Part shown: piece after piece, positions 1 through 64,000 of the stretch
Layout: every line of letters begins with the position of its first letter
Position numbering within the stretch: position 1 is the first letter of the stretch
NCBI GenBank assembly: GCA_024275015.1
Contig: JAJRZW010000016.1
Location: forward strand, 6,899 to 70,898
DNA from: Deltaproteobacteria bacterium
Lineage (GTDB): Bacteria; Desulfobacterota; Desulfobulbia; Desulfobulbales; JAJRZW01
Direction: 5' to 3'
DNA: 64,000 nucleotides
Translations under genes and position numbers: made by a program
The notes under the pieces: generated by a model
Told to the model about the DNA's origin: nothing
What the model saw: only the letters and a program-made list of their open reading frames with translations
Database searches by the model: none

Positions 1-965
1 CCCCAGACGGCAAATATTTTACCGCCAAGATCACCGATCACCTCACCGGCCCTGGCAAACAGCACCGCCTTCTGGCGATTATTGACCACGTCCACCGCCT
101 GCATGACCTCGGCGGCAATGCCGTTTTCCGCCGCGGTATTTATCAACGCCCTTACATCCTTGGGAAAGCAGGAACCACCGTAACCAAGACCGGGGAAAAG
201 AAACTTTGACCCGATGCGGGGGTCGTATCCGATGCCGACCCTTACATGGGCGATATCGGCCCCGACCTTGTCGCAGATGGCCGCGACCTCGTTCATGAAA
301 CTGATCCTTGTCGCCAACATAGCGTTGGCCGCGTACTTGGTCATCTCGGCGCTCTTCACGTCCATGGCAAGGAGACGATCGGAGGTCCGGCAGAACACGG
401 AATAAAGATCCCGCAGGAGCCCCCCCCCTTTTTCATCATCACAGCCGACCACGATACGGTCAGGCTTCATAAAGTCTTCAATGGCCGCGCCTTCCTTCAG
501 AAATTCAGGATTGGAGGCCACCGAGAATTCAAGATCAAGGCCGCGTTTGTCAATCTGTTCCTTGACCGCGGCCTCTACCTTCGCCGCCGTGCCGACCGGC
601 ACCGTGGACTTGGTCACGATCAGCTTGTAATCGTTCATCGTCCGGCCGATGGCGGCGGCGACGGAAAGAACCGCCCGCAGGTCGGCGCCGCCGTTTTCAC
701 CCTGGGGGGTGCCGACGGCGATGAAACAGAACAGCGAACTATTTACCGCGGCATCAAGGTCGGTAGTAAAACCCAGGCGCCCGGCCTTGCGGTTACGGGT
801 CACCATCTCGGAAAGCCCCGGTTCATAGATGGGGATTTCCCCGCGGTTCAGGCCCGCGACCTTGTCGGTGTCGATATCGACGCAGACCACGGTGTTACCC
901 ATATCGGCAAAACAGGCGCCGGTAACCAGACCGACGTAACCAGTGCCCACCATACATATCTTCAT
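1..965 (-). CDS. ugd: UDP-glucose 6-dehydrogenase, N-terminal ~321 codons (C-terminus off the left edge)
   Basis: Manual minus-strand translation from the ATG at 965..963 gives [51 protein letters not shown]... and later [17 protein letters not shown] and GGSCFPKD. These are the Rossmann N-terminus and catalytic Cys motif of UDP-glucose/GDP-mannose dehydrogenases. The frame is open to position 1. It is absent from the track because no stop lies in the window; the + ORF 246..995 is its antisense shadow. Confidence 0.85.
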
Positions 966-1052
966 ATATTCAATTCCATTGTCATAACAAATTGAAGGAT
1001 CGAAAACAACAGATCATTACTGCCAAACAGATCATTGGCGAAAAAATCAAAA

Positions 1053-1304
1053 TCAACCGATACCCGGTGTCCAATCCGTAACAGACCTTTGGAAAAACCG
1101 TCCATGGCTTTTCCAAAGGTCTGTTATATTACGAAGGCCGGCAATCTTGTACCATTCGCTCCCGGCATAAGTTGTCCGGAACTCATCCGAAAGTCTCTGC
1201 GTTGACTCGGCAAGCACCTGCAGATTACGAATCACGGCATCCTGCACCAATCCATCTCGCATAAATGCCGCAAAATCAAGCCCGGCAACGATCTTCTCCC
1301 TCTG
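1053..1304 (-). pseudogene. Remnant of a DUF86/HepT-type (nucleotidyltransferase-substrate-binding, toxin-like) gene
   Basis: The frame reads ..GLDFAAFMRDGLVQDAVIRNLQVLAESTQRLSDEFRTTYAGSEWYKIAGLRNI, which resembles the DUF86 core (DAV.R.L..IGEA ... W..I.G.RN). There is an in-frame stop ~14 codons upstream of the M. The expected RN..H.Y C-terminus is replaced by sequence from a family A mini-repeat (1079..1125). Confidence 0.4.
1079..1125. repeat. Family A repeat, minimal palindromic form (both termini plus one hairpin)
   Basis: The sequence is TAACAGACCTTTGGAAAAACCGTCCATGGCTTTTCCAAAGGTCTGTTA. It carries the same termini (TAACAG..CTGTTA) and GCCATGGAC-type hairpin as the full-length copies. 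Confidence 0.7.
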
Positions 1305-1382
1305 TCAGTTGTATCATCTGAAATCCGCCCATCATACAACCTCTTTTCTTCCATCCCGGGAAAACAAGATGATTTCAACAAC

Positions 1383-2789
1383 TCAGCAACGATCCCGGCC
1401 GTAAACATCCTCGAATCTGACAATATCGTCCTCGCCAAGATAACTGCCGGACTGGACCTCGATCAGTTCAAGGGGTATTACCCCGGGATTCTCCAGCCGG
1501 TGTTTTTCCCCAAGGGGAATATAGGTTGACTGGTTCTCGGAAAGGGTAATGACCTTGTCGCCGTTGGTCACCCTGGCGGTGCCCTTGACCACGATCCAGT
1601 GCTCGGCCCGATGATGGTGCAGTTGACAGGAAAGGGTCGCCCCCGGTTTTACCACGATCCGCTTGACCTGGAAGCGGGCGTCACTGTCGATAGATTCATA
1701 AGAGCCCCAGGGACGATAGACCTTGCGATGCAGGACGGCCTCACTGCGTTGCCGGTCTCTCAGCAGCCGCACCACCGCCTTGACATCCTGGGACCTGTCC
1801 CGGGGAATCACCAGGACCGCGTCCGCGGTCTCGACCACCACCATATCCTCAAGCCCGACCGCGGCCACCAAGCGGCTTTCGCCCCGAACATAACAATTGT
1901 TCAGGTCCATGGCGACGACGTTGCCGCTGATGGCGTTACCATGATCGTCTTTCGCCGAAACACCCCACAGGGATTCCCAGGAGCCGACATCGCTCCAGCC
2001 GCAGTCAACCGGAACGCACCAGGCCTTTTTTGTCTTTTCCATTACCGCGTAGTCAATGGAATCAGCCGGACACCGGGAAAAATCATCGGCCGGGATCCGG
2101 ATAAAGTCAAGGTCGTTTTCCCTCTTCTCGTAAGCGGCCCGGGATTTTTCATAAATTTCCGGGGAATTCCCGGCCAGTTGCTCAAGGAAAGCTTTGGCCC
2201 GGAACATGAACATGCCGCTGTTCCACAGGTACTCACCGCTGTCGACATATTCACGGGCCCGGTCAAGATCCGGCTTTTCGACAAAGGCCGCGACCTCCCC
2301 GCCCCCGGCGGCGCCGTCTTTCATCTTTATGTAGCCGTAGCCGGTCTCGGGCGACGATGGTTTGATCCCGAAGGTAACCAGAAAACCATCTTCCGCCGCC
2401 CGCATGGCCCTGAGCGCCCCGACCCAGAAATCTTCCGGCCTGGTGATGACGTGGTCGGCGGGCATGACCAGAAGAACCGGGTCGTCGTCAACCACCTCAA
2501 GGGCGGCAAGGGCGACCGCCGGGGCGGTATTGCGTCCGCAGGGCTCAAGGATTATCCGCCCCTTTATTCCGACCTCCTGGAGCTGCTCGGCGATCATGAA
2601 ACGATGTTCGTGATTGCATACCACCACCGGATCGCCGACACTCTCCATAGCGGCAAAACGGGTCACCGTCTCCTGAAGCATCGACCCCCCGGCGGTCAGG
2701 GATATCAATTGTTTGGGAAAGGCCGAACGGGACAGCGGCCACAACCTGGTGCCGGAACCGCCGGCGATGACAACGGGAATAATATTCAT
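1383..2789 (-). CDS. manC: Mannose-1-phosphate guanylyltransferase / mannose-6-phosphate isomerase (bifunctional ManC/CpsB type)
   Basis: Track ORF 1383..2810. MNIIPVVIAGGSGTRLWPLSR is the sugar-nucleotidyltransferase N-terminus, and the C-terminal cupin reads HHHRAEHWIVVKGTARV. The start is moved to the internal MNIIPVV (2789); 2810 remains possible. Confidence 0.9.
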   Translation of the reverse strand: MNIIPVVIAGGSGTRLWPLSRSAFPKQLISLTAGGSMLQETVTRFAAMESVGDPVVVCNHEHRFMIAEQLQEVGIKGRIILEPCGRNTAPAVALAALEVVDDDPVLLVMPADHVITRPEDFWVGALRAMRAAEDGFLVTFGIKPSSPETGYGYIKMKDGAAGGGEVAAFVEKPDLDRAREYVDSGEYLWNSGMFMFRAKAFLEQLAGNSPEIYEKSRAAYEKRENDLDFIRIPADDFSRCPADSIDYAVMEKTKKAWCVPVDCGWSDVGSWESLWGVSAKDDHGNAISGNVVAMDLNNCYVRGESRLVAAVGLEDMVVVETADAVLVIPRDRSQDVKAVVRLLRDRQRSEAVLHRKVYRPWGSYESIDSDARFQVKRIVVKPGATLSCQLHHHRAEHWIVVKGTARVTNGDKVITLSENQSTYIPLGEKHRLENPGVIPLELIEVQSGSYLGEDDIVRFEDVYGRDRC

Positions 2790-3049
2790 GCATGACACTC
2801 TGAAGTTCACTGTTATTGCCAGGGGCCGGAATCAATAATTCCGTCCACCGTCAGTTCATATTCTTTTTTCATCTTCTCAACATAGCCGAAATCAGGCACC
2901 GCCAGCAGATCATAAGGAAAAGTACGGAGACGATACCCCAAAACCTCCGGTGCTACAATACATTTGTTAGACGCGGCGACAATAACACGACCCCAGTCAG
3001 ATGATTCACCCCGCGCCGCCCTGCGGGGCGCCCGGTAACGGATTTAAGG

Positions 3050-4330
3050 TTAAAGCCTGCCGTCAACCTGGTCTGCCGGGAATACATGTTTGACGTCAAA
3101 GACCACCGCGCCCTTACGGCCAAAGCCCCTTATGGTCTCAATCCCCATGGCGACAAACTCGTCATGGGCCACGGCAAGGATTATCGCGTCACAGACACCG
3201 ATTGCCGGAGCCGCTGTCTGGTTCACGCCCAAGGCGCCGGCCTGGCCCGGATCGACCCGGGGATCATACACCTCGACCCGGGCGCCGTATTCCTCGAATT
3301 CACGAACGATATCCACCACCCGGGTATTTCTCAGATCCGGACAGTTTTCCTTGAACGCCAGTCCCAACACAAGAATCCTCGACCCGGCAATGGCGATTTT
3401 CGCCTTAAGCATCAACCGCACCACCCGGCCAACCACATGTTCGGCCATCCGGTCATTTATCCGCCGCGAGGCCAGGACAAGCTCCGGATGCACCCCGACA
3501 TCCTGGGCCTTCTGGATCAGGTAATAGGGGTCGATACCGATACAATGCCCGCCGACCAGACCGGGACGGAAGGGGAGAAAATTCCATTTGCTCCCGGCCG
3601 CCGCCAACACGTCCATGGTGTCGATGCCCATGCGGCTGAAAATGATCGCAAGCTCGTTCATCAACGCGATGTTCACGTCCCGCTGCACGTTTTCGATAAC
3701 CTTGGCTGCCTCGGCGACCCTGATGGAAGAGGCCATGAAGGTCCCGGCCGGAATGATGGCGGCGTAGAATTTATTTACCAGTTCCGCCGCCTCCGGAGTA
3801 GAACCCGAGGTCACTTTGATGATGCCGGTGAGACGGTGGGTCCGGTCGCCGGGATTGATCCGCTCGGGGCTGTAGCCGACAAAGAAGTCACGGTTGAATT
3901 CAAGGCCGCTCTCCGCCTCCAGCACCGGCACACACACCTCTTCGGTGGCCCCGGGATAGACGGTTGACTCGTACACCACCACCGCCCCCGGCCGCATCCA
4001 CGCCGCCACCGTGCGGCTGGCACCGATTACCGGGGACAGATCCGGACGTTTATGGCGGTCAACCGGGGTCGGGACGGCAATGATGTATAAATCGCAGTCA
4101 TCAAGCCCGGCAGCAGCAGAGGTAAAAGTTAGTCCCCGGCCAATGGCGGCGTCCAGTTCATCCCCGTCCACCTCGCCGGTATGATCATTACCACTACCAA
4201 TCTCCCCTACCCGCTCCGGGTCGAGGTCAAAACCGATCACCGCGAATTTACGCGATATTTCAACCGCAAGCGGCAGGCCCACATAACCAAGGCCAACCAC
4301 CGCGACCCGTATGTTTTCAAGTTTCAGCAT
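3050..4330 (-). CDS. Nucleotide-sugar 6-dehydrogenase (TviB/WbpO/CapL-like UDP-N-acetyl-hexosamine dehydrogenase family)
   Basis: Track ORF 3050..4489. It contains MLKLENIRVAVVGLGYVGLPLAVE..GFDLD..RV..I..G and GGHCIGIDPYY (catalytic Cys). The start is moved to M54 (4330) because the upstream 53 codons run through a family A repeat. Confidence 0.85.
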   Translation of the reverse strand: MLKLENIRVAVVGLGYVGLPLAVEISRKFAVIGFDLDPERVGEIGSGNDHTGEVDGDELDAAIGRGLTFTSAAAGLDDCDLYIIAVPTPVDRHKRPDLSPVIGASRTVAAWMRPGAVVVYESTVYPGATEEVCVPVLEAESGLEFNRDFFVGYSPERINPGDRTHRLTGIIKVTSGSTPEAAELVNKFYAAIIPAGTFMASSIRVAEAAKVIENVQRDVNIALMNELAIIFSRMGIDTMDVLAAAGSKWNFLPFRPGLVGGHCIGIDPYYLIQKAQDVGVHPELVLASRRINDRMAEHVVGRVVRLMLKAKIAIAGSRILVLGLAFKENCPDLRNTRVVDIVREFEEYGARVEVYDPRVDPGQAGALGVNQTAAPAIGVCDAIILAVAHDEFVAMGIETIRGFGRKGAVVFDVKHVFPADQVDGRL

Positions 4331-4422
4331 ATTCAAAACAAGATATGGCCATTTCACCTTGTTTGGCAAGATTTTTCTCACCACCTTGTCCCTTGATGGA
4401 CTCTTAATTCCCCGCAGAGGCG

Positions 4423-4535
4423 TATTCGGCGATTTCCGGGCTGAAAAGTCCAGTGAAATCGAGAGGTTGAATGAAACTTGTTTTACCAAACCGACGGTTG
4501 AAAAAGCCAGGACGGCTTTCTCAACACTCTGCTAA
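4423..4535 (+). repeat. Family A repeat, partial (modules 2-5)
   Basis: The sequence is ..CGGCGATTTCCGGGCTGAAAAGTCCAGTGAAATCGAGAGGTTGAATGAAACTTGTTTTACCAAACCGACGGTTGAAAAAGCCAGGACGGCTTTCTCAACACTCTGCTAA. Confidence 0.75.
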
Positions 4536-4700
4536 GCCGTCACAGATTCAGGATAAGGTGAGCGATAGACGACCATATCCCGCCATGGAGGATCGAGTGA
4601 ACAAAAACGCGCTACGGGCCATCATCCTTTGACAAGTATCTGTATCACAAGGATAATTGAAAAAACAAAAAACAACGCGCCGGGAGAACAAAAACCCACC

Positions 4701-6614
4701 ATGAACAAAAAAGACAAACAGGCGGCAACACCGGCGGAGACCATGGCCTTTCTCCATTCCACCCTGCCCTTTCACGACCTTGACCAGGAATCCCTTCACC
4801 GTCTCGCCCTCAGGACCCTGATCGATTTCTATCCCGCCGACACGATCATCTCCCACCAGGATGAAACCGAAATCACCCATCTCCACATCATCCAGAAAGG
4901 GGCGGTTAAACTTTTCCTGACCGACCGGGACGGCGGAGTAAGCCTGCAGGATTTTCGCGGTGAAGGGGAATACTTCGGCGCCCTGCCGATAATCCAGGGC
5001 ACCAGGGCCAACCTTACGGTCAAAACCGAGGAGGATACATTCTGTCTTCTGATCCCCAGGGAAGATTTCGAACAGCTTCTGGCCTCGGAACCGGCAGTGA
5101 CCCGCTTCTTTCTTCACAGTCTGTCGGAAAAAATGGTCAAAACCGCCTATTCCGAATTATCCCGCAACCGGATATCCCCCCGCGGCGACGGAGCGATGGT
5201 TCTGTTCAACGCCCTTTCCGACTCAATCATGACCGAGCCGGAAATCATCGACGCCTCTGATTCGGTTATCAAAGCGGCGCAGACCATGGCCGAGCGGGGT
5301 ATCGGCTCGATCCTGGTCCGTCTTGACCATGGCCGGATAAACGGGATCATCACCGACAAGGACCTGCGCACCCGGGTGGTGGCCCGGGGACTTGCCTACA
5401 ACACCCCGATCGCCGAGGTCATGACCTCGCCACTGACGACCATAGCCCCGACCGCGACATGTTTTGACGCCCTGATAAAAATGATGCGCCAGGGCGTCCA
5501 CCACCTCGCCGTTGCCGATGGCGAGGAAATTTCCGGGGTAATCACCACCCATGACATCATGGTTCTCCAGGGGACTTCGCCGTTGTACATCCTCCGGGAG
5601 ATCATGGCCCAAAAAGAGATCAGCGGCCTGTATCCCCTGGCGCAGAGGGCTCCGGAAATGATCCGGGCCATGCTTGACGATGGGGCCAGGGCCGACAACA
5701 TCACCCGCCTGATCACAGTACTGAACGATCATATTCTCGAGCGCCTCCTCACCCTCCTCGAGGAAGAAATGGGGCCGCCGCCTGGACGTTATTGCTGGCT
5801 CCTGATGGGCAGTGAAGGCCGCCGCGAACAGACCTTTAAAACCGACCAGGACAACGGTATCATCTACGAAGATGGTCTTGAAAAAGAAGATATCGGCTAT
5901 TTTAAAAAATTCGCCGAAACCGCCATTGAACACCTGGTCGCCTGCGGCTATCCCCGCTGCCCCGGCGAAATAATGGCATCGAACCCCAAATGGTGCCGCC
6001 CCCTATCCGACTGGAAACGCTACTTCAATAACTGGATATCAAATCCCGAACCCCGCGAGGTTCTTAACTCCACCATATTCTTTGATTTCCGCGCCGGTTT
6101 CGGTGACCTGTCGCTGGCAGAGGAACTGCGTGATTCCCTGGCCCACCAAACAGAGCGAAAAGATATATTTCTCCTCCATATCGCCCGCGATTGCCTTGAA
6201 AGTCGTCCGCCATTAAGTTTTTTCCGCAATTTTCTGGTCGAAAAAAACGGCGAACACAAAAACAGACTTGATCTCAAGACCCGGGGGATGGTCCCCTTTG
6301 TCGATTTCGCCCGCCTCTATTCCCTTAAACACGCGGTCACCGAAACCAATACCATCACCCGTCTCGGTCGCCTCGGCGCCGGTGGACATATTGCCCAGGC
6401 ATTAATCGAAGAGACCGTTGAGGCCTATGAATTCATCATGCACCTGCGCCTCATCCACCAACTGGACCTCCTGAACCGGGGACAGGAACCCGACAACTAC
6501 ATCAATCCCGCCTTCCTGAGCGACCTTGAAAAACAGACGCTCAAAGAGGCCTTCGCGGTGATCACCAGGCTGCAGAACCACATCAGGCTTGACTATCAGA
6601 TGGCTGAAGGATAA
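4701..6614 (+). CDS. Cyclic-nucleotide-binding + tandem CBS + DUF294-type putative nucleotidyltransferase
   Basis: Track ORF 4629..6614 (TTG start); ATG at 4701 preferred. It has an N-terminal cNMP-binding fold (GEGEYFGALPII), CBS pairs (ILVRLDHGRINGIITDKDL, HHLAVADGEEISGVITTHDI), then WLLMGSEGRREQTFKTDQDNGIIY (nucleotidyltransferase G-S..D.D). Confidence 0.8.
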   Translation: MNKKDKQAATPAETMAFLHSTLPFHDLDQESLHRLALRTLIDFYPADTIISHQDETEITHLHIIQKGAVKLFLTDRDGGVSLQDFRGEGEYFGALPIIQGTRANLTVKTEEDTFCLLIPREDFEQLLASEPAVTRFFLHSLSEKMVKTAYSELSRNRISPRGDGAMVLFNALSDSIMTEPEIIDASDSVIKAAQTMAERGIGSILVRLDHGRINGIITDKDLRTRVVARGLAYNTPIAEVMTSPLTTIAPTATCFDALIKMMRQGVHHLAVADGEEISGVITTHDIMVLQGTSPLYILREIMAQKEISGLYPLAQRAPEMIRAMLDDGARADNITRLITVLNDHILERLLTLLEEEMGPPPGRYCWLLMGSEGRREQTFKTDQDNGIIYEDGLEKEDIGYFKKFAETAIEHLVACGYPRCPGEIMASNPKWCRPLSDWKRYFNNWISNPEPREVLNSTIFFDFRAGFGDLSLAEELRDSLAHQTERKDIFLLHIARDCLESRPPLSFFRNFLVEKNGEHKNRLDLKTRGMVPFVDFARLYSLKHAVTETNTITRLGRLGAGGHIAQALIEETVEAYEFIMHLRLIHQLDLLNRGQEPDNYINPAFLSDLEKQTLKEAFAVITRLQNHIRLDYQMAEG

Positions 6615-6623
6615 AGGCTGACC

Positions 6624-7328
6624 ATGTTTTTTTTAAAGAAGAAATCCGCCCTGAATTGCGAAGATCCCGGCGTTGCCGATAAACGAACATTTTACCGCCT
6701 TGACCTTGACCGGCCCTTTGCGGACTTTGATTTTGTCGTCTTTGATACCGAGCTGACCGGACTGAAACCGAAAAAGGACGAAATAATCTCCATCGGCGCG
6801 GTCAGAATAAAAAAAATGCGCATCGCCGCCGCCGACACCTTTCACCAGTACGCCGTCCCGGACAGGAATATTCCCACCGCCGGAACCATGGTCCACCGTA
6901 TCACTCCTGATGAACTGAAAAACGCGCGACCGATCACCAGGGTTCTGCCGGAATTCGTGCGTTTCTGCGGCAGATCCATCCTGGTCGGACATTTCATCGG
7001 CCTTGACATGTCCTTTGTCAACCGGGCCCTGAAAAAACATTTTCACTGCCGCCTCCACAATCCATGTCTTGACACCATGGTCATGGCCCGTCTCTACCAG
7101 GAAAAATGCCGGGAAGGATTTCACGACCGCTTTGACCTCAGGGTCTCGTACAATCTTCAAGACCTGAGCCACCAATTCAGTCTGCCCATATTTGCCGCCC
7201 ACGACGCCCTGGAAGACGCCATGCAGACCGCCTACCTCTTCCTCTACCTCGTTCGCAAACTTGAGCAATCGGGCTACACCACCCTGAAAGACATCCACCG
7301 GGCCAGAGGAAGCTTACCCGTCCGTTGA
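6624..7328 (+). CDS. DEDD-family 3'-5' exonuclease (DnaQ/PolIII epsilon-like)
   Basis: Exo motifs FVVFDTELTGL, ISIGAV, VGHFIGLDMSF and HDALEDA are present. It lies immediately downstream of the DUF294 gene. The stop codon (7326..7328) lies inside a family A repeat. Confidence 0.8.
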   Translation: MFFLKKKSALNCEDPGVADKRTFYRLDLDRPFADFDFVVFDTELTGLKPKKDEIISIGAVRIKKMRIAAADTFHQYAVPDRNIPTAGTMVHRITPDELKNARPITRVLPEFVRFCGRSILVGHFIGLDMSFVNRALKKHFHCRLHNPCLDTMVMARLYQEKCREGFHDRFDLRVSYNLQDLSHQFSLPIFAAHDALEDAMQTAYLFLYLVRKLEQSGYTTLKDIHRARGSLPVR

Positions 7329-7471
7329 AAAACGGACGGGTAAGCGGCGCATGGACACGCCGCCGATTTTGCCGGGTTGAAAACCCCGGTGAAATCGAGA
7401 GGTTGGCCGGAACTTGTTTTGGCCAACCGGATAGAGAAAAAGCCATGGACGGCTTTTTCAACGGTCTGTTA
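7316..7471 (+). repeat. Family A repeat, full length
   Basis: All five hairpin modules are present: CCCGTCCGTTGAAAAACGGACGGG / GGCGCATGGACACGCCGCC / CCGGGTTGAAAACCCCGG / GGTTGGCCGGAACTTGTTTTGGCCAACC / GAAAAAGCCATGGACGGCTTTTTC, ending ..GGTCTGTTA. Confidence 0.85.
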
Positions 7472-7553
7472 TGTACGCCGCGTTCAATATCTGACCCCGG
7501 GAATCTGTTGCCGCTCAGGGGTATATTCAGTAGTATTATTTAATGACGGCAAT

Positions 7554-7791
7554 GACGGCGTCGTAAAAAGTCGCAAATCATCATTTTTGATGAAGTCGTA
7601 ACAAGTATCTTGAACGGAAGTAGATCCACGTAATTTCAATAAGTTACAAGCGCAATTATCGTTAGCCCGTAATTTATTGCGAGGCCAACATTTTTGTCAT
7701 TCCTGACCTGATCCGGAATCATGAGATGAAACACATTATGGATTTCGGCCTTCGCCGGAATGACGGCAATAAGGTTTTTTTGCAAAATCAT
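7554..7791. repeat. Family B repeat carrying a 99-bp nested insertion (7590..7688)
   Basis: It aligns to 13697..13827 (GGCGTCGTAAAAA..GCAAATCATCATTTTTGTCATTCC.GAC.TGATCCGGAATCATG.GATGAAACACATTATGGATT.CGG.CTTCGCCGGAATGACGG). The insertion is flanked by the direct repeat CATTTTTG (7582..7589 and 7689..7696). Confidence 0.7.
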
Positions 7792-7907
7792 CATTAATAT
7801 AGATATTTCTCGTATGGTAATTCACTCCGGGATATATCTGTTTGCAGATAAATTCGATTCTACGCCCATGCCATCCGGCCATCCTCAGCCTTCAGACTGT
7901 AAAAACA

Positions 7908-9296
7908 ATGGAAAAAATACTTATTGTCGATGACGAACTGAGCATGAGGGAATTCCTCAAGATCCTCCTTGAAAAGGAAGGATATGATGCCATGGTTGCC
8001 GCCGACGGCGATGCGGCCCTTGCGGCCCTGGGGAACAACGCCGTCGATCTCCTGATAACCGACGTCAGGATGCCCGGAACCAGCGGCCTTGAGCTGCTCA
8101 AGCAATGCAAGGACGACAACCTCAATCTGCCGGTGGTGATGATCACCGCCTTTGCCTCCCCTGACGACGCCGTCTTTGCCATGAAGCAGGGGGCCTATGA
8201 TTACATCACCAAACCGTTCCAGGTCGACGAAATCAAGACCGTGGTAAAAAACGCCCTGAAAAGCCGGGCATCCATCCCCGAGAAACCGCTTGAATCAGGG
8301 CAGACAAGCTTCCAGGGCATTGTCGGGCGAAGTCCGGAAATGGGCAAGATATTCGACCTGATCCGACGTATCGCCCCCACCCCGGCAAACGTCCTGATCC
8401 AGGGGGAGTCCGGCACCGGCAAGGAGCTTGTCGCCCGGGCCATCCACGCATTAAGCCCGGCCGCGGGCCACGCTTTTGTCCCCATCTCCTGCAACGCCAT
8501 CCCCGAATCCCTGTTCGAATCCGAGCTCTTCGGCCATGTGAAAGGCTCGTTCACCGGGGCGGTGGCCAACAAGGAAGGATTGTTGGTCCAAGCTGATAAA
8601 GGCAGCGCATTTTTCGATGAAATCGGCGAACTGACCCCCTTCATCCAGACCAAGCTCCTCCGGGTTCTCCAGGAACGGGAATTTAAAAAGGTCGGCGACA
8701 CCGCGACCACCAGGGTGAACCTGAGGATCATTTCAGCCACCAACAAAGACCTTGAGGAAGAGGTAATCAACGGCGACTTCCGTGAAGACCTCTTCTACCG
8801 TCTGGCGGTGATCCCCCTGCGGATTTCGCCGCTGCGGGAACGAAAGGAAGATATTCCCCTTCTGATTGACCATTTCCTTGAAAAATACTCACGCCGTTTC
8901 GATAAAAACATCACTGATATCTCCACCTACGCCCGTCAGGTTCTGATGGAATACGATTTTCCCGGCAATGTCCGCGAACTTGAAAACATCATTGAACGAG
9001 GGGTCGCCCTTGAAGGCTCCAATATCATCCTCCCGGAGAGTCTCACCCTCTCAAGCCACCGCAAGGACACCACGACAGACGATACGAGCTCAGGCGATAC
9101 CCGCCCGGTCACCGCCCCCTTTTCCGAAGAACGCCTCTTTGACATCGGCCTTGAAAAAATAATGGCCCAGACGGAAAAAAGACTTATCGAACGGGGCCTG
9201 GCCCGGGCCGGAAACTCAAAGATCAAGGCGGCGGAACTGTTGAAGATCAGTTTCAGATCCATCCGCTATAAAATCAAGAAATACGGAATAAAATGA
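7908..9296 (+). CDS. Sigma-54-dependent response regulator (NtrC family: REC + AAA+ + Fis-type HTH)
   Basis: Track ORF 7842..9296. MEKILIVDDELSMREFL..DLLITDVRMPG is the receiver, GESGTGKELVARAIH is Walker A, GAFTGA appears in the variant form GSFTGA, and the C-terminal HTH reads AAELLKISFRSIRYKIKKYGI. The start is moved to 7908. Confidence 0.9.
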   Translation: MEKILIVDDELSMREFLKILLEKEGYDAMVAADGDAALAALGNNAVDLLITDVRMPGTSGLELLKQCKDDNLNLPVVMITAFASPDDAVFAMKQGAYDYITKPFQVDEIKTVVKNALKSRASIPEKPLESGQTSFQGIVGRSPEMGKIFDLIRRIAPTPANVLIQGESGTGKELVARAIHALSPAAGHAFVPISCNAIPESLFESELFGHVKGSFTGAVANKEGLLVQADKGSAFFDEIGELTPFIQTKLLRVLQEREFKKVGDTATTRVNLRIISATNKDLEEEVINGDFREDLFYRLAVIPLRISPLRERKEDIPLLIDHFLEKYSRRFDKNITDISTYARQVLMEYDFPGNVRELENIIERGVALEGSNIILPESLTLSSHRKDTTTDDTSSGDTRPVTAPFSEERLFDIGLEKIMAQTEKRLIERGLARAGNSKIKAAELLKISFRSIRYKIKKYGIK

Positions 9297-10960
9297 CCTT
9301 CGCGGCCGCCCTGCCCCCCCCCCCCATGGGACGAAATAAAAGAATCCTCCAATGGCACTTCATGGGCCGGCTTGTAGTCTTAAGTCTCCTTATGGGGGTA
9401 AGCCTCCTGATTGAGGGGCGCAGCCACGGCAGCGCCTCCTTTTTCGTCCCGGCCCGCTACCTCCTGGGATTCATTGCCGCCCTCTACTTTTACACCCTTG
9501 TCGGCGCCCTGATTCTCAATAAGATCAAACGGATATCGATGTTCGCCGGAATCCAGATCGCCGGCGATATCGCCATGATCACCCTGTTGGTAATGGCAAG
9601 CGGCGGCAGCCAGACCATATTTACCGCCATCTACTTCTTCCCGATCATCACCGCGTCTTTTCTCTTCAAACGGGTCGGGACCCTGTTCATCGCCTCACTC
9701 GCCACCATCCTCTACGGTACAGCTCTGCTTCTGGAATACTTCGGCTACGTCGCCTTCTTCAACCTGTGGAGTTCCCCGCTCAGCGATATCATGATGGTTC
9801 TCCACTTTTTCGCCATTCACGGTCTCCTGTTTTTTCTCGTCGCCGGATTGAGTATCTTTCTGGCCGAGCGCATGAGATCCACCGAGCGGGAGTTGAGCCG
9901 GAGTTCAAGGGATTATGACCGCCTTCAGATCCTCTACCGCCAGGTATTCAACGACATCACCACCGGCATCATCACCCTTGCGGCCGACAACCGGATAACC
10001 TCGCTTAACCCTGCCGCCACCGAGATCACCGGCTACCAAGCCGCGGAACTGATCGACCGGCAAATAAACGCCATCTTCCCCGGATTTGAACTGGATTCCA
10101 CCGGAGGACAGAGAACCGTGGCCACCCTTACCCGCAAGAATGGCCGGACGATACCGGTGGGATTTTCCTGGAACCTGCTGAACATGCCGGAACCATGCGA
10201 CGACTGCCGGGTCATCACCATGCAGGACTTAAGCCGCATCCAGGAGATGGAGAAAAAGATAAAACAGGCGGAAAAAATGGCGACCATCGGCGAAATGGCG
10301 GCCGGCATTGCCCATGATTTCAGGAACCCCCTGGCCGCTATCTCCGGTGCCGCCCAGGTATTGGATGATGATACCGCCTCAAACTCGGCTGATTCCCGCC
10401 TGGCGGAAATCATCGTCCGGGAATGTTCCCGGATGGAAGAAACAATTACCGACTTCCTCCGTTTTTCCAAACCGGCACCACCGGAGATGGAATGGTTTTC
10501 CCTCCATCCGATGATCGATGAAATAATCGCCATGTTTGCCCACGGCAAAAAATACAATGAGATCCCGATGACCATTGTCAACCTTACCCCCCCCGACCTC
10601 GACTGCTGGGCCGATCCGGACCAGAGCCGTCATATACTCATGAACCTTGTCGCTAACAGCCTCAACGCGACCAACAACAGTACGGAAGACCCGCTTATCA
10701 CCATCCAGGCGACAGAAAAAAAGACAGGGGAAAATAGTGATCAGACGGTAATAGAGGTCGAGGACAACGGCACCGGAATAAAGGAAGAACTCAAGGAAAA
10801 AATATTTGAACCATTCTTTACTACCCGGGAAAACGGCACCTGCCTGGGGCTGGCCATTGTCAAACAGATCGCCGAAAACCATAAGGGCCGGGTGGAACTT
10901 GAAAGCGCGACCGGAAAGACCATATTCCGCCTCTATCTGCCGCTACCGGGGGAAGGATAA
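9293..10960 (+). CDS. Membrane sensor histidine kinase (multi-TM N-terminus, PAS, HisKA, HATPase_c; PilS/NtrB-like architecture)
   Basis: The ATGA start/stop overlap with the upstream regulator is present. About 6 hydrophobic segments are followed by a PAS domain (ITGIITLAADNRITSLNPAATEITGY), the H-box AAGIAHDFRNPLAAI and the G-boxes VEDNGTGI..GTCLGLAIV. The start is ambiguous between 9293 and 9326 (see the C12 tract finding). Confidence 0.85.
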   Translation: MTFAAALPPPPMGRNKRILQWHFMGRLVVLSLLMGVSLLIEGRSHGSASFFVPARYLLGFIAALYFYTLVGALILNKIKRISMFAGIQIAGDIAMITLLVMASGGSQTIFTAIYFFPIITASFLFKRVGTLFIASLATILYGTALLLEYFGYVAFFNLWSSPLSDIMMVLHFFAIHGLLFFLVAGLSIFLAERMRSTERELSRSSRDYDRLQILYRQVFNDITTGIITLAADNRITSLNPAATEITGYQAAELIDRQINAIFPGFELDSTGGQRTVATLTRKNGRTIPVGFSWNLLNMPEPCDDCRVITMQDLSRIQEMEKKIKQAEKMATIGEMAAGIAHDFRNPLAAISGAAQVLDDDTASNSADSRLAEIIVRECSRMEETITDFLRFSKPAPPEMEWFSLHPMIDEIIAMFAHGKKYNEIPMTIVNLTPPDLDCWADPDQSRHILMNLVANSLNATNNSTEDPLITIQATEKKTGENSDQTVIEVEDNGTGIKEELKEKIFEPFFTTRENGTCLGLAIVKQIAENHKGRVELESATGKTIFRLYLPLPGEG

Positions 10961-10963
10961 AAT

Positions 10964-11878
10964 TCAGCGCCACCAGCCGACAAGGCTGAGGCCCAGATAC
11001 AACAGGAACCATATCCCAAAGGCCATGGTTCCCCATCGGCACTTCCACCCCCGAGCGGGAATAATGGCCAGGACTACGAGCGGCAGGGCCGGAAAAACAA
11101 TCCCGGCCCAGAAAGGCTGAATATAACGCAGGAGTTCCTGCAGCCCGACAAAAAACCAGGGACCGGAGATATGCGCTACCCCGAGTTGTTCAGCAACCAG
11201 GGGAGCGGGGATGACGAGGGATGAAAAAAACAGCAGGGCCACCATCATGCCATGATCGCCGACCCGGAACCGGTAACGGTGCAGATGCCCCCAGAGAAGT
11301 AGCAGCAGAACAAGGGGCAGCCCGGCAAGATGATCGGCATAGACCACCTTTAAACTGTTTTCACTGATGGCGAAGAGGAAACGGTTGACCATCGCCCCGA
11401 AGACCGGCATGGAGAGGAGGATATTCTCAGCAACCGCCCCGGCGGCGCGGCCGGTGGCATCCATCTTCAACACATAACCGCTGAAAAGAAGCAGGGTGAC
11501 AACCGGCAGGGCGGCCAGTAATTGCAGCCACTGTTTCATCCCTTCCCGCCTCCCCGCCGGGGGCGTCCGGGTGGATCGGGAGGCTTCACACCCCTTGCCC
11601 GCCCTGATTCGCATGAGGATGACGCCAAGATGAAAAAGGAAAAAGATAAAAAAAAGCTGACTTGAATAATAATGCAGGGAGCGGACAAAAGCGCCGAAAG
11701 GGGCCAGCAGGTCAATACTGACCACGGAACTATAAGGGGCGGAAACGTCATACTTAAAGGCCAGAACCACCCCGGAAAACGCCGACAGCAGAAGCGGGGT
11801 AACGCACAGTTCCCCCCATCGCGCGTCAACAAAGCCCTGACGGATCTTTGCCGGAGCTTTAACCAGCGGGGCAAACAT
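10964..11878 (-). CDS. Cytochrome b (b6-like N-terminal half fused to a subunit-IV-like C-terminal half)
   Basis: The helix-B pair is RSLHYYSSQLFFIFFLFH (His spacing 14). The helix-D pair is DHLAGLPLVLLLLLWGH (spacing 15, as in b6). SGYVLKMD resembles TGYSLPWD of b6, and GPWFFVGLQELLRY sits at the position of the PEWY motif. The start overlaps the Rieske gene stop. Confidence 0.72.
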   Translation of the reverse strand: MFAPLVKAPAKIRQGFVDARWGELCVTPLLLSAFSGVVLAFKYDVSAPYSSVVSIDLLAPFGAFVRSLHYYSSQLFFIFFLFHLGVILMRIRAGKGCEASRSTRTPPAGRREGMKQWLQLLAALPVVTLLLFSGYVLKMDATGRAAGAVAENILLSMPVFGAMVNRFLFAISENSLKVVYADHLAGLPLVLLLLLWGHLHRYRFRVGDHGMMVALLFFSSLVIPAPLVAEQLGVAHISGPWFFVGLQELLRYIQPFWAGIVFPALPLVVLAIIPARGWKCRWGTMAFGIWFLLYLGLSLVGWWR

Positions 11879-12300
11879 CAGATGCTCACCACAAAGCCCT
11901 GACCCTGCCGACGGACAGGAAAGAGATCAAGGCTCCTTCGGGCCGGGCCTGCCAGACGCCGGCCGTTAAGGTCAAAACGGCTGTGGTGGCAGGGGCAGAC
12001 CAACTGCCGGCTCTCCTCGTTATAATTCAGACGGCAACCGAGATGAGTACAGTGCCGCGATATGGCCCGGGGGCCGGATCGGGTATCAAAGATGATAAAC
12101 CCGGGCTCAATGATGAACCCGCCTTTTTTCAAGGTCTTTGCCACCGTTACCAGCTTGGGGGGCTTTCTGACATGAAAGCGGAGAAAAGCGGTAAGGGGAG
12201 CGGCAAAGCCGCCCAGCAGCAACAGTTTAAATACAGTCGCCAGAAACGTCCGCCGCGTCGGATTCTCCCCGCCTGCTCCTTTTTTCTCAAGCGCGGCCAT
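11878..12300 (-). CDS. Rieske [2Fe-2S] protein with Tat-type signal/anchor
   Basis: Track ORF 11878..12372. It has CTHLGC..(16)..CPCHHS Rieske boxes and RRTFLATVFKLLLLGG twin-arginine-like N-terminus. The start is moved to M25 (12300), which avoids overlap with coaD. Confidence 0.82.
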   Translation of the reverse strand: MAALEKKGAGGENPTRRTFLATVFKLLLLGGFAAPLTAFLRFHVRKPPKLVTVAKTLKKGGFIIEPGFIIFDTRSGPRAISRHCTHLGCRLNYNEESRQLVCPCHHSRFDLNGRRLAGPARRSLDLFPVRRQGQGFVVSI

Positions 12301-12304
12301 GGAA

Positions 12305-12829
12305 TCATCGCCCCTGCATGAATCGCTGCCGGAGACGCTCACAGACATGATCCGGAACCAGACCGCTGACATCGCCGCCGTGACGGGCGGCGTCTTTAAT
12401 AATGCTTGAGCTGATGTATATCCAGCGAAACCCGGTCATCAGAAATACCGTTTCAACCTCCCGCTCTATCCTCCGGTTCATAAGAGCCAGCTGAAACTCG
12501 TAATCAAAGTCACTGACCGCCCGCAGGCCACGGATAATCGCCTTGGCCCCCCGGGTATAGGCATAGTCAACCAGGAGCCCGGAAACGGTATCGGTCTCGA
12601 CCCGGTCGGCATCATCAGGAAAACATTCCCGGATCATCTCAACCCTTTCCTCCACCTTGAACAGCGGCTCCTTGGAACTGTTGACGGCAACGACGACGAT
12701 CACCCGGTCAAAGAGGGTAAGGCCGCGATTGATAATATCCAGGTGTCCCATGGTGATGGGATCAAAGGTGCCGGGATAGACGGCCACCGATTCCGAGGTC
12801 TTTTCCGGTATGAATGGGGTATAGGTCAT
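12305..12829 (-). CDS. coaD: Phosphopantetheine adenylyltransferase
   Basis: The motif VAVYPGTFDPITMGHLDIINRG (T/HxGH motif) and the typical ~160-170 aa length support the call. Confidence 0.92.
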   Translation of the reverse strand: MTYTPFIPEKTSESVAVYPGTFDPITMGHLDIINRGLTLFDRVIVVVAVNSSKEPLFKVEERVEMIRECFPDDADRVETDTVSGLLVDYAYTRGAKAIIRGLRAVSDFDYEFQLALMNRRIEREVETVFLMTGFRWIYISSSIIKDAARHGGDVSGLVPDHVCERLRQRFMQGR

Positions 12830-12952
12830 TGATTCAACGGTTCAGGGTTAAAAAAATGGCCGGAGTATCAGAAGCCGGAAGGCAGGAGGCCACCGAAATC
12901 TTCTTTACCCGGTAGCATGCCTGCCGGAATTAACCGTTACTTTGTCACTCCG

Positions 12953-13516
12953 TCACTCCCGATTATAAAACCAGAAGGCGTTTTCACCATAACGACGGAT
13001 CTGGGAGATGACAAGCCCGGACAGCTCTTCCGGGAGATCAGCGCCGCGTCTCTCCTCGGCGATCACCAGACAATCAGGGGCCATCAGCCCCGAGGCGGAG
13101 AGTCCGGCAAGGATGGGCTCATGAAAACCGGATTCATAGGGAGGGTCAAGAAAAACAAGGTCAAATCCGGCGTCCGGCATGGCCTTTACAAGCGGGGACA
13201 GCCCATGCCCCAGGTCGCACATGATTAAACGGCAACGATCAGCGGCGGCACAGATGGCGATATTGGCGGCAATCAACCGATTGGCACCCGGGTTGGCCTC
13301 AACCAGAACCGTTTCGTCCGCGCCGCGGCTTTCGGCCTCGAGTCCGACGGCCCCGGTGCCGGCAAAGAGATCAAGGAATCGGGCGCCGGTTATCCGGGGG
13401 CCGATGATATTAAACAGCGATTCCCGGGCCCGGTCAGAGGTTGGACGGATCGAAAAATCATTTTTTGCCGGGGCCTTCAGGCTACGCCCCCGGTTGCGTC
13501 CGGCAATTATCCGCAT
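12953..13516 (-). CDS. rsmD: 16S rRNA (guanine966-N2)-methyltransferase
   Basis: The sequence shows MRIIAGRNRGRSLKAP...RPTSDRARESLFNII...FLDLFAGTGAVGLEA...DPPY. Confidence 0.88.
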   Translation of the reverse strand: MRIIAGRNRGRSLKAPAKNDFSIRPTSDRARESLFNIIGPRITGARFLDLFAGTGAVGLEAESRGADETVLVEANPGANRLIAANIAICAAADRCRLIMCDLGHGLSPLVKAMPDAGFDLVFLDPPYESGFHEPILAGLSASGLMAPDCLVIAEERRGADLPEELSGLVISQIRRYGENAFWFYNRE

Positions 13517-13696
13517 GTCGTTATAAACTTATGGGTATCTTGAAAAATGAGGATTTTCGTCCGAGGCCAAGGAATGAGCAAAATTAAAAAAGCGCAGTCC
13601 CGCCATGGCGTCATGAGCATTTTTCATTTTGCTCATGACACCGTAATCAGGCGAAAAGACCATTTTTCAAGATACCCTTGTCACTTTGTCACAAAT

Positions 13697-13827
13697 GATG
13701 GCGTCGTAAAAAACAGCAAATCATCATTTTTGTCATTCCGGACTTGATCCGGAATCATGTGATGAAACACATTATGGATTCCGGTCTTCGCCGGAATGAC
13801 GGAAAGAAAGGATTTTTGCGAAATCAT
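13697..13827. repeat. Family B repeat (uninterrupted reference copy)
   Basis: It contains GTCATTCCGGACTTGATCCGGAATC ... GGATTCCGGTCTTCGCCGGAATGAC, with inverted GGAAT/ATTCC arms. It fills the rsmD-asd gap together with a degenerate family D-like segment (13545..13690). Confidence 0.7.
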
Positions 13828-13828
13828 A

Positions 13829-14854
13829 TCACAAATACTTTTCAACCAGGACCTCGGCGATCTGGACCGCGTTCAGGGCCGCGCCCTTGAGGATATTATC
13901 GGCCACCACCCAGAGGTTAATGCCGTTGGCGATTGACTCGTCCTCACGGATACGGCCGACCATGGTCTCGAATTTTCCCTCACAGTCAACCGCGAGGGGA
14001 TATTGGGCCAAATCCGGCCCATCCACCACCTTTACCCCAGGGGCTGAGGCGAGAAGATCTTTTACCCCGGAAGCACTGATCTTCCTGTCAGTCTCGATAT
14101 TTACCGCCTCGGAATGGCCGTAGAACACCGGCACCCGCACGGTGGTGGCAGTGACCCCGATACCGTTATCCTCAAAGATTTTGCGGGTCTCGTTGACCAT
14201 CTTCATCTCTTCTCTGGTATAGCCGTTATCAAGAAAGATGTCGATATGGGGCAGACAGTTGAAAAGGATCTGATGCGGATAGACCTCGTGTTTAATCGTC
14301 CTGCCGGCGGCGAAGTCCTCTGCCTGCCGTCGTAATTCAGCAATCGCCGCGGCCCCGGTGCCGCTCACCGCCTGATAGGTGGATACCACGATCCTTTTTA
14401 TCCCCGCCTTATCGTAAATCGGCTTCAGAGCCACCAGCATCTGAATGGTCGAACAATTGGGATTGGCTATAATCCCGTGTTTTTTATAACCGGCAATGGC
14501 ATGGGGATTGACCTCGGGAACCACCAGGGGAATCTCAGGGTCCATGCGATAGGCACTGGAGTTATCAACCACCACCGCCCCGGCCGCCGCCGCCGCGGGG
14601 GCGAACTCAAACGAACGCGAGGCCCCGGCGGAAAAGAGGGCGATATCAATATCGGCAAAGGAATCCTTGCGCATCACCTCCACCGCGACCTCCTCGCCGC
14701 GGAATTTCAACTTCCTGCCCTCGGAACGCTCCGAGGCCAGGAGACGGAGATTATTCAGTGGAAAGTCACGGCGTTCAAGGACCTTGAGCATGGCACCGCC
14801 GACCGCGCCGGTAGCACCGGCAACCGCGACATTGAATTTTCTCTCACCCATCAC
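13829..14854 (-). CDS. asd: Aspartate-semialdehyde dehydrogenase
   Basis: The sequence shows NVAVAGATGAVGGAMLKVLE, IIANPNCSTIQM (active-site Cys) and YQAVSGTG. Confidence 0.95.
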   Translation of the reverse strand: MMGERKFNVAVAGATGAVGGAMLKVLERRDFPLNNLRLLASERSEGRKLKFRGEEVAVEVMRKDSFADIDIALFSAGASRSFEFAPAAAAAGAVVVDNSSAYRMDPEIPLVVPEVNPHAIAGYKKHGIIANPNCSTIQMLVALKPIYDKAGIKRIVVSTYQAVSGTGAAAIAELRRQAEDFAAGRTIKHEVYPHQILFNCLPHIDIFLDNGYTREEMKMVNETRKIFEDNGIGVTATTVRVPVFYGHSEAVNIETDRKISASGVKDLLASAPGVKVVDGPDLAQYPLAVDCEGKFETMVGRIREDESIANGINLWVVADNILKGAALNAVQIAEVLVEKYL

Positions 14855-14863
14855 CGCCTCCCG

Positions 14864-15922
14864 TTACAACGCGGCGGCGACGAGATCGCCGATCTCGTCG
14901 GTGCCGTAGCCCATGCGGCCAGCAGACATGGACTTCATTTTCTCCGCCACCACCGTCCTGATCGCCTGTTCCACCGAGGCCGCGGCCTCGGTCTCACCAA
15001 GATAATCAAGCATCATCTGAGCCGCGCCTATGGCGGCCATAGGGTTAATCACGTTCTGACCGGTATACTTGGGGGCGCTGCCGCCGATGGGCTCGAACAT
15101 GCTGACCCCCTCGGGGTTGAGGTTACCGCCGGCGGCAATCCCCATGCCACCCTGAATCATCGCCCCGAGATCGGTGATGATATCGCCGAACATATTATCG
15201 GTAACGATGACGTCAAACCAATCGGGATTCTTGACCATCCACATACAGGTGGCATCAACATGGGCGTAATCGGTCTGGATATCGGGATATTCTTCCGCAA
15301 CCTCATAGAAGGCCCGAGCCCAGAGGTCAAAGGCAAAGGTGAGGACATTTGTTTTGCCGCACAGGGTTACCTTTTTGCCCTTATTACGCTTACGGGCGTA
15401 TTCAAAGGCGAAGCGAATACAACGTTCCACCCCCTTGCGGGTATTGATCGACTCCTGAATCGCGACCTCATCCGGGGTTCCCTTCTTCAGTACTCCGCCG
15501 GCACCGGCGTAAAGTCCCTCGGTATTCTCGCGAACGACGACAAAATCGATGTCATCCGGGCCCTTGTCCTTCAGGGGGGTATCAACATTGGGATATAGAA
15601 TAATCGGACGCAGGTTGACGTATTGATCAAGGGCGAAACGCAGGGCAAGGAGAATTCCCTTCTCAAGTATCCCGGGCTTGACGTCCGGATGGCCGATGGC
15701 GCCGAGGAAAATGGCGTCGTTCCTTGAGAGTTCCTCCACCGCGTTCTCCGGCAGAACCTCGCCGGTCCTGAGATAACGGTCGCCGCCGTAATCAAAATGG
15801 GAGTAGTCAAGGGTGAAGCCGAATTTCGCCGCCGCCTTGTCTAAGACCTTTACCCCTTCGGCAACCACTTCAGGCCCGGTACCGTCTCCGGGCATTACTG
15901 CTATCTTATGCGTTCTGGCCAT
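14864..15922 (-). CDS. leuB: 3-isopropylmalate dehydrogenase (isocitrate/isopropylmalate/tartrate dehydrogenase family)
   Basis: The sequence shows [26 protein letters not shown] and [12 protein letters not shown]. It sits next to leuA. Specificity within the family is not provable by eye. Confidence 0.85.
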
Positions 15923-16014
15923 TTTTTAATTCCTTTTCTGCATGGGTTTAAAAATAAAATTCACAAAAAAAATCACGGCGGCATCAATTCCCGCACCCCA
16001 AGCGCCAATCACCC

Positions 16015-16132
16015 CCATGCGCCGCCGATTTCATCGGAGTGAAAAACCCTGTGAAATCAAGAGGTTGACCGAAACTTGTTTTAGCCAACCGGAGTTTAGA
16101 AAACCATGGACGGCTTTTTAAACGGTCTGATA
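16015..16132 (+). repeat. Family A repeat, partial (modules 2-5)
   Basis: The sequence is ..CATGCGCCGCCGATTTCATCGGAGTGAAAAACCCTGTGAAATCAAGAGGTTGACCGAAACTTGTTTTAGCCAACCGGAGTTTAGAAAACCATGGACGGCTTTTTAAACGGTCTGATA. Confidence 0.75.
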
Positions 16133-16205
16133 TGAACCGCAGAGATCAAACAACGGCAACGAGATATACACCAAAAATCACGAAAAACGAAGGGGGAAAG
16201 ACGAC

Positions 16206-17744
16206 TTAGGATGAATTATTTTCCGCATTTTTCAGGTACGCGAGACGATTAAGGGCATTAAGGTAAGACTTGGCCGCGGCGGTGATGATATCCGGGTCGG
16301 CACCCTGGCCCACCACCACCCGGCCGTTATCCTCAACCCTTACCATGACCTCTCCCTGGGCGTCGGTGCCGCCGGTGATCGAATTGACCGAGAAAAAAAG
16401 AAGTTTGCTTCTGGTCCCGGTCAACTGGGCAATTGCCCGAAAGACCGCGTCAATGGGACCGATCCCCAGGGACGATGCCTCTACCTCCTCGCCGTTGACC
16501 TTGAGTCTGATCCCGGCGGTGGGCATCACCCGGCTGCCGCTCATGACTCCGAGGGTAACAAGCTCGTAGGCCTCGGTGATCCGAAAGACCTCATCCAGCA
16601 TAATCGCCTCAAGGTCCTCGTCAAACATCTCCTTCTTGACATCGGCAAGGGCCTTGAAACGATCAAACACCCGGTTAAGCTCGTCATCGTTGAGCTTATA
16701 ACCCATGGATACAAGCCGGTCTTTCAGGGCATGGCGGCCGGAATGCTTGCCAAGGACGATATTGCCCTTGTGGAGGCCGATATCCTCGGGGTTCATGATC
16801 TCGTAGGTGGTCCGCTCTTTCAACACTCCGTCCTGGTGGATCCCGGACTCATGGGCAAAGGCGTTGGCGCCAACAATGGCCTTGTTGGGCTGCACCGGCA
16901 TTCCGGTGATATTGCTCACCTGGCGACTGGTGGGATAAATATGGCAGGTATCGATATCGGTCCTTACCGGTGACAGATCGCCCCGGGTCCGGATCGCCAT
17001 CACCAGCTCTTCCATGGCAGTGTTTCCGGCCCGCTCACCGAGACCATTAACGGTACACTCCACCTGCCTTGCTCCGGCATTAACCGCGGCAAGGGAATTG
17101 GCCACTGCAAGACCGAGATCGTTATGGCAGTGGACACTCAGGACCGCCTGGTCAATATTGGGAATATTGGCCATCAGGTAGGCGATCTGGCGGCCAAACT
17201 CGTCCGGAAGGGCGTAGCCGGTGGTATCGGGAAAGTTCAGGGTGGTGGCGCCGGCAGCTATAACCGCGGTAAAAACCTTGCAGACGAAATCAAGGTCGCT
17301 GCGGGAGGCGTCTTCGGCGGAAAACTCAACGTTCGGGGTAAGGGAGGCGGCGTAACGCACCGATTCAACCGCCAGCCCCAGTACCTGGTTCCGATCCATG
17401 CGCAATTTATGTTTCAGGTGGATATCAGAGGTGGCGAGAAAGGTATGAATCCGCGGGTTATCCCCGTTTTTCAGGGCCTCCCAGGCGACATCGATATCCT
17501 TTTTATTACAGCGGGCCAGACCCGCTACCTGGATCTCACCATGAAGGTTATCGGCAATATTCCTGACACAGTCAAAATCACCTTTGGACGCCACCGGGAA
17601 ACCGGCCTCGATGACATCCACCCTGAGCTTGACCAACTGCCGGGCGAGACGAAACTTTTCCTGGAGGTTCATGCTTGCCCCGGGCGACTGTTCCCCGTCC
17701 CGGAGGGTGGTGTCGAATATATAAATCTTGTCTTTATCTGCCAT
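16206..17744 (-). CDS. leuA: 2-isopropylmalate synthase
   Basis: The sequence shows IFDTTLRDGEQSPG, HCHNDLGLAVANSLAA and a C-terminal LeuA dimerisation/regulatory domain. Confidence 0.95.
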   Translation of the reverse strand: MADKDKIYIFDTTLRDGEQSPGASMNLQEKFRLARQLVKLRVDVIEAGFPVASKGDFDCVRNIADNLHGEIQVAGLARCNKKDIDVAWEALKNGDNPRIHTFLATSDIHLKHKLRMDRNQVLGLAVESVRYAASLTPNVEFSAEDASRSDLDFVCKVFTAVIAAGATTLNFPDTTGYALPDEFGRQIAYLMANIPNIDQAVLSVHCHNDLGLAVANSLAAVNAGARQVECTVNGLGERAGNTAMEELVMAIRTRGDLSPVRTDIDTCHIYPTSRQVSNITGMPVQPNKAIVGANAFAHESGIHQDGVLKERTTYEIMNPEDIGLHKGNIVLGKHSGRHALKDRLVSMGYKLNDDELNRVFDRFKALADVKKEMFDEDLEAIMLDEVFRITEAYELVTLGVMSGSRVMPTAGIRLKVNGEEVEASSLGIGPIDAVFRAIAQLTGTRSKLLFFSVNSITGGTDAQGEVMVRVEDNGRVVVGQGADPDIITAAAKSYLNALNRLAYLKNAENNSS

Positions 17745-17824
17745 TTTTATCTACTTTTTTTGATGGTCTCCTGAATCCGTGAGCGGAAAGGCTCGGCACA
17801 GATGCAAGGCGGCAACAGCGAAAA

Positions 17825-18595
17825 CTATCGAATAACCTCGGGCCCCTCTTCCTCCTGACCGTTATGGCGGAATAGCCGGTACAAGGCCAGGAAGGGACCG
17901 GAAGCCACATATAACAGACAGAGAAAAAACAGGGTTATCTGCGGTTCGGTGGCCAGAACCATGATCGTCAGGACCATGAACACCAGCACCTGGAAGGCCT
18001 TGGCCTTTGCGGTTTCATGATTCTTGAAACTCAGGTACCTGAAGGAACTTACCATCAGGTAAGAGAGGGCGTAAACAGTGGCCAGCATGGTAATCCCCTT
18101 GGTCTGTTCACTGGCGGCGAAAAAGCCGCAGAACATGATAAAGGTGGCAACCATCACCGCCGCCGCCGGACAGGGGAGGCCGGTAAAACTCTTAGCGACG
18201 CTTGAACTGTCCTGGGTATTAAAACGGGCCAGACGCAGGGCGGTAGTGGCGACATAGAGAAAGGCGGCAAGCCAGCCGTAACGGCCGAAATCCTTGAGAC
18301 TGTAAAGATAGGCGATTATCGCCGGAGCAACGCCAAAGGCAACCAGGTCGCAGAGGGAATCATATTCCATCCCGAAATGACTCGAGGTCCTGGTCATCCT
18401 CGCCACCCGACCGTCGAGACCATCAAAAATCGCGGAAACGATAACCGCCAGGGCCGCGTGAACGAAACGCCCGTTAATAGCGGAAACAATACCGTAAAAA
18501 CCGCTGAAAAGACTGACCGTGGTCAGGAGACTTGGAAGCAGCCATATGGTACCCTTGGGCGGTGGCACCTCTATCTGATTTTCGTCACTGTTCAT
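17825..18595 (-). CDS. pssA: CDP-diacylglycerol--serine O-phosphatidyltransferase
   Basis: Track ORF 17825..18640. The CDP-alcohol phosphatidyltransferase motif is DGLDGRVARMTRTSSHFGMEYDSLCDLVAFG. The start is moved to MNSDENQ (18595). Confidence 0.9.
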   Translation of the reverse strand: MNSDENQIEVPPPKGTIWLLPSLLTTVSLFSGFYGIVSAINGRFVHAALAVIVSAIFDGLDGRVARMTRTSSHFGMEYDSLCDLVAFGVAPAIIAYLYSLKDFGRYGWLAAFLYVATTALRLARFNTQDSSSVAKSFTGLPCPAAAVMVATFIMFCGFFAASEQTKGITMLATVYALSYLMVSSFRYLSFKNHETAKAKAFQVLVFMVLTIMVLATEPQITLFFLCLLYVASGPFLALYRLFRHNGQEEEGPEVIR

Positions 18596-18644
18596 CAATA
18601 TCCAAGGATAAAGAGGTTCAAAGGAATCACCCGGACACATAAAT

Positions 18645-18797
18645 CAGTCCGTTGAAAAAACCATCCGTGGCTTTTTCAACCCTGGTTGAATCAAACAAGC
18701 TTCATCCAACCTCTCGATTTCACCGGATATTTAAACCCGGAAAAATCGGCGGCGCGGACATCAGCCGCGACCAGCCCGTTTTTCAACGGACTGTTAA
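18645..18797 (-). repeat. Family A repeat, full length (reverse orientation)
   Basis: It runs CAGTCCGTTGAAAAAACCATCCGTGGCTTTTTCAAC...GGCGGCGCGGACATCAGCCGCG..CCCGTTTTTCAACGGACTGTTAA. The terminal TTA supplies the psd stop codon. Confidence 0.85.
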
Positions 18798-19444
18798 GCA
18801 AGATACCCCAAAACCGTCTCCCCTGCCCTGACTTTTTGCCCCTTGCTGACTTCAAGCTGAATGTTAAGCGGCAGGTAGAGATCGACCCGGGAGCCGAAGC
18901 GGATAAGCCCAAAACGCTGCCCCCGTTCACATTGGTCCCCCTTTTCGACCCAGCAAACGATCCGCCGGGCGATAACTCCGGCCATCTGGACCATGGCGTA
19001 ACGACGCCTGGACGAGGTCTCGACAATCACCCCGCATGACTCATTCGACAATGCCCCCCGCTCACTGTTGGCAGCGTAAAAATTACCGGGAGAATACTTT
19101 ATCCCCACCACCCGTCCCGGAAATGAAACCCGATTGACATGAACGTTAAAGACGTTCATGAAAATACTCACCTTATAGGCATGCTCCTTGATATAACGCT
19201 CATCAAAGACCTTCTCGATCAGAATAACCTTGCCGTCGGCCGGAGAGACCATGGCGTCATCATCCATCGGCCCTACCCGCGCCGGATCACGAAAAAAGAA
19301 AAGACAGAAAAAGGCCAGGACCAGAAAAAGGCCGGCGGCAAGGGTTAAACCGAGAATCGCCGCCACCATTGTGACAAAAGCCATGGCAAAAATAAAGGGA
19401 TACCCCTCTATGGCAACCGGAACCCGCGGCTGTTTCATCTCCAC
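18794..19444 (-). CDS. psd: Phosphatidylserine decarboxylase proenzyme (short form)
   Basis: It is adjacent to pssA. It has an N-terminal TM segment, a FGSRVD self-cleavage-type G-S motif near the C-terminus and a length of ~215 aa. Confidence 0.85.
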   Translation of the reverse strand: MEMKQPRVPVAIEGYPFIFAMAFVTMVAAILGLTLAAGLFLVLAFFCLFFFRDPARVGPMDDDAMVSPADGKVILIEKVFDERYIKEHAYKVSIFMNVFNVHVNRVSFPGRVVGIKYSPGNFYAANSERGALSNESCGVIVETSSRRRYAMVQMAGVIARRIVCWVEKGDQCERGQRFGLIRFGSRVDLYLPLNIQLEVSKGQKVRAGETVLGYLA

Positions 19445-19586
19445 AAACCTCTCAAAAAAACGGCCGGAGAGAACGGAAAGAGACTTCGCGGGATTTTCCG
19501 CGCCGCCCGTCCCTTCATCGCCGGCCGATAATCTTGCGACAGACAGAAATACGGCGAATCTCCCGCCGGGTCTGCCACAGGTTTTT

Positions 19587-20069
19587 TCAGCTTTTTTTCG
19601 CCCTGGACATGGATATGACCCCGGTACGGACTATTTCCTGAATACCGATGGGACGAAGGATATCAATGACCGCCTTGAGCTTGCTTGCCGGGCCGGTGAC
19701 CTCAACCGCGTATGATTTGGGGCTGACATCAACCACCTTGCCACGAAATATGTCTATGATCCTGAGCACTTCGGCCCTGGTTCCGGCCTCGGCCTTGACC
19801 CTGATGATCGCCATCTCGCGCTCAACGCTTTCGGTCTCGTTCATGTCGGTGACCTTGATGACGTCAATGAGTTTGTGCAGTTGCTTGGTGATCTGCTCAA
19901 CGATCATGTCATCGCCCTTGGTGGTCAGAGTCAGACAGGAGACCTCAGGATCAATGGTCTGGGCCACGGACAGGCTCTCGATATTAAAACCGCGGCCACT
20001 GAAGAGGCCGGTGACCCGGGAAAGAACCCCGGGTTTATTCTGCAAAAGGACTGAAATCACATGTCTCAT
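19587..20069 (-). CDS. ilvN: Acetolactate synthase small (regulatory) subunit
   Basis: MRHVISVLLQNKPGVLSRVTGLFSGRGFNIESLSV is the ACT domain. It lies downstream of ilvB. Confidence 0.92.
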   Translation of the reverse strand: MRHVISVLLQNKPGVLSRVTGLFSGRGFNIESLSVAQTIDPEVSCLTLTTKGDDMIVEQITKQLHKLIDVIKVTDMNETESVEREMAIIRVKAEAGTRAEVLRIIDIFRGKVVDVSPKSYAVEVTGPASKLKAVIDILRPIGIQEIVRTGVISMSRAKKS

Positions 20070-20168
20070 GGCTTAAAACCCTTTTCTAGGTGTTTAGACT
20101 GAAGATTGAAGACTGAAGGGGCGCGCCTTACGGAAAGACCGCGGAAGCCATCCGGCACTTATCCCTGT

Positions 20169-21863
20169 TTAAACCAGCAGCATCTCGGTTGTCGCCTTGC
20201 CGGCCGGAACCATGGGATAGACCCCTTCTTCCCTTGAGACGACAAAATCCATAATAACGACATTATCGGTCTTCAAGGCCTCCCTTATCACCGGTTCGAC
20301 CTCACTCTTGGTCTTGGCCCGAAGGCCGACGCCGCCATAGGCCTGGGCCAGAGCGACAAAATCCGGGGAGACGTCAAGGGGGGTGGCGGAATAATTCTTG
20401 TCAAAGAATAGTTCCTGCCACTGCCGCACCATGCCGAGATAGCCGTTGTTCAAGATGGCGATCTTGACCGGGCAGCCATACTGTCTGGCGGTGGCCAGCT
20501 CCTGGATGTTCATCTGGATGCTGCCGTCGCCGGCAACATCGATAACCGTCCGATCCGGCGCCGCCATCTGGGCCCCGATGGCGGCGGGAAAACCGTAGCC
20601 CATCACCCCGAGACCACCGGAGGTGAGGAAGGACCCGGGGTGGTTGAAGTGATAAAACTGCGCCGCCCACATCTGATTCTGACCGACCTCGGTTGAAATA
20701 ATCGCCTCGCCGCCGGTGAGTTCATGGAGCTTCTCAACCACGAACTGAGGTTTGATCACATCGCCATCTTCTTTATAGGCCAGGGGGTGTTTATTGCGCC
20801 AGGCGGCAATCTTCTCAAGCCAGGCAGCGGTCTTGCCTCCATGGTCCGCTGGATCAATCTTGCGATCGATCCAGGTATTCATCGCCGCGAGCGCGTGGCG
20901 GCAATCGGCGACAATGGGGATATCAACCTTGACATTCTTGCTGATCGACGAGGGGTCAATATCGATATGAATGATCTTGGCATCAGGGGCAAAGGCATCG
21001 ATCCTTCCGGTGACCCGGTCGTCAAAACGAGCGCCGACGGAGATAAGAAGATCACTCTTGGCCACCGCCATATTGGCATAATAAGTGCCATGCATCCCCA
21101 GCATTCCCATGGAGAGGGAATCGGTGCCGGGAAAACCGCCAAGGCCCATGAGGGTCATGGTCACCGGAATATTGAGTTTGCGGGCAAGGGCGGTCAACTC
21201 TTCGTTGGCATCGGAAAGAACGACCCCGCCACCGGCATAAATGACCGGCCGTTTGGCCTTGAGGATCGCCTTGCAGGCCTTCTCCACCTGACCCGGATGG
21301 GGCTCGTAGGTAGGGCGATAGGTCCGCATTTTCACCTGTTTCATCTCCGGAAAGTTAATCATCGCCCCGACCACATCTTTGGGCAGGTCAATCAAAACCG
21401 GCCCCGGACGGCCGGTACGGGCGATATGAAAGGCCTCACGGATGGTCGGAACCAGATCCTCGGGCTTTTTCACCAGATAGTTATGCTTGGTGCAGGGCCG
21501 GGTGATTCCAACAATATCAACTTCCTGAAAGGCATCGTTACCAATGAGCTGGGTCGGCACCTGACCGGTGAAGACCACGATCGGAATAGAGTCACAATAG
21601 GCCGAGGCAATACCGGTAACAGTGTTAGTTGCCCCGGGTCCGGAGGTCACCAGGGCAACGCCGACCTCGCCCTTGACCCGGGCGTAGCCGTCAGCGGCAT
21701 GCACCGCCGCCTGTTCGTGACGGACGAGGACATGCTTTATCACATCGGTCTTGTTGAGTTCGTCGTATATCTCGATTACCGCGCCGCCGGGAAATCCGAA
21801 AATAGTATCAACACCTTGTTCCTGGAGACACTTGATAAACGCCTGCGCGCCTGAAATCTTCAT
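20169..21863 (-). CDS. ilvB: Acetolactate synthase large subunit (ThDP-dependent)
   Basis: The sequence shows [22 protein letters not shown] and the ThDP motif [14 protein letters not shown]...[12 protein letters not shown]. Confidence 0.95.
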
Positions 21864-21876
21864 TACGTCTTCCTCG

Positions 21877-22025
21877 ATGGCGTCGCAATAATGCCGATCT
21901 ACCGCGTCGTGGCGTCCTTTTGTTCGCTATATCCCGCCATGGTGGATATAGCCTCGCTCTCAAAAGAACACCACTCCTTGTATATCAGAATTATTGCTTA
22001 TCCATCCCATAAATTGTTACGAGTT
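21877..22025 (+). repeat. Family D repeat
   Basis: It runs ATGGCGTCGCAATAATGCCGATCTACCGCGTCGTGGCGTCCTTTTGTTCGC...CAAAAGAACACCACTCCTTGTATATCAGAATTATTGCTTATCCATCCC..ATTGTTACGAG. It aligns with 29690..29822 and (inverted) with 31836..31980. Confidence 0.65.
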
Positions 22026-22049
22026 TATATTACTTGGCTTGCTCTTGAT

Positions 22050-22232
22050 TGATGAAATCTTAACAAGTCCCAGTTTCGGCTGAAAACGACGATTTCCGGA
22101 CACCGGGCGGCGGGCTGCTAAAATCCCGAACCCGGGCTATGCCCTCAAACATGCGGGATTTTTAATCCACCCCGCCGCCCATCGCCTTTTCCGGACATCG
22201 CCGAAGACGCCTCCGCGGGGAATTACGAGTAC
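22050..22232 (-). repeat. Family E repeat
   Basis: Its reverse complement aligns along ~175 bp with 46727..46900 (CCGCGGAGGCGTCTTCG.CGAT.TCC.GAAAAG..GGGCGGCGG.GTGG.TTAA.AAATC.CGCAT.TTTGAGG...GTTCGGGATTT.AGC.GCCCGCCGCCCG). Confidence 0.65.
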
Positions 22233-22402
22233 ATCTTGGTTTTGCTGCCTTTAAATTACCTTTTTAGCAGAACTGCGTTACAAAAATGAAAACTGTTCAT
22301 TCCGCCATGGCGGGACTGTGTTTTTAAATTTTTTCCATCCCGTGTTCCCAACAGAAAAGTCAGTATATTAGTCCGGTGTTTAATGTCAAGAATGTTTATC
22401 GG

Positions 22403-23257
22403 CTACAAAAGAGGAAAAATCCCGAAAGAATTCGAAGGCAAAAACCCGGCCGCCTCCCCGCGGCCAAGGAACTCCCTGACCGCCGCCTCTCCTTCCTCCC
22501 CGAGACCAAGGCTGAAACGGTTGACATACAGGTCAATATGGGAGCGGATCACCCCTGGATCAATCTCCTGAGCGTTCCCGGCGATATAATCCCGGCTTGC
22601 CTCCGGCGTGGTAAAGGCGTACTCAAGACTGGCGCGGACGGCGTCTTCGACCTTAAGCGCGGTCGCCGGCCCGAGGTCACGGCGCACCGCGATCCCGCCG
22701 AGGGGGATGGGAAGCCCGGTCTCACTCTCCCACCATTTTCCCAGGTCACACACCAGCTCAAGCCCCGAAGCCTGATAGGTAAAACGACTCTCGTGGATAA
22801 TCACCCCGGCGTCAAGTTCCCCGGCAGCCACCTGGGGAATTATCCGCTCGAAACGGGTCTCTACCAAACGCACCGCCCCGGGGGTGAAAAGCCGCAGGAG
22901 CATGGCCGCGGTGGTATAACGCCCGGGGATACCGATGCGCCAGTTCGCCGGCGCGTCACTCCGCCGCCCCGGACCGGCAACCAATAAAGGACCGCAACCG
23001 CGGCCAAGGGCGCTACCGGAACGGAGAAGAAAATATTTCGCCGCCAGGTGTCCGAAGGCATGAAACGACAACTTGGTAACATCCATGCGCCCCCGCATCG
23101 CCCAGCGGTTAAGGGTCTCTACGTCATCAAGAACCGGGTCGGAAAAAGATATATCACCGCAATCAATCCGATCATTGACCAGGGCGTGAAAGATAAAGGT
23201 GTCGTTGGGACAGGGAGAATAAGCCAGGGAAAGAGGGCCTGATGAAACAGGATTCAC
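22403..23257 (-). CDS. mqnD: 1,4-dihydroxy-6-naphthoate synthase (futalosine pathway)
   Basis: The sequence shows LAYSPCPNDTFIFHALVN..DVETLNRWA..DVTKLSFHA..LLRSGSALGRGCGPLLV, the MqnD signature as I recall it. It is adjacent to mqnB. Confidence 0.8.
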   Translation of the reverse strand: MNPVSSGPLSLAYSPCPNDTFIFHALVNDRIDCGDISFSDPVLDDVETLNRWAMRGRMDVTKLSFHAFGHLAAKYFLLRSGSALGRGCGPLLVAGPGRRSDAPANWRIGIPGRYTTAAMLLRLFTPGAVRLVETRFERIIPQVAAGELDAGVIIHESRFTYQASGLELVCDLGKWWESETGLPIPLGGIAVRRDLGPATALKVEDAVRASLEYAFTTPEASRDYIAGNAQEIDPGVIRSHIDLYVNRFSLGLGEEGEAAVREFLGRGEAAGFLPSNSFGIFPLL

Positions 23258-23269
23258 GATTACATGACC

Positions 23270-23932
23270 CTAAGAAAGTTTACAGGACAACAGCCCTTTA
23301 ATTACCGGGCCCATGACCTCGGCCAGACGGGAGGCGGCCGCGGCAAGTTTCCAGTTCCCGCGATCCCGCCGCCCGACAGGATTACTAACGCAGCGGACCT
23401 CAAGCCAGGGGAGGTCAAATTCCGCCGCCACCCTCGCTACCGCGGCCCCCTCCATATTTTCACAGACCGGCCGGTATTGCCGCCACAGGGCATCCATCCT
23501 TGCCTCGGTGGCAGTGACCGCGTTCACGCTTAAAAACGGGCCGCAATGACACCCAATCCCATGATCCTGGAAAAGTTTCCGCATCCCGGCGACGCCTGCC
23601 TGATCAGCAACAAAATCAAAAGGAGGATTTATCCCGGAATCGGAAAAAGGAATTACCCGCTCACCATCGGGGATACCGAAATCAGCAATGATCTCCGAAC
23701 CGGCAATACAGATATCAAGAACCTCCACCCCGGCCCGGGAAAAACCGCCGCCGACCCCGAGACAGAACAGGAGGTCAGGCCTGCTCCCGGCGACAAGCCT
23801 GCGCCCCAGGACCACGCCGGTTTCAAGAAGGCCGACCCCGGTTACCACGACTTCTATTCCCTCAAGGCCGTCAAGATGCCGGCGCAGGGGTCCGGTCTCA
23901 AGGGCGGTGGCGCAGGCAATGACAACCTTCAT
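23270..23932 (-). CDS. mqnB: Futalosine hydrolase (PNP/UDP-1 nucleosidase fold)
   Basis: The sequence shows MKVVIACATALETGPL.., GVGGG, ENMEGAAVARVAAEF..PWLEVRCVSNPVGRRDRGNW. Confidence 0.72.
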   Translation of the reverse strand: MKVVIACATALETGPLRRHLDGLEGIEVVVTGVGLLETGVVLGRRLVAGSRPDLLFCLGVGGGFSRAGVEVLDICIAGSEIIADFGIPDGERVIPFSDSGINPPFDFVADQAGVAGMRKLFQDHGIGCHCGPFLSVNAVTATEARMDALWRQYRPVCENMEGAAVARVAAEFDLPWLEVRCVSNPVGRRDRGNWKLAAAASRLAEVMGPVIKGLLSCKLS

Positions 23933-23935
23933 ATT

Positions 23936-24292
23936 TCACGACATTTCTTTGATTCTATTGTCATTATCCAACAATACCACCCTTGGTTTAAAGGTCCCGA
24001 GTTCGGTCTCCTCAACCAGACAGAAAGAGGCGATGATAATCAGGTCGCCAACCAGCCCCTTGCGGGCCGCGGCACCGTTTAAACCGATGACCCCGCTACC
24101 GGCCTCGCCTTCGATAACATAGGTATCGAAACGCTCACCGTTATTGATATTGTAAATCTTGATCTTCTCAAACGGAAGAAGGTCAACGGCATCCATTATG
24201 TCCCGGGCCACGGTCAGACTGCCCTCGTAGTCGAGATCGGCGGCGGTTATGGTTGCCCGGTGGATCTTGCTTTTCAACATATAACGCATCAT
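23936..24292 (-). CDS. panD: Aspartate 1-decarboxylase (pyruvoyl-dependent)
   Basis: MLKSKIHRATITAADLDYEGSLTV contains the G-S self-cleavage site. The upstream part of the track ORF overlaps panC, so the start is moved to about 24292 (MMRYMLKS). Confidence 0.9.
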   Translation of the reverse strand: MMRYMLKSKIHRATITAADLDYEGSLTVARDIMDAVDLLPFEKIKIYNINNGERFDTYVIEGEAGSGVIGLNGAAARKGLVGDLIIIASFCLVEETELGTFKPRVVLLDNDNRIKEMS

Positions 24293-24293
24293 C

Positions 24294-25148
24294 TTATAAA
24301 TCCTCATCAGAAAGGATGGTGTTATCAATCAGCCGGGTTGAACCGACCCTGACCGCCAGAACCATGACCGTGTTATTGTCGGCCGTACCCATATCGACCA
24401 GACGGTCACGGCTGACCAGGCTGACGTAATCAATCGCGGCCAGGGGACGAGCGCGTATGAGGGTCGCCACCTCATCCCGTAAACGGACACAATCCCTCTC
24501 CCCCTCATTATATAATGTCTTTGCCCGGCGCAGGCCTTGAACCAGACACAGGGCCTGACGGCGCTCTTCCGGGTCGAGATATAAATTGCGCGAACTCAAA
24601 GCCAGGCCGTCGGCCTCCCGGACAATGGGGTGGGAGACGATCTTCACCGGAAAATCAAGGTCAACGACCATATTCCTGATGATCGCCAGTTGCTGAAAAT
24701 CCTTGCGGCCGAAAACCGCCACCTGTGGCTGCACCAGGTTGAAAAGTTTGGCGACTACGGTACAGACGCCGTCAAAATGCCCAGGCCGGGTGCGGCCGCA
24801 GAGATTCGCGGCCAGCGGTCCCGCGACCACAAGGGTTCCGGGGCCTTCAGGATACATCGCGGTCGCGGCGGGGACAAAGAGAATATCCACCCCGGCCGCG
24901 GCGGCGGTTTCACGGTCACGATCAAGGTCGCGGGGATAAAGATCAAGATCCTCCCCGGGGCCGAACTGGATCGGATTGACAAAAAGGCTTACCACCACCC
25001 GGTCGGCAAGCCGCCGCGCCATCCGCATCAGGGCTGTATGCCCCTGATGAAAAAAACCCATGGTCGGAACCAGGGCCACCGAATCCCCACAAGCCGCGAC
25101 CTGGATACGCCACTCCCGCAAGGAAGAGATATTGGAAATTATATCCAT
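24294..25148 (-). CDS. panC: Pantoate--beta-alanine ligase
   Basis: The sequence shows LVPTMGFFHQGHTALM (HxGH) and VSLFVNPIQFGP. Confidence 0.95.
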   Translation of the reverse strand: MDIISNISSLREWRIQVAACGDSVALVPTMGFFHQGHTALMRMARRLADRVVVSLFVNPIQFGPGEDLDLYPRDLDRDRETAAAAGVDILFVPAATAMYPEGPGTLVVAGPLAANLCGRTRPGHFDGVCTVVAKLFNLVQPQVAVFGRKDFQQLAIIRNMVVDLDFPVKIVSHPIVREADGLALSSRNLYLDPEERRQALCLVQGLRRAKTLYNEGERDCVRLRDEVATLIRARPLAAIDYVSLVSRDRLVDMGTADNNTVMVLAVRVGSTRLIDNTILSDEDL

Positions 25149-25154
25149 GCGACG

Positions 25155-25272
25155 GCCTGAAAAAAAATTTCAATTATCGATTAAACAACGCAGGTTTGGC
25201 CAACCTCTCTATTTCACCGGACTTTTTTCCGGCAAAATCGGCGCGCCATCCCGTTTTTCAACGGACTGCTAA
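25155..25272 (-). repeat. Family A repeat, partial (reverse orientation; module 5 degenerate)
   Basis: The sequence is ..GGTTTGGCCAACCTCTCTATTTCACCGGACTTTTTTCCGGCAAAATCGGCGCGCCATCCCGTTTTTCAACGGACTGCTAA. The terminal CTA supplies the TAG stop of the neighbouring gene. Confidence 0.7.
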
Positions 25273-26024
25273 TCAATCGATAACCCGGCAGACGCCCCCT
25301 TCCCGGCCACGGCGGTTTTCTCTTTCTCTACCTTTACCGCCGTCACCTTGGCAAGACCGGCAATCTTGACGGTGAGAAAATCATGCTCGCTGCCGCGGGC
25401 GGGTACTGCCGCAAGGGCGGCACGATATGCCGCAAGGGCCGCGCCCTTATCACCTTTGGTCTCAAGGAGACGACCGGCGGCAAGGTTTCCCAGATAGGCA
25501 AAACCCTTTGCCGCAGCCAGGCCCCGGTATGTATTCAGAGCCTCCGCGGTCTTACCGCTGTTTTCAAGGGCGAGAGCAAGCCTGTAGGTCACCGGCAGCC
25601 GGGCCGGATTATCGGAACCAAGCTGGTCGAGAATATTGCGGTACGATTTGACCGCGGTCTCAAAATCCCCCCGGGCAAAAATATCATGAGCGAGATAAAG
25701 TGCGGCCCAGGTACCGCTTGCGGTGCCGCTGTATTCCGCAGCGACCGTCTTCATCTCCTCCTTACGGGCAGCGTCGTCGTCAATGGCCCGGGCTTTGGTA
25801 AGGGCGTTGGAAGAATTGACCATCCTCAGGTGATGATAGTAATCCCAACTCGTCCAGGAAATGAGAACAATAACGAATATCACCAGACCAATCTCAATAT
25901 AGCGAATGTTGTCCCGGATAAAGGACACCAGCTTGGGATGAAAATTAAGCTCGTGTTCAAGAAACTCGATCAGTCTCTTACGATAATCACCCTTGCGAAT
26001 CTGAAAGGTTCCGTCACCAGTCAT
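25269..26024 (-). CDS. Membrane-anchored TPR-like protein (YfgM-like architecture)
   Basis: It has one N-terminal TM (IEIGLVIFVIVLISW) followed by Ala/Leu-rich TPR-like helices. The family assignment is tentative. Confidence 0.5.
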   Translation of the reverse strand: MTGDGTFQIRKGDYRKRLIEFLEHELNFHPKLVSFIRDNIRYIEIGLVIFVIVLISWTSWDYYHHLRMVNSSNALTKARAIDDDAARKEEMKTVAAEYSGTASGTWAALYLAHDIFARGDFETAVKSYRNILDQLGSDNPARLPVTYRLALALENSGKTAEALNTYRGLAAAKGFAYLGNLAAGRLLETKGDKGAALAAYRAALAAVPARGSEHDFLTVKIAGLAKVTAVKVEKEKTAVAGKGASAGLSID

Positions 26025-26231
26025 GGGCTCTCCGGTTTTTTTGTTTTCTGTAGTTCAGGGTGTTTGGAAAAAAGGTCTTTTCTCAAGACACCCTTTATTT
26101 ATTCCCGCAGCCGGAATAGATTAGCCGGATCCGGGAAAACCGCCTCAGCATCTTGAAGGACGATCACATTAACGCATTTGCCCGGGTGACGCAATCTCAA
26201 CCACTACCTGAAAAAACAAGGTAACAGGACG

Positions 26232-27578
26232 ATGAAACAGGAAATCCAGCCCCGCGGTCCCCTGAGCGTTTCCGGTCTGACCGCCTCTCTGCGGGCGATC
26301 ATTGAATCAAACTTCCCCTTTGTCACCGTCACCGGCGAGGTCTCAAACCTGGCCCGGCCGGGAAGCGGTCATATATATTTTTCCTTAAAAGACGACCGGG
26401 CCCGGATCCGGGCGGTGATGTTCCGGACCCAGCAGCGCTACCTTGACCGAATGCCGAAAAACGGCGACGAGATCATCTGCCGGGGCCGGGTATCGCTTTA
26501 TGAGCTCCGGGGAGAATACCAGATAATCGTTGACACCCTTGAACACGCCGGCAGCGGCGCCCTGCGCCGGGCCTTCGAGACCATGAAGGCCCGGCTTGAG
26601 GCCGAGGGACTGTTCGCGGCGGAGAAAAAAAAGGCCATTCCCGCCCTGCCGGAAAAAATCACCCTGATCACCTCACCGTCCGGGGCCGCGGTCCATGACT
26701 TCATCAAGACCGCCGGACGCCGGTTTGCCAATATCGCAATCGAGATCATGCCGGTCACGGTGCAGGGGGCCGCGGCCGCGGACGAAATCAGCGCCGCGAT
26801 CAAAATGATCGACGAACGTGGAGACACCGGAGTGATTGTCCTCTGCCGCGGCGGCGGCTCCATTGAAGACCTGATGCCGTTTAATGATGAAGAGGTGGCC
26901 CGGACCATTTTCGCCTCCCGGACCCCACTGGTCTCGGCCATCGGCCATGAGACCGACTTCACCATATCCGACCTGGTCGCCGACCTCAGGGCCCCCACCC
27001 CCACCGCGGCGGCGGAACTGGTTGTGCCGGAAAAAAAGATCCTGACGGCGGCGATAAGCCGCGGGCGGTTCAGGATCGCGGAATTGATCCAGTCACGGCT
27101 TGCGAACGAAGGCCTGCGACTACAGATGCTGGAGAGATTCCTGAGTGATCCCATTATCGCCATGTCGGAATATCGGGAGATGATCTCACAACGGCTGTGG
27201 CAGTTAAAAAGCGCGGCCGGAGAAAAACTTGCCACGGCCACATCCCGGGTAGACCGGGCCCGCGACCGCCTCACCGCCTACGGCCCCGAACGTCTGATTG
27301 CCGCCACCCGCCTGCGCTGTGACGATCTTGAGGATATGCTGCAAAGGGGAATGTCCCTCCATCTGCGACACTATCGTGACCGCGCCGGCTTCAGCGCCGC
27401 GGCCCTTGACAACCTGAGTCCGCTCGCGGTCATGGGACGCGGCTACGCCGTTGCCACCCGCGACCGGGACGGGAAACTGATTGAGGACGCGGCAACGGTC
27501 GGAAAAGACGAAAAGATCAGGCTGCGACTGAAAAAAGGCGGGATTGCCTGCCGGGTGACCGAGGTGTTTGAGGATTAA
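26232..27578 (+). CDS. xseA: Exodeoxyribonuclease VII large subunit
   Basis: The N-terminal OB fold reads VSGLTASLRAIIESNFPFVTVTGEVSNL..SGHIYFSLKD, followed by the catalytic core GGGSIEDLMPFNDE. Confidence 0.95.
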   Translation: MKQEIQPRGPLSVSGLTASLRAIIESNFPFVTVTGEVSNLARPGSGHIYFSLKDDRARIRAVMFRTQQRYLDRMPKNGDEIICRGRVSLYELRGEYQIIVDTLEHAGSGALRRAFETMKARLEAEGLFAAEKKKAIPALPEKITLITSPSGAAVHDFIKTAGRRFANIAIEIMPVTVQGAAAADEISAAIKMIDERGDTGVIVLCRGGGSIEDLMPFNDEEVARTIFASRTPLVSAIGHETDFTISDLVADLRAPTPTAAAELVVPEKKILTAAISRGRFRIAELIQSRLANEGLRLQMLERFLSDPIIAMSEYREMISQRLWQLKSAAGEKLATATSRVDRARDRLTAYGPERLIAATRLRCDDLEDMLQRGMSLHLRHYRDRAGFSAAALDNLSPLAVMGRGYAVATRDRDGKLIEDAATVGKDEKIRLRLKKGGIACRVTEVFED

Positions 27579-29524
27579 TACTTATCCTGTGTCCACATAT
27601 CCGGGGTAAAACCGACAACCCGATTCCGGCCGGTCTCCTTGGCACTATAGAGGGCGACATCGGCGAATTTAATCGCCTCCCAGAAGGCGTGGGTGTCTTC
27701 GGGGAACTCCGAATAACCTATACTGAGAGTCTTCTGCAAAATCCCGTCGGGAATCTGGATTGCCGTGTCAGCCATAGTCCGGCGGATACGCTCGGCAAGT
27801 TCGGCAATATCTTCCCGACTTTTGACATCAACCAGCAGAATGAGGAACTCCTCGCCGCCGTAGCGGATCACCAGATCCGAGGCCCGGACACACGAAACAA
27901 GGACCTCGGCGGTGCGAATGAGGACCACGTCACCGCTTTCATGGCCGTGGGTATCATTAACTTCCTTGAAAAAATCCATATCGCACATGAGAATCCCGAC
28001 CTTTGTCCCCCGGCGGATGGTACTGGCCACGAGGGTCTCGCTGTAGGTCTCAAGGAAACGACGGTTATAGAGATCGGTCATCGGATCCTTGAGGGTGGTC
28101 TCCTGCAAAGCCGAAGCGAACCTCTTGGCCTCGATGACCGGGGTGGCCTCTTTTATATAATGCGCGGCCCGGGCCACGGTATGCCCAAAACGGGCGACGT
28201 CCTCTTCAGATGCCGACTTTTCAAGCAGAAACTGCACCACCCCCACCACCCGGTTACTGGCAACCATGGGAATACAATGGTGCAGAAGGTGGTCACCATG
28301 GGGAAACTGCTTGCAGATCCCGGGGAACTCCACCGAAGAAATGGCATGACCGGTGCGCTTGGCGCGGCAGAAATTGCAGTCATCAAGGATATCCGCACTG
28401 CATATATCCTTATAGTCGGAAGCAAAGGCAACGGTCATGTTGTTTTTGCTTCCGGTGACCTCGTAGATAAAAAAGTTGTCAAACTGATATCGTTCCTGCA
28501 ACAGCACCGCCAGACGCCGGTTGACATCGGTGGTTGACTCCTCCTCCTCGATCACCGACTTGAAGCTGTTAAGGCTGAATATATTATCCACCAGAACGTT
28601 GAGGTAACCGGCAAGCCGGCCGACCTCGTCGTCGGTCTTGACCTCGATCTTTTCGGTCAGATCTTCCTCGCCCTCGGCGATACCGCGGATCTTCTCCAGA
28701 ATCTCCCGCAGGGGATAGACGATGAGGAGTATATATAGAACCGTGGCCACGGTGAGAACCAATGCAATCACAATCCCGAAGCCGACCGCCCGACTCCGGG
28801 AACGATTGATCTCCGCCGACATGGCGGCAAAACGGGTGGCAGAGCTTTCATTCACCGCCACCGCAAAGCCGGCCACGCCGGTCTGGAGATCGTCAAGGGT
28901 GCAGACCAGATCATCCTCAAGGTCCTCCCGGGTTTCACGGTCGGAGTCGGCGCCTGTGGCCGCCTGGACAAAATCATTATAACTGACGACCAGGTCGGCC
29001 AGTTCACCGTCAAGAGCATCAACGCTTTCCCTTACCCGGGGGGACACCGGCGGCGCGATCGTAAACACGTCAAGGGTTTCGCCGCCTACCCGGGCAGAGT
29101 CTATCACCGGACCACCATATTTCAGGGATTTGATCATCCCGGCCATCTCCCGAAGACGGTCGTGATTGGCGACCACATGACGTGAATCCTCACGGGCGCT
29201 GCCGTCAAGAGGGATCTGCAACAAGGAGACCTTGAAACCGTTTATGCTCCGGAGAATATACTGACTTATCTTGTACTGGGGATTGGATACCTCACGCACC
29301 CTTGCCGCCAGAGATTCAATGCGCTTCAGGGAATGAGAATTCAGGACAATAATCAGGGAAAACCCGATCAGAGAGACCACCAGAATCCCGAGGAGCTTGC
29401 CGGTGATCCCGGTATCAAGAATTTTCCTGAAAAAACAGCCGATAAAGGTGTTGCCATCGCTGTGATAAATCCAGGCGCGCAACCCCTTCTGGCCTTCTTT
29501 CCTTTTTTCCGTCGTCTGATTCAT
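27575..29524 (-). CDS. Membrane sensor diguanylate cyclase (TM - periplasmic region - TM - HAMP - GAF-like - GGDEF)
   Basis: The sequence shows DPMTDLYNRRF, GHESGDVVL and RYGGEEFLILL (GGEEF active site), with RxxD upstream (SREDIAELAE region). Its stop overlaps the xseA stop (TTAA at 27575..27578). Confidence 0.85.
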   Translation of the reverse strand: MNQTTEKRKEGQKGLRAWIYHSDGNTFIGCFFRKILDTGITGKLLGILVVSLIGFSLIIVLNSHSLKRIESLAARVREVSNPQYKISQYILRSINGFKVSLLQIPLDGSAREDSRHVVANHDRLREMAGMIKSLKYGGPVIDSARVGGETLDVFTIAPPVSPRVRESVDALDGELADLVVSYNDFVQAATGADSDRETREDLEDDLVCTLDDLQTGVAGFAVAVNESSATRFAAMSAEINRSRSRAVGFGIVIALVLTVATVLYILLIVYPLREILEKIRGIAEGEEDLTEKIEVKTDDEVGRLAGYLNVLVDNIFSLNSFKSVIEEEESTTDVNRRLAVLLQERYQFDNFFIYEVTGSKNNMTVAFASDYKDICSADILDDCNFCRAKRTGHAISSVEFPGICKQFPHGDHLLHHCIPMVASNRVVGVVQFLLEKSASEEDVARFGHTVARAAHYIKEATPVIEAKRFASALQETTLKDPMTDLYNRRFLETYSETLVASTIRRGTKVGILMCDMDFFKEVNDTHGHESGDVVLIRTAEVLVSCVRASDLVIRYGGEEFLILLVDVKSREDIAELAERIRRTMADTAIQIPDGILQKTLSIGYSEFPEDTHAFWEAIKFADVALYSAKETGRNRVVGFTPDMWTQDKY

Positions 29525-29552
29525 CTGTCTGAGACCCGCCTGTTTACGATAA

Positions 29553-29663
29553 CCTGATCCGTGACGGCTTTAGGCCTTGCCTTTGCCCGCAAACGCCTGA
29601 CTCGTACGCTTTGCGCGAGCCTTGCGCTCTTGTGTCTGGTTCACCCCGATTAACGGATTCAGA
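29553..29663. repeat. Family C repeat, internally deleted derivative
   Basis: The left arm is CCTGATCCGTGACGGCTT, the internal part is GGTTCACCCCG and the right arm is TAACGGATTCAG. Confidence 0.55.
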
Positions 29664-29689
29664 TGATAAAAATGACATCACAATTCCAA

Positions 29690-29822
29690 ATCTACGGCGT
29701 CGAGGCGCATTGTTATTCGCTCAACTCCCACCATGGCGGGATATGGCCCTGCTCACAAAAAGCACCATCCTCCTTGTATATCGACATTCTTACTTAGCCA
29801 TCAACATATTTGTTACGAACCC
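29690..29822 (+). repeat. Family D repeat
   Basis: The sequence is ATCTACGGCGTCGAGGCGCATTGTTATTCGCTC...CACAAAAAGCACCATCCTCCTTGTATATCGACATTCTTACTTAGCCATC..TTTGTTACGAA. Confidence 0.6.
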
Positions 29823-29856
29823 ATCAAGTATAGACCGCCGCAACCGAGCGGGTAAA

Positions 29857-29907
29857 CAAAAAAAAGCCGCAGCCATTAACAATTAGTATAGTTAATGGCT
29901 GCGGCTT
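29857..29907 (-). terminator. Intrinsic terminator downstream of tRNA-Pro
   Basis: On the minus strand the hairpin is AAGCCGCAGCCATTAAC-(10 nt loop)-GTTAATGGCTGCGGCTT, followed by TTTTTTTT. Confidence 0.8.
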
Positions 29908-29915
29908 GAATCAAA

Positions 29916-29992
29916 TGGTCGGGACGAGAGGATTCGAACCTCCGACCCCAGCGTCCCGAACGCTGTGCTCTACCAGACTGAGCCACGTCCCG
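29916..29992 (-). tRNA. tRNA-Pro (anticodon CGG)
   Basis: Hand-folded cloverleaf: CGGGACG TG GCTC AGTCTGGTA GAGC A CAGCG TTCGGGA CGCTG GGGTC GGAGG TTCGAAT CCTCT CGTCCCG A CCA. Confidence 0.9.
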
Positions 29993-30237
29993 ACCCTGAA
30001 ATTCATTTCGTGACGGCTTTGCTGGCGTCGTAATAATTACGATCACCGCACCGGTTTTTCCAATCAGGTAAATTCGGCAATGCCTGCGGACCTCGATCGT
30101 CACCCTTTCATATCCTCTGAAACGGATCGACGGCAACGTCGGCCTAAAAATGAGGGATATATTGATATAAGATTTATTTAAACTTGGCAAGGCCTATTTA
30201 CGCGATCGTTCCGGTTATCCCGCGGCGCGGAATATAA

Positions 30238-30492
30238 CCTGAATCCGTGAACATCCGGGAACGGCTTCAAAGTAAACCCGAATCCGTAACGGCTTCATGT
30301 CGCCTGTATATGTATCCACTTGAATATACGAGTTTTAACCCAAACCTCACTTCGATGGAAATTTCACCCCGCCACCCGGAGGACGTCCAGGGATGACACA
30401 ACCGCTGGATCACCAACTCGTTGATATACCTAAGTATTATCAACGAGTCGTTTCCTTGCGTCCACACCGTTCCCGGACGTCGTGGATCCAGG
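30238..30492. repeat. Family C repeat (left arm duplicated, right arm degenerate)
   Basis: It runs CCTGAATCCGTGAAC..CCCGAATCCGTAACGGCTTC ... TTTCACCCCGCC ... CGTTGATATACCTAAGTATTATCAACG ... CGTGGATCCAGG. Confidence 0.65.
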
Positions 30493-30504
30493 CAAATAAT
30501 ATAT

Positions 30505-30534
30505 AAAAAAAAGGAGCCGCCCAATGGCGACTCC
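30505..30534 (-). terminator. Intrinsic terminator downstream of hup
   Basis: On the minus strand the hairpin is GGAGTCGCC-ATTG-GGCGGCTCC (one mismatch), followed by a T8-9 run. Confidence 0.7.
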
Positions 30535-30560
30535 CGAAAACTCTGCATCAATGCTCGTGC

Positions 30561-30833
30561 TTACTTGACCGAATCAGCCAGCTTGCTGCCGGGTTTGAAA
30601 CGGGCAACCTTGCGGGCCGCAATCTGAATGGTCGCGCCGGTCTGGGGATTACGCCCCTGCCGCGCGGCCCGATTGCTGACCGAAAAGGTACCAAAACCGA
30701 CCAGGGTAACCTTGTCGCCCTTGGTCAGGGCATCGGTAACCGCATCAAGAAGTCCGGTGAGAGCCTTGTCGGCAGCAGCTTTACTTATTCCCGCAGCGGA
30801 CGCCATCCTTTCAACCAGTTCACCCTTATTCAT
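30561..30833 (-). CDS. hup: HU-family DNA-binding protein
   Basis: The sequence is MNKGELVERMASAAGISKAAADKALTGLLDAVTDALTKGDKVTLVGFGTFSVSNRAARQGRNPQTGATIQIAARKVARFKPGSKL. The track start at 30926 is replaced by M32 (30833). Confidence 0.95.
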   Translation of the reverse strand: MNKGELVERMASAAGISKAAADKALTGLLDAVTDALTKGDKVTLVGFGTFSVSNRAARQGRNPQTGATIQIAARKVARFKPGSKLADSVK

Positions 30834-31014
30834 ACTTCCTGTCCTCCTGTGTTGTTGGTTTGGTAAGGTTTGCCAGCGAGCAGCTCCTAACTTGTCGATT
30901 AACCCGGAACCCCTCCGGATTATCAATAAAATTGACCTAACCGCTCAACAGATTTAAAAAACAGTACAAACGAATTTTAACCAAATGGCAAGAAAAAATT
31001 ACGTTTTATCCTCT

Positions 31015-31815
31015 TTAAATACGGCCGTTAAGGGCGACAAACACGCGCCCAATCCCCATGCCCGCCAGCGCGTCTCTTATTTTGTCTCGTAAATCCAAAG
31101 AGATAAAACGATCGAGATCGACCATGGCAAGTTCAACCCCGACAAAACTATTTTCCGCTGACAAAAGCCGCACCCGGCAGTGGACAAAGCCTGCCGCAGC
31201 AAGAGACGCCTCCGCCCGCGCCACCGTTTCGAGCCGTTCAGGGGTTAGTTCCAAGCCGCTGGCGATACGGGTGGCAAGACATGAGGAAGAGGGATAATCC
31301 CAGGCCTTAAGCCCCATGGTCCGCGCCATCTTCCTGATCGCGCCCTTATCAAGACCGGCGGCGACCAGGGGGGTTATCACCCCCAGTTCGGCCAAGGCGC
31401 GGCGGCCGGGACGAAAATCCACCAGGTCGTCACAATTGGTGCCGTCAAGGAGCTTTGTCTCACGGCCAAGGGATTCAAGGCGGTCAAGAAAAATCGAATA
31501 GATCCGCCGCTTACAGAAATAGCAACGATCAGCGGGGTTGGCACGAATCCGGGCATCGGCCAGGGGATCAATCTCCACCTTCTCAACCCGCACCCCGATG
31601 GCGGCGGCGTTATCAATGGCGCGCCTGGTCTCGGCGGCCGGATGCATAGGCGTCGCCGCAATCAGACCAAGGGTCCGATCACCATGAGCCACAGAGGCAG
31701 CCTTGAGAACCAGAGAGCTGTCAACCCCACCGGAATAGGCCACCGCGCTACCGCCGACCGCGACCTCGTCCACCAGCCGCGCAAATTTTTTTTCCGTTTC
31801 AATAGTCATAGTCAT
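31015..31815 (-). CDS. PP-loop ATP pyrophosphatase of the LarE/TIGR00268 type
   Basis: VAYSGGVDSSLVL is the PP-loop SGGxDS. Later Cys residues are present (RCYFCKRR). The length is ~265 aa. Confidence 0.7.
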   Translation of the reverse strand: MTMTIETEKKFARLVDEVAVGGSAVAYSGGVDSSLVLKAASVAHGDRTLGLIAATPMHPAAETRRAIDNAAAIGVRVEKVEIDPLADARIRANPADRCYFCKRRIYSIFLDRLESLGRETKLLDGTNCDDLVDFRPGRRALAELGVITPLVAAGLDKGAIRKMARTMGLKAWDYPSSSCLATRIASGLELTPERLETVARAEASLAAAGFVHCRVRLLSAENSFVGVELAMVDLDRFISLDLRDKIRDALAGMGIGRVFVALNGRI

Positions 31816-31835
31816 CCGGGGACCAACGGTTCACG

Positions 31836-31980
31836 AACTCGTAACAATCCTCGGGATGGCCAAGCAATAATTTCAATATACAAGGAGTGGTGTCCTTTTG
31901 CGAGCGGGGCCATACACCAGGTATGCCGAGCGAACAAAAGGACGCCACGACGCCGTAGATCGGAATTATTGCGACGCCAT
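31836..31980 (-). repeat. Family D repeat (inverted relative to 21877..22025)
   Basis: Its reverse complement reads ATGGCGTCGCAATAATTCCGATCTACGGCGTCGTGGCGTCCTTTTGTTCGCTCGG...CGCAAAAGGACACCACTCCTTGTATATTGAAATTATTGCTTGGCCATCCC..ATTGTTACGAGTT. Confidence 0.65.
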
Positions 31981-31982
31981 GT

Positions 31983-33170
31983 TCACCCATTCCGGCGATT
32001 ACCGCCGTCAGGCAATAATTCAATCGGTTTCTGGAGGAGAAACTCACCCTTTTTGATCCAGTCCTTGAGGGTCAGGGCTATCTCCCGGGCCTTGTAAAAA
32101 CTTGACAGGGGCGCGGTCTGGACTTTTTTACCATTAACCTCGATCTCTCCGCTCTTTAATTCAGCGTAGCTGACCTCGCCGTAATTACGGGCAATACCGT
32201 GGGAATAATCATGGGAATAATCAACAATCTGGGTATAGAGGTCAGCGTCACCCACTCCGGTGGCGGCGGCCATCTTTTCATCAAGGATCGGGATCGGGAT
32301 CCCCACCCCGACCGCGAGTGAGCAGCCATATCCCTGCATGCTCACCCCTTTGAGCCAAGCGGCATCCATATTCTTAAGGTCGCCCTGAAGCATCAGGGTA
32401 CCGGCCGGTCGTTTCGGGGTAATGTTATCCCGCCTCGGGGCGGCTGGATTATGCTGGGTCCCATGCCAGTTGACATAACCCACCCCACCGCCAAGGAAAA
32501 TCCTGGTCCCCATGCCGATGGTCCGGTAAGTCGGATCATTCATCAACGGACTCAACTCCGCCGCGCCACAATAGGTGGCATTTTTCCCCTTTGGCTTCAG
32601 GGTCCCCATATAGGTATAGATGGTGCGCTCGGAGAGGTTTATGGCACAATTATAGTTCTGGTAACAGTTACGGGGGTTAACCAGCATGGCGTAGGGCAGG
32701 TCGGCAAGGGTCACCCGCTTTTCAAGTTCGCGACTGGGATAGCAATCAGTGCCATAGGAATCAGCCCGCAGCAAGACCTCACGGCCAGCGACCAGATCCT
32801 CGATCACATGGCCGCCGCCATAACGGAACTCACCCGGAAAAACCTTGTTCAGTGGATCATCAACACTTGGCTCGGTGGCGCCGATATAGATGTCAACCGC
32901 TGCCAGCCCGGCATAGGCGACAACGTTGTTGAGCCAGACATGGGACGCCTTCAGGGTAGGGCTGGAATGACCGAAGTTGATGAAGACGCCGGAAGAGCAC
33001 ATGGGCGAGAAAGTGCCGGTGGTGACCACATCCACCTCCCGCGCCGCCGCCTCTGCCCCTTTTTCCTTAACAATCCCGACCATTTCCTCGGCAGTGACCA
33101 CCACCGCGGAACCGGCCCGTATCTTTGCGTTTATTTCATCAAAGGTCTTATTAACCCTGCACCCGGACAT
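31983..33170 (-). CDS. COG1900/DUF39 family protein (sulfide-dependent homocysteine biosynthesis family)
   Basis: NKTFDEINAKIRAGSAVVVTAEEMVGIVKEKG is the N-terminus characteristic of DUF39 as I recall it. The length is ~395 aa, with no fused CBS or ferredoxin domain. Confidence 0.72.
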   Translation of the reverse strand: MSGCRVNKTFDEINAKIRAGSAVVVTAEEMVGIVKEKGAEAAAREVDVVTTGTFSPMCSSGVFINFGHSSPTLKASHVWLNNVVAYAGLAAVDIYIGATEPSVDDPLNKVFPGEFRYGGGHVIEDLVAGREVLLRADSYGTDCYPSRELEKRVTLADLPYAMLVNPRNCYQNYNCAINLSERTIYTYMGTLKPKGKNATYCGAAELSPLMNDPTYRTIGMGTRIFLGGGVGYVNWHGTQHNPAAPRRDNITPKRPAGTLMLQGDLKNMDAAWLKGVSMQGYGCSLAVGVGIPIPILDEKMAAATGVGDADLYTQIVDYSHDYSHGIARNYGEVSYAELKSGEIEVNGKKVQTAPLSSFYKAREIALTLKDWIKKGEFLLQKPIELLPDGGNRRNG

Positions 33171-33204
33171 ATCGCCCCCTGATTTTTTTATAAACCTGAA
33201 TCTG

Positions 33205-33363
33205 TTAACAGTCGGTTGAAAAACGGGCTGGTCGCGGTGAATGTACGCGCCGCCGATTTTATTTGATTTAAAAAATCCAATAAAAATCGAGAGGTTGGCC
33301 GGAACTTGTTTTGACCAACCGGGAGTTGAAAAAACCAGAACGGCTCTTCCAACAGTCTGTTAA
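33205..33363 (+). repeat. Family A repeat, full length
   Basis: It runs TTAACAGTCGGTTGAAAAACGGGCTGGTCGCGG...GCGCCGCCGATTTT...AAATCGAGAGGTTGGCCGGAACTTGTTTTGACCAACC..GTTGAAAAAACCAGAACGGCTCTTCCAACAGTCTGTTAA, with TTAA at both ends. Confidence 0.85.
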
Positions 33364-33481
33364 TCGTTCAAAAGCGGATCGGACGCACGCAGACAGGCAA
33401 CGATGTTGATAATACTCGGATCAACGAATTGCCGATAAAACAGCTGTCCAACAAGACCGATGCCGCGTCCGGGCGTCGCTG

Positions 33482-33643
33482 TCATTCCATGTTTTCAATC
33501 GCCTGATAAGCAACCTGATAAGCAATAAGTAGAACAAAGACGGAGACAATGCAAGTTATGTTCCCGGTATCCCGTAAATCCCCTGCCGCCTTTTTCCCTT
33601 TCCAACCACCGAGATTTGCTTTAAACTCAGGCCGCATAGCCAT
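33482..33643 (-). CDS. Possible small membrane protein (53 aa), very tentative
   Basis: Manual translation gives MAMRPEFKANLGGWKGKKAAGDLRDTGNITCIVSVFVLLIAYQVAYQAIENME. AGGGG lies 3 nt upstream of the ATG and there is one hydrophobic segment. It is below the track length cut-off and no homology is recognised. Confidence 0.2.
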   Translation of the reverse strand: MAMRPEFKANLGGWKGKKAAGDLRDTGNITCIVSVFVLLIAYQVAYQAIENME

Positions 33644-33716
33644 TTACCCCTAATAAAAAGCCGCCACCGAATTTCAGGGTAATAAAAACCTACCGCCGTA
33701 TCCCGGTCCAGGAATC

Positions 33717-34835
33717 ATGAACGACAACAACACCCCGATGCAAAGCAAAAAAATAAGCCGCGTCCGACAACGCATAGACCGGATTGACGGCGAAATATTG
33801 GCCCTTCTCCACGACCGCCTTGCCCAGGCCCGGAATATCGGGCGGATTAAGGGAGAACAAAAACTCTCAACCTGGGACCCGGCCCGGGAACGGGAGATAT
33901 TCGCCCGTCTGGAAGAGCTTAACCGCGACATCTTCCCCCCGGCATCAATACGCAGTATCTTCCATGAAATCATCAGCACCTGCAGGGCCTCGCAAAAAAA
34001 AGTAAACATCGCCTACCTCGGCCCCGAAGGCACCTTTTCCCACCTTGCCGGAATTGAATACTTCGGCCAGGCCGCGGGATTCCGGGCCACCGAGACCATT
34101 GAAGATGTCTTCCTCGAGGTTGAACGGGAACGGGCGGAATTCGGGGTAGTGCCGGTGGAAAACTCCATCGAGGGCGCGGTCACCTCCACCCTTGACGGCT
34201 TCATGAGCCATAAAGTAATGACCTGCGGTGAAATCAACCTTGGAATCAGGCATAACCTGATCAATCAATCCGGCTCGCTTACCGCGATAAAGACGGTGGT
34301 CTCCCACCCCCAGCCCCTGGCCCAGTGCCGACAATGGCTCAAAAAGAACATGCCCGACATTCCCGTCCGGGCGGTATTCAGCACCGCCCAGGCCGCCGGG
34401 ATGGCAGCCGAAGACCACGGCATCGCCGCCATTGCCAGCTCACTGGCGCTCAAGACCTACAGTCTCCAGTCGGTGGTCAACGGTATTGAGGATTACAGCG
34501 GCAATACCACCCGTTTTCTCGTCATCGGCAAAAAATCACCCCAGGCCAGCGGCAACGACAAGACCTCTCTCCTGGTCGGGCTCATCAACCGCCCCGGGGC
34601 CCTCTATAACACCCTGGCGATCCTCGCCTCCCACAAGATCGACCTGAGCCGGATTGAATCACGGCCGGTAAAGGGCGACCCGGGCAACTATCTCTTCTTC
34701 CTTGACATGTTCGGCCACATTACCGACGCCGATATCGCCGCCGGCTGCGAGGCCCTGCGGACAAAGGTCGCCCAATATAAATGGCTTGGCTCCTACCCCT
34801 GCGCCCCGGACGAGGACCGCAACGGCCACGGCTGA
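33717..34835 (+). CDS. pheA: Bifunctional chorismate mutase / prephenate dehydratase (P-protein)
   Basis: The CM_2 N-terminus reads RQRIDRIDGEILALLHDR. The PDT domain reads IAYLGPEGTFSH, followed by a C-terminal ACT domain with ESRP. Confidence 0.95.
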   Translation: MNDNNTPMQSKKISRVRQRIDRIDGEILALLHDRLAQARNIGRIKGEQKLSTWDPAREREIFARLEELNRDIFPPASIRSIFHEIISTCRASQKKVNIAYLGPEGTFSHLAGIEYFGQAAGFRATETIEDVFLEVERERAEFGVVPVENSIEGAVTSTLDGFMSHKVMTCGEINLGIRHNLINQSGSLTAIKTVVSHPQPLAQCRQWLKKNMPDIPVRAVFSTAQAAGMAAEDHGIAAIASSLALKTYSLQSVVNGIEDYSGNTTRFLVIGKKSPQASGNDKTSLLVGLINRPGALYNTLAILASHKIDLSRIESRPVKGDPGNYLFFLDMFGHITDADIAAGCEALRTKVAQYKWLGSYPCAPDEDRNGHG

Positions 34836-34852
34836 AACGCGGACGAGGGAAG

Positions 34853-35857
<1,005 letters not shown>

Positions 35858-35859
35858 AC

Positions 35860-36366
35860 ATGCTTGGCCCGAAACGACTGACCAGATATTACCAGCTCCG
35901 CTTTCAACGCCTGAAAGGCGATCCCCGCTACCTTGCCCGGGGGATAGCCCTGGGGACCTTTATCGGCGTCACCCCAACCATCCCCCTGCACACCGTCCTT
36001 ACCCTGGCCCTGTCGGTCATCCTCCGAACCAGCAAAATCCCGGCACTTCTGGCCACGGTCGCGGTCAGCAATCCCCTGACCTTTTTCCTGCAATATTACC
36101 TCGCCTGGCGCATCGGCAATTTTATCCACCCCGGGGTCCTCTCCTGGGAAAGAGTAATGACAATGATGACCATACTAAGGACCCACGAAAGCTTTGCCGT
36201 CTGCCTTAACGCCGTCGGGGGCCTTGGTTTCGACGCCGCCACTGTTCTCCTGAGCGGCGGGATAATCATCGCCACCCCCATGGCACTGGGGGGGTATTTC
36301 ATTTCCCTGCGTTTCTTCACCGCCATCGCGGACAAAAAAGACCGGAAAAAGCATGAACCGCAGTGA
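35860..36366 (+). CDS. DUF2062-family membrane protein
   Basis: The sequence shows GDPRYLARGIALGTFIGVTPTIPLHTVL plus further TM segments. Confidence 0.65.
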   Translation: MLGPKRLTRYYQLRFQRLKGDPRYLARGIALGTFIGVTPTIPLHTVLTLALSVILRTSKIPALLATVAVSNPLTFFLQYYLAWRIGNFIHPGVLSWERVMTMMTILRTHESFAVCLNAVGGLGFDAATVLLSGGIIIATPMALGGYFISLRFFTAIADKKDRKKHEPQ

Positions 36367-37216
36367 AATAAAAAAAAACCTGGTCCACCACGGGCTTGCG
36401 CCAAGCAAACAACGAGGACAGAACTTCCTTGCCGACCCGATAATGGCGGCGGCCATTGTCCGCGCCGGCGGCATCAATCCCGGGGACACGGTGATCGAAC
36501 TGGGCGTCGGTCTAGGTGCTGTGACCCTGCCGCTCGCGGCAGTGGCGGCAAGGGTAATCGGCATTGAGATCGACTCCGGCATTGTCGATTATCATCACCG
36601 CCGCCAGGACCTGCCCGCCAACGTCGAACTCCACCACCAGGACATGCTCACCTGCGATTTCGCCGCCATCGCGGCCCGGAACAAAAACAGGCTGAAAATA
36701 ATAGCCAACCTCCCCTACTCGGTCTCAAGTCCGCTGCTGTTCAAACTCCTTGACCACCGCGACCTGATGGAATACGCCGTCCTCATGCTGCAGAAGGAAC
36801 TGGCCCAGCGCCTGGTGGCCCGGCCGGGGACAAAAGACTATTCAATCCTTACCGTCCTCTTTGCCGCCTCGGCCAGGGCCCGAAAGGTGATGGCGGTAGG
36901 GCCGGAAAACTTTCACCCCCGACCAAAAGTAGACTCAGCCGTGGTCCGGATTGACTTTCTCCCGGCCGGAGAAAGAGAAAGCCTTTATCCTCCCCATGAT
37001 TTCAAGTCCCTGGTCCGGGTGGTGAAGGCCGCCTTCAGCCAGCGGCGCAAGACCCTGTTAAACTGCCTCAAGGCCGGAAGACTGATCGCCGACCGCAGCC
37101 AGGGGGAAAAAATTCTTACCGGTCTCGGCATCGACAGCGGCATCAGGGCCGAACGTCTGAGCGTCAAAGAATTTATCAAATTGACCCTGAAATTGGGTGA
37201 ATCAGCAATCCATTGA
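36353..37216 (+). CDS. rsmA: 16S rRNA (adenine1518/1519-N6)-dimethyltransferase
   Basis: The sequence shows KQRGQNFLADP, VIELGVGLGAVT and IIANLPYSVSSPLL. The stop codon (37214..37216) lies inside a family A repeat. Confidence 0.95.
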   Translation: MNRSEIKKNLVHHGLAPSKQRGQNFLADPIMAAAIVRAGGINPGDTVIELGVGLGAVTLPLAAVAARVIGIEIDSGIVDYHHRRQDLPANVELHHQDMLTCDFAAIAARNKNRLKIIANLPYSVSSPLLFKLLDHRDLMEYAVLMLQKELAQRLVARPGTKDYSILTVLFAASARARKVMAVGPENFHPRPKVDSAVVRIDFLPAGERESLYPPHDFKSLVRVVKAAFSQRRKTLLNCLKAGRLIADRSQGEKILTGLGIDSGIRAERLSVKEFIKLTLKLGESAIH

Positions 37217-37310
37217 AAAACGGGGGTGGTAGCCGCGCATGGACGCGCCGCCGATTCTACCGGGTTTGAAAAACCCACTTGAATCAAGAGGTTGGCCGGA
37301 ACTTGTTTTA
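37210..37310 (+). repeat. Family A repeat, truncated (modules 1-4a)
   Basis: The sequence is CCATTGAAAAACGGGGGTGGTAGCCGCGCATGGACGCGCCGCCGATTCTACCGGGTTTGAAAAACCCACTTGAATCAAGAGGTTGGCCGGAACTTGTTTT. Confidence 0.75.
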
Positions 37311-37365
37311 AAAAAGAAAATCAGTCTATCAACCATCAACCCTGTGATGGCTTACGGCGGCACAA

Positions 37366-38538
37366 ATGCACAACTTCTTTTTTCACAACCCCTGTAAGGT
37401 CATATTTGGTAACGGTCGCCTGAAAAATCTGGTCCCGGAAGCGGTAAAACTCGGACGCCGGGCCCTGCTGATTCACGGCCAGGCCCATCTTGAAAATTCC
37501 GGCCGCCTGGAAAAAACGATCTCCGCCCTGTCCCGGGCCGGGATACAGACAGATCTCTTCGGCGGCATGGGTCCGAACCCGACCTTTACCGACGCGGCCC
37601 GGGGAATCGACCACGCGCGGGGAAAAAACTGCGACCTGATAATCGGCATCGGCGGCGGCAGCGTCATGGACAGCGCCCGGGCCATCAGTGCCGGGGTGTT
37701 CTCCGGCCGCGACCTTAGACCAATGTTCCACGGCAAGGGGGGAGCGAAAAAAAGGCTGCCGCTGATTCTCGTCCCCACTATTGCCGGAACCGGTGCCGCC
37801 ACCGGCCACGGCATGGTCCTACGCGATGAGGAACAGGAGTTGAAACTGGGCTGCGGCAACGTATCCCTGTTTGCCGATACCGCGATCATTGACCCGGAAT
37901 TGATGCTCTCCGCCCCACGAATCGCCACCGCCAGGGCCGCGGTTGACGGCTTCTGTCACGCAATGGAATTTTTCTGCAACCACAGCGCCGCAGACGCCCG
38001 GCTGCAAAAGAGACTGCTGGCAGCCATGGCCGCGACCATATTCAACGCGGCCGGGGCCGAACATCCCGGCCCGGAGGCATCAGGAGAAATCGCCTGGGCC
38101 GGAGAACTGATAATGAACGGTATGATCACCGCCGGGATCGGCTGGACCTCCCTGCCCCTGCACGCCATTGAACACAGCCTCGGCGGGTGCATGAACAGCG
38201 CCCACGGATCAGGGGTGGCGTTTCTGACCCGCGGCTGGTTCCGCCTACAACGCCAGGACCCGGCGCCGACCCTGGCAGAGTTCTGCCGCCGGGTGTTTCA
38301 GATCAGGGCCGACAACGACCATGAGACGATCATCACCGGAGAAGAATATTTTTCCCAATGGTTAAAGAAAATAAATTGCCCTGTCCCGGCCGCGACCAGA
38401 GAAAACAGGGACCGGGATGACAAAATCATTTCCGGGGCAATAACCCAGGCCGGAATATGGCGGATCCGGGACCTTGATCGGGAGAAAATCGCCGCCATTC
38501 TCAAGGCGGCCCGTAAACGCCCTGGACCACATAGCTGA
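37366..38538 (+). CDS. Iron-containing (group III) alcohol dehydrogenase
   Basis: The sequence shows IGIGGGSVMDSAR (GGGS NAD(P) motif) and the metal His motifs HAMEFF / HAIEHSLGG. Confidence 0.85.
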   Translation: MHNFFFHNPCKVIFGNGRLKNLVPEAVKLGRRALLIHGQAHLENSGRLEKTISALSRAGIQTDLFGGMGPNPTFTDAARGIDHARGKNCDLIIGIGGGSVMDSARAISAGVFSGRDLRPMFHGKGGAKKRLPLILVPTIAGTGAATGHGMVLRDEEQELKLGCGNVSLFADTAIIDPELMLSAPRIATARAAVDGFCHAMEFFCNHSAADARLQKRLLAAMAATIFNAAGAEHPGPEASGEIAWAGELIMNGMITAGIGWTSLPLHAIEHSLGGCMNSAHGSGVAFLTRGWFRLQRQDPAPTLAEFCRRVFQIRADNDHETIITGEEYFSQWLKKINCPVPAATRENRDRDDKIISGAITQAGIWRIRDLDREKIAAILKAARKRPGPHS

Positions 38539-39060
38539 TCCGGCCCTGCTGCCGGAGCCTGCTGGTGACGGCGTAAACCTTTCCGCGCTTGAACCCGGTT
38601 GTCTCTTCAAGCATGTCCACGGTAACGCCGGACTGATTCCGCCCGACGATCTCCTCGATCAAAACCGTGGCAACGTGGGCATTTTTCTCCACCGGGACCT
38701 GTCCGGATACCGGCGCGGCAACGGTCGTTTTTTCAGCTCTTCGTCAATCCGGGCTCCGACACCATAAAGAGTGGCTGCCACATGTGTACACATCGAGGCC
38801 CGGTCGGGGCAGAAACAATCGAAACGGATCTCATTCGGGACAGGGAACAGTCCCTCGCCTGCGACCAGGAAGACGTCTCCCATCGCCTTGGGGAATTTAC
38901 CGGCGAGGGGATCAGACAATGAGCCCGGCTCACCCCGGCACTGTTTTCTTGTGTGGTTCCAATTGGTTTTTTTCACCGGGGCAATCCGGACAACATCACA
39001 GGGCCTGGACATTGTTCCCTGAACCAGGGCGGTTAGCCGCCCGCCGCTTTTCCCGGAAAT
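38501..39060 (-). pseudogene. Disrupted SWIM zinc-finger family gene
   Basis: The sequence ..RLTALVQGTMSRPCDVVRIAP..W..GLFPVPNEIRFDCFCPDRASMCTHVAATLYGVGARIDE carries the CxC..CxH SWIM signature. The N-terminus is cut by an in-frame TGA inside a repeat at ~39060. The reading frame changes at the A6/T6 run (38728..38733) into the 63-aa ORF 38501..38692. Confidence 0.5.
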
Positions 39061-39234
39061 CGCCGTTTTCAGCCGGAGCGGGGACTTGTTACGAGACCAT
39101 CAAAAATGATGAAGATCAGAAAAAACAAACAGCGACATAATAAAAAAAGATTGCAATTACTACGCCAGTGTTATTATTTTCCCCGCAGGGAACAAAAGCA
39201 GCCTTGCCCCGGGGTTCACCGGAAGTAATTCAAT

Positions 39235-39450
39235 CCTGAATCCGTGACGGCTTGGTGCCTTTTTAAGGCTTGAGTAAATGATTGTCCGTTGTTTAATTAT
39301 CCACCCCCCGGCGGTAGATTCACCCCGCCGTCCTACAGGGCGTCAGGGATCAGGCCACCTGTTTTTTCGGCAACTCGTTGATACACTCGAGCATCATCAA
39401 CGAGTTGTCTTCGCGCATCCGGCCAATCCCTAACGCTCACGGATTCAGGC
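39235..39450. repeat. Family C repeat, full length
   Basis: The perfect 13-bp terminal inverted repeats are CCTGAATCCGTGA / TCACGGATTCAGG. Internal parts are TTCACCCCGCCG..GGGCGTC and the hairpin CGTTGATACACTCGAGCATCATCAACG. Confidence 0.8.
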
Positions 39451-39468
39451 AAATGGTATAAAAACGAT

Positions 39469-39822
39469 ATGGGAACACATAAAAACAACAACCCGACGAC
39501 GACCGCGAGAGACAACAGCGATTTTATCTACGAGCAGGCAATCCGGCAGCTACGGCTTGAAGTCGCCCGGGGCCGAACCTATAACCAGGCCTGCCGCTCC
39601 ATCTCCGCCCTTGAAAACAGCATAAAGGAAGTGGTGGAAAATGATTTTCTGAAGATCATGATCGCCGAGAAACATTTCGGCGACGGCAACGGCATTGACG
39701 ACATCGCCCTGTTCCTTGACGTCCCTTACGAAACAGTGGAAAACGCCAAGGATGAAATGCTCGAAGAGGTCGGTGAAGAACTTGCGGCAAGGAAATTCCT
39801 CAAAAGCTCCATGACCCACTGA
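39469..39822 (+). CDS. Hypothetical protein (117 aa); start uncertain
   Basis: This is an open frame only, acidic and helical-looking. It ends 16 nt before the DUF166 gene, so it is probably co-transcribed. No family is recognised and no clear SD precedes 39469. Confidence 0.35.
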   Translation: MGTHKNNNPTTTARDNSDFIYEQAIRQLRLEVARGRTYNQACRSISALENSIKEVVENDFLKIMIAEKHFGDGNGIDDIALFLDVPYETVENAKDEMLEEVGEELAARKFLKSSMTH

Positions 39823-39838
39823 GCCGCGGCCGTTACCC

Positions 39839-40495
39839 GTGCCAGAGAACAAAAAACCGACCCGGATCGCCATTTACCAGCAGAACGGTAACGGCAGGGC
39901 CAAGATCGCCGGGATAAGCCGTTACGGTCATAACCTTGAAATCATCCTGATTGAAGACATTACCGGCGTCCTGCCGGAATTCATCGACGATCCTGAAGAT
40001 TTTGTTTCACCACCACCGGAGGCGGATCTTGTTCTCTCGTTTCTGAAACAACCGGACCTGGCGACCTGGCTTGCCGACCACTGCCAGGAGCGTGAAATCC
40101 CCTTGGTCGCGGCCGGAAGCGGCATTGAAAATGCCATTGCCCCATTCACCTGCTGCGGCCTCGGCCGCCGCGACGATCTGGGCTCATATGGTGACAGATT
40201 CGGAATTCCTGAATTTCGGGTAAGGATGGAGGGAGGAAAGATCAGCACCGTCGAAGTTGACCGCGGTGCCTCATGCGGCGCCACCTGGAAGGCGGCAGAG
40301 GCGGTGATCGGCCTCAGTAAAGAAGAGGCCCTCCCGGTCATCGCCAGGAAGGCCCAGTATTTCTGCGTTGCCAACCCCGCCGCCTTTGACCCCATAAGCG
40401 GCAAAAGCGCCCTGCACCACGCCGGTCATGTCCATATCAAGGCCCTGAAAAAGGCGATCAAATCAGCGCAGGAAGACGTTAATTATTCAAGCTGA
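39839..40495 (+). CDS. DUF166/COG1810-family protein
   Basis: The sequence shows LPEFIDDPEDF..ADLVLSFLKQPDL.., FTCCGL, GIPEF.V......I..V.V.RGASCGATW..A and a C-terminal YFCVANP. These match my recollection of DUF166 Cys-rich motifs but were not verified. Confidence 0.5.
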   Translation: MPENKKPTRIAIYQQNGNGRAKIAGISRYGHNLEIILIEDITGVLPEFIDDPEDFVSPPPEADLVLSFLKQPDLATWLADHCQEREIPLVAAGSGIENAIAPFTCCGLGRRDDLGSYGDRFGIPEFRVRMEGGKISTVEVDRGASCGATWKAAEAVIGLSKEEALPVIARKAQYFCVANPAAFDPISGKSALHHAGHVHIKALKKAIKSAQEDVNYSS

Positions 40496-40526
40496 AGAAC
40501 TGTTTTGGGCCGTGAGGGAAAATCAA

Positions 40527-40985
40527 TCACATGTCGCCGCCCATGCGATGATGACCACGGGAACGCTGACCCATCATCCCCTTGCCGCCACCCATCATAC
40601 CCCTGCCGCCGTGGTCCATGCCACAGGCCTGGCCGCAGGCGCTGACCGGGACACCGGCCTTGGCGGCCTTCTTCCGCAACTGGTCCTGGAGATCAAATAG
40701 CTCACCGGCCAGTTTGCCGACCTTGACATCATCCGGGGCTTCAGCCCGCATCAAAGCCCGCATCCGCATCCGTTTCACCATCATTTCACGCCGCAGAGCC
40801 TTGGTGTCCTCCCTGAACCTGGTAATCAGGCGGGCCTCATCAGGGTCGGGTTTATCCTGGCCGGACATCATTCCCGGCCTCCCCATCATTCCATCACCAC
40901 CGAACCCCATCGCCCCGGGACCGGCAAAGACCGGAGCCGCAAAAAGGATCAAACCCAAGACAGGAATCAAAATGAACCGTTTCAT
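40527..40985 (-). CDS. Periplasmic Spy/CpxP/ZraP-family protein with Met/Gly/His-rich termini
   Basis: The signal peptide is MKRFILIPVLGLILFAAPVFA. The helical core FREDTKALRREMMVKRMRMRALMRAEAPDDVKVGKLAGELFDLQDQL resembles ZraP. The tails read GGDGMMGRPGMMSG and GMDHGGRGMMGGGKGMMGQRSRGHHRMGGDM. The start is moved to 40985. Confidence 0.6.
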   Translation of the reverse strand: MKRFILIPVLGLILFAAPVFAGPGAMGFGGDGMMGRPGMMSGQDKPDPDEARLITRFREDTKALRREMMVKRMRMRALMRAEAPDDVKVGKLAGELFDLQDQLRKKAAKAGVPVSACGQACGMDHGGRGMMGGGKGMMGQRSRGHHRMGGDM

Positions 40986-41137
40986 AGCGCGTACCTCCAT
41001 ATTGTTAAGTTCGTGTCGGCGCGAAAAGACAATTTATCGCCAGGCACAAGTTAAAACAACCATGACCATTACAGGTTACAACTTGACGAAGGATGATGCC
41101 ATAAAATCAGCCGCGACCTTCGCCGGCCAAGCACCCT

Positions 41138-42397
41138 TCACTCCCGTTCCCGCCGTACTTTCGCCCCGACCCGGCACAATTTCTCCTCTAACCTTGAATA
41201 GCCGCGGTCAAGGTGATAAAGACGCGATATCTCGGTAATACCGCTCGCGGCAAGCCCGGCCACCACCAGCGAGGCGCTGGCCCGGAGGTCGGTGGCCATG
41301 ACGTGGGCACCGTGGAGATTACTGTTGCCGCGGACCACGGCGCTATGTCCGTCAATGGAGATATCAGCGCCGAGACGCCGGAGTTCGGCAACGTGCATGA
41401 AACGATTTTCAAATATGGTCTCGGTGATAATACTGGTGCCTCGGGCCATGGTCATCAAGGCCATGAACTGGGCCTGGAGATCAGTGGGAAAACCGGGATA
41501 GGGCATGGTCTTTACATCAACCGCCTTTAACTCCGACCCGTTTCTCCTCACCCCTATCCAGTCATCTCCATGGTCGATATCGATCCCGGCGAGATGTAGT
41601 TTTTCCGTCAGGGCCGGAAGATGACCGGGACAGCAGTCCATGATCTTCACCTCGCCACCGACCGCGGCCGCGGCCAGCATAAAGGTCCCGGTCTCAATCC
41701 GGTCGGGAATAACCGCCGCCCTGGCGGCGGAGAGTTCATCCACCCCGACGACCTCAAGAATATCGCTGTCACGGCCGCTGATCTTCGCCCCCATATTCAC
41801 CAGCATATCAATAAGGTTGGCGATCTCCGGTTCCCGGGCGGCATTTTTTATCAGGGTGGTCCCCCGGGCCATAACCGCGGCCATGAGGATGTTTTCGGTG
41901 CCGGTGACACTGGGGATATCAAAATATACCGTAGTGCCGCTGAGCCTTTGCGCCCGACCGTCGACATAACCTTCATCAAGGAAGAATTCAGTCCCAAGGG
42001 CGGCGAGACCGGCGGTATGAAAGTTAATCGGCCGGGCGCCGATGGCACAGCCACCGGGAAGAGATACCCGGGCCCGGCCAAGACGGGAGAGCAGCGGGCC
42101 GAGTACCAGCACCGAGGCCCGCATGGTCTTGACCAGCTCATATGAGGCCTCGAAATTATCAACCGTATCGGCGTTCAGCCACAACGTCCCATCATCGTCA
42201 CGATGCCAGCTGACCCCGAAACCCTCAAGAAGCTTGAGCATCGTCCGGGTATCGCGCAGGTCGGGGACATTGACAAGACAATGGGTCCCCGGAGCAAGAA
42301 GGGTCGCAGCAAGAAGCGGCAGGGCCGCGTTTTTGGCCCCATCAACCCTGATTTCACCGGAGAGCCGATGTCCCCCCTCAATTATAAGTTTATCCAT
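41138..42397 (-). CDS. murA: UDP-N-acetylglucosamine 1-carboxyvinyltransferase
   Basis: The sequence shows [34 protein letters not shown] and [11 protein letters not shown] (active-site Cys). Confidence 0.95.
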
Positions 42398-42415
42398 GCC
42401 ATGCCTCAATCCCTG

Positions 42416-43294
42416 TCACTTTGTTTCTCTGGCACCCGGCCGGGATTTCCCAACCAGCACCCGGGGAATCCCGGCCAGGTCGGAAACCACCGCCGCGGCA
42501 GCGCACCATTGGCGTCCGCGAACCATCCCGAGGACCATTTCCGCCTGGGAAAAACCTATCTCCATGAAAAAATCCCCCGACGCCGCAAGAATCCGGTTAA
42601 GAGAATCAAGGATAAGCCTGATATCGTCGAACCCGGCAACGCCGGAAAAAAGCGCGATTTCCGGTTCGTAAAACAGTTCCGGTGCCAGGGTGTCGCGGTC
42701 TTTTTCCGCGACATAAGGCGGGTTTGCGACCACGAGGTCAAAGACGCGGTCAAGCGCCGTCCCCCAGTCTCCCCGCACAAGCGTGACCCGATCACTGACC
42801 CCGTGACGACGGCAATTGACAGCGGCAAAGCCCAGCGCCGCTTCGGAACAATCAACCGCTACCACGGTGGCGGCGGGAAACTCACGCGCCAGAACCACAC
42901 TCAGGATACCGCTACCGCAGCCAAGATCAAGGATTATGCCGGCAAATCCCCGGTCATGACGGGCCAGTACCGCCTCGACCAGGGTTTCCGTCTCCGGCCG
43001 CGGCACAAGAACCCCGGGACCGACCTTAAAATCAAGGGACCAGAACTCTTTTACCCCCAGGATATAGGCCATGGGTTCACGGTCGAGACGACGTTTGAGA
43101 AGAAGCTCAAACCCGGCGATACGCTCATCGTCAAGGGACAGCGGCTCAAGGGCCATCAGATGACGGTCAACCCCGAGACAATGAGAGAGCAGAAGCTGGG
43201 CCTCAAACAGGGGCTGGTCAATCCCGGCCCTTGCCAGGCTTGCGGCAGCAGTGGCGATGAGGCTATCAGATGTGTTTTCAGCCGCAACAGCCAT
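42416..43294 (-). CDS. prmC: Release-factor glutamine N5-methyltransferase
   Basis: The sequence shows ILDLGCGSGIL, VANPPYV (NPPY) and EP..AL.GG. The start is moved to M31 (43294), just after the prfA stop. Confidence 0.9.
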   Translation of the reverse strand: MAVAAENTSDSLIATAAASLARAGIDQPLFEAQLLLSHCLGVDRHLMALEPLSLDDERIAGFELLLKRRLDREPMAYILGVKEFWSLDFKVGPGVLVPRPETETLVEAVLARHDRGFAGIILDLGCGSGILSVVLAREFPAATVVAVDCSEAALGFAAVNCRRHGVSDRVTLVRGDWGTALDRVFDLVVANPPYVAEKDRDTLAPELFYEPEIALFSGVAGFDDIRLILDSLNRILAASGDFFMEIGFSQAEMVLGMVRGRQWCAAAAVVSDLAGIPRVLVGKSRPGARETK

Positions 43295-43298
43295 AAGT

Positions 43299-44378
43299 TT
43301 ACCGCCGGGGTAACTCCTCAAATTTGAGGGCCTCAGCCTGGTAATGCGCGGCCAGTGGAACAAGGAGTTCATCCAGTTTACCAATCATGATCTCATCAAG
43401 ACGGTAGATGGTCAGATTGATCCGGTGGTCGGTCACCCGACTCTGGGGGAAATTATAGGTCCGGATCCGTTCGCTGCGATCACCGCTGCCGATCTGACTC
43501 TTACGATCAGCCGAGATCAGATCATGCTGGGCTCTTTTTTTCAGATCAAGCAAACGGGCGGCCAGAACTTTCATCGCCTTGGCCTTGTTTTTGTGCTGCG
43601 ATTTCTCATCCTGACAGGTGACAATGAGACCGGTGGGAATATGGGTGATACGGATGGCCGAATCGGTGGTATTGACACTCTGGCCCCCGGGACCGGAAGA
43701 ACGGAAGACATCGATCCGAATCTCGTTTGGATCGAGATCAACCTCCACCTCCTCGGCCTCGGGCAATACCGCCACAGTTACCGCCGAGGTATGCACCCGC
43801 CCCTGAGTCTCGGTCTCCGGGACCCTCTGCACCCGATGGACTCCGGACTCATATTTCAAATGACTGTAGACCCTGTCACCGATGACAAGGGCAATAACCT
43901 CCTTGAAACCGCCGATTCCGGTGGGGTTGGCACTCATTATCTCAACCCGCCACCCCATTGACTCGGCATAGCGGGAGTACATCCGGAAAAGATCACCGAC
44001 AAAAAGTGCGGCCTCATCCCCGCCGGTTCCGGCCCTGATCTCAAGCAGGGTGTTTTTTTCATCGTTGGGGTCCGACGGCAGAAGCATGAGTTTGAGTGAA
44101 TGTTCAAGTTCACCCTGCGCCGCGGAAAGCTCGGCGATCTCGGCCCGGATCAGCTCAAGCATCTCCTCATCGGTCTCGCCTTTAAGCAGGGATTGATTGT
44201 CGGCAATCTCGGCCGCAACGCGTTTAAAGGCGGAGTACCCTTCCTCCATCCGGGAAAGACGCGCGTGTTCACGAGCCAGTTCACTGTACTCCTGCCGGTT
44301 TGAGGCCAGGTCAGGAGAGGCAAGCCTTGACTCAAGCTCGGCAAGACGTTCGGAGAGATTTTCAAAACGGGTAAACAT
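43299..44378 (-). CDS. prfA: Peptide chain release factor 1
   Basis: The PET/PxT-region is present, the GGQ motif reads [21 protein letters not shown], and the length is 359 aa. Confidence 0.97.
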
Positions 44379-44457
44379 TAGTGATGGCAGCTAAAAAAGA
44401 TGAACAAAAATGTCAGTGATCAATAAACCCCACCCATGGGGAAGACACCCCACAGTC

Positions 44458-44581
44458 TTAACAGACTGCTGACCAAAACAAGTTCCGGCCAACCTCTCGA
44501 TTTTATTGTTTTTTTCAAACCAAATAAAATCGACGGCGCGTCCATGCGCCGCGACAAGCCCGTTTTTCAACGGACTGTTAA
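44458..44581 (-). repeat. Family A repeat lacking module 5 (reverse orientation)
   Basis: The sequence is TTAACAGACTGCTGACCAAAACAAGTTCCGGCCAACCTCTCGATTTT...CGACGGCGCGTCCATGCGCCGCGACAAGCCCGTTTTTCAACGGACTGTTAA, with TTAA at both ends. Confidence 0.8.
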
Positions 44582-44601
44582 GGGATTCAGAGAGCGCTTA
44601 C

Positions 44602-44638
44602 AAAAAAAAGGGCCGGGACGGCAAAGCCACCCGACCCT
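44602..44638 (-). terminator. Intrinsic terminator downstream of rpmE
   Basis: On the minus strand the hairpin is GGGTCGGGTGGC-TTT-GCCGTCCCGGCCC (12 bp, one bulge, one G-U), followed by T8. Confidence 0.75.
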
Positions 44639-44663
44639 GAATTCACAGAAAAAAAAGGGGCTG

Positions 44664-44885
44664 TTACTTCTTATCCTTTCCGGCAAAGTGGCTGGCGTAT
44701 TTACGATTAAACTTCTCGATTCGCCCGGCGGTATCGACCAACTTCTGCTTGCCGGTAAAAAACGGGTGGCAGGCGGAACAGATTTCAGTGCGGATCTCCG
44801 TGTCAACCGAGCCAAGTTCAATCTTATTACCGCAGGCGCAGGTAGCGGTAATCTTATTATATTGGGGATGAATAGATTCCTTCAT
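44664..44885 (-). CDS. rpmE: 50S ribosomal protein L31 (Zn-ribbon type)
   Basis: The sequence is [27 protein letters not shown]...[13 protein letters not shown]. Confidence 0.95.
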
Positions 44886-44933
44886 GGGATTTCCTCCGAA
44901 AACATTTATCTTATCACTGTAAAGAACCTTACG

Positions 44934-44961
44934 ATTATAGCCGTATCTTTTGATTTTGCAA
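44934..44961 (-). promoter_or_regulatory. Candidate sigma-70 promoter for rpmE
   Basis: On the minus strand the boxes are TTGCAA-N16-TATAAT, ~45 nt upstream of the rpmE ATG, which is preceded by GGAGGAAA. This is a sequence match only. Confidence 0.45.
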
Positions 44962-44976
44962 GAAATTTAGCCGCCC

Positions 44977-45071
44977 GTTCAAAAAGCCGTCCATGACTTT
45001 AAAGACTCTGACCGGCCCAAACAAGATCCGGCCAACTTCTTGATTTAACCGGGTTTTTCAACGGACTTACA
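44977..45071 (-). repeat. Family A repeat, partial and degenerate
   Basis: The sequence is GTTCAAAAAGCCGTCCATGACTTTAAAG..GGCCCAAACAAGATCCGGCCAACTTCTTGATTTAACCGGGTTTTTCAACGGACTTAC. Confidence 0.65.
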
Positions 45072-45081
45072 GAAGAACAGA

Positions 45082-46338
45082 TCAGCCGTTCATGGAATCG
45101 TAGAATTCGGCATTGGAACGGGTTCCGCGCATCTTGTCCTTGAGAAACTCCATCGCGTCGATGGAGTTCATATTAGAGAGGACCTTACGCAGTATCCATA
45201 CCCGGTGAAGCTCGTCCCTGGTCATCAAAAGTTCTTCCTTACGGGTCCCGGACTTATTGATATCCATGGCCGGAAATACCCGACGGTCGGCGAGTTTACG
45301 ATCAAGGACGATCTCCATATTACCAGTGCCCTTGAACTCTTCAAAGATAACCTCGTCCATGCGGCTGCCGGTCTCAACCAGGGCCGAGGCGATAATCGTC
45401 AGGCTACCGCCCTCCTCAATATTACGGGCGGCGCCGAAAAAACGTTTGGGGCGGTGGAGGGCGTTTGAATCAACTCCGCCGGAAAGGATCTTGCCGCTGG
45501 GAGGAACCACGGTATTATAGGCCCGGGCCAGACGGGTAATGGAATCAAGGAGGATAACCACGTCTTTCTTATGCTCAACCAGACGCCGGGCCTTATTGAT
45601 AACCATCTCGGCCACCTGAATATGCCGCTGCGGCGGTTCATCAAAGGTTGAGCTGATCACCTCGGCGTTGACGCTGCGGGCCATGTCGGTGACCTCTTCC
45701 GGACGTTCGTCAATCAGCAGGACAATCATCACCACCTCTTTATGATTGGCGAGGATGGCGTTGGCGATATCCTTGATCAACACCGTTTTGCCGCTGCGGG
45801 GCGGAGCGACGATCAACCCCCGCTGTCCCTTGCCGATGGGAGAGATCATGTCCATGACCCGCATCGACATATTCTTCGGGTCGTGTTCGAGCTTTAGACG
45901 CTCATTAGGATGCAGGGGGGTCAGGTTGGCAAACAGGGTCTTATCGCGGCATTTTTCCGGCCCCTCTAAGTTAACCTTGTCGACCTTGAGGAGGGCGAGA
46001 TAACGCTCGCCATCCTTAGGGGAGCGCACCGGTCCCTCGACCGTATCGCCGGTCTTGAGATTAAGGCGTCTGATCTGCGAGGGGGAGACGTAGATATCGT
46101 CAGGCCCCGGAAGATAATTAAAATCAGGGGCGCGGAGAAAGCCAAAACCGTCGGGCAGGATCTCAAGGACGCCGCTGCCGCGGTTTTCCCCGTTTTTTTC
46201 CTGCTTCTTTGACTGGGCGTTGACAATGGCGAAGATCAACTCCTGTTTCCTCAGACCGCTGAACCCTTCAATATTCAGATCGCGGGCCATATGGGTCAAT
46301 TCACGGATCTTCTTGTTCTTCAGTTCCGACAAATTCAT
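45082..46338 (-). CDS. rho: Transcription termination factor Rho
   Basis: The sequence shows [25 protein letters not shown], the cold-shock-like RNA-binding domain, Walker A PPRSGKT and the C-terminal RK...MN. Confidence 0.97.
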
Positions 46339-46469
46339 CTACCTGCTTCCTCCTGAAATAACAGCTCCGAAAAGCGGTCCGGTTAAAATTACCGCCTGGA
46401 ACCAATTTGTGGCATCAGGAATCCCCGACGCCAGCTTGTTTATTTTACAAATCCCGAAACAATAGAATC

Positions 46470-46625
46470 TAACAGACCGTTGAAAAAGCCGTCCATGGCT
46501 TTTTCAGCTCCGGTTGACCAAAACGAGATCCGGCCAACCTCTCAATTTAACCTGGGTTTTCAACCCGACAAAATCGGCGGCGCGGACATCAGCCGCGTAC
46601 AACCCGTTTTTCCATGGACTGCTAA
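46470..46625 (-). repeat. Family A repeat, full length (reverse orientation)
   Basis: It runs TAACAGACCGTTGAAAAAGCCGTCCATGGCTTTTTCAGC..GGTTGACCAAAACGAGATCCGGCCAACC..GGCGGCGCGGACATCAGCCGCG..CCCGTTTTTCCATGGACTGCTAA. Confidence 0.85.
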
Positions 46626-46726
46626 ACTTTCCAGGCTATCTTAATCTGTTAAGTATACGGCTTAATCTGACAATACGTCCAAAGCCCTTCCGGGCTTGAC
46701 CGGCATCCGGTAAACCTTGACGAAAC

Positions 46727-46900
46727 CGTAACAAGTCTCCGCGGAGGCGTCTTCGACGATTTCCTGGAAAAGCGCCGGGCGGCGGAGTGGGTTAAGAAAT
46801 CACGCATATTTGAGGAGTTATCCCGAGTTCGGGATTTCAGCGGCCCGCCGCCCGCTGCCTGGGAATCGTCGTTTTTTCCCCGGAACGGGGAGTTACGAGT
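46727..46900 (+). repeat. Family E repeat
   Basis: See 22050..22232. The flanks are GTAACAAGT / GTTACGAGT. Confidence 0.65.
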
Positions 46901-47242
46901 CCATCAACCTTGAAAGGACTTTAAATCCTGGATCCCGGCTAAAAGCATGCCGAAAAGACGAATTACAATTTACTTCTTTACTATAATACCCTGAAACCCA
47001 AGTCGAAAACTTGAGATAGAGTGTTCTCCAAAAGACAGGAACAGGAGACAAACTGCTCTATAAACTCCTCTGGGATAAACCTGCCGGAAAGGCGTGAAAG
47101 CCATGACAGATAAAAACGAATACCTGCTTCAAAGTTTATAATGTGGAAAATAGATGAGATGAAATTATTGTAGAATGAAATATTTATATTTTCTCGGGCC
47201 GGGGGTTGTCAAGCTTTTTATCGCCAGAGATGGAATCAGGGG

Positions 47243-47860
47243 CTATTTCAAGTACGGCATGAGTCTCTCGACCGCGGCCCGGAGCGCGGCAAGGGAACCA
47301 TTATTATCAATAACATAATCGGCCCGGGATGTCTTGTCCCCGGAAGGCCACTGGGCCGCAAGAGCGGCCGCGGCCGCCTCCCGGCCCAGGAGGTCACGCC
47401 GCATCAGGCGCCGAATCAACTCCTCCTCATTCACCCGAACCGCTACCACCCGGTCAAACATCCCCTGCCACCCCGCTTCATAGAGCAACGGCACCTCAAC
47501 CACGACCAGGGTCGGAGACACATCCGCGTCAGCGGCAACCTCGAGCAACCGACACTTCAACTCCGCCAGGATCAGGGGATGGAGAACCCTGTTAAGCCGC
47601 TGCCGAATGGCAGGGTCATGAAATATCGCCTGCCGCATACAGTCACGATCAAGTTCACCGGTTTGGGTAAAGTAGCGCCCTCCGAACTCTCTTTCAATGG
47701 CAAGAAAACCGGCCCCGCCAGGGCGGACAAGGTCGCGTGACAACTGGTCACAGTCAATAACCCGGGCGCCGTGGGCGGCAAAACAAGCCGCGACCGCGCT
47801 CTTGCCCGCCGCCACTGTCCCGGTAAGGGCGACAAGAAAAAGGTCAGCCGCCATCTTCAC
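47243..47860 (-). CDS. coaE: Dephospho-CoA kinase
   Basis: LVALTGTVAAGKSAV is the P-loop. The length is ~200 aa. It overlaps the rluD stop by 17 nt. Confidence 0.9.
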   Translation of the reverse strand: MKMAADLFLVALTGTVAAGKSAVAACFAAHGARVIDCDQLSRDLVRPGGAGFLAIEREFGGRYFTQTGELDRDCMRQAIFHDPAIRQRLNRVLHPLILAELKCRLLEVAADADVSPTLVVVEVPLLYEAGWQGMFDRVVAVRVNEEELIRRLMRRDLLGREAAAAALAAQWPSGDKTSRADYVIDNNGSLAALRAAVERLMPYLK

Positions 47861-48806
47861 CCTCCAGAAGCGCCAGGACTCTTTTCATATCCGGCCGGAG
47901 CGGGGCGGTAAACTGCATCCGTTCCCCGCTCAGAGGGTGAGTAAAGGCAAGTTTCACCGCATGGAGCATCTGCCGATTGATTCCAAGCCCGGGCCACTGT
48001 TTTTTCCTGCGGCCACCGTAAACACTATCACCGGCAACCGGGGCATTGATACTTGCCATATGTACCCTTATCTGATGGGTCCTGCCGGTCTCAAGCCCGA
48101 GGTGGACCAGGGCAAAACCATACGCAAGCTTCCTCACCAGGGTCCAATGGGTCACCGCCCGCCTGCCGCCGTGGCTTACCACCGCCATTTTCTTGCGTTT
48201 TACCGGGTGCCTGCCGATGGGAAGGTCAACGGTTCCGGCAAAACCGGACGGTGCCGCCTCGAGAATGGCGATATATTCCTTTTCCACTTCACGCCCGGAG
48301 AACTGGGCCGCAAGGGAACGATGGGCGATATTGGTCCTGGCCACCACCATTACCCCCGAAGTATCCCGGTCAAGACGGTGGACAATCCCCGGCCTCTCCT
48401 CACCACCGATCCCCGAGAGGTCATGGCAGTGATACAGGAGACCGTTTACCAGAGTGCCGTGACAATGCCCCGGGGCGGGATGAACAACGACACCGGCGGG
48501 CTTATTCAGAACCAGGATCTGTGCATCCTCAAAGATTATCTCAAACTCAACCGGTTCAGGACGGATATTCACCGGTTCAGACGGCGGCAGAGTTACGGAG
48601 ATCTGATCACCGGCCCGCAGGGTACATCCGGCCTTGGACTCACGGCCGTTGACGAGGACGTCACCTTGGAGAACCAACCTCTTTACCGCACTGCGACTCA
48701 GGCCGACGTCAGATTCCCGGGCGGCGAGAAAGCGATCAAGACGCTGCCCAGCCCAGCCACGGCCTACACTGAAAATAAAATCCGGATTATTCATGACATG
48801 GATCAT
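47844..48806 (-). CDS. rluD: RluA/RluD-family 23S rRNA pseudouridine synthase
   Basis: The S4 domain reads QRLDRFLA..SRSAVKRLV. The catalytic motif is HRLDRDTSGVMVVA, followed by GRTHQIRVHM. Confidence 0.9.
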   Translation of the reverse strand: MIHVMNNPDFIFSVGRGWAGQRLDRFLAARESDVGLSRSAVKRLVLQGDVLVNGRESKAGCTLRAGDQISVTLPPSEPVNIRPEPVEFEIIFEDAQILVLNKPAGVVVHPAPGHCHGTLVNGLLYHCHDLSGIGGEERPGIVHRLDRDTSGVMVVARTNIAHRSLAAQFSGREVEKEYIAILEAAPSGFAGTVDLPIGRHPVKRKKMAVVSHGGRRAVTHWTLVRKLAYGFALVHLGLETGRTHQIRVHMASINAPVAGDSVYGGRRKKQWPGLGINRQMLHAVKLAFTHPLSGERMQFTAPLRPDMKRVLALLEGEDGG

Positions 48807-48974
48807 GCCGGGTTAATAACAATCCCTGAAAAAATACTTGCTACCAATCCGAAAGCAAGAGGCAAAAATAGAGGTTGAATAACGTCATAAAGAACCTGAT
48901 CTCCTTTCATTGCGGCGTTTCGACAAGAACCAGCATACCATTTGCATGGTCAAAGCCCGGTCACACACTACGCC

Positions 48975-49086
48975 CCGCATGACAACACGTTAAAAAAACA
49001 GGTAAAATCGAGAGGTTGGGCAAAAAATTGTTTTGGCCAACCTGAGTTTAAAAAAGCCATGGACGGATTGTTCAAATCTCTGATAA
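48975..49086 (+). repeat. Family A repeat, partial (modules 3-5)
   Basis: The sequence is ..AAAAAAACAGGTAAAATCGAGAGGTTGGGCAAAAAATTGTTTTGGCCAACCTGAGTTTAAAAAAGCCATGGACGGATTGTTCAAATCTCTGATA. Confidence 0.7.
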
Positions 49087-49149
49087 AAAATTCGAGGGTG
49101 TCATACGACGCAAAGAAAAAACCGGAAGACAGATAACCCTGCCTTCCGG

Positions 49150-49235
49150 TTTGCGATATTTTGACGGCCTCGTAAAAAGTCGCAAATCATCATTCTTGTT
49201 GTTGTTCAGGATTTGCCCTGGAACCTGTAATGTAA
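49150..49235. repeat. Family B repeat, divergent/partial
   Basis: The sequence is GACGGCCTCGTAAAAAGTCGCAAATCATCATTCTTGTTGTTGTTCAGGATTTGCCCTGGAACC.... The first ~45 bp match the other family B copies. Confidence 0.5.
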
Positions 49236-49266
49236 CATATCTGGGCCATGACAGACAAGAATCCGT

Positions 49267-49749
49267 TCAGGAAAAAATCTTCTCCATATCCGCCTCAATC
49301 AGTTCTTCGCCGGAATCCTTGGCAATGGCAATCTCCTTGACCAGCAGAGCGCGGGCGGTATCCATCATTTTTCTTTCCCCAAAGGAGAGATCCTTGTTAT
49401 CCTGGAGGAGATAGAGGTCACGGAGAACTGCGGCAATCTCAAAAGGGGAACCAGAACGAATCTTTTCCATATATTTACGGTAACGCTGATTCCAGGGAGT
49501 GCCACTTTTTACATTATGTCGTTCCTTCAGAATGGAGTAAACCTTTTTTACCTCGCCGGTACCGATGATACTCCGCAGCCCCACGCTTTTATAAGTATCC
49601 GTCGGGATCATGACCACCATGCTGCTGTCGAGAATACGCATGACATAGAAGGAAGTCTGGCAACCACCGACCTCACGGTCTTCAACTCCTTCAATCATGC
49701 CTACCCCATGGGCGGGATAAACGGCCATGTCACCCTGCTTGAATTTCAA
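49267..49749 (-). CDS. carD: CarD-family transcription regulator
   Basis: The sequence shows (L)KFKQGDMAVYPAHGVGMIEGVEDREVGG..FYVMRI. The typical CarD N-terminus begins at MFKxGD, so a TTG start at 49749 is proposed. ATG at 49728 and the track GTG at 49806 are alternatives. Confidence 0.85.
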   Translation of the reverse strand: MKFKQGDMAVYPAHGVGMIEGVEDREVGGCQTSFYVMRILDSSMVVMIPTDTYKSVGLRSIIGTGEVKKVYSILKERHNVKSGTPWNQRYRKYMEKIRSGSPFEIAAVLRDLYLLQDNKDLSFGERKMMDTARALLVKEIAIAKDSGEELIEADMEKIFS

Positions 49750-49908
49750 AGTAATACCCCCACAAAAAAATAGGGCCTCTCTGGCCCAAGGATCGGTAAA
49801 AAGCACCTAAAAGTCGTTTTAAGCAGCATCACAGTTACTGCGACCCGCAAACGGCAGCATCTCGTAATTATGGCCTTTATCTATAAGAGATTTTGATATC
49901 TTATACAC

Positions 49909-49937
49909 ATCTTACCAGACTTGCGATTTTCTTTCAA
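49909..49937 (-). promoter_or_regulatory. Candidate sigma-70 promoter for carD
   Basis: On the minus strand the boxes are TTGAAA-N17-TAAGAT. This is a sequence match only. Confidence 0.3.
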
Positions 49938-49974
49938 CTCCGCCTTCTCGGACGCCCCCGTACCTGACGCATTC

Positions 49975-50541
49975 TCACCCCCTGCGGTTAAAATGATTCA
50001 TGGCCTCGGTAATGCCCTTATCTACAATCATCTCCACCGCCATAGCGGCGTGATCAAGGCACGCCGGAAGAAGATCCGCCTCCTCCGGACATAATCGCCC
50101 GAGGACAAAGGCGTGAGGTTCCACCCGGACAGGGGGACGCCCAACCCCGACCCGGACCCGGACGAACTCCGTCCCCAGGTAACGAATCAGGGAACGGATG
50201 CCGTTATGTCCGCCGGCACCACGATTAAAGGCTAACTTTACCCGGCCGAAATCAAGATCAAGATCATCATGAACCACAATCACCCTGTTGACCGGAACCC
50301 GAAAATAGGCGGCAAGCGGGGCCACAGGCTCACCGCTTTTGTTCATAAAGGTCATGGGCTTACAAAAGATCACCCGATGGCCACGAATCCTCGCGTCAGC
50401 GGTATCTGCGCTCACGGAACGGTGTTTTTTAAAGAAAACGGGACAGGAAGAAGCCAGTTGATCAACAACCATAAACCCGAGATTATGCCTGGTCTTCTCA
50501 TACTCCCTGCCAGGATTTCCCAAGCCGACGACAAGATACAC
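49975..50541 (-). CDS. pth: Peptidyl-tRNA hydrolase
   Basis: The sequence shows MYLVVGLGNPGREYEKTRHNLGF and GGHNGIRS. Confidence 0.95.
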   Translation of the reverse strand: MYLVVGLGNPGREYEKTRHNLGFMVVDQLASSCPVFFKKHRSVSADTADARIRGHRVIFCKPMTFMNKSGEPVAPLAAYFRVPVNRVIVVHDDLDLDFGRVKLAFNRGAGGHNGIRSLIRYLGTEFVRVRVGVGRPPVRVEPHAFVLGRLCPEEADLLPACLDHAAMAVEMIVDKGITEAMNHFNRRG

Positions 50542-50652
50542 CTTTTCATCTCCTCAAACAGAACCCTATAAAAAAAAGCCGAAGGGACCCCCCTCCGGCT
50601 TGATTATCCCCTCTCTGCGGAGGATGCAATATCCCGGGCAAAAACGCCCGGC

Positions 50653-50681
50653 AAACAGACTGTTGAAAAAACGGGCTGTTA
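50653..50681. repeat. Family A repeat, minimal form (termini plus hairpin 1)
   Basis: The sequence is AACAGACTGTTGAAAAAACGGGCTGTTA. The terminal TTA is the stop codon of rplY. Confidence 0.6.
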
Positions 50682-51323
50682 TTCAACGGTTTCAGCAACA
50701 GTTTCCCCCTTGTCTTCGTCAGCGGATTCTCCCTCTTCTACTTCAGAGACAGCCTTTCTTGAGGCGGGGACAACCGCGACGCAAACCCTTTCCGGATCGG
50801 ATTCAAGGGATACCCCGGCCGGAATCTCAAGCTGAGAAAGCTTAAAACCGTCGTCAATACCAAGACTTGAGATATCAAGGACAATCTCGTCGGGGATATC
50901 AAGGGGTTTCCCCTTAATGGGAACCTTGGGGTAGCTAATCATCAGCTCACCGCCGAGATCAACCCCCTTGGCCTTGCCGGTATAGCTGACCGGAACCTCA
51001 AAAACCCTTTCCTTGTCAAGGGAAAGAACGCAGAAATCAGCGTGGACGACATGATCCTTTACCGGATGCACCTGAATCTCGCGAATAAGGACATTCTTCT
51101 TAATCGACTTACCGTTATCGTCAATATCGAGATTGACCACGGCATTACGGCGATGGATGCGAAAAAGTACCCGGGTAAGCTCTTTGGTATCAAGCTGAAG
51201 GGGAATGGTATCATCAGCGACACCGTAAACCACGCAGGGGGTCATCCCGGCCCGTCTGAGGGAACGGGCGACACCCTTGCCGGTATTTTTTCTGACAGCA
51301 GCGTTAATATCTACCTGTATCAT
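50679..51323 (-). CDS. rplY: 50S ribosomal protein L25 / general stress protein Ctc (long form)
   Basis: The N-terminal L25 fold reads R.NTGKGVARSLRRAGMTPCVVYG. There is an acidic C-terminal extension. The context is prs-rplY-pth. Confidence 0.9.
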   Translation of the reverse strand: MIQVDINAAVRKNTGKGVARSLRRAGMTPCVVYGVADDTIPLQLDTKELTRVLFRIHRRNAVVNLDIDDNGKSIKKNVLIREIQVHPVKDHVVHADFCVLSLDKERVFEVPVSYTGKAKGVDLGGELMISYPKVPIKGKPLDIPDEIVLDISSLGIDDGFKLSQLEIPAGVSLESDPERVCVAVVPASRKAVSEVEEGESADEDKGETVAETVE

Positions 51324-51350
51324 TTACGTTGAACCTCCCAAAAATAGCTC

Positions 51351-51507
51351 TAATCAGACCGTTGGAAAAACCGTCCACGACTTTTTCAACCCCGGTTGGC
51401 CAAAACAAGCTTCGGACAACCTCTTGATTTCACTGTTTTTTTCAACCCGGTGAAATCGGCGGCGCATCCATGCGCCGCATGCAGTACATTTTTCAACGGA
51501 CTGCTTA
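51351..51507 (-). repeat. Family A repeat, full length (reverse orientation)
   Basis: It runs TAATCAGACCGTTGGAAAAACCGTCCACGACTTTTTCAAC..GGTTGGCCAAAACAAGCTTCGGACAACC..GGCGGCGCATCCATGCGCCGC..TTTTTCAACGGACTGCTTA. Confidence 0.85.
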
Positions 51508-51720
51508 CAGAAGCCAAGGTTTTTATCATAAGCTCCTGTTTTTTACAAGATCTCTTTTGCAAAAACCAGTGCGATGGCCTTTTGAAGAACAGAATGTTGC
51601 GGCCCCGGAACATACCACATCCACCCGCCAACCCAGAAAGAGCAAAGAATCCAAGCGGTTGAACGAGTCCGGCCCGGGCCAACCGGGGCTAAAAGCAAAG
51701 ACGACTTTTCTTTCAGGCCA

Positions 51721-52662
51721 TCAAACAAATAGATAGCTGACCGAGTCCTCGGAATGAATACGGCTGATCGCCTCACCTAAAAGATCGGCAACACTCAGAA
51801 CCTTGATCTTTTCACATGCGAGCGCGGCACCGTGCAGGGGAATCGAATCGGTAATCACCAGAGACTTTATCCGCGATTTTTCAATCCTCTCCACTGCAGG
51901 ACCGGACAGAACGCCGTGAGAGCAGCAGGCAAGCACCTCAGTGGCTCCGGCCTTTTCGAGGATCTCTGCGGCAGCGCAAAGGGTACCGGCGGTGTCGACC
52001 ATATCATCAAGAAGGATAGCGGTCTTGCCACTGACATCACCGATCACATTCATCGCCTCGGCAATATTGGCCCGTTCCCGGCGTTTATCAATAATGGCAA
52101 GGTCGGCGTCAAGACGCTTGGCAAAGGCCCGGGTTCGCGCGACCCCGCCGGCATCGGGAGAGACCATGACCACATCATTGTTCATATTTTTACGTAGATA
52201 TTTCAACAGCACCGGAGCGGCATAAATATTATCGACCGGGATATTGAAAAACCCCTGAATCTGCCCGGAATGGAGATCAAGAGTAAGCACACGTCTGACC
52301 CCAACAACCATCAACATCTCGGCCACAACCTTGGCGGTAATCGGAACCCGTGGGGCGACCTTACGATCCTGCCGGGCATAGCCGTAATAGGGAATTACCG
52401 CAGTAATTCTTCGCGCCGAAGCCCTTCGCAGGGCATCAGCGACAATCATCAATTCCATCAGGTTATCGTTAACCGGCGGGCAGGTAGGCTGAATCACAAA
52501 GACATCGGTGCCGCGGACATTCTCGCCTAATTCAACAAAAATCTCACCGTCGCTGAAACGTCTGACCTCGACCTTTGCCAACGGCATATCAAGGTATTTA
52601 CAAATTTTTTCAGCCAGGGCGGGGTTAGCGTTTCCGGCAAAGATCTTCATCGTCTTAAGCAT
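51721..52662 (-). CDS. prs: Ribose-phosphate pyrophosphokinase
   Basis: The sequence shows [26 protein letters not shown] and DDMVDTAGT. The track start 52812 runs into the tandem repeat. The start is at 52662 (MLKTMKIF) or 52650. Confidence 0.95.
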
Positions 52663-52767
52663 GGCTCCTCGTAAACGGATATTTAAGGTAGAGTTTAAAA
52701 TTCTTATGTTCCATGGAGTTACGTTCCATGTCAGCATAAAAAAACAGTCAATCAATCCCATAAGGGG

Positions 52768-53003
52768 AACAGAGCTGATCGTCCAGAGCGGGACATCTCG
52801 GCCAAGGGCCATCCGGCGAGGAATGTTCCGATCTGGACAAGCAGTTCTGGAGCCATAGCACCCCTATGCGAACAGAGCTGATCGTCCAGAGCGGGACATC
52901 TCGGCCAAGGGCCATCCGGCGAGGAATGTTCCGATCTGGACAAGCAGTTCTGGAGCCATAGCACCCCTATGCGAACAGAGCTGATCGTCCAGAGCGGGAC
53001 ATT
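52768..53003. repeat. Tandem direct repeat, 103-bp unit x 2.3, abutting the 3' end of tRNA-Gln
   Basis: Units start at 52768, 52871 and 52974. Units 1 and 2 are identical base for base by eye. Unit 3 is cut after 29 nt where the tRNA trailer begins. Confidence 0.9.
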
Positions 53004-53079
53004 CCTCGCCGGATGGCTGGGGCGGGAGGATTCGAACCTCCGAATGCAGGAGTCAAAGTCCTGTGTCTTAACCACTTGA
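53004..53079 (-). tRNA. tRNA-Gln (anticodon UUG), CCA encoded
   Basis: The hand fold gives acceptor TGGGGCG/CGCCCCA, anticodon arm CAGGA-CTTTGAC-TCCTG, T-loop GGAGGTTCGAATCCTCC, discriminator G and CCA. The track ORF 52752..53090 crossing it is spurious. Confidence 0.9.
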
Positions 53080-53150
53080 CTACGCCCCACCGTTTAAAAA
53101 GGCATAAATTCCGGTTTACGACAAATTTACGTCTCAACAACCAGGGCTCA

Positions 53151-54035
53151 CTATTTCACCGCTGCCGCGGGAGATGTGAGGACAACCCCTTCACCGTATC
53201 GGGGGGCAAAGAATGCGGCCGCAGTATCGGCAAGAGCATGATCGGCAAACAGGCCGAATACAGTGGGACCACTGCCGCTCATCATTGCCGTGACGGCCCC
53301 CTGACGCCTCATTTCATCCCTGATCCCGGCAACAAGTGGATGACTCGACATGGTCACCGCCTCCAAATCGTTCTCAAGCGGAAAAGGCAGAGAGGCAAAT
53401 GAGTTGCGTTCAAGCCAACGCCTTGTCAGTTCGTCCTTTTTGCCCGGGGCTAAATTATAAGTATTACCCATACTTGTCAACGGCAAATTATGGTAAACCC
53501 AAGCGGTTTTAACCGCAAACCCGGGGTTAACCAGAAGGATCCTGAAATCCCCTAAAAAAGGCGCTGCGGAAAGTTTTTCCCCCACCCCCTCACACCAGAA
53601 TGACACCCCTTCCCGGACAAAAAAAGGGACATCGGCCCCGAGAGCGAGACCGATTCGTTCAAGTTTCTCCAGGCCGAGATCTGTGGCAAAGACCCGATCA
53701 AGCCCGACCAGACAGGAAGCGGCGTCACTGCTGCCACCACCAAGACCGGCAGCCACCGGAATTTTTTTCTCCAAGGTTATCCGGGCCCCGCCTTTTATTC
53801 CCGTTGCCGCAAAAAAAGCCATGGCCGCCCGATAAATCAGGTTATCGCGGTCTTCCGGGAGCTCACTGTCCGGACAGCGCAGATCTATCCCGGATCCGAC
53901 GGACTCAACCGTCATTTTATCGGCAATCGCAAGCTTGTGCATCCACGAAAAAAGCTCGTGATAACCGTCCGGACGAAGGGAGAGAATCTTCAGAAAAATA
54001 TTTATCTTGGCGGGAGCCGCCATGACCACTGGCAT
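53151..54035 (-). CDS. ispE: 4-diphosphocytidyl-2-C-methyl-D-erythritol kinase
   Basis: The sequence shows APAKINIFLKILSLRPDGYHEL and the GHMP motif IPVAAGLGGGSSDAA. Confidence 0.92.
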   Translation of the reverse strand: MPVVMAAPAKINIFLKILSLRPDGYHELFSWMHKLAIADKMTVESVGSGIDLRCPDSELPEDRDNLIYRAAMAFFAATGIKGGARITLEKKIPVAAGLGGGSSDAASCLVGLDRVFATDLGLEKLERIGLALGADVPFFVREGVSFWCEGVGEKLSAAPFLGDFRILLVNPGFAVKTAWVYHNLPLTSMGNTYNLAPGKKDELTRRWLERNSFASLPFPLENDLEAVTMSSHPLVAGIRDEMRRQGAVTAMMSGSGPTVFGLFADHALADTAAAFFAPRYGEGVVLTSPAAAVK

Positions 54036-54071
54036 GGTAAGTCCGGAAACAATCTGTTGTCTGCCGCGAGT

Positions 54072-54383
54072 TTATCTGTCCTGAACTTTGATGTAGCGCA
54101 TCTTCAGGTCATAGATAATATTGGCCAGAAGATCTTCCTCATCTTTCTCAAGATTACCCACGGTCTTTTTCTCCATCATGCTCAGAGTATCAATGGCGTG
54201 CTTGGCCAGAACCAGCTCAATTTTTTTCTCGCCGGTGGCCGGATCGGCCAGTTCCCCGAGGTGAAAGAGGGCCGAGGTATTCATCGACATAACAAAATCG
54301 GCAAAGGTAACCTCGGGCAGAACGCATTTACCGTCACGCAGTACCTGGCCTTCGGGACATTCATCACATTTTTTTTCAGACAT
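54072..54383 (-). CDS. DUF1844-family protein
   Basis: The sequence is MSEKKCDECPEG..VTFADFVMSMNTSALFHLGELADPATGEKKIELVLAKHAIDTLSMMEKKTVGNL..EE..LL. GGAGG lies 6 nt upstream of 54383. The track start 54422 is rejected. Confidence 0.65.
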   Translation of the reverse strand: MSEKKCDECPEGQVLRDGKCVLPEVTFADFVMSMNTSALFHLGELADPATGEKKIELVLAKHAIDTLSMMEKKTVGNLEKDEEDLLANIIYDLKMRYIKVQDR

Positions 54384-54526
54384 TCCGACCTCCGGCAATA
54401 CCTTAACGAAGCAAGCGATCAATTAACCACACCTGATGCAAAAAGAAACGCACCCGGTAAAAGATTCAGGGGCGCCGCCATGTGCGCGTTTTACCCCCTT
54501 TTTGATTATACTCAGGTATATTAAAG

Positions 54527-54746
54527 CCTGAATCCGTGACGGCTTCGAGGGCTATTAAAGCGCATCCGTTTGAACCAGCGCGTTTTTGGCCGGGTTGCCG
54601 TTTGGGTGCCAGGTTCACCCCGCCGCCCTTCGGGGCGTCCGAGAGCGGACCATCTGCTGTGTCGGCAACCCGTTGATATACCGAAGTATTATCAACGTGG
54701 TTGCCTCCTTGCATCTGGCCCGCTCTCGAACGCTCACGAATTCAGG
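54527..54746. repeat. Family C repeat, full length, with a 6-bp flanking direct repeat
   Basis: It runs CCTGAATCCGTGACGGCTT ... GGTTCACCCCGCCGCCCTTCGGGGCGTCC ... CGTTGATATACCGAAGTATTATCAACG ... GCTCACGAATTCAGG. TTAAAG lies immediately on both sides (54521..54526 and 54747..54752). Confidence 0.8.
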
Positions 54747-54807
54747 TTAAAGGGATTAAATCGCGTGCAGGGTGATATTCATGGAGGATTACCCTTCAAA
54801 CGGGAAC

Positions 54808-56397
54808 TCAGGACGGCAGATCAAGGTTTACCGCGTCCTCGATATACTCCAGAGCCTTGACCTCCTGAATCATCTCCCGGGTCAGGGGCTTATTGGTATT
54901 AAGGAGAATAACGTTACGCCCCGCCTCTTCTTCGCGCCCCACAGTCATCCGGGAGATATTGATGCCGAACTTGCCGATGGCGCTGCCGAGTTCACCGATC
55001 ACTCCGGGGACATCCTTATTATATACCAGGAGCATGGGGCCGCTGGGAAGGGCCTCAAGGCGGAAGGTATTAAACCGCACCAGCCGGGTCTCACTCTTGC
55101 CAAAGACGGTTCCGGCAGCCACATTCTCGCCTTCAGTGGTCTTGACCCTGACCGTAAGCAAGCTGGTGAAGGCCTGAGATTTACTGCTTTTGGACTCAAC
55201 CACGTTTATCCCCCGCTCTTTAGCGATAAACGGGGCGTTAACGAAATTGACCGCGTCTTTCAGGATCGGGGCAAACAGACCCTTGAGCAGGGCAACGGTG
55301 ATCGGCCCGCTGTCGATCTCGCAAAGCTCGCCACTGAATTCAATCGCTACCTCCTCGACCCCGCCACGGGCGAGCTGCATATGAAATGAACCCAGCCGCT
55401 CGGCCAGGGTAATAAAGGGGCCGACCTTGGAAAGGACATCGGCGCTGACCGAGGGTACATTGACCGCGTTCGAAACCACACCGCGGTTAAGATAGGCCGA
55501 CATCTGCTCGCCGATGGCCACCGCGACATTCTCCTGGGCCTCAGCGGTTGAGGCGCCAAGATGCGGGGTGCAGATAAAACTATCAAGCCCGAGAAGGGGA
55601 CAATTTTCCTTTGTGGTCGGCTCGTTGGCAAAAACGTCAAGGGCGGCGCCGGCGATCCTGCCATCCTTAAGGGCCTCGTAAAGAGCATCTTCATCAACCA
55701 CGCCGCCGCGGGCACAGTCAACCAGCATCGCTTCAGGTTTCATCAGGGCAATCATATCCTTTGAGACGATGTGATGGGTTTCCTTAATGTAGGGGACATG
55801 AACGCTGACATAATCGGCCCGACGGAACAGCTCTTCGAGGCTGACCAGCTCAACGCCGATCTTTTCCACCAGATCTTTGGGCATATGGGGATCAAAGGCG
55901 ATGACCTTCATCCGCAGGCCCTGGCCCCGATCGGCGACAATACTGCCGATACGACCGATGCCGACAATCCCCAGGGTCTTGCCGGTGACCTCATGGCCGG
56001 AGAATTTTTTCTTCTCCCATTTACCGGCCTTCATCGAGGCGGTGGCCTGGGGGACGTTACGGGTAAGGGACATCATCATCGCGATCGCGTGTTCGGCGGC
56101 GGTGGTGGCGTTACCGTCCGGGGCGTTCATGACCACGATGCCGCGCTTGCTGGCGGCCGGGATATCAACGTTATCAAGACCGATACCGGCCCGGCCGACC
56201 ACCTTGAGGTTGTCGGCGGCCTCGATAATCTCGGCGGTAACCCTGGTGGCACTGCGGATAACCAGGCCGTCGTAGGCACCGATGACTTTTTTGAGTTCAT
56301 CCGGGGCCATGCCGGTATTTATGTCGACATCGAGACCGGAGTCACGCAGGATTTCAGCGCCCACCGGGGCGAGGTTATCGCTAATCAGAACCTTCAT
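54808..56397 (-). CDS. serA: D-3-phosphoglycerate dehydrogenase (long form with ASB and ACT domains)
   Basis: The sequence shows MKVLISD.., GIVGIGRIGS (NAD motif) and the catalytic R/E/H region CTPHLGAST, with a C-terminal ACT domain. The length is 529 aa. Confidence 0.95.
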   Translation of the reverse strand: MKVLISDNLAPVGAEILRDSGLDVDINTGMAPDELKKVIGAYDGLVIRSATRVTAEIIEAADNLKVVGRAGIGLDNVDIPAASKRGIVVMNAPDGNATTAAEHAIAMMMSLTRNVPQATASMKAGKWEKKKFSGHEVTGKTLGIVGIGRIGSIVADRGQGLRMKVIAFDPHMPKDLVEKIGVELVSLEELFRRADYVSVHVPYIKETHHIVSKDMIALMKPEAMLVDCARGGVVDEDALYEALKDGRIAGAALDVFANEPTTKENCPLLGLDSFICTPHLGASTAEAQENVAVAIGEQMSAYLNRGVVSNAVNVPSVSADVLSKVGPFITLAERLGSFHMQLARGGVEEVAIEFSGELCEIDSGPITVALLKGLFAPILKDAVNFVNAPFIAKERGINVVESKSSKSQAFTSLLTVRVKTTEGENVAAGTVFGKSETRLVRFNTFRLEALPSGPMLLVYNKDVPGVIGELGSAIGKFGINISRMTVGREEEAGRNVILLNTNKPLTREMIQEVKALEYIEDAVNLDLPS

Positions 56398-56591
56398 TAC
56401 AGATCCTCACAGAATCTTTTAAAAATTTGTCAACAAGTGATGGTTTCGCAAAAGCCCCTTCTCCGGCGAAGGCCGGAATGAAACCCAAACGATTACGGCA
56501 CTGCCGCAGGCCCATTCGAACCATCATCAATAAATTTATGAAAAAAAAACGAGTATTATTCCCCGGCCATCCTTTGTCAAGGGCAAAGGAA

Positions 56592-57032
56592 TTATTTGAA
56601 CAGGTAAGAGAAATCAGCAGGGCCGTCATCCTCGTCACTCCCGGGCGGCAATGCCGGCTGCCGGGAAAATTTTTTCGCGATCTCTTCCAGCCTTCGGGAC
56701 ACGAGCTTGACCGTAAAGGATGGATCGGCGAGATAATTAACGATATCCGTCCGCAGACCGTTGACAATGCCGTCACGAATCTCGTCGACATCTTTCCGGT
56801 CGATGAAATTTCGTTCCCGGGCCAATTCCATCAAAGGCCCATTACCCAGCTCCCGCCAGCAGGAGGAATCAGCCCAGGAGAATTGTTCCCGGTATAAATG
56901 AAGACCTCCGGGGACACAACTGATTACGACCGCAATTTTAACCAGCCAGCGATCAGCGGCAACCTTGCGGGAGCAATCATTTATTTTCAGATCAAGGCCA
57001 TTGTCAAAGGTCCTGGCAAATATCTCAGCCAC
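56592..57032 (-). CDS. Hypothetical protein (146 aa)
   Basis: This is an open frame in the same orientation as serA, with an acidic C-terminus. No family is recognised. Confidence 0.4.
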   Translation of the reverse strand: MAEIFARTFDNGLDLKINDCSRKVAADRWLVKIAVVISCVPGGLHLYREQFSWADSSCWRELGNGPLMELARERNFIDRKDVDEIRDGIVNGLRTDIVNYLADPSFTVKLVSRRLEEIAKKFSRQPALPPGSDEDDGPADFSYLFK

Positions 57033-57047
57033 GGTACTCTCCTCATT

Positions 57048-57205
57048 TTAACAGCCCGTTGAAAAACGGGCTGATTGCGACTGATGTCCGCGCCGCCGAT
57101 TTTACCGGGTTTAAAAACCCGGTAAAATCGAGAGGTTGGATGAAACTTGTTTTATCCAACCGGCGGTTGAAAAAGACAGGACGACTTTATTCAACACTCT
57201 GTTAA
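57048..57205 (+). repeat. Family A repeat, full length (best reference copy)
   Basis: The sequence is TTAACAGCCCGTTGAAAAACGGGCTGATTGCGACTGATGTCCGCGCCGCCGATTTTACCGGGTTTAAAAACCCGGTAAAATCGAGAGGTTGGATGAAACTTGTTTTATCCAACCGGCGGTTGAAAAAGACAGGACGACTTTATTCAACACTCTGTTAA. Confidence 0.88.
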
Positions 57206-57317
57206 CAGTCTGATAGACAGTCACAAAAGAAGCGGGTATATAAAAACACCCTTGGGTAAACTGTCAAGGATGAAAAAAACGTCGACTCAGCCTTAAACCT
57301 TAACATCCTGAAAAAAC

Positions 57318-58796
57318 ATGCAAACAACGCCTGAAACAAGAGTTTACAACACCATAAACGGCAAAAAAGAAACGTTTTCCCCCCTTGAACCGGGCCGGAT
57401 CGGGATCTATGTCTGCGGCATTACCGCTTATGACTACTGCCACATCGGCCATGCCCGCTCGGCCCTGGTCTTTGACATGATCGTCAAATATCTACGCTAC
57501 CGGGGATTTCAGGTGAAATATGTCAGGAACTTCACCGACATCGACGACAAGATCATCAAACGGGCAAACGAACGCAACACCAGCTGCGAGGTGCTCTCGG
57601 ACGAGTTTATCCGAGCCTTTCACGAAGACATGGCCGCACTCGGAGTCGCCCCGGCCGACATCGAACCAAAGGCCACCGAACACGTTGACGATATCATCAG
57701 CATTATCAAAGACCTTATACAACGCGAACTTGCCTACCCGGCCGGCGGTGATGTCTATTTCAGAGTCACCCGGTTCAAGGAATACGGCACCCTTTCCGGT
57801 CGCGATCTTGACGAGATGCAGGCCGGGGCCCGGATCGAGGTCAACGAGAACAAAGAACACCCGATGGACTTTGCCCTGTGGAAGGCGAGCAAACCCGGGG
57901 AACCCACCTGGGAGAGCCCCTGGGGTCCGGGACGGCCGGGCTGGCATATTGAATGTTCGGCCATGAGCCGCAAGTATCTCGGCGACACCTTTGATTTCCA
58001 CGGCGGCGGCAAAGACCTGATCTTCCCGCACCACGAAAACGAGCTTGCCCAGAGTGTTGGCGCAAGCGGCAAGCCCTTTGCCCGTTACTGGCTGCACCAT
58101 GGATTTGTCACCATCAAGGACGAAAAGATGAGCAAATCCCTGGGCAATTTCCTCACCATCCGCGAGGTCCTTGAACGATTCCACCCCGAGGTCCTGAGGC
58201 TCCTGGTATTCTCGTCCCATTACCGCAGTCCCCTTGATTATTCCGAGGCGGCCCTGGACGATGCCGCTACCGGTCTCGACCGGCTCTACCAGTGCCTTGC
58301 CGCGATCAAAGGCATCCCGAAGACAAAGGCCACGGAAACGACAATAGCGCAGTCTGACCGCGAACGCCTGGAAGGACTTGAAGGCAGATTCAACGAGGCC
58401 ATGCGTGACGACTTCAACAGCGCCCGGGCCCTTGGGATTATATTTGAAGTGGTCAAGACCATTAACCGTATCGTCCAGGAGAATAAAGACGGCCTGCCCC
58501 CGCAGTACCTCGATCTCGTGAGCAGCACCGGGAAAAAGATCACCGAACTTGCGACGATAATGGGCCTTTTGACGCAGGAACCGGATGAATACCTGCGCCG
58601 CAAGCGCGAAGAAATGCTGACCGGCATTGACATAAGCGCTGAAAAAATCGAGAATCTGATCAGAGAGAGGACCGAGGCGCGGGCCCTGAAGGACTGGTCC
58701 CGCTCCGACGCCATCCGTGACCAGCTTCTTGAGCACGGGATAATCCTCAAGGACGGACCCGAAGGAACAAGCTGGTCAGTGAAGAAACAGACCTGA
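57318..58796 (+). CDS. cysS: Cysteine--tRNA ligase
   Basis: The sequence shows VCGITAYDYCHIGHAR (HIGH), Zn-binding Cys residues and KMSKSLGN (KMSKS). Confidence 0.97.
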   Translation: MQTTPETRVYNTINGKKETFSPLEPGRIGIYVCGITAYDYCHIGHARSALVFDMIVKYLRYRGFQVKYVRNFTDIDDKIIKRANERNTSCEVLSDEFIRAFHEDMAALGVAPADIEPKATEHVDDIISIIKDLIQRELAYPAGGDVYFRVTRFKEYGTLSGRDLDEMQAGARIEVNENKEHPMDFALWKASKPGEPTWESPWGPGRPGWHIECSAMSRKYLGDTFDFHGGGKDLIFPHHENELAQSVGASGKPFARYWLHHGFVTIKDEKMSKSLGNFLTIREVLERFHPEVLRLLVFSSHYRSPLDYSEAALDDAATGLDRLYQCLAAIKGIPKTKATETTIAQSDRERLEGLEGRFNEAMRDDFNSARALGIIFEVVKTINRIVQENKDGLPPQYLDLVSSTGKKITELATIMGLLTQEPDEYLRRKREEMLTGIDISAEKIENLIRERTEARALKDWSRSDAIRDQLLEHGIILKDGPEGTSWSVKKQT

Positions 58797-58808
58797 ACAG
58801 GAGCTGCA

Positions 58809-59615
58809 ATGAGGCGGCAACCGGCAGTAGCGCATCAGTTCTATCCCGGCGACCCCGACACCCTGGCCCGCACGGTCAGGGAGCTCATGCCGGAAGGCCA
58901 GGCCGTGGCTGAAAAGGCGAGGGCGGTGATTTCTCCCCATGCGGGCTACATTTATTCCGGTGGTGTTGCCGGCGCGACCATGGCGCAGGTCACGGTCCCT
59001 GACACGGTTATCATTATGGGCCCCAACCATCACGGCCTTGGGGCCCGGGTCGCGGTCATGACCAGCGGCACCTGGGTCATGCCCATGGGCGAGGTCGAGA
59101 TAGACTCCGGTCTCGCCATGCGCTTATGCCAGGGCAGCGATCTGGTCACCGACGACAACCTGGCCCACCGCCACGAGCACTCCCTTGAGGTTCAGGTTCC
59201 CTTTCTGCAGGCCAGAAACCCCGGACTCAGGATCGTTCCCCTTGTCCTCTCCCGCCTTTCGCTTAACGAATGCCTTGAACTCGGCATGATCCTAGCCCGG
59301 GCGATAAACGACAGCGGCAAAGAGGTGCTTATTGTCGCAAGCAGCGACATGACCCACTACGAACCCCGCGAGCAGGCCACAGCCAAAGACAAACTGGCCC
59401 TGGCCCGGGTCCTCGACCTTGACCCGCAAGGACTTTTCATCACTGTGGTCGAAAACCGGATCACCATGTGCGGGGTTATCCCGGTGACCGCCACCCTGGC
59501 CGCAGCCCGTGAACTCGGATGCACAAAGGCCCGCCTGATAGAATATTCCGACTCCGGCGAGACCAGCGGCGACACCGGAAGCGTGGTCGGCTACGCCGGG
59601 ATTATTGTTTCGTGA
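58809..59615 (+). CDS. AmmeMemoRadiSam system protein B (Memo-like dioxygenase fold)
   Basis: The sequence shows RQPAVAHQFYPGDPDTL, ISPHAGYIYSGGVAG, HEHSLEVQVPFLQ and SSDMTHYE. Confidence 0.8.
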   Translation: MRRQPAVAHQFYPGDPDTLARTVRELMPEGQAVAEKARAVISPHAGYIYSGGVAGATMAQVTVPDTVIIMGPNHHGLGARVAVMTSGTWVMPMGEVEIDSGLAMRLCQGSDLVTDDNLAHRHEHSLEVQVPFLQARNPGLRIVPLVLSRLSLNECLELGMILARAINDSGKEVLIVASSDMTHYEPREQATAKDKLALARVLDLDPQGLFITVVENRITMCGVIPVTATLAAARELGCTKARLIEYSDSGETSGDTGSVVGYAGIIVS

Positions 59616-59629
59616 AACCGAACAGAGCG

Positions 59630-59782
59630 TTAGCAGACTGTTGAAAAAGCCGTCCTGGCTTTTTCAACTCCCGGTTGACCAAAACAAGCTCCGGCCAACA
59701 TCTCGATTTCACTGGGTTTTTCAACCCGGTGAAATCGGCGGCGCGTCCGTGCGCCGCGACCAGCCCGTTTTTCAACGGGCTG
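59630..59782 (-). repeat. Family A repeat, full length (reverse orientation)
   Basis: It runs TTAGCAGACTGTTGAAAAAGCCGTCCTGGCTTTTTCAAC..GGTTGACCAAAACAAGCTCCGGCCAAC..GGCGGCGCGTCCGTGCGCCGCG..CAGCCCGTTTTTCAACGGGCTG. Confidence 0.85.
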
Positions 59783-59918
59783 GTCGCGACCGATCCCATG
59801 AAAATCCATGCGACAGGTTCCTGCTGAAACGACTTCAACCGCAAGGCCTGTATTACCCGGAGCCATCAATTTCCCTTGACAAACAAAGGGGTGTCATCTA
59901 TTTATCTCATAAAAAATG

Positions 59919-59992
59919 ATGGGGGATGGTCTAAGGGTAAGACAGCAGACTCTGACTCTGCCTATCGGGGTTCGAATCCCTGTCCCCCAGCC
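59919..59992 (+). tRNA. tRNA-Gln (anticodon CUG), CCA encoded
   Basis: The hand fold gives acceptor TGGGGGA/TCCCCCA, D arm GTCT-AAGGGTA-AGAC, anticodon arm GCAGA-CTCTGAC-TCTGC, T arm CGGGG-TTCGAAT-CCCTG, then G and CCA, followed by a T8 run. Confidence 0.88.
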
Positions 59993-60273
59993 ATTTTTTT
60001 TATTCTTCTGCCTTCTGCTCTCCGCCTGAAAAACAGTGACATGAATTGTCGACAACATCCATAAATGACACTTTTTGTCATAAAAGCCGGACTGCCAGAA
60101 AGAACCAAACCAGGGCGGCAGGCCGTGAAAAAACAGGGAAAACATATTTTTTACTTGAGTTTCACCTCTGGCACATTATATGAATATATAATAACAGACG
60201 TAGGCTACAAACCCGGAGACAACGGGAAAAGTCAAGCTGAATACTTCAACAACACCTTATGGAGGGAGAGAAC

Positions 60274-60726
60274 ATGCTCAAGATGCTCAGAAACACAAAC
60301 AAGGACAAGGGTTTCACCCTGATCGAGCTGATGATCGTTGTCGCGATCATCGGTATCCTCGCCGCGGTCGCCATCCCGGCGTACATGACCTATATTCAAA
60401 AATCCCGGGTCACCTCCCTGGTATTCCCAGGAATGCATTCTATAGAGACCAGCGTCGGCCTCATGTATGCAACCCAGAGCACCATGCCCCTTACCCAAGC
60501 CGACCTCAACCGGGTAATGTCTGATGCGGATACTACTTATTTTGCTGTTGACACCACAAACGTTGGTGGAGTAAGAGGCATAGAGTTTACCATCCTGAAA
60601 ACAGCCAGATTTAAAAATCTTGGGAGCAAGTCCATTATTGCAATACCTTCCTATGCTAACGGTAAAATCGCAAAATGGAACCTCAGCGGTTCCGTTGCCG
60701 AGTTGCTGGCTTTAGACAAGGAATAG
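60274..60726 (+). CDS. pilA: Type IV (major-type) pilin precursor
   Basis: [13 protein letters not shown]|[24 protein letters not shown] is a class III signal peptide with the G-1/F+1/E+5 prepilin peptidase site. GGAGGGAG lies 5-6 nt upstream of 60274; the track ATG at 60259 lies inside this SD. Confidence 0.88.
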
Positions 60727-60766
60727 AAGGCTTTTTACCTCAAAGCCCCAGCACATCTTACAAAAA

Positions 60767-60803
60767 CAGGGAGGAGGCGAAAGCCTCTTCCCTGTTGTTG
60801 TTC
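60767..60803 (+). terminator. Intrinsic terminator downstream of the pilin gene
   Basis: The hairpin is CAGGGAGGAGGC-GAAA-GCCTCTTCCCTG (12 bp, one G-U, GNRA loop), followed by TTGTTGTTCT. Confidence 0.75.
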
Positions 60804-60840
60804 TACCCAAGCACCCTAAACCACACGCAACGGAACAACC

Positions 60841-63201
60841 ATGCCGGGAAGACAAGGCCAAAATCCACACAAGATACTTACACCCAACCGCCTTTTAGTA
60901 ATCATATTTTTCCTCACTGCTCTTGCGTACAGTAACACATTGTTCTCCCCTCTTACCCTGGACGACAAGAGTTCGTTTGTCGACTCCAGTCGTATGTATG
61001 TATCAAAATTTTCATTCAATACCCTAAAGCAATTAAGTAATACCAGGTTCGGACTTTCACGTTTTATCCCCATTGCGACATTTGCGGCAAACAATTATTT
61101 CAGCCATGGACGCGCGGTCGACTACCACCTGACCAATATTGTGATACATCTCCTCACCATCTCCACCCTGTTCTTTTTCCTGAAAAACCTATTCAGAACC
61201 CCACAAGCAAAAGACAAAATAAAATTTCTTACCCCGGATACATTTGCCATTGCCATATGCGGCGTATGGGCCCTAAATCCAGTACAGACCAATGCTGTCA
61301 CTTATCTTGTCCAACGAATGACCTCCATCGCAACATTGTTCTATCTGGCGTCACTAGGATTTTATATCAAGGCACGCCTAAGCCACGATACAAAGGTCAA
61401 AATCATTGCCACAACAATGGCCTTCTTTTGTGCCGCGGCATCATTTTTATCAAAAGAAATAAGCGCGACCCTACCGCTGATTATCCTATTGATCGAATTC
61501 ATGTTCATAAGCCCAAATCGGATCTCAAAAACAACAAAGGACATACAGTCATGGCCATGGATTATCGCAGGACTCATAATTGCAGCAATATTAATCATTC
61601 CTATTCTCGAGGGTCCTTTTAAATCAATCGTCCTGAATCAATACAATATCCGAAGATTCACATTAGGAGAGAGGCTTTTAACAGAGGCACGAGTAGTAAT
61701 ATGGTATATAAGCTTACTTATTCTGCCTTTACCTGCACGAATGAACTTGGACCATGATGTCAATGTCTCTCTCGGACTATTTTCTCCACCATCCACCTTA
61801 ATATCAATTATCTCTATAGTAATATTAATAAGCACCGCATGGAAGCAACATAAGAAAAATCCATTATTAAGCTTAGGCATATACTGGTTTTTTATTAACT
61901 TATTGATAGAATCGACAGTAATCCCACTTGAGCTTATCTTTGAACACCGATTATATTTACCGTCTATTGGTATATTTATTGTATTAATGGTCATATTTGA
62001 CAAATCACTATATTTTACAAATACTAAAATTACCAACGATAAATTAAACGATTTAGCGATATTGTTCATTTTGATAGTATTCTCACTGTCATCTATTTTA
62101 ACCACGTTAAGAAATGACGACTGGCGCAATAAATTATCAATATACCGAGACTGCGCCTTAAAATCTCCAAACAAACCCAGAGCACTTGCAAACTATGGCA
62201 TGGCACTCGGGCAGTCAGGACAATACGACAAGGCCATAACCTTATTCGAGCGAGCCATAAAGGCAGGGCGAAAAAATTACGAGAACTATATTCCAGTTGC
62301 ATCGAATATAGTTCTGTCAACATACCTAAAAGGAGAAAAAATACAGGCCATAAAAAAAGCAAAACAGCTGTACAAAAACATGCCAGAAGGAACAGGAAAG
62401 TTAGGATTAAACCTTTTTCTGCTGAATCTCAGTGAAATGTATCTTGATACCGGCAACACTATTGCCGCTTACGAATTCTGGCGATCAGCCAGTAGGCTTT
62501 ACACCCCTGACACCAATTACAAAACCATACCATTGCTACTGAAAATAATCAAAAATGCAACCCAATCCCCTTCTGACGCGAAAGGAATTGGCCTTGACCT
62601 GACTGTTCCTGATGAAATAGCGGCACAAGAGAAATTGGCATCGTGCCTACTCGATATCAAAGACTACAATAAAGCTTCGCTATTTATAAACAATCTTGTC
62701 TCATCTTCCTATAACAATAGAACGACAAAACGCCTAAAAGAACGTCTTACAAAAGAACTAAGAAAAAACAATGCTGCCATCAGTGAAATGGATATAAAAC
62801 GATCAAAAAATTATACTAAGTCTTTAGGCTACAGGTGGGGAATGAGGACGGCAAATTTTATCATTAAGCATTACCAACCACTCAAAAAAATATGCAGCAT
62901 TATTCTTGATAAACTTGCACAAGACTTTAAAGATGACCCATTTGTCTTATGGTACAAATTACTGCTTCAAAAGATAACACCACCATACCAAATTGACCCG
63001 GAATTAATAAAAAAAGGTATATCCAGACACCCAAATTTCATACCATTCCTTCGTTTGCAACTCGCGTACGAATACTCAGCGGGAAAACGGGAAAAAGCAT
63101 TAGATACAATAAACAAAATCAACACAGTTTATCCCGGAAATAAAAACTGGCAGAATTACGAAAAATTAAAACGCGCAATAGCAGCAAAGGATCACATATA
63201 A
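60841..63201 (+). CDS. Polytopic membrane protein with C-terminal TPR repeats (TMTC-like GT-C glycosyltransferase architecture)
   Basis: The N-terminal ~420 aa have about 10 hydrophobic segments. The first loop carries LFSPLTLDDKSSF (the FxxDD-type acidic motif of PMT/TMTC-like GT-C enzymes). The C-terminal ~350 aa carry TPR-like repeats (ALANYGMALGQSGQYDKAITLFERAIK). Codon usage is AT-rich. Confidence 0.6.
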   Translation: MPGRQGQNPHKILTPNRLLVIIFFLTALAYSNTLFSPLTLDDKSSFVDSSRMYVSKFSFNTLKQLSNTRFGLSRFIPIATFAANNYFSHGRAVDYHLTNIVIHLLTISTLFFFLKNLFRTPQAKDKIKFLTPDTFAIAICGVWALNPVQTNAVTYLVQRMTSIATLFYLASLGFYIKARLSHDTKVKIIATTMAFFCAAASFLSKEISATLPLIILLIEFMFISPNRISKTTKDIQSWPWIIAGLIIAAILIIPILEGPFKSIVLNQYNIRRFTLGERLLTEARVVIWYISLLILPLPARMNLDHDVNVSLGLFSPPSTLISIISIVILISTAWKQHKKNPLLSLGIYWFFINLLIESTVIPLELIFEHRLYLPSIGIFIVLMVIFDKSLYFTNTKITNDKLNDLAILFILIVFSLSSILTTLRNDDWRNKLSIYRDCALKSPNKPRALANYGMALGQSGQYDKAITLFERAIKAGRKNYENYIPVASNIVLSTYLKGEKIQAIKKAKQLYKNMPEGTGKLGLNLFLLNLSEMYLDTGNTIAAYEFWRSASRLYTPDTNYKTIPLLLKIIKNATQSPSDAKGIGLDLTVPDEIAAQEKLASCLLDIKDYNKASLFINNLVSSSYNNRTTKRLKERLTKELRKNNAAISEMDIKRSKNYTKSLGYRWGMRTANFIIKHYQPLKKICSIILDKLAQDFKDDPFVLWYKLLLQKITPPYQIDPELIKKGISRHPNFIPFLRLQLAYEYSAGKREKALDTINKINTVYPGNKNWQNYEKLKRAIAAKDHI

Positions 63202-64000
63202 ATGCAGTTCAATATCCCAACGAGAGTCGAACTCGCCAACATCTCACCTCACCCCCCGAGCAAACTTCCCCTCACAGAGCATTTAACAGCGTTCTTCTTC
63301 CTGTCTTTACTTAACCCCGCTGTATATCACATCAACCACAGTATCTCATCAATGTTCCCTGACTCAATTGCCTACATAACGTTAGCAAAAAATATGCTTA
63401 ATAACGGGGCATTGGCCCTCAAAGGCTGGGGGCATGTCGACAATGGAGTAATATTGTCACCATTCTATCCTTTCCTGATCGGTATTGTACGATTATTCCG
63501 CGATGACGGCTTTCTTGCCGCCCAATACATCAGTAACATATCGATGATACTCGCCCCTTTCGCAATGTACACATGCCTCCGCTACCACACCGGACGCTTC
63601 ACAGCTTTTTTTACAGTTCTTCTCATACAACTAAATTTTTTCTACTTATATTATGCACTTTCCCCCTTGACAGAGGCAATATTTCTCCTGCTCATCGTTT
63701 GCGGTTTTCTCTTAGTGTACGCCATATCAAAAAAAGACAGCCCAAAGACCTCCTATTTTCTCCTCGGGGTCAACTCTTCCCTTATTGCATTGACAAGACA
63801 GATAGGTATAGTATTTTTTATATCTATATTGATATATCTTACCTATCAGTATAGAAACAAAATTTCAAAGCACAATTTATTTAAATTACTATATCTGGTT
63901 CTTGGCTTTATTTTTTTGTTTCTGCCGTACAACCTGATAATTTACAATTATACCAATCATTCATTCCTTACCCAAATATACAGAATGAATAAATATACGG
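63202..64000 (+). CDS. Polytopic membrane protein, ArnT/PMT_2-like GT-C glycosyltransferase candidate (partial; continues past the right edge)
   Basis: Manual translation from the ATG at 63202 (1 nt after the previous stop) gives MQFNIPTRVELANISPHPPSKLPLTEHLTAFFFLSLLNPAVY...FPDSIAYITLAKNML.... The frame is open for 266 codons to the window end, with several TM segments. It is not in the track because no stop lies in the window. Confidence 0.5.
   Translation, partial: MQFNIPTRVELANISPHPPSKLPLTEHLTAFFFLSLLNPAVYHINHSISSMFPDSIAYITLAKNMLNNGALALKGWGHVDNGVILSPFYPFLIGIVRLFRDDGFLAAQYISNISMILAPFAMYTCLRYHTGRFTAFFTVLLIQLNFFYLYYALSPLTEAIFLLLIVCGFLLVYAISKKDSPKTSYFLLGVNSSLIALTRQIGIVFFISILIYLTYQYRNKISKHNLFKLLYLVLGFIFLFLPYNLIIYNYTNHSFLTQIYRMNKYT

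What the first reader, a model, noticed from the sequence alone, without database searches (positions are those of the whole stretch)
9314..9325. C12 homopolymer exactly at the response-regulator / histidine-kinase junction: candidate contingency (phase-variable) switch
Seen directly. Twelve consecutive C lie at 9314-9325, 18 nt after the regulator stop (TGA 9294-9296). They sit between the two possible kinase starts: the ATG at 9293 (ATGA overlap, giving MTFAAALPPPPMGRNK..) and the ATG at 9326.

No Shine-Dalgarno is visible before 9326, so translational coupling from 9293 through the tract is plausible. In that case a +/-1 slippage would truncate the kinase.

From established knowledge, G/C homopolymers of 8 or more are hypermutable by slipped-strand mispairing and drive ON/OFF switching in Neisseria, Haemophilus, Campylobacter and others. 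Tracts this long are otherwise rare in GC-rich coding DNA.

A second C8 run lies inside the same gene (10587-10594). The proposed consequence is inference: stochastic switching of a sigma-54-dependent regulon, and the window also carries a type IV pilin gene that such PilS/PilR-like pairs often control.
Basis: partly seen in the sequence, partly recalled or inferred. Interest (0 to 1): 0.6.

Follow-up and report, generated by a model that had tools for sequence, protein, structure and literature searches.

The report
C12 run starting a sensor-kinase gene
A run of twelve C's sits where a regulator gene ends and its partner sensor-kinase gene begins, and most likely encodes four prolines at the kinase's start; it could slip, but nothing shows it is an evolved on/off switch, and one run this long is about what chance predicts for this genome.

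Summary
C12 lies at 9314-9325. The regulator's TGA (9294-9296) overlaps ATG 9293, and a second in-frame ATG (9326) directly follows the tract.

The pair is an NtrC-type sigma-54 activator followed by a PilS-type (6TM-PAS-HisKA-HATPase) kinase. This gene order is conserved across the order Desulfobulbales.

Leader length in 120 homologues favours the 9293 start. On that reading the tract is four CCC codons (PPPP, residues 8-11).

In silico, one C more or fewer ends the 9293 frame after 15 or 27 residues. ATG 9326 stays in the kinase frame at any tract length.

The switch reading has no positive support:
- The tract is the genome's longest G/C run, but models of order 0-5 expect 0.16-3.9 runs of 12 or more.
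- The other long runs show no bias towards gene starts.
- None of 111 related loci has a run near the kinase start.
- MutS and MutL are present.

One oddity remains: this genome avoids CCC-CCC, so an all-CCC PPPP is unusual.

Verdict: a real, lineage-specific, probably coding and slippage-prone tract. It remains an untested candidate of a known kind (bvgS, Campylobacter flgS/flgR).

The parts
7908..9296 (+). NtrC-family sigma-54-dependent response regulator (REC, AAA+ sigma-54 interaction domain, HTH_8), 462 aa, ending in the TGA of the ATGA overlap
   Evidence: Pfam: Sigma54_activat 8e-65, Response_reg 2e-31, HTH_8 3e-11. The NCBIfam best hits, AtoC and NtrC, are below their cut-offs. Orthologues at 60-83% identity lie upstream of the kinase in 27 related loci.
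9293..9295 (+). Upstream candidate start of the kinase (ATG overlapping the regulator's TGA). This is the favoured start.
   Evidence: It gives 20 residues before the conserved Trp, against 20-29 (5th-95th percentile) in 120 homologues. It gives the same 17-residue leader before ILQW as the close homologue P0003 (66% identity). It is the start recorded for this protein in the public collection. Overlapping starts recur in relatives L022, L025 and L026.
9314..9325 (+). C12 homopolymer, equal to CCC x4 (Pro8-Pro11) in the 9293 frame
   Evidence: Read directly. Longest G/C run in the genome. The only one of 24 Pro runs of 4 or more that is encoded entirely by CCC.
9326..9328 (+). Second in-frame ATG (Met12), directly after the tract. 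It is an alternative or fallback start whose frame does not depend on tract length.
   Evidence: It would leave only 9 residues before the conserved Trp, an outlier among homologues. No Shine-Dalgarno-like sequence precedes it.
9293..10960 (+). PilS-type sensor histidine kinase (6TM_PilS, PAS, HisKA, HATPase_c), 555 aa
   Evidence: Pfam: 6TM_PilS 5e-18 (65.9 bits, cut-off 27), HisKA 4e-15, HATPase_c 1e-22, PAS 7e-7. 566 homologues at E<=1e-50, several named PilS (NtrC family) by JGI.
9337..9339 (+). TAA that ends the 9293 frame when the tract is C13 or C10 (a 15- or 14-residue peptide), 11 nt after ATG 9326
   Evidence: In-silico tract variants.
10587..10594 (+). C8 run inside the kinase gene, encoding Thr-Pro-Pro. 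Ordinary.
   Evidence: There are 74 G/C runs of length 8 in the genome.

Best explanation
**What it is.** The C12 run is a real, lineage-specific homopolymer. It most likely lies inside the coding sequence of a PilS-type sensor kinase. That kinase starts at ATG 9293, which overlaps the stop codon of its NtrC-type partner, so the two genes are translationally coupled (ATGA).

**What it encodes.** The run reads CCC x4, giving Pro8-Pro11. These residues lie in the short, poorly conserved cytoplasmic leader that precedes the first transmembrane helix.

**How it probably arose.** It is best read as a chance or neutral product of a proline-rich, weakly constrained segment in a genome that uses CCC for 38% of prolines. 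It is not best read as an evolved contingency locus.

**Likely side effects (inferred).**
- Four prolines right after the start should pause ribosomes and need EF-P. That would lower kinase output relative to the regulator.
- A run of 12 C should gain or lose a base far more often than ordinary DNA. Such slips would produce cells in which the 9293 frame ends after 14-28 residues.
- In those cells the kinase could be made only from ATG 9326, by independent initiation or re-initiation, and probably at a lower level.

**Shown versus inferred.** Shown: the tract and its coordinates, the frames, the domain content, the gene order, the homologue leader lengths and the genome statistics. Inferred: which start is used, the slippage, the pausing and any effect on phenotype.
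For: **Tract, frames and overlap:**

**Domains:**

**Start at 9293**
- 120 homologues have a median of 24 residues before the conserved Trp (5th-95th percentile 20-29). The window has 20 from 9293 and 9 from 9326.
- P0003 (66% identity) has a 17-residue leader before ILQW, the same length as the window's long form.
- The Pfam 6TM_PilS profile reaches back to about residue 8.
- ATG starts overlapping the regulator's end occur in L022, L025 and L026. L026 also has a Pro-rich leader.

**Chance-level length**
- 0.16-3.9 G/C runs of 12 or more are expected per genome. One is observed, on a smooth tail.

**No contingency signature**
- The 29 other G/C runs of 9 or more are spread through ORFs, with relative positions 0.10-0.98.
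- None of 111 related loci has a G/C run of 8 or more within 200 nt of the kinase start.
- The same-genus genome and the three closest homologues have ordinary junctions with spacers of 4-27 nt.
- MutS and MutL are present.

**Sporadic Pro-coding C runs elsewhere in this operon**
- In another family of the order, the orthologous regulator has a C10 encoding APPPY in its variable linker.

**Polyproline in kinases is common**
- More than half of E. coli histidine kinases carry polyproline motifs (PMC6023141).
- Such motifs are enriched in the first 50 residues of proteins (PMC5811046).
- EF-P is present in this genome.
Against: **Codon choice.** If the tract is coding, an all-CCC PPPP is unusual for this genome. 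CCC-CCC dicodons run at 0.47 times expectation and CCC x3 occurs 2 times against 10 expected. The other 23 Pro runs of 4 or more all break the C run, mostly with CCG. With the codon use seen inside Pro runs, about 0.02 such tracts are expected per genome. This could mean either recent origin or maintenance by selection.

**Position.** The tract sits in the first 33 nt of a global regulator's partner gene, which is where known phase-variable tracts often lie.

**Start site.** It is not proven. The leader is not conserved in sequence, and the regulator's own start also lacks an obvious Shine-Dalgarno sequence, so initiation at 9326 cannot be excluded.

**Missing data.** No population or strain data were available.
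Confidence: 0.55

Rival explanations
1. The tract is a genuine contingency (phase-variable) switch. Slipped-strand mispairing in C12 reversibly moves the kinase in and out of the 9293 frame. This produces subpopulations with full, reduced or no kinase, and so a stochastically varying sigma-54 regulon.
For: - The tract length is well above the length at which C/G runs vary in culture in B. pertussis, which is longer than C8 (PMC1891110).
- It lies in codons 8-11 of the favoured frame.
- C11 and C13 truncate that frame at 27 and 15 residues.
- An all-CCC run goes against the genome's avoidance of CCC-CCC.
- There are precedents for tracts in two-component genes: bvgS C6/C7 and C. jejuni flgR and flgS of a sigma-54 system (PMC3930126).
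Against: - Length variation could not be observed.
- Long tracts are not over-represented and are not concentrated at gene starts, unlike in genomes that rely on contingency loci.
- The tract is absent from all 111 related loci, including the same-genus genome.
- Mismatch repair genes are present.
- ATG 9326 keeps a route to the kinase at any tract length.
- The organism is an environmental member of the Desulfobulbales known from one draft assembly. No lifestyle argument for bet-hedging is at hand.
Confidence: 0.15
2. The kinase starts at ATG 9326, and the C12 run is a non-coding 29-nt spacer between the two genes. Length changes would then alter only the spacing and composition of the intercistronic region, with at most a modest effect on re-initiation.
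For: - ATG 9326 is in frame and abuts the tract.
- Spacers of 3-37 nt between regulator stop and kinase start are the commonest arrangement in relatives.
- The close relative L114 also has a C-rich stretch without a Shine-Dalgarno sequence before its kinase ATG.
- The genome's avoidance of CCC-CCC in coding DNA fits better with a non-coding tract.
Against: - The leader would be 9 residues before the conserved Trp, and only about 3 of 120 homologues are that short.
- The long form has the same leader length as P0003, 17 residues before ILQW.
- The 9293 ATG is in frame, the frame is open, and it forms the classic ATGA coupling signal. My rough estimate, not computed with a tool, is that this combination arises by chance about 5% of the time.
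- There is no ribosome-binding sequence before 9326.
Confidence: 0.2
3. The exact tract length is a sequencing or assembly artefact. The true sequence may have a different number of C's or an interrupted run, and the feature as printed does not exist in the cells.
For: - The genome is a 76-contig draft that is 93% complete.
- Long homopolymers are error-prone on several sequencing platforms (established knowledge).
- One of three tatC copies is split at an A9 run.
- First-stage notes elsewhere in this genome list several frameshifts at A/T runs (unchecked apart from tatC).
Against: - The assembled length keeps ATG 9293 in frame with the kinase.
- 25 of the 30 G/C runs of 9 or more lie inside uninterrupted ORFs, and the other five are intergenic without split genes.
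- Frame breaks at homopolymers of 7 or more (7.1%) are barely above the rate at random sites (6.0%).
- The tract lies 16 kb inside a 143-kb contig.
Confidence: 0.1

Closest known systems
Bordetella pertussis bvgS poly-C tract (C6/C7) that switches the BvgAS virulence two-component system
   Same: A C homopolymer lies inside the coding sequence of the sensor kinase of a two-component system, and one extra C truncates the kinase (PMC1891110). In silico the same consequence holds here for the 9293 frame.
   Different: - In bvgS, length variation and the phenotypic switch have been demonstrated. Here neither could be tested.
- The bvgS tract is internal to the gene. This one is at codons 8-11 and is followed at once by a second in-frame ATG.
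- The B. pertussis genome has more long C/G tracts than chance predicts. This genome does not.
Campylobacter jejuni flgR / flgS phase variation (sigma-54 flagellar two-component system)
   Same: Homopolymer indels in the genes of an NtrC-type sigma-54 activator and its kinase give reversible ON/OFF control of an RpoN regulon (PMC3930126). The window's pair belongs to the same regulatory class, and rpoN is present in the genome.
   Different: - The flgR tracts are A/T runs.
- To my knowledge C. jejuni lacks MutS/MutL-type mismatch repair and carries many contingency loci. This genome has MutS and MutL and shows no genome-wide tract signature.
- No variation was observed here.
Polyproline motifs in histidine kinases and membrane sensors (E. 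coli EnvZ, CadC) that need EF-P and tune protein copy number
   Same: Consecutive prolines occur in a membrane sensor, such motifs are enriched near N-termini, and EF-P is present (PMC6023141 and PMC5811046).
   Different: - The EnvZ and CadC motifs are conserved and have been tested functionally.
- This PPPP is not conserved even in homologues at 66% identity, so a tuning role is only an inference.
PilS-PilR two-component system controlling type IV pilin (Pseudomonas, Geobacter, Myxococcus)
   Same: The kinase has a 6TM_PilS membrane domain followed by PAS, HisKA and HATPase, and its partner is an NtrC-type sigma-54 activator. JGI names homologues PilS.
   Different: - The gene order here is regulator then kinase. 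To my knowledge the model organisms have pilS then pilR.
- The only pilin gene in the window is 50 kb away and has no convincing sigma-54 promoter.
- NCBIfam gives only sub-threshold AtoS/AtoC and NtrC hits.

Membership tests
Simple-sequence contingency locus (phase variation by slipped-strand mispairing) | A homopolymer long enough to be unstable, placed in the 5' coding region or promoter of the gene it controls | tested here: met
   C12 lies at codons 8-11 of the favoured reading frame. C/G tracts longer than C8 varied within cultures of B. pertussis (PMC1891110).
Simple-sequence contingency locus (phase variation by slipped-strand mispairing) | Tract length varies within a population or between closely related strains | not testable with these tools
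The kinase's cluster has one member on one contig. The metagenome scan gave at most 36% identity.
Simple-sequence contingency locus (phase variation by slipped-strand mispairing) | A change in tract length switches expression of the gene product on or off | tested here: inconclusive
   In silico, C10/C13 give 14/15 residues and C11/C14 give 27/28 residues from ATG 9293. ATG 9326 stays in the kinase frame at every length, so residual expression is possible. No expression data exist.
Simple-sequence contingency locus (phase variation by slipped-strand mispairing) | Long tracts are over-represented relative to base composition and concentrated at gene starts or promoters, as in genomes that use this strategy | tested here: not met
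   One G/C run of 12 or more is observed against 0.16-3.9 expected. Runs of 6-8 are depleted relative to order 0. The 29 other runs of 9 or more are scattered along ORFs.
Simple-sequence contingency locus (phase variation by slipped-strand mispairing) | A tract, of whatever length, is present at the same site in relatives | tested here: not met
   None of 111 related loci has a G/C run of 8 or more within 200 nt of the kinase start. The junctions of the same-genus genome and of the three closest homologues were read directly.
PilS/PilR pilin-regulating two-component system | Kinase with a six-helix PilS-type membrane domain plus PAS, HisKA and HATPase, and an NtrC-type partner | tested here: met
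   PF25323 6TM_PilS at 65.9 bits (cut-off 27) plus the other domains. The regulator has REC, Sigma54_activat and HTH_8.
PilS/PilR pilin-regulating two-component system | Genomic linkage to a type IV pilin gene that has a sigma-54 promoter | tested here: not met
   The pilin-like ORF at 60259-60726 is 50 kb away. Upstream of it there is only TGGCAC-N5-ATGA, which lacks the -12 GC. Matches at this stringency occur at chance frequency in the window, 59 against 55.7 expected.
PilS/PilR pilin-regulating two-component system | Control of pilin transcription by the pair | not testable with these tools
   This needs genetics or transcriptomics.

The most novel reading that the evidence does not exclude
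The C12 tract and the ATG that abuts it together form a slippage-driven dosage switch, not a plain ON/OFF switch.

- At C12 (and C9 or C15) the kinase is made by tight termination-restart coupling at the ATGA overlap.
- At C13 or C10 a 15- or 14-residue peptide ends at TAA 9337-9339, only 11 nt past ATG 9326. Ribosomes could restart there and make a leaderless-length kinase at a lower level.
- At C11 or C14 the decoy frame runs 48 nt past ATG 9326, and kinase output would be lowest.

The population would then hold three heritable, reversible kinase-to-regulator ratios of a sigma-54 system in a free-living sulfur-cycle bacterium.
Probability: 0.06. Interest if true: 0.6.

Novelty: new member of a known kind. 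Interest (0 to 1): 0.25.

Why it matters
If the tract did switch, it would be phase variation of a sigma-54 two-component system in an environmental, non-host-associated member of the Desulfobulbales. Contingency loci are little documented in such organisms. It would also mean that a whole regulon varies stochastically between cells.

As the evidence stands, the value is mainly cautionary. A striking homopolymer at a striking position can still be within genome-wide chance. Judging such candidates needs a genome-wide tract census, comparison with relatives and determination of the start site before a switch is invoked.

The observed avoidance of CCC-CCC dicodons is a small but real sign that this genome selects against C runs in coding DNA. 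That makes this one exception worth an amplicon test.

Tried and rejected
1. **Reads.** Tract heterogeneity is untested.
2. **Same-species sequences.** The protein search found no homologue above 66% identity. The cluster look-up showed a single member. The metagenome scan gave at most 36% identity. No strain comparison was possible.
3. **RNA structure at the junction.** Folding 9266-9385 gave -21.7 kcal/mol with a z-score of +0.99. There is no structure to speak of, so a structural role for the C run was dropped.
4. **Repeat or mobile-element scar.** The junction sequence is unique in the genome. Rejected.
5. **C run as a ribosome-binding site.** Several G runs in this genome sit just upstream of starts and look like Shine-Dalgarno sequences. 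This tract is C on the coding strand, so the idea was rejected.
6. **Genome-wide test for homopolymer assembly errors.** Frame breaks occurred at 7.1% of homopolymers of 7 or more and at 6.0% of random sites. The test also flags ordinary gene junctions, so it is weak. It gives no clear sign of systematic homopolymer error.
7. **Link to the pilin gene through a sigma-54 promoter.** Only a half-site was found, and matches were at chance frequency. Not supported.
8. **DNA alignment of the junction with the three closest loci.** The sequences are too diverged in the leader to show how the tract arose.
Full report
**1. The observation**

- Twelve C lie at 9314-9325.
- The upstream gene ends with TGA at 9294-9296, and an ATG at 9293-9295 overlaps it (ATGA).
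- The ORF 9293-10960 is open for 555 codons and begins MTFAAALPPPPMGRNKRILQW.
- In that frame the tract is exactly four CCC codons.
- A second in-frame ATG at 9326-9328 directly follows the tract.
- The 22 nt before 9326 are GGCCGCCCTG plus the C run, so no Shine-Dalgarno-like sequence is present.
- Before 9293 there is only a weak GGA, 5 nt upstream.
- The C8 run at 10587-10594 exists and encodes Thr-Pro-Pro.

**2. The genes**

The upstream gene (7908-9296) encodes a REC, sigma-54 AAA+ and HTH_8 activator of the NtrC family. The downstream gene encodes a kinase with a PilS-type six-helix membrane domain, a PAS domain, HisKA and HATPase_c. NCBIfam gives only sub-threshold AtoS/AtoC and NtrC matches.

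The genome is a 2.45-Mb draft of 76 contigs with 56% G+C. Names that sources give to homologues place it in the Desulfobulbales.

The regulator-then-kinase order is conserved. In 27 of the 30 loci fetched from relatives in the order, the regulator orthologue (60-83% identity) lies directly upstream of the kinase orthologue. In most of these loci the kinase start lies between 14 nt upstream and about 40 nt downstream of the regulator stop.

rpoN is present in the genome.

**3. Which start?**

In 120 homologues the number of residues before the conserved Trp of the (L/I)QW motif has a median of 24, with a 5th-95th percentile range of 20-29. The window has 20 from ATG 9293 and only 9 from ATG 9326.

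One of the closest homologues, P0003 (66% identity), has a 17-residue leader before ILQW. That is the same length as the window's long form, and both have a Pro at position 8. The Pfam 6TM_PilS profile, extrapolated from its first aligned position, reaches back to about residue 8 of the long form. Overlapping starts also occur in relatives L022, L025 and L026. L026 has the same ATGA overlap and a Pro-rich leader.

I therefore favour 9293 at roughly 3 to 1. The leader is not conserved in sequence, so this is not proof.

**4. Is the tract more than chance?**

It is the longest G/C run in the genome. The counts for lengths 8 to 12 are 74, 22, 6, 1 and 1, which is a smooth geometric tail. The expected number of G/C runs of 12 or more per genome is:

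| Markov order | Expected runs of 12 or more |
|---|---|
| 0 | 0.86 |
| 1 | 3.9 |
| 2 | 0.25 |
| 3 | 0.69 |
| 4 | 0.16 |
| 5 | 0.29 |

One such run in this genome is unremarkable.

Seen as coding sequence, the tract is less ordinary.
- CCC supplies 38.5% of prolines, but CCC-CCC dicodons occur at 0.47 times expectation.
- CCC x3 occurs twice against 10 expected.
- Of 24 Pro runs of 4 or more, this is the only one encoded entirely by CCC.
- Depending on whether overall or in-run codon use is taken, 0.5 or 0.02 such tracts are expected per genome.

So the genome does select against C runs in genes, and this tract is an exception. That fits either a recent origin or maintenance by selection.

**5. 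Tests for a contingency-locus signature**

a. The 29 other G/C runs of 9 or more are spread along ORFs, with relative positions from 0.10 to 0.98. Five are intergenic. There is no concentration at gene starts.

b. None of 111 related loci (relatives in the order, metagenome contigs and the two extra contigs) has a G/C run of 8 or more within 200 nt of the kinase start. The junctions of the same-genus genome (L002, 21-nt spacer) and of the contigs carrying P0003 (27 nt) and P0005 (4 nt) are ordinary.

c. MutS and MutL are present.

d. A C10 encoding APPPY lies in the variable linker of the orthologous regulator in another family of the order. Pro-coding C runs therefore appear sporadically in weakly constrained parts of this operon.

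**6. Consequences of slippage (in silico)**

From ATG 9293, C13 and C10 give MTFAAALPPP(P)HGTK and stop at TAA 9337-9339. C11 and C14 give products of 27 and 28 residues. ATG 9326 stays in the kinase frame at every length.

Bacterial ribosomes can restart at nearby start codons after termination. This is established knowledge, recalled and not checked in a paper here. On that basis the out-of-frame states may give reduced kinase and not zero kinase. That step is an inference.

The region has no significant RNA structure and is not a repeat.

**7. What could not be done**

- The kinase is known from one contig of one assembly.
- Length variation is the defining property of a phase-variable tract, and it is therefore untested.

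On assembly quality:
- The tract length keeps 9293 in frame.
- Long G/C runs elsewhere sit in intact ORFs.
- Frame breaks at homopolymers (7.1%) are barely commoner than at random sites (6.0%).
- One of three tatC copies is split at an A9 run.
- Earlier first-stage notes list other frameshifts at A/T runs.

A length error cannot be excluded.

**8. Comparison with known systems**

The closest precedents are the C6/C7 tract in Bordetella pertussis bvgS (PMC1891110) and the homopolymer switches in Campylobacter jejuni flgR and flgS, which belong to a sigma-54 two-component system (PMC3930126).

The window's tract has the position and the in-silico consequence expected of such a switch. It lacks the genome-wide and comparative signatures, and its variability is unknown.

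A non-switch reading is at least as natural. [quoted passage not shown] EF-P is present in this genome.

The PilS label rests on the membrane domain alone. The pilin gene is 50 kb away and has no convincing sigma-54 promoter.

**9. Verdict**

The best reading (0.55) is an ordinary, lineage-specific, probably coding C12/PPPP tract. It is physically prone to slippage but is not shown to be an evolved switch.

| Reading | Confidence |
|---|---|
| Ordinary coding tract (best explanation) | 0.55 |
| Non-coding spacer, with the kinase starting at 9326 | 0.20 |
| Genuine phase-variable switch | 0.15 |
| Assembly length artefact | 0.10 |

Interest is modest. If the tract did switch, it would be a new member of a known kind in an unusual, environmental lineage.

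Noticed in passing
whole genome (G000); example at window 9314-9325: CCC-CCC dicodons occur at 0.47 times expectation, and CCC-CCC-CCC occurs 2 times against 10 expected. CCG-CCG is at 1.72 times expectation. Coding DNA in this genome avoids C runs even though CCC is the second commonest Pro codon.
   Followed up: yes
L005:3380-3389 (minus strand; genome G039, another family of the order): A C10 run lies inside the orthologous response-regulator gene. It encodes APPPY in the variable linker between the AAA+ and HTH domains. This is a second, independent long C run in this operon family.
   Followed up: partly
L016:545-557 (genome G018): A 13-nt G/C run lies about 200 nt beyond the 3' end of the kinase orthologue. 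Its context is unknown.
   Followed up: no
G000 contigs C4:17450-17459, C20:35294-35301, C76:56644-56651: G10 and G8 runs on the coding strand sit 3-10 nt upstream of the start codons of downstream genes, and at the very end of the upstream ORF. They look like Shine-Dalgarno sequences made of pure G.
   Followed up: partly
G000 contig C55:12506-12514: A G9 run occupies codons 2-4 (MRGGAV...) of a 776-codon ORF and also the last codons of the upstream ORF. It is another long homopolymer at a gene junction.
   Followed up: no
G000 contig C62:80359-80544 and 79910-80383 (minus strand): One of three tatC copies is split into two frames that meet at an A9/T9 run (C62:80365-80373). The two other tatC copies are intact. 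This is either a real pseudogene or a homopolymer length error.
   Followed up: partly
G000 contig C62:3196-3205: A G10 run forms the loop of an 11-bp perfect hairpin (GGCCGGCTTCC aa G10 a GGAAGCCGGCC) in an intergenic region.
   Followed up: no
window 60169-60183 and 60259-60726: A type IV pilin-like ORF (..[16 protein letters not shown]..) has a perfect -24-like TGGCAC about 90 nt upstream but no -12 GC (TGGCAC-N5-ATGA). The stretch at about 59920-59990, just upstream, looks like a tRNA gene by eye. It was not checked with the tRNA tool.
   Followed up: partly

Follow-up and report, generated by a model that had tools for sequence, protein, structure and literature searches.

Family A, a densely repeated five-hairpin element of a Desulfobulbales-like bacterium and a probable non-autonomous DNA transposon

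The analysed window, a contiguous stretch of 64 kb, carries housekeeping genes of a Desulfobulbales-like bacterium, whose order is conserved with Desulfobulbales relatives. Scattered among these genes, at a density of approximately one per 4 kb, are copies of a short repeat, designated Family A. Analysis with a profile HMM and a covariance model recovered all 16 of the positions listed in an earlier note as one element, and the matches obtained at every site confirmed that these are copies of a single family. They were divided into (i) seven full-length copies (approximately 157 bp), with E-values ranging from 1e-40 to 1e-47, (ii) seven deletion or truncated copies and (iii) two minis; two weak fragments were detected in addition (Table 1). 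Both DNA strands carry the element (7 vs 7 copies).

Table 1. Copies of Family A in the window, and the parts of the focal copy
Feature	Position	Strand	Evidence
Mini palindrome: two right termini around module 5	1077-1128	.	nhmmer matches on both strands
5'-truncated copy: modules 3-5 and right terminus	4427-4536	+	nhmmer positions 53-164, E=2.3e-24; covariance model E=3.8e-16
Full-length copy	7314-7472	+	168.6 bits
5'-truncated copy, leuB/leuA spacer, antisense to both	16018-16135	+	nhmmer positions 48-165, E=3.7e-32
Full-length copy, psd/pssA spacer, within operon, sense	18641-18797	-	160.9 bits; Pfam
Decayed copy; left terminus and modules 1, 3 and 4 still recognisable	25168-25274	-	nhmmer positions 5-131, E=2.7e-16
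Full-length copy, divergent intergenic region, flanks TTAA/TTAA	33205-33363	+	143.8 bits
Weak fragment, left-end region	33448-33511	-	nhmmer E=0.0016; no covariance-model confirmation
Internal-deletion copy: modules 1-4 (module 4 as 5' arm) fused to right-terminus remnant	37202-37332	+	
Copy without module 5, both termini kept, flanks TTAA/TTAA	44458-44584	-	99.8 bits
Left terminus joined to module 3: deletion between GTTGAAAAAC repeats of modules 1 and 3	44965-45066	-	
Full-length copy, upstream of rho, TTAG/TTAG (non-palindromic direct duplication)	46469-46625	-	150.4 bits
5'-truncated copy, antisense to flanking genes; adjoins true terminator 49119-49152	48983-49086	+	
Mini: module 1 hairpin alone, terminus-like ends	50650-50680	+	
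Full-length copy, spacer between prs and L25 gene	51351-51507	-	154.1 bits
Weak fragment, module 4-5 region	51647-51711	+	nhmmer E=0.0057; no covariance-model confirmation
Focal full-length copy with both 4-bp flanks, TTAA...TTAA	57048-57205	+	covariance model 157.8 bits, E=1.9e-44
Focal copy, left target-site duplication TTAA	57048-57051	+	same 4-mer both sides
Focal copy, module 1 hairpin CAGCCCG-TTGAAAAA-CGGGCTG	57052-57073	+	helix 1 paired in 88-92% of cells
Focal copy, module 2, GC-rich hairpin, CATGGAC-type loop, imperfect in this copy	57077-57097	+	helix 2 paired in 96.5% of cells
Focal copy, module 3, long hairpin CGATTTTACCGGG-TTTAAAAA-CCCGGTAAAATCG	57097-57130	+	helix 3: double-sided changes in 10/15 pairs across families
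Focal copy, module 4 hairpin GGTTGGAT-GAAACTTGTTTT-ATCCAACC	57134-57161	+	helix 4 paired in 95.6% of cells
Focal copy, module 5 hairpin GTTGAAAAAG-loop-CTTTATTCAAC, partly decayed in this copy	57166-57195	+	helix 6
Focal copy, right target-site duplication TTAA	57202-57205	+	same 4-mer both sides
Full-length copy, spacer between Memo-like gene and tRNA-Gln, antisense to flanking transcription	59630-59786	-	165.2 bits

The deletion derivatives were found to retain termini, as originally described; this is seen in the forms beginning at 44458, 44965 and 37202. The type of deletion present in the second of these (44965-45066) recurs in another genome, within the protein P0001. It was ruled out, on the basis of their module order, that this form and its neighbour (44458-44584) are two halves of a single copy split by an insertion. 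The minis had been defined as termini plus one hairpin; more precisely, 1077-1128 has its module 5 between two right termini, and 50650-50680 consists of module 1 alone with terminus-like ends.

Together, the 16 copies occupy 3.1% of the window; within the non-coding DNA alone their share is 13%. All of them lie within the non-coding 22% of the window, with the exception of a few bases at gene ends. An RNase T-like gene (6624-7328; ORF list, Pfam) enters copy 7314-7472 by 15 nt and ends at the TGA of GTTGAAAAA, and an rsmA-like gene (36353-37216) ends at the module-1 TGA of copy 37202-37332. The operons holding insertions are psd-pssA, leuA-leuB, prs-rplY-pth and rho, and at least two genes have had their 3' ends rewritten. 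Two spacers with large copies were comparable with those of syntenic relatives (approximately 50–80% protein identity), and both are longer in the window: the spacer occupied by copy 51351-51507 has 397 nt vs 21–184 nt in 10 syntenic relatives, and the second has 460 nt vs 78–287 nt. Family A was not found in the cysS neighbourhood of any relative, and its presence is lineage-specific. In near-identical contig pairs the same copies occurred in both members, with no insertion polymorphism.

The motif GTTGAAAAA was counted 22 times in the window vs 0.92 expected (24-fold excess) and is present three to four times per element. Such over-representation in intergenic copies could be expected of conserved, non-mobile regulatory DNA sites, e.g. 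for a nucleoid or regulatory protein recognising GTTGAAAAA. However, the flanking genes (leu, ilv, psd/pssA, rho, prs, cysS) are functionally unrelated, 3' ends and operon interiors are occupied as frequently as promoters, and the element is both absent from syntenic relatives and bordered by target duplications, which makes a purely regulatory origin highly improbable.

Comparison of the left end with the reverse complement of the right end, using the family consensuses, revealed a terminal inverted repeat of 15 nt, CAGNCCGTTGAAAAA. The inverted-repeat ends noticed previously are therefore present, but their length is 15 nt and not 19, the outer tetranucleotide being a direct repeat located outside the inverted repeat. 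The left terminal repeat is formed by the first 15 nt of module 1, and the 3' arm of module 5 continues into the right one.

For the analysis of target duplications, the 4-mers flanking CAG...CTG were compared in those copies of the window and of related contigs that possess both ends (n = 20). The two 4-mers were identical in 10 of the 20 copies vs 1.5 expected by permutation (2.8 with stratification by source; P<1e-5). A perfect duplication was absent from the other half of the copies tested (10/20), which decay would be expected to produce and may explain. Of the copies whose left flank is not palindromic (n = 14), five had direct repeats (TTAG, ATAA, ATAG twice and GTAA) and none had inverted ones. 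A 2-bp TA duplication of the IS630/Tc1 type was ruled out in favour of 4 bp, since the outer bases co-vary as direct and not as inverted repeats. The ends had earlier been described as YTAR; the 4-bp, TA-centred target duplication is indeed usually of this form (6/10 perfect duplications), but the consensus is NTAN and four of the ten perfect duplications (ATAG twice, ATAA and GTAA) do not fit YTAR.

Searches of protein databases with the translated element revealed relatives, approximately 78% identical and with the same five-module plan, in other Desulfobacterota metagenome genomes. The first peptide search, in which the six frames were concatenated, returned P0001 alone. The element generates spurious ORFs, and the public "proteins" P0001 and P0003-P0012 represent, in part or in whole, translated element sequence. 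The lineages of the relatives have core proteins approximately 50–80% identical (68% for the one protein comparable with an element-carrying locus). In other MAGs the relatives reach a density similar to that of the window, with seven copies in 19.5 kb in the locus L088, and forms composed solely of modules 1 and 2 occur there and in L090. A metagenome scan yielded one true copy (L081) and one chance match (L082), and a pattern scan of the GTDB species genomes gave no matches; the latter result excludes only the window-type subfamily, since the relatives detected subsequently deviate from the pattern itself. One relative copy contains an IS110-family insertion in the loop of module 5; the non-coding end of this IS110 lies at approximately 2412-2695 of L094. 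In addition, L011, a locus of another Desulfobulbaceae MAG, contains a different element whose termini are those of Family A but whose interior is unrelated, which points to a shared transposase recognition site. This second family argues, on the basis of its terminal sequences, for the existence of a putative cognate autonomous IS. None with Family A termini was detected in the window or in 95 further loci, and Pfam and NCBIfam searches of the window genes agree with the earlier statement that the window contains no transposase.

A mosaic of short hairpins present at high intergenic density might also be a palindromic composite of the REP/BIME type that owes its spread to a RAYT, an IS200/IS605-like Y1 transposase with single-stranded hairpins as its substrates. 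Modules can stand alone in this case too, as the minis and the solo module 1+2 forms of L088 and L090 demonstrate, and the IS110-family insertion in one hairpin loop is matched by IS621 in the REPs of Escherichia coli (PMC3184786). Against such an origin, Family A has no conserved GTAG-type 5' tetranucleotide and is built of five differing modules of fixed order and orientation, not of alternating REPs. Moreover, it has true terminal inverted repeats and a 4-bp target duplication, whereas Y1 transposition is not known to leave one. The DNA (replication) strand bias expected for IS200/IS605-like elements was not observed (seven copies per strand, with uniform GC skew), and no RAYT/Y1 gene was identified among the window genes with Pfam and NCBIfam. 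We consider spread by a RAYT transposase very improbable.

RNAalifold returned five hairpins matching those described previously, and compensatory changes confirmed that this layout is real. In an alignment of 15 copies, 87.9% of the pair cells were paired, vs at most 52% with slid partners, and double-sided changes were present in 21 pairs vs 9.2 in shuffles (0/500 shuffles reached 21). The fold predicted for the focal copy has an energy of -70.8 kcal/mol (z = -7.8). Changes on both sides of a stem also distinguish the family of the window from its relatives: (i) in the upper stem of module 2, beyond the five modelled pairs, both arms change (GCGC/GCGC vs GCAC/GTGC), and (ii) in module 5, GTTGAAAAA/TTTTTCAAC is replaced by GTCGAAAAA/TTTTTCGAC, a compensated change. 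In module 4, the replacement of GGCC/GGCC by GGAT/ATCC is likewise compensated. The loop sequences TTGAAAAA and CA[T/G]GGAC are common to both families. Retention of the whole hairpin architecture between families that are 78% identical is unneeded for inverted-repeat recognition alone, which implies a further constraint on structure.

One source of this constraint could be a function in RNA. Family A would then represent structured cis-acting modules (mRNA stabilisers, processing sites or protein-binding scaffolds) maintained by the host, whose mobility is incidental or extinct. The strong covariation of all five hairpins within and between families and the conservation of the two loops are in line with this proposal. 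The sense strand folds better in 12 of the 15 copies and in the consensus (-60.2 vs -42.8 kcal/mol for the antisense strand), and sense-strand G-U pairs exceed A-C mismatches (71 vs 28), although these are mostly consensus-fixed positions and the events are not independent. With respect to transcription, eight copies of the window are placed in sense and three in antisense, with three more in divergent regions; this distribution is not significant, the related contigs are mixed, and antisense copies occur in both. By DNA strand, the copies are equally divided between the two orientations. The element has no promoter or terminator of its own. Promoter-like sites, in a scan of 44-60 kb, overlap only two copies (57045 and 48983) and are not family-wide. 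A role as an intrinsic terminator was rejected, since real terminators (49119-49152 and 50576-50601) adjoin copies and the sole hairpin of the element flagged as one was module 2 of copy 44458. The duplications, the truncated and mini forms, and the positions not shared with syntenic relatives are traits of mobile elements.

A known RNA family was ruled out by Rfam searches of the window and of related loci. In the window, only three tRNAs reached the gathering score and no match to Family A appeared even at E<=10; the best sub-threshold match to the element scored 19 bits vs a threshold of 59, and nothing was matched in the related loci L087, L088 and L094. This result, which also places the element outside the catalogued families, as had been proposed, is a further point against host-maintained RNA modules, and we regard them as an unlikely explanation. 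A plasmid origin was excluded by the lack of a blastn match in the plasmid collection, as was a phage origin, the element pattern being absent from viral contigs (four viral matches to module 1 alone were due to chance). Full-text literature searches for the core strings of the element and for MITEs in Desulfobulb* returned nothing relevant.

Six-frame translations revealed no open frame conserved across the copies of this element, which measures 149 bp plus flanks. Its inverted repeats, 4-bp duplication and non-coding location, together with spacers longer than those of syntenic relatives, uphold the MITE-like, mobile character suggested in the earlier note. Most probably, Family A is a non-autonomous DNA transposon (MITE) of approximately 149 bp, with 15-nt CAGNCCGTTGAAAAA ends, mobilised in trans by a DDE-type transposase. 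It seems to be a real and apparently undescribed member of this well-known class. Points against this reading are the failure to detect an autonomous element with these ends in the loci covered or strain-level insertion polymorphism in the contig pairs compared, the half of the copies in which the duplication is not perfect, the conserved internal architecture and the CAG start of the termini. The termini would be bound by such a transposase, encoded elsewhere in the genome, with GTTGAAAAA recurring inside modules 3 and 5. Insertion would proceed at NTAN sites (mostly TTAA, TTAG and CTAG) by a 4-bp staggered cut, giving rise to a 4-bp direct duplication. Copies accumulate solely in intergenic positions, in many cases precisely where a stop codon supplies TAA or TAG, housekeeping operons included. 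Their subsequent decay, through point mutations and through deletions that join the internal direct repeats of GTTGAAAAAC, gives rise to the short and mini forms. The location of most copies within transcription units makes their co-transcription very probable. The resulting RNA is predicted to form a very stable multi-hairpin block (-50 to -90 kcal/mol), which could affect mRNA processing or stability.

Since the complete fold and its loops have been kept by compensatory evolution across lineages with core proteins approximately 50–80% identical, Family A might be more than a selfish MITE. Its fold may be the functional unit of an unusual, hairpin-dependent mode of transposition, or may have been co-opted by the host as an RNA punctuation module for mRNA processing or stability in housekeeping operons. 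In either case, the module-5 loop would serve at least one IS110-family recombinase as a landing site; we put this forward tentatively, as a rather doubtful extension of the MITE interpretation.

A model of Family A would clean up the annotation of genomes and MAGs throughout the Desulfobacterota, Desulfobulbales among them, in which spurious ORFs derive from the element. The insertions in essential operons and the rewritten 3' ends provide a natural system for examining how polycistronic mRNAs accommodate, or are shaped by, a highly structured insert. Furthermore, the 15-nt terminus common to two unrelated elements may serve as a search key for the candidate transposase, and the IS110 insertion is a candidate natural target of a bridge-RNA-type recombinase.

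As to known systems, the sequence makes a link between Family A and the IS5 group plausible. The duplication motif of IS5 is YTAR (PMC10359306), and Chunjie of Geobacter uraniireducens is listed among the IS5-group MITEs (PMC3184786). Family A resembles this group in its 4-bp TA-centred duplication, six of ten perfect examples being YTAR, and differs from it in the four non-YTAR duplications and in termini that start with CAG. Such a start is not known to be usual for IS5-family ends. Elements of the IS701 family have also been reported to give YTAR duplications, and both families are therefore candidates for the source of the transposase.

Like BOX of Streptococcus pneumoniae and the BIMEs of E. 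coli, Family A is modular, its modules can be lost or occur solo, and its predicted RNA is stable. BOX and BIME elements, however, have a variable number of modules or alternating orientation and are without a clear inverted repeat and duplication, in contrast to the five modules in fixed order, inverted repeats and target duplication of Family A. The Correia/NEMIS elements of Neisseria are inserted beside or within transcription units and form structured RNA. They are MITEs of 104–157 bp that have inverted repeats and fall into size classes produced by internal deletion, and are further characterised by TA duplication, 26-bp inverted repeats, IHF sites and promoters (PMC3184786). None of these last four traits was found in Family A.

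ERIC/IRU (RU-1) of Enterobacteriaceae is an intergenic MITE of approximately 127 bp that has inverted repeats and is flanked by sequence containing TA (PMC3184786). It shares with Family A its intergenic location and inverted repeats and is conserved across genera, but consists of a single long and imperfect palindrome flanked by TA, whereas Family A has five local hairpins in series and duplicates 4 bp and, at approximately one copy per 4 kb, is present at a density much above that of ERIC in E. coli. Wilson and Sharp reportedly found in 2006 that the RNA secondary structure of ERIC is conserved.

The nearest analogue of Family A in overall behaviour appears to be bcr1 of the Bacillus cereus group, which has a size of approximately 150–160 bp. 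It is dispersed, its positions are not conserved between strains, it is flanked by short direct repeats and transcribed, and its predicted independent stem-loops are kept by compensatory base changes (PMC3184786). Compared by description, bcr1, an element of Firmicutes, duplicates 5 bp and has two stem-loops arranged as a cruciform, whereas Family A combines a 4-bp NTAN duplication with five hairpins and a 15-nt inverted repeat.

Direct reading of the copy at 57048-57205(+) gave the sequence described in the earlier note, and the window contains 22 occurrences of GTTGAAAAA, compared with 0.92 expected from shuffled sequences. A repeat finder reported overlapping families at every site listed for family A, the five-hairpin repeat to which this copy belongs. 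The seven longest copies were aligned to build a profile HMM, with which the window was searched; a covariance model (R1) was also built and applied with all filters off. Each of the two models recovered all 16 positions of the earlier note. The family comprises seven full-length copies (143-169 bits), seven partial copies and two minis, and the profile HMM added two weak fragments (see table). Together, the 16 copies occupy 3.1% of the window and 13% of its non-coding fraction (22% of the window), in which all of them lie except for a few bases at gene ends. The large apparent gene overlap at 4427 arises because the start (TTG) of the UDP-glucose dehydrogenase ORF is over-extended; its Pfam domain begins only at residue 61.

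Features of family A, its relatives and other parts of the window
Feature	Position	Remark
Module 1, consensus		CAGTCCG-TTGAAAAA-CGGGCTG
Module 2, consensus		CGCGGCGC-ATGGAC-GCGCCGCC
Module 3, consensus		GATTTCACCGGG-TTGAAAAA-CCCGGTGAAATC
Module 4, consensus		GGTTGGCCGAAA-CTTG-TTTTGGCCAACC
Module 5, consensus		GTTGAAAAAGCC-ATGGAC-GGCTTTTTCAAC
Short form	44965-45066	left terminus joined straight to module 3
Short form	44458-44584	module 4 joined to right terminus
Short form	37202-37332	right-terminus remnant at its end
Mini	1077-1128	module 5 flanked by two right termini
Mini	50650-50680	module 1 only
Weak fragments	33448-33511; 51647-51711	profile HMM only
psd stop codon	18794-18797	in TTAA flank of copy 18641-18797
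End of RNase T-like gene (6624-7328)	7314-7328	enters copy; stop is TGA of GTTGAAAAA, module 1
End of rsmA-like gene (36353-37216)	37202-37216	enters copy; stop is TGA of GTTGAAAAA, module 1
Metagenome copy	L081 210-366	near-consensus, 187 bits
Long variants, related family	L087 10068-10305; L090 10008-10248; L092 1495-1735	~240 nt
IS110-family insertion	L094 947-2695	1.75 kb
Halves of split copy	L094 2828-2696 and 946-922	flank IS110-family insertion
Different element, same termini	L011 ~700-948(-); 14222-14440(+); 18660-18919(-)	~200-250 nt
Other repeats	30399-30445; 39316-39402; 54611-54697	
Other repeats	7553-7592; 13696-13735; 49162-49201	
Other repeats	7686-7791; 13722-13827	
Other repeats	21962-22022; 29758-29818	
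Perfect 103-bp tandem repeat	52767-53002	2.3 copies, 100% identical
tRNA-Gln(ttg)	53014-53089	
tRNA-Gln(ctg)	59920-59993	
Low-GC segment	60000-64000	GC falls from ~55% to 38-43%
Pilin-like protein	60259-60726	N-terminal methylation motif
TPR protein	60841-63201	786 aa

The sense consensus runs NTAN, module 1, GT, modules 2 and 3, GAGA, module 4, GGA, module 5, GGTCTG, NTAN. RNAalifold returned exactly the five hairpins proposed earlier, plus a short closing helix. Pair counting relied on alignments that had been fitted to the model, which favours structure, and the counts are therefore given with sliding and shuffling controls. Among 15 copies, standard pairs fill 87.9% of the pair cells (32-52% when the partners are slid by 1-3 columns), and double-sided changes affect 21 pairs, compared with 9.2 ± 2.0 in shuffles, none of 500 shuffles reaching 21. 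Folding energies of single copies range from -49 to -93 kcal/mol, and the copy at 57048-57205 has a folding z of -7.8. Internal direct repeats of GTTGAAAAAC account for the short forms. The claim that deletion derivatives keep their ends holds, including the loss of module 5 at 44458-44584.

The sequence CAGNCCGTTGAAAAA is common to the left end and to the reverse complement of the right end; the terminal inverted repeats are therefore real, but 15 nt long rather than ~19 nt as first estimated. If the outer four bases belonged to them, a left TTAG would pair with a right CTAA, which is not what the copies show: TTAG stands at both ends of copy 46469-46625, ATAA at both ends of the metagenome copy in L081, and the related contigs carry ATAG/ATAG (twice), GTAA/GTAA (once) and CTAG/CTAG (twice). 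Identical 4-mers flank 10 of the 20 copies with both ends recognisable, whereas 1.5 ± 1.1 are expected from permuting the right flanks (2.8 if permuted within source) and 0 of 100,000 permutations reached 10 identical pairs. In 14 copies the left flank is non-palindromic; five of their flank pairs were direct and none inverted. The flanking tetranucleotides represent a target-site duplication. A duplication of the IS630/Tc1 type, which is a 2-bp TA, was rejected, as it needs complementary outer bases and identical ones are observed. The motif YTAR, previously assigned to these tetranucleotides and known as that of IS5 duplications (PMC10359306), fits most instances but not all (six of the 10 perfect duplications do, four do not), and the target is NTAN.

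The window consists of ordinary chromosomal DNA and carries housekeeping genes (ilvBN, leuA, leuB, psd, pssA, panC, panD, rho, prfA, coaE, pth, the L25 gene, prs, serA, cysS). Among its encoded genes there is no transposase gene, as already stated in the earlier note, and no Y1/RAYT gene; the latter speaks against family A being a REP/BIME with a RAYT, a reading of low probability. Copies are located within operons, frequently right at stop codons, and three gene ends fall inside copies or a flank, so that the insertions supplied or replaced C-terminal codons and stop codons. Real intrinsic terminators adjoin copies and are not within them. Seven copies lie on each DNA strand and GC skew is uniform across the window, which indicates the absence of a replication-strand bias. 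Relative to transcription, eight copies are sense, three antisense and three in divergent regions; this sense excess is suggestive but not significant, and orientation is mixed in the related contigs. Of 15 copies, 12 fold better on the sense strand, which has 71 G-U pairs versus 28 A-C mismatches, this excess being mainly at consensus-fixed positions. We nonetheless rate the possibility that family A is purely an RNA module as low.

Among the species-representative genomes, Desulfobulbales MAGs come closest (CysS only 63-65% identical), and they keep the rho-to-cysS gene order. Both spacers of this region that hold large copies are longer than in every relative compared: 397 nt versus 21-184 nt between the L25 gene and prs (10 relatives), and 460 nt versus 78-287 nt between the rluD-like gene and carD (seven relatives). 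The element was found in none of 80 related loci. The near-identical contig pairs (99.9% identity) hold the same copies.

Two further spacers are also long: the spacer from the DUF1844 gene to serA (385 nt versus -15 to 180 nt in relatives) and that between prs and ispE (338 nt versus -1 to 183 nt). The former contains a member of the other intergenic repeats, which form at least three families without relation to family A. The latter harbours the 103-bp tandem repeat together with a tRNA-Gln gene; this tandem repeat is placed between tRNA-Gln(ttg) and prs, overlaps the over-extended prs ORF start and has arisen either by recent duplication or as an artefact of assembly. Intergenic repeats are abundant in this genome overall. 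The segment of lowered GC content, with its pilin-like and TPR proteins, starts right after tRNA-Gln(ctg) and resembles an island that entered next to this tRNA gene.

A DNA pattern across modules 2-4 had no match in GTDB species genomes and a single one in metagenomes (L081). Several reading frames of the element are open, and gene callers therefore translate it; spurious peptides of the kind suspected earlier do occur in database proteins. Among 1.84 billion representative proteins, a window-derived peptide profile had three true matches (P0003, P0004, P0005), and a word-indexed search seeded by their peptides yielded nine proteins, whose contigs (L087-L095) were fetched. Several database proteins (P0001, P0003-P0012) are wholly or partly translated element copies, e.g. 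the N-terminus of the lipoprotein-like P0001 (286 aa) and part of P0004, annotated as "Hpt domain-containing"; such element-derived stretches are annotation artefacts.

The covariance model detected full copies in all nine contigs, several per contig (seven in the 19.5 kb of L088). These contigs (GC content 59-65%) derive from a hydrothermal-vent metagenome, two JGI samples and two NCBI MAGs (GCA_015488275.1, GCA_027073345.1). Between L094 and the window, the MurA-like proteins share 68% identity. The consensus of this related family is 78% identical to that of the window and has the same five modules. From window to related family, GCGC/GCGC of module 2 becomes GCAC/GTGC, GTTGAAAAA/TTTTTCAAC of module 5 becomes GTCGAAAAA/TTTTTCGAC, and the module 3 stem is mostly rewritten with pairing kept, while the loops and module 4 are conserved. 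In a joint alignment, 91.4% of cells pair and 67 cells show double-sided changes, compared with 25 ± 4 in shuffles. The whole internal fold is thus kept by compensated changes across order-level divergence, which exceeds a textbook MITE. In some related copies, the loop of module 3 is extended by a GC-rich insert of ~80 nt.

In L094, an IS110-family insertion sequence encoding PF01548 (DEDD_Tnp_IS110) and PF02371 lies exactly within the module-5 loop of a copy (junctions ...GTTGAAAAAGCCAG / ATATAATGGTTGACGG ... CCGTCAACCATAT / CAGGGATGGCTTTTTCAAC...), and the repeat therefore acts as an IS110 landing site. A parallel, cited in PMC3184786, is the landing of IS621 in REPs. A terminus scan of all fetched loci revealed a different element in L011 (Desulfobulbaceae MAG, PKTX01000001.1), which is bounded by the same termini, CAGNCCGTTGAAAA(A), but is unrelated inside. 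Such shared ends would be expected if the 15-mer were a transposase recognition site, and suggest that it may serve several non-autonomous families.

The best explanation is that family A is, quite probably, a MITE whose movement depends in trans on a DDE transposase, which would be encoded elsewhere. This reading is based on the inverted repeats, the fixed-length duplication, the many dispersed copies in non-coding DNA only, the end-keeping deletion derivatives, the absence from syntenic relatives and the second family with the same ends; the first, second and fourth of these bear out the MITE-like behaviour proposed before. That the copies are instead protein-binding sites has, beside these features, a low probability. 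The fold of the MITE could be needed for transposition, or could act at the RNA level once co-transcribed. The family is of practical value for genome annotation, its shared termini are a concrete search key for a putative cognate transposase, and the insertion in L094 suggests an IS110 target.

Neither Rfam families, nor a plasmid collection, nor full-text literature searches provided a match or anything relevant, in agreement with the view that this is no named repeat family. A viral origin was rejected, the viral-contig matches being due to chance. Such an element was not found described in this lineage before; its general kind is already known. The nearest analogues in behaviour are bcr1 of the Bacillus cereus group, ERIC and Correia elements; for bcr1, PMC3184786 reports short direct repeats, transcription and stem-loops kept via compensatory changes. 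BOX and BIME resemble family A in their modular build. What distinguishes family A from all five is its own 4-bp NTAN duplication, its 15-nt CAGNCCGTTGAAAAA ends and its fixed string of five hairpins.
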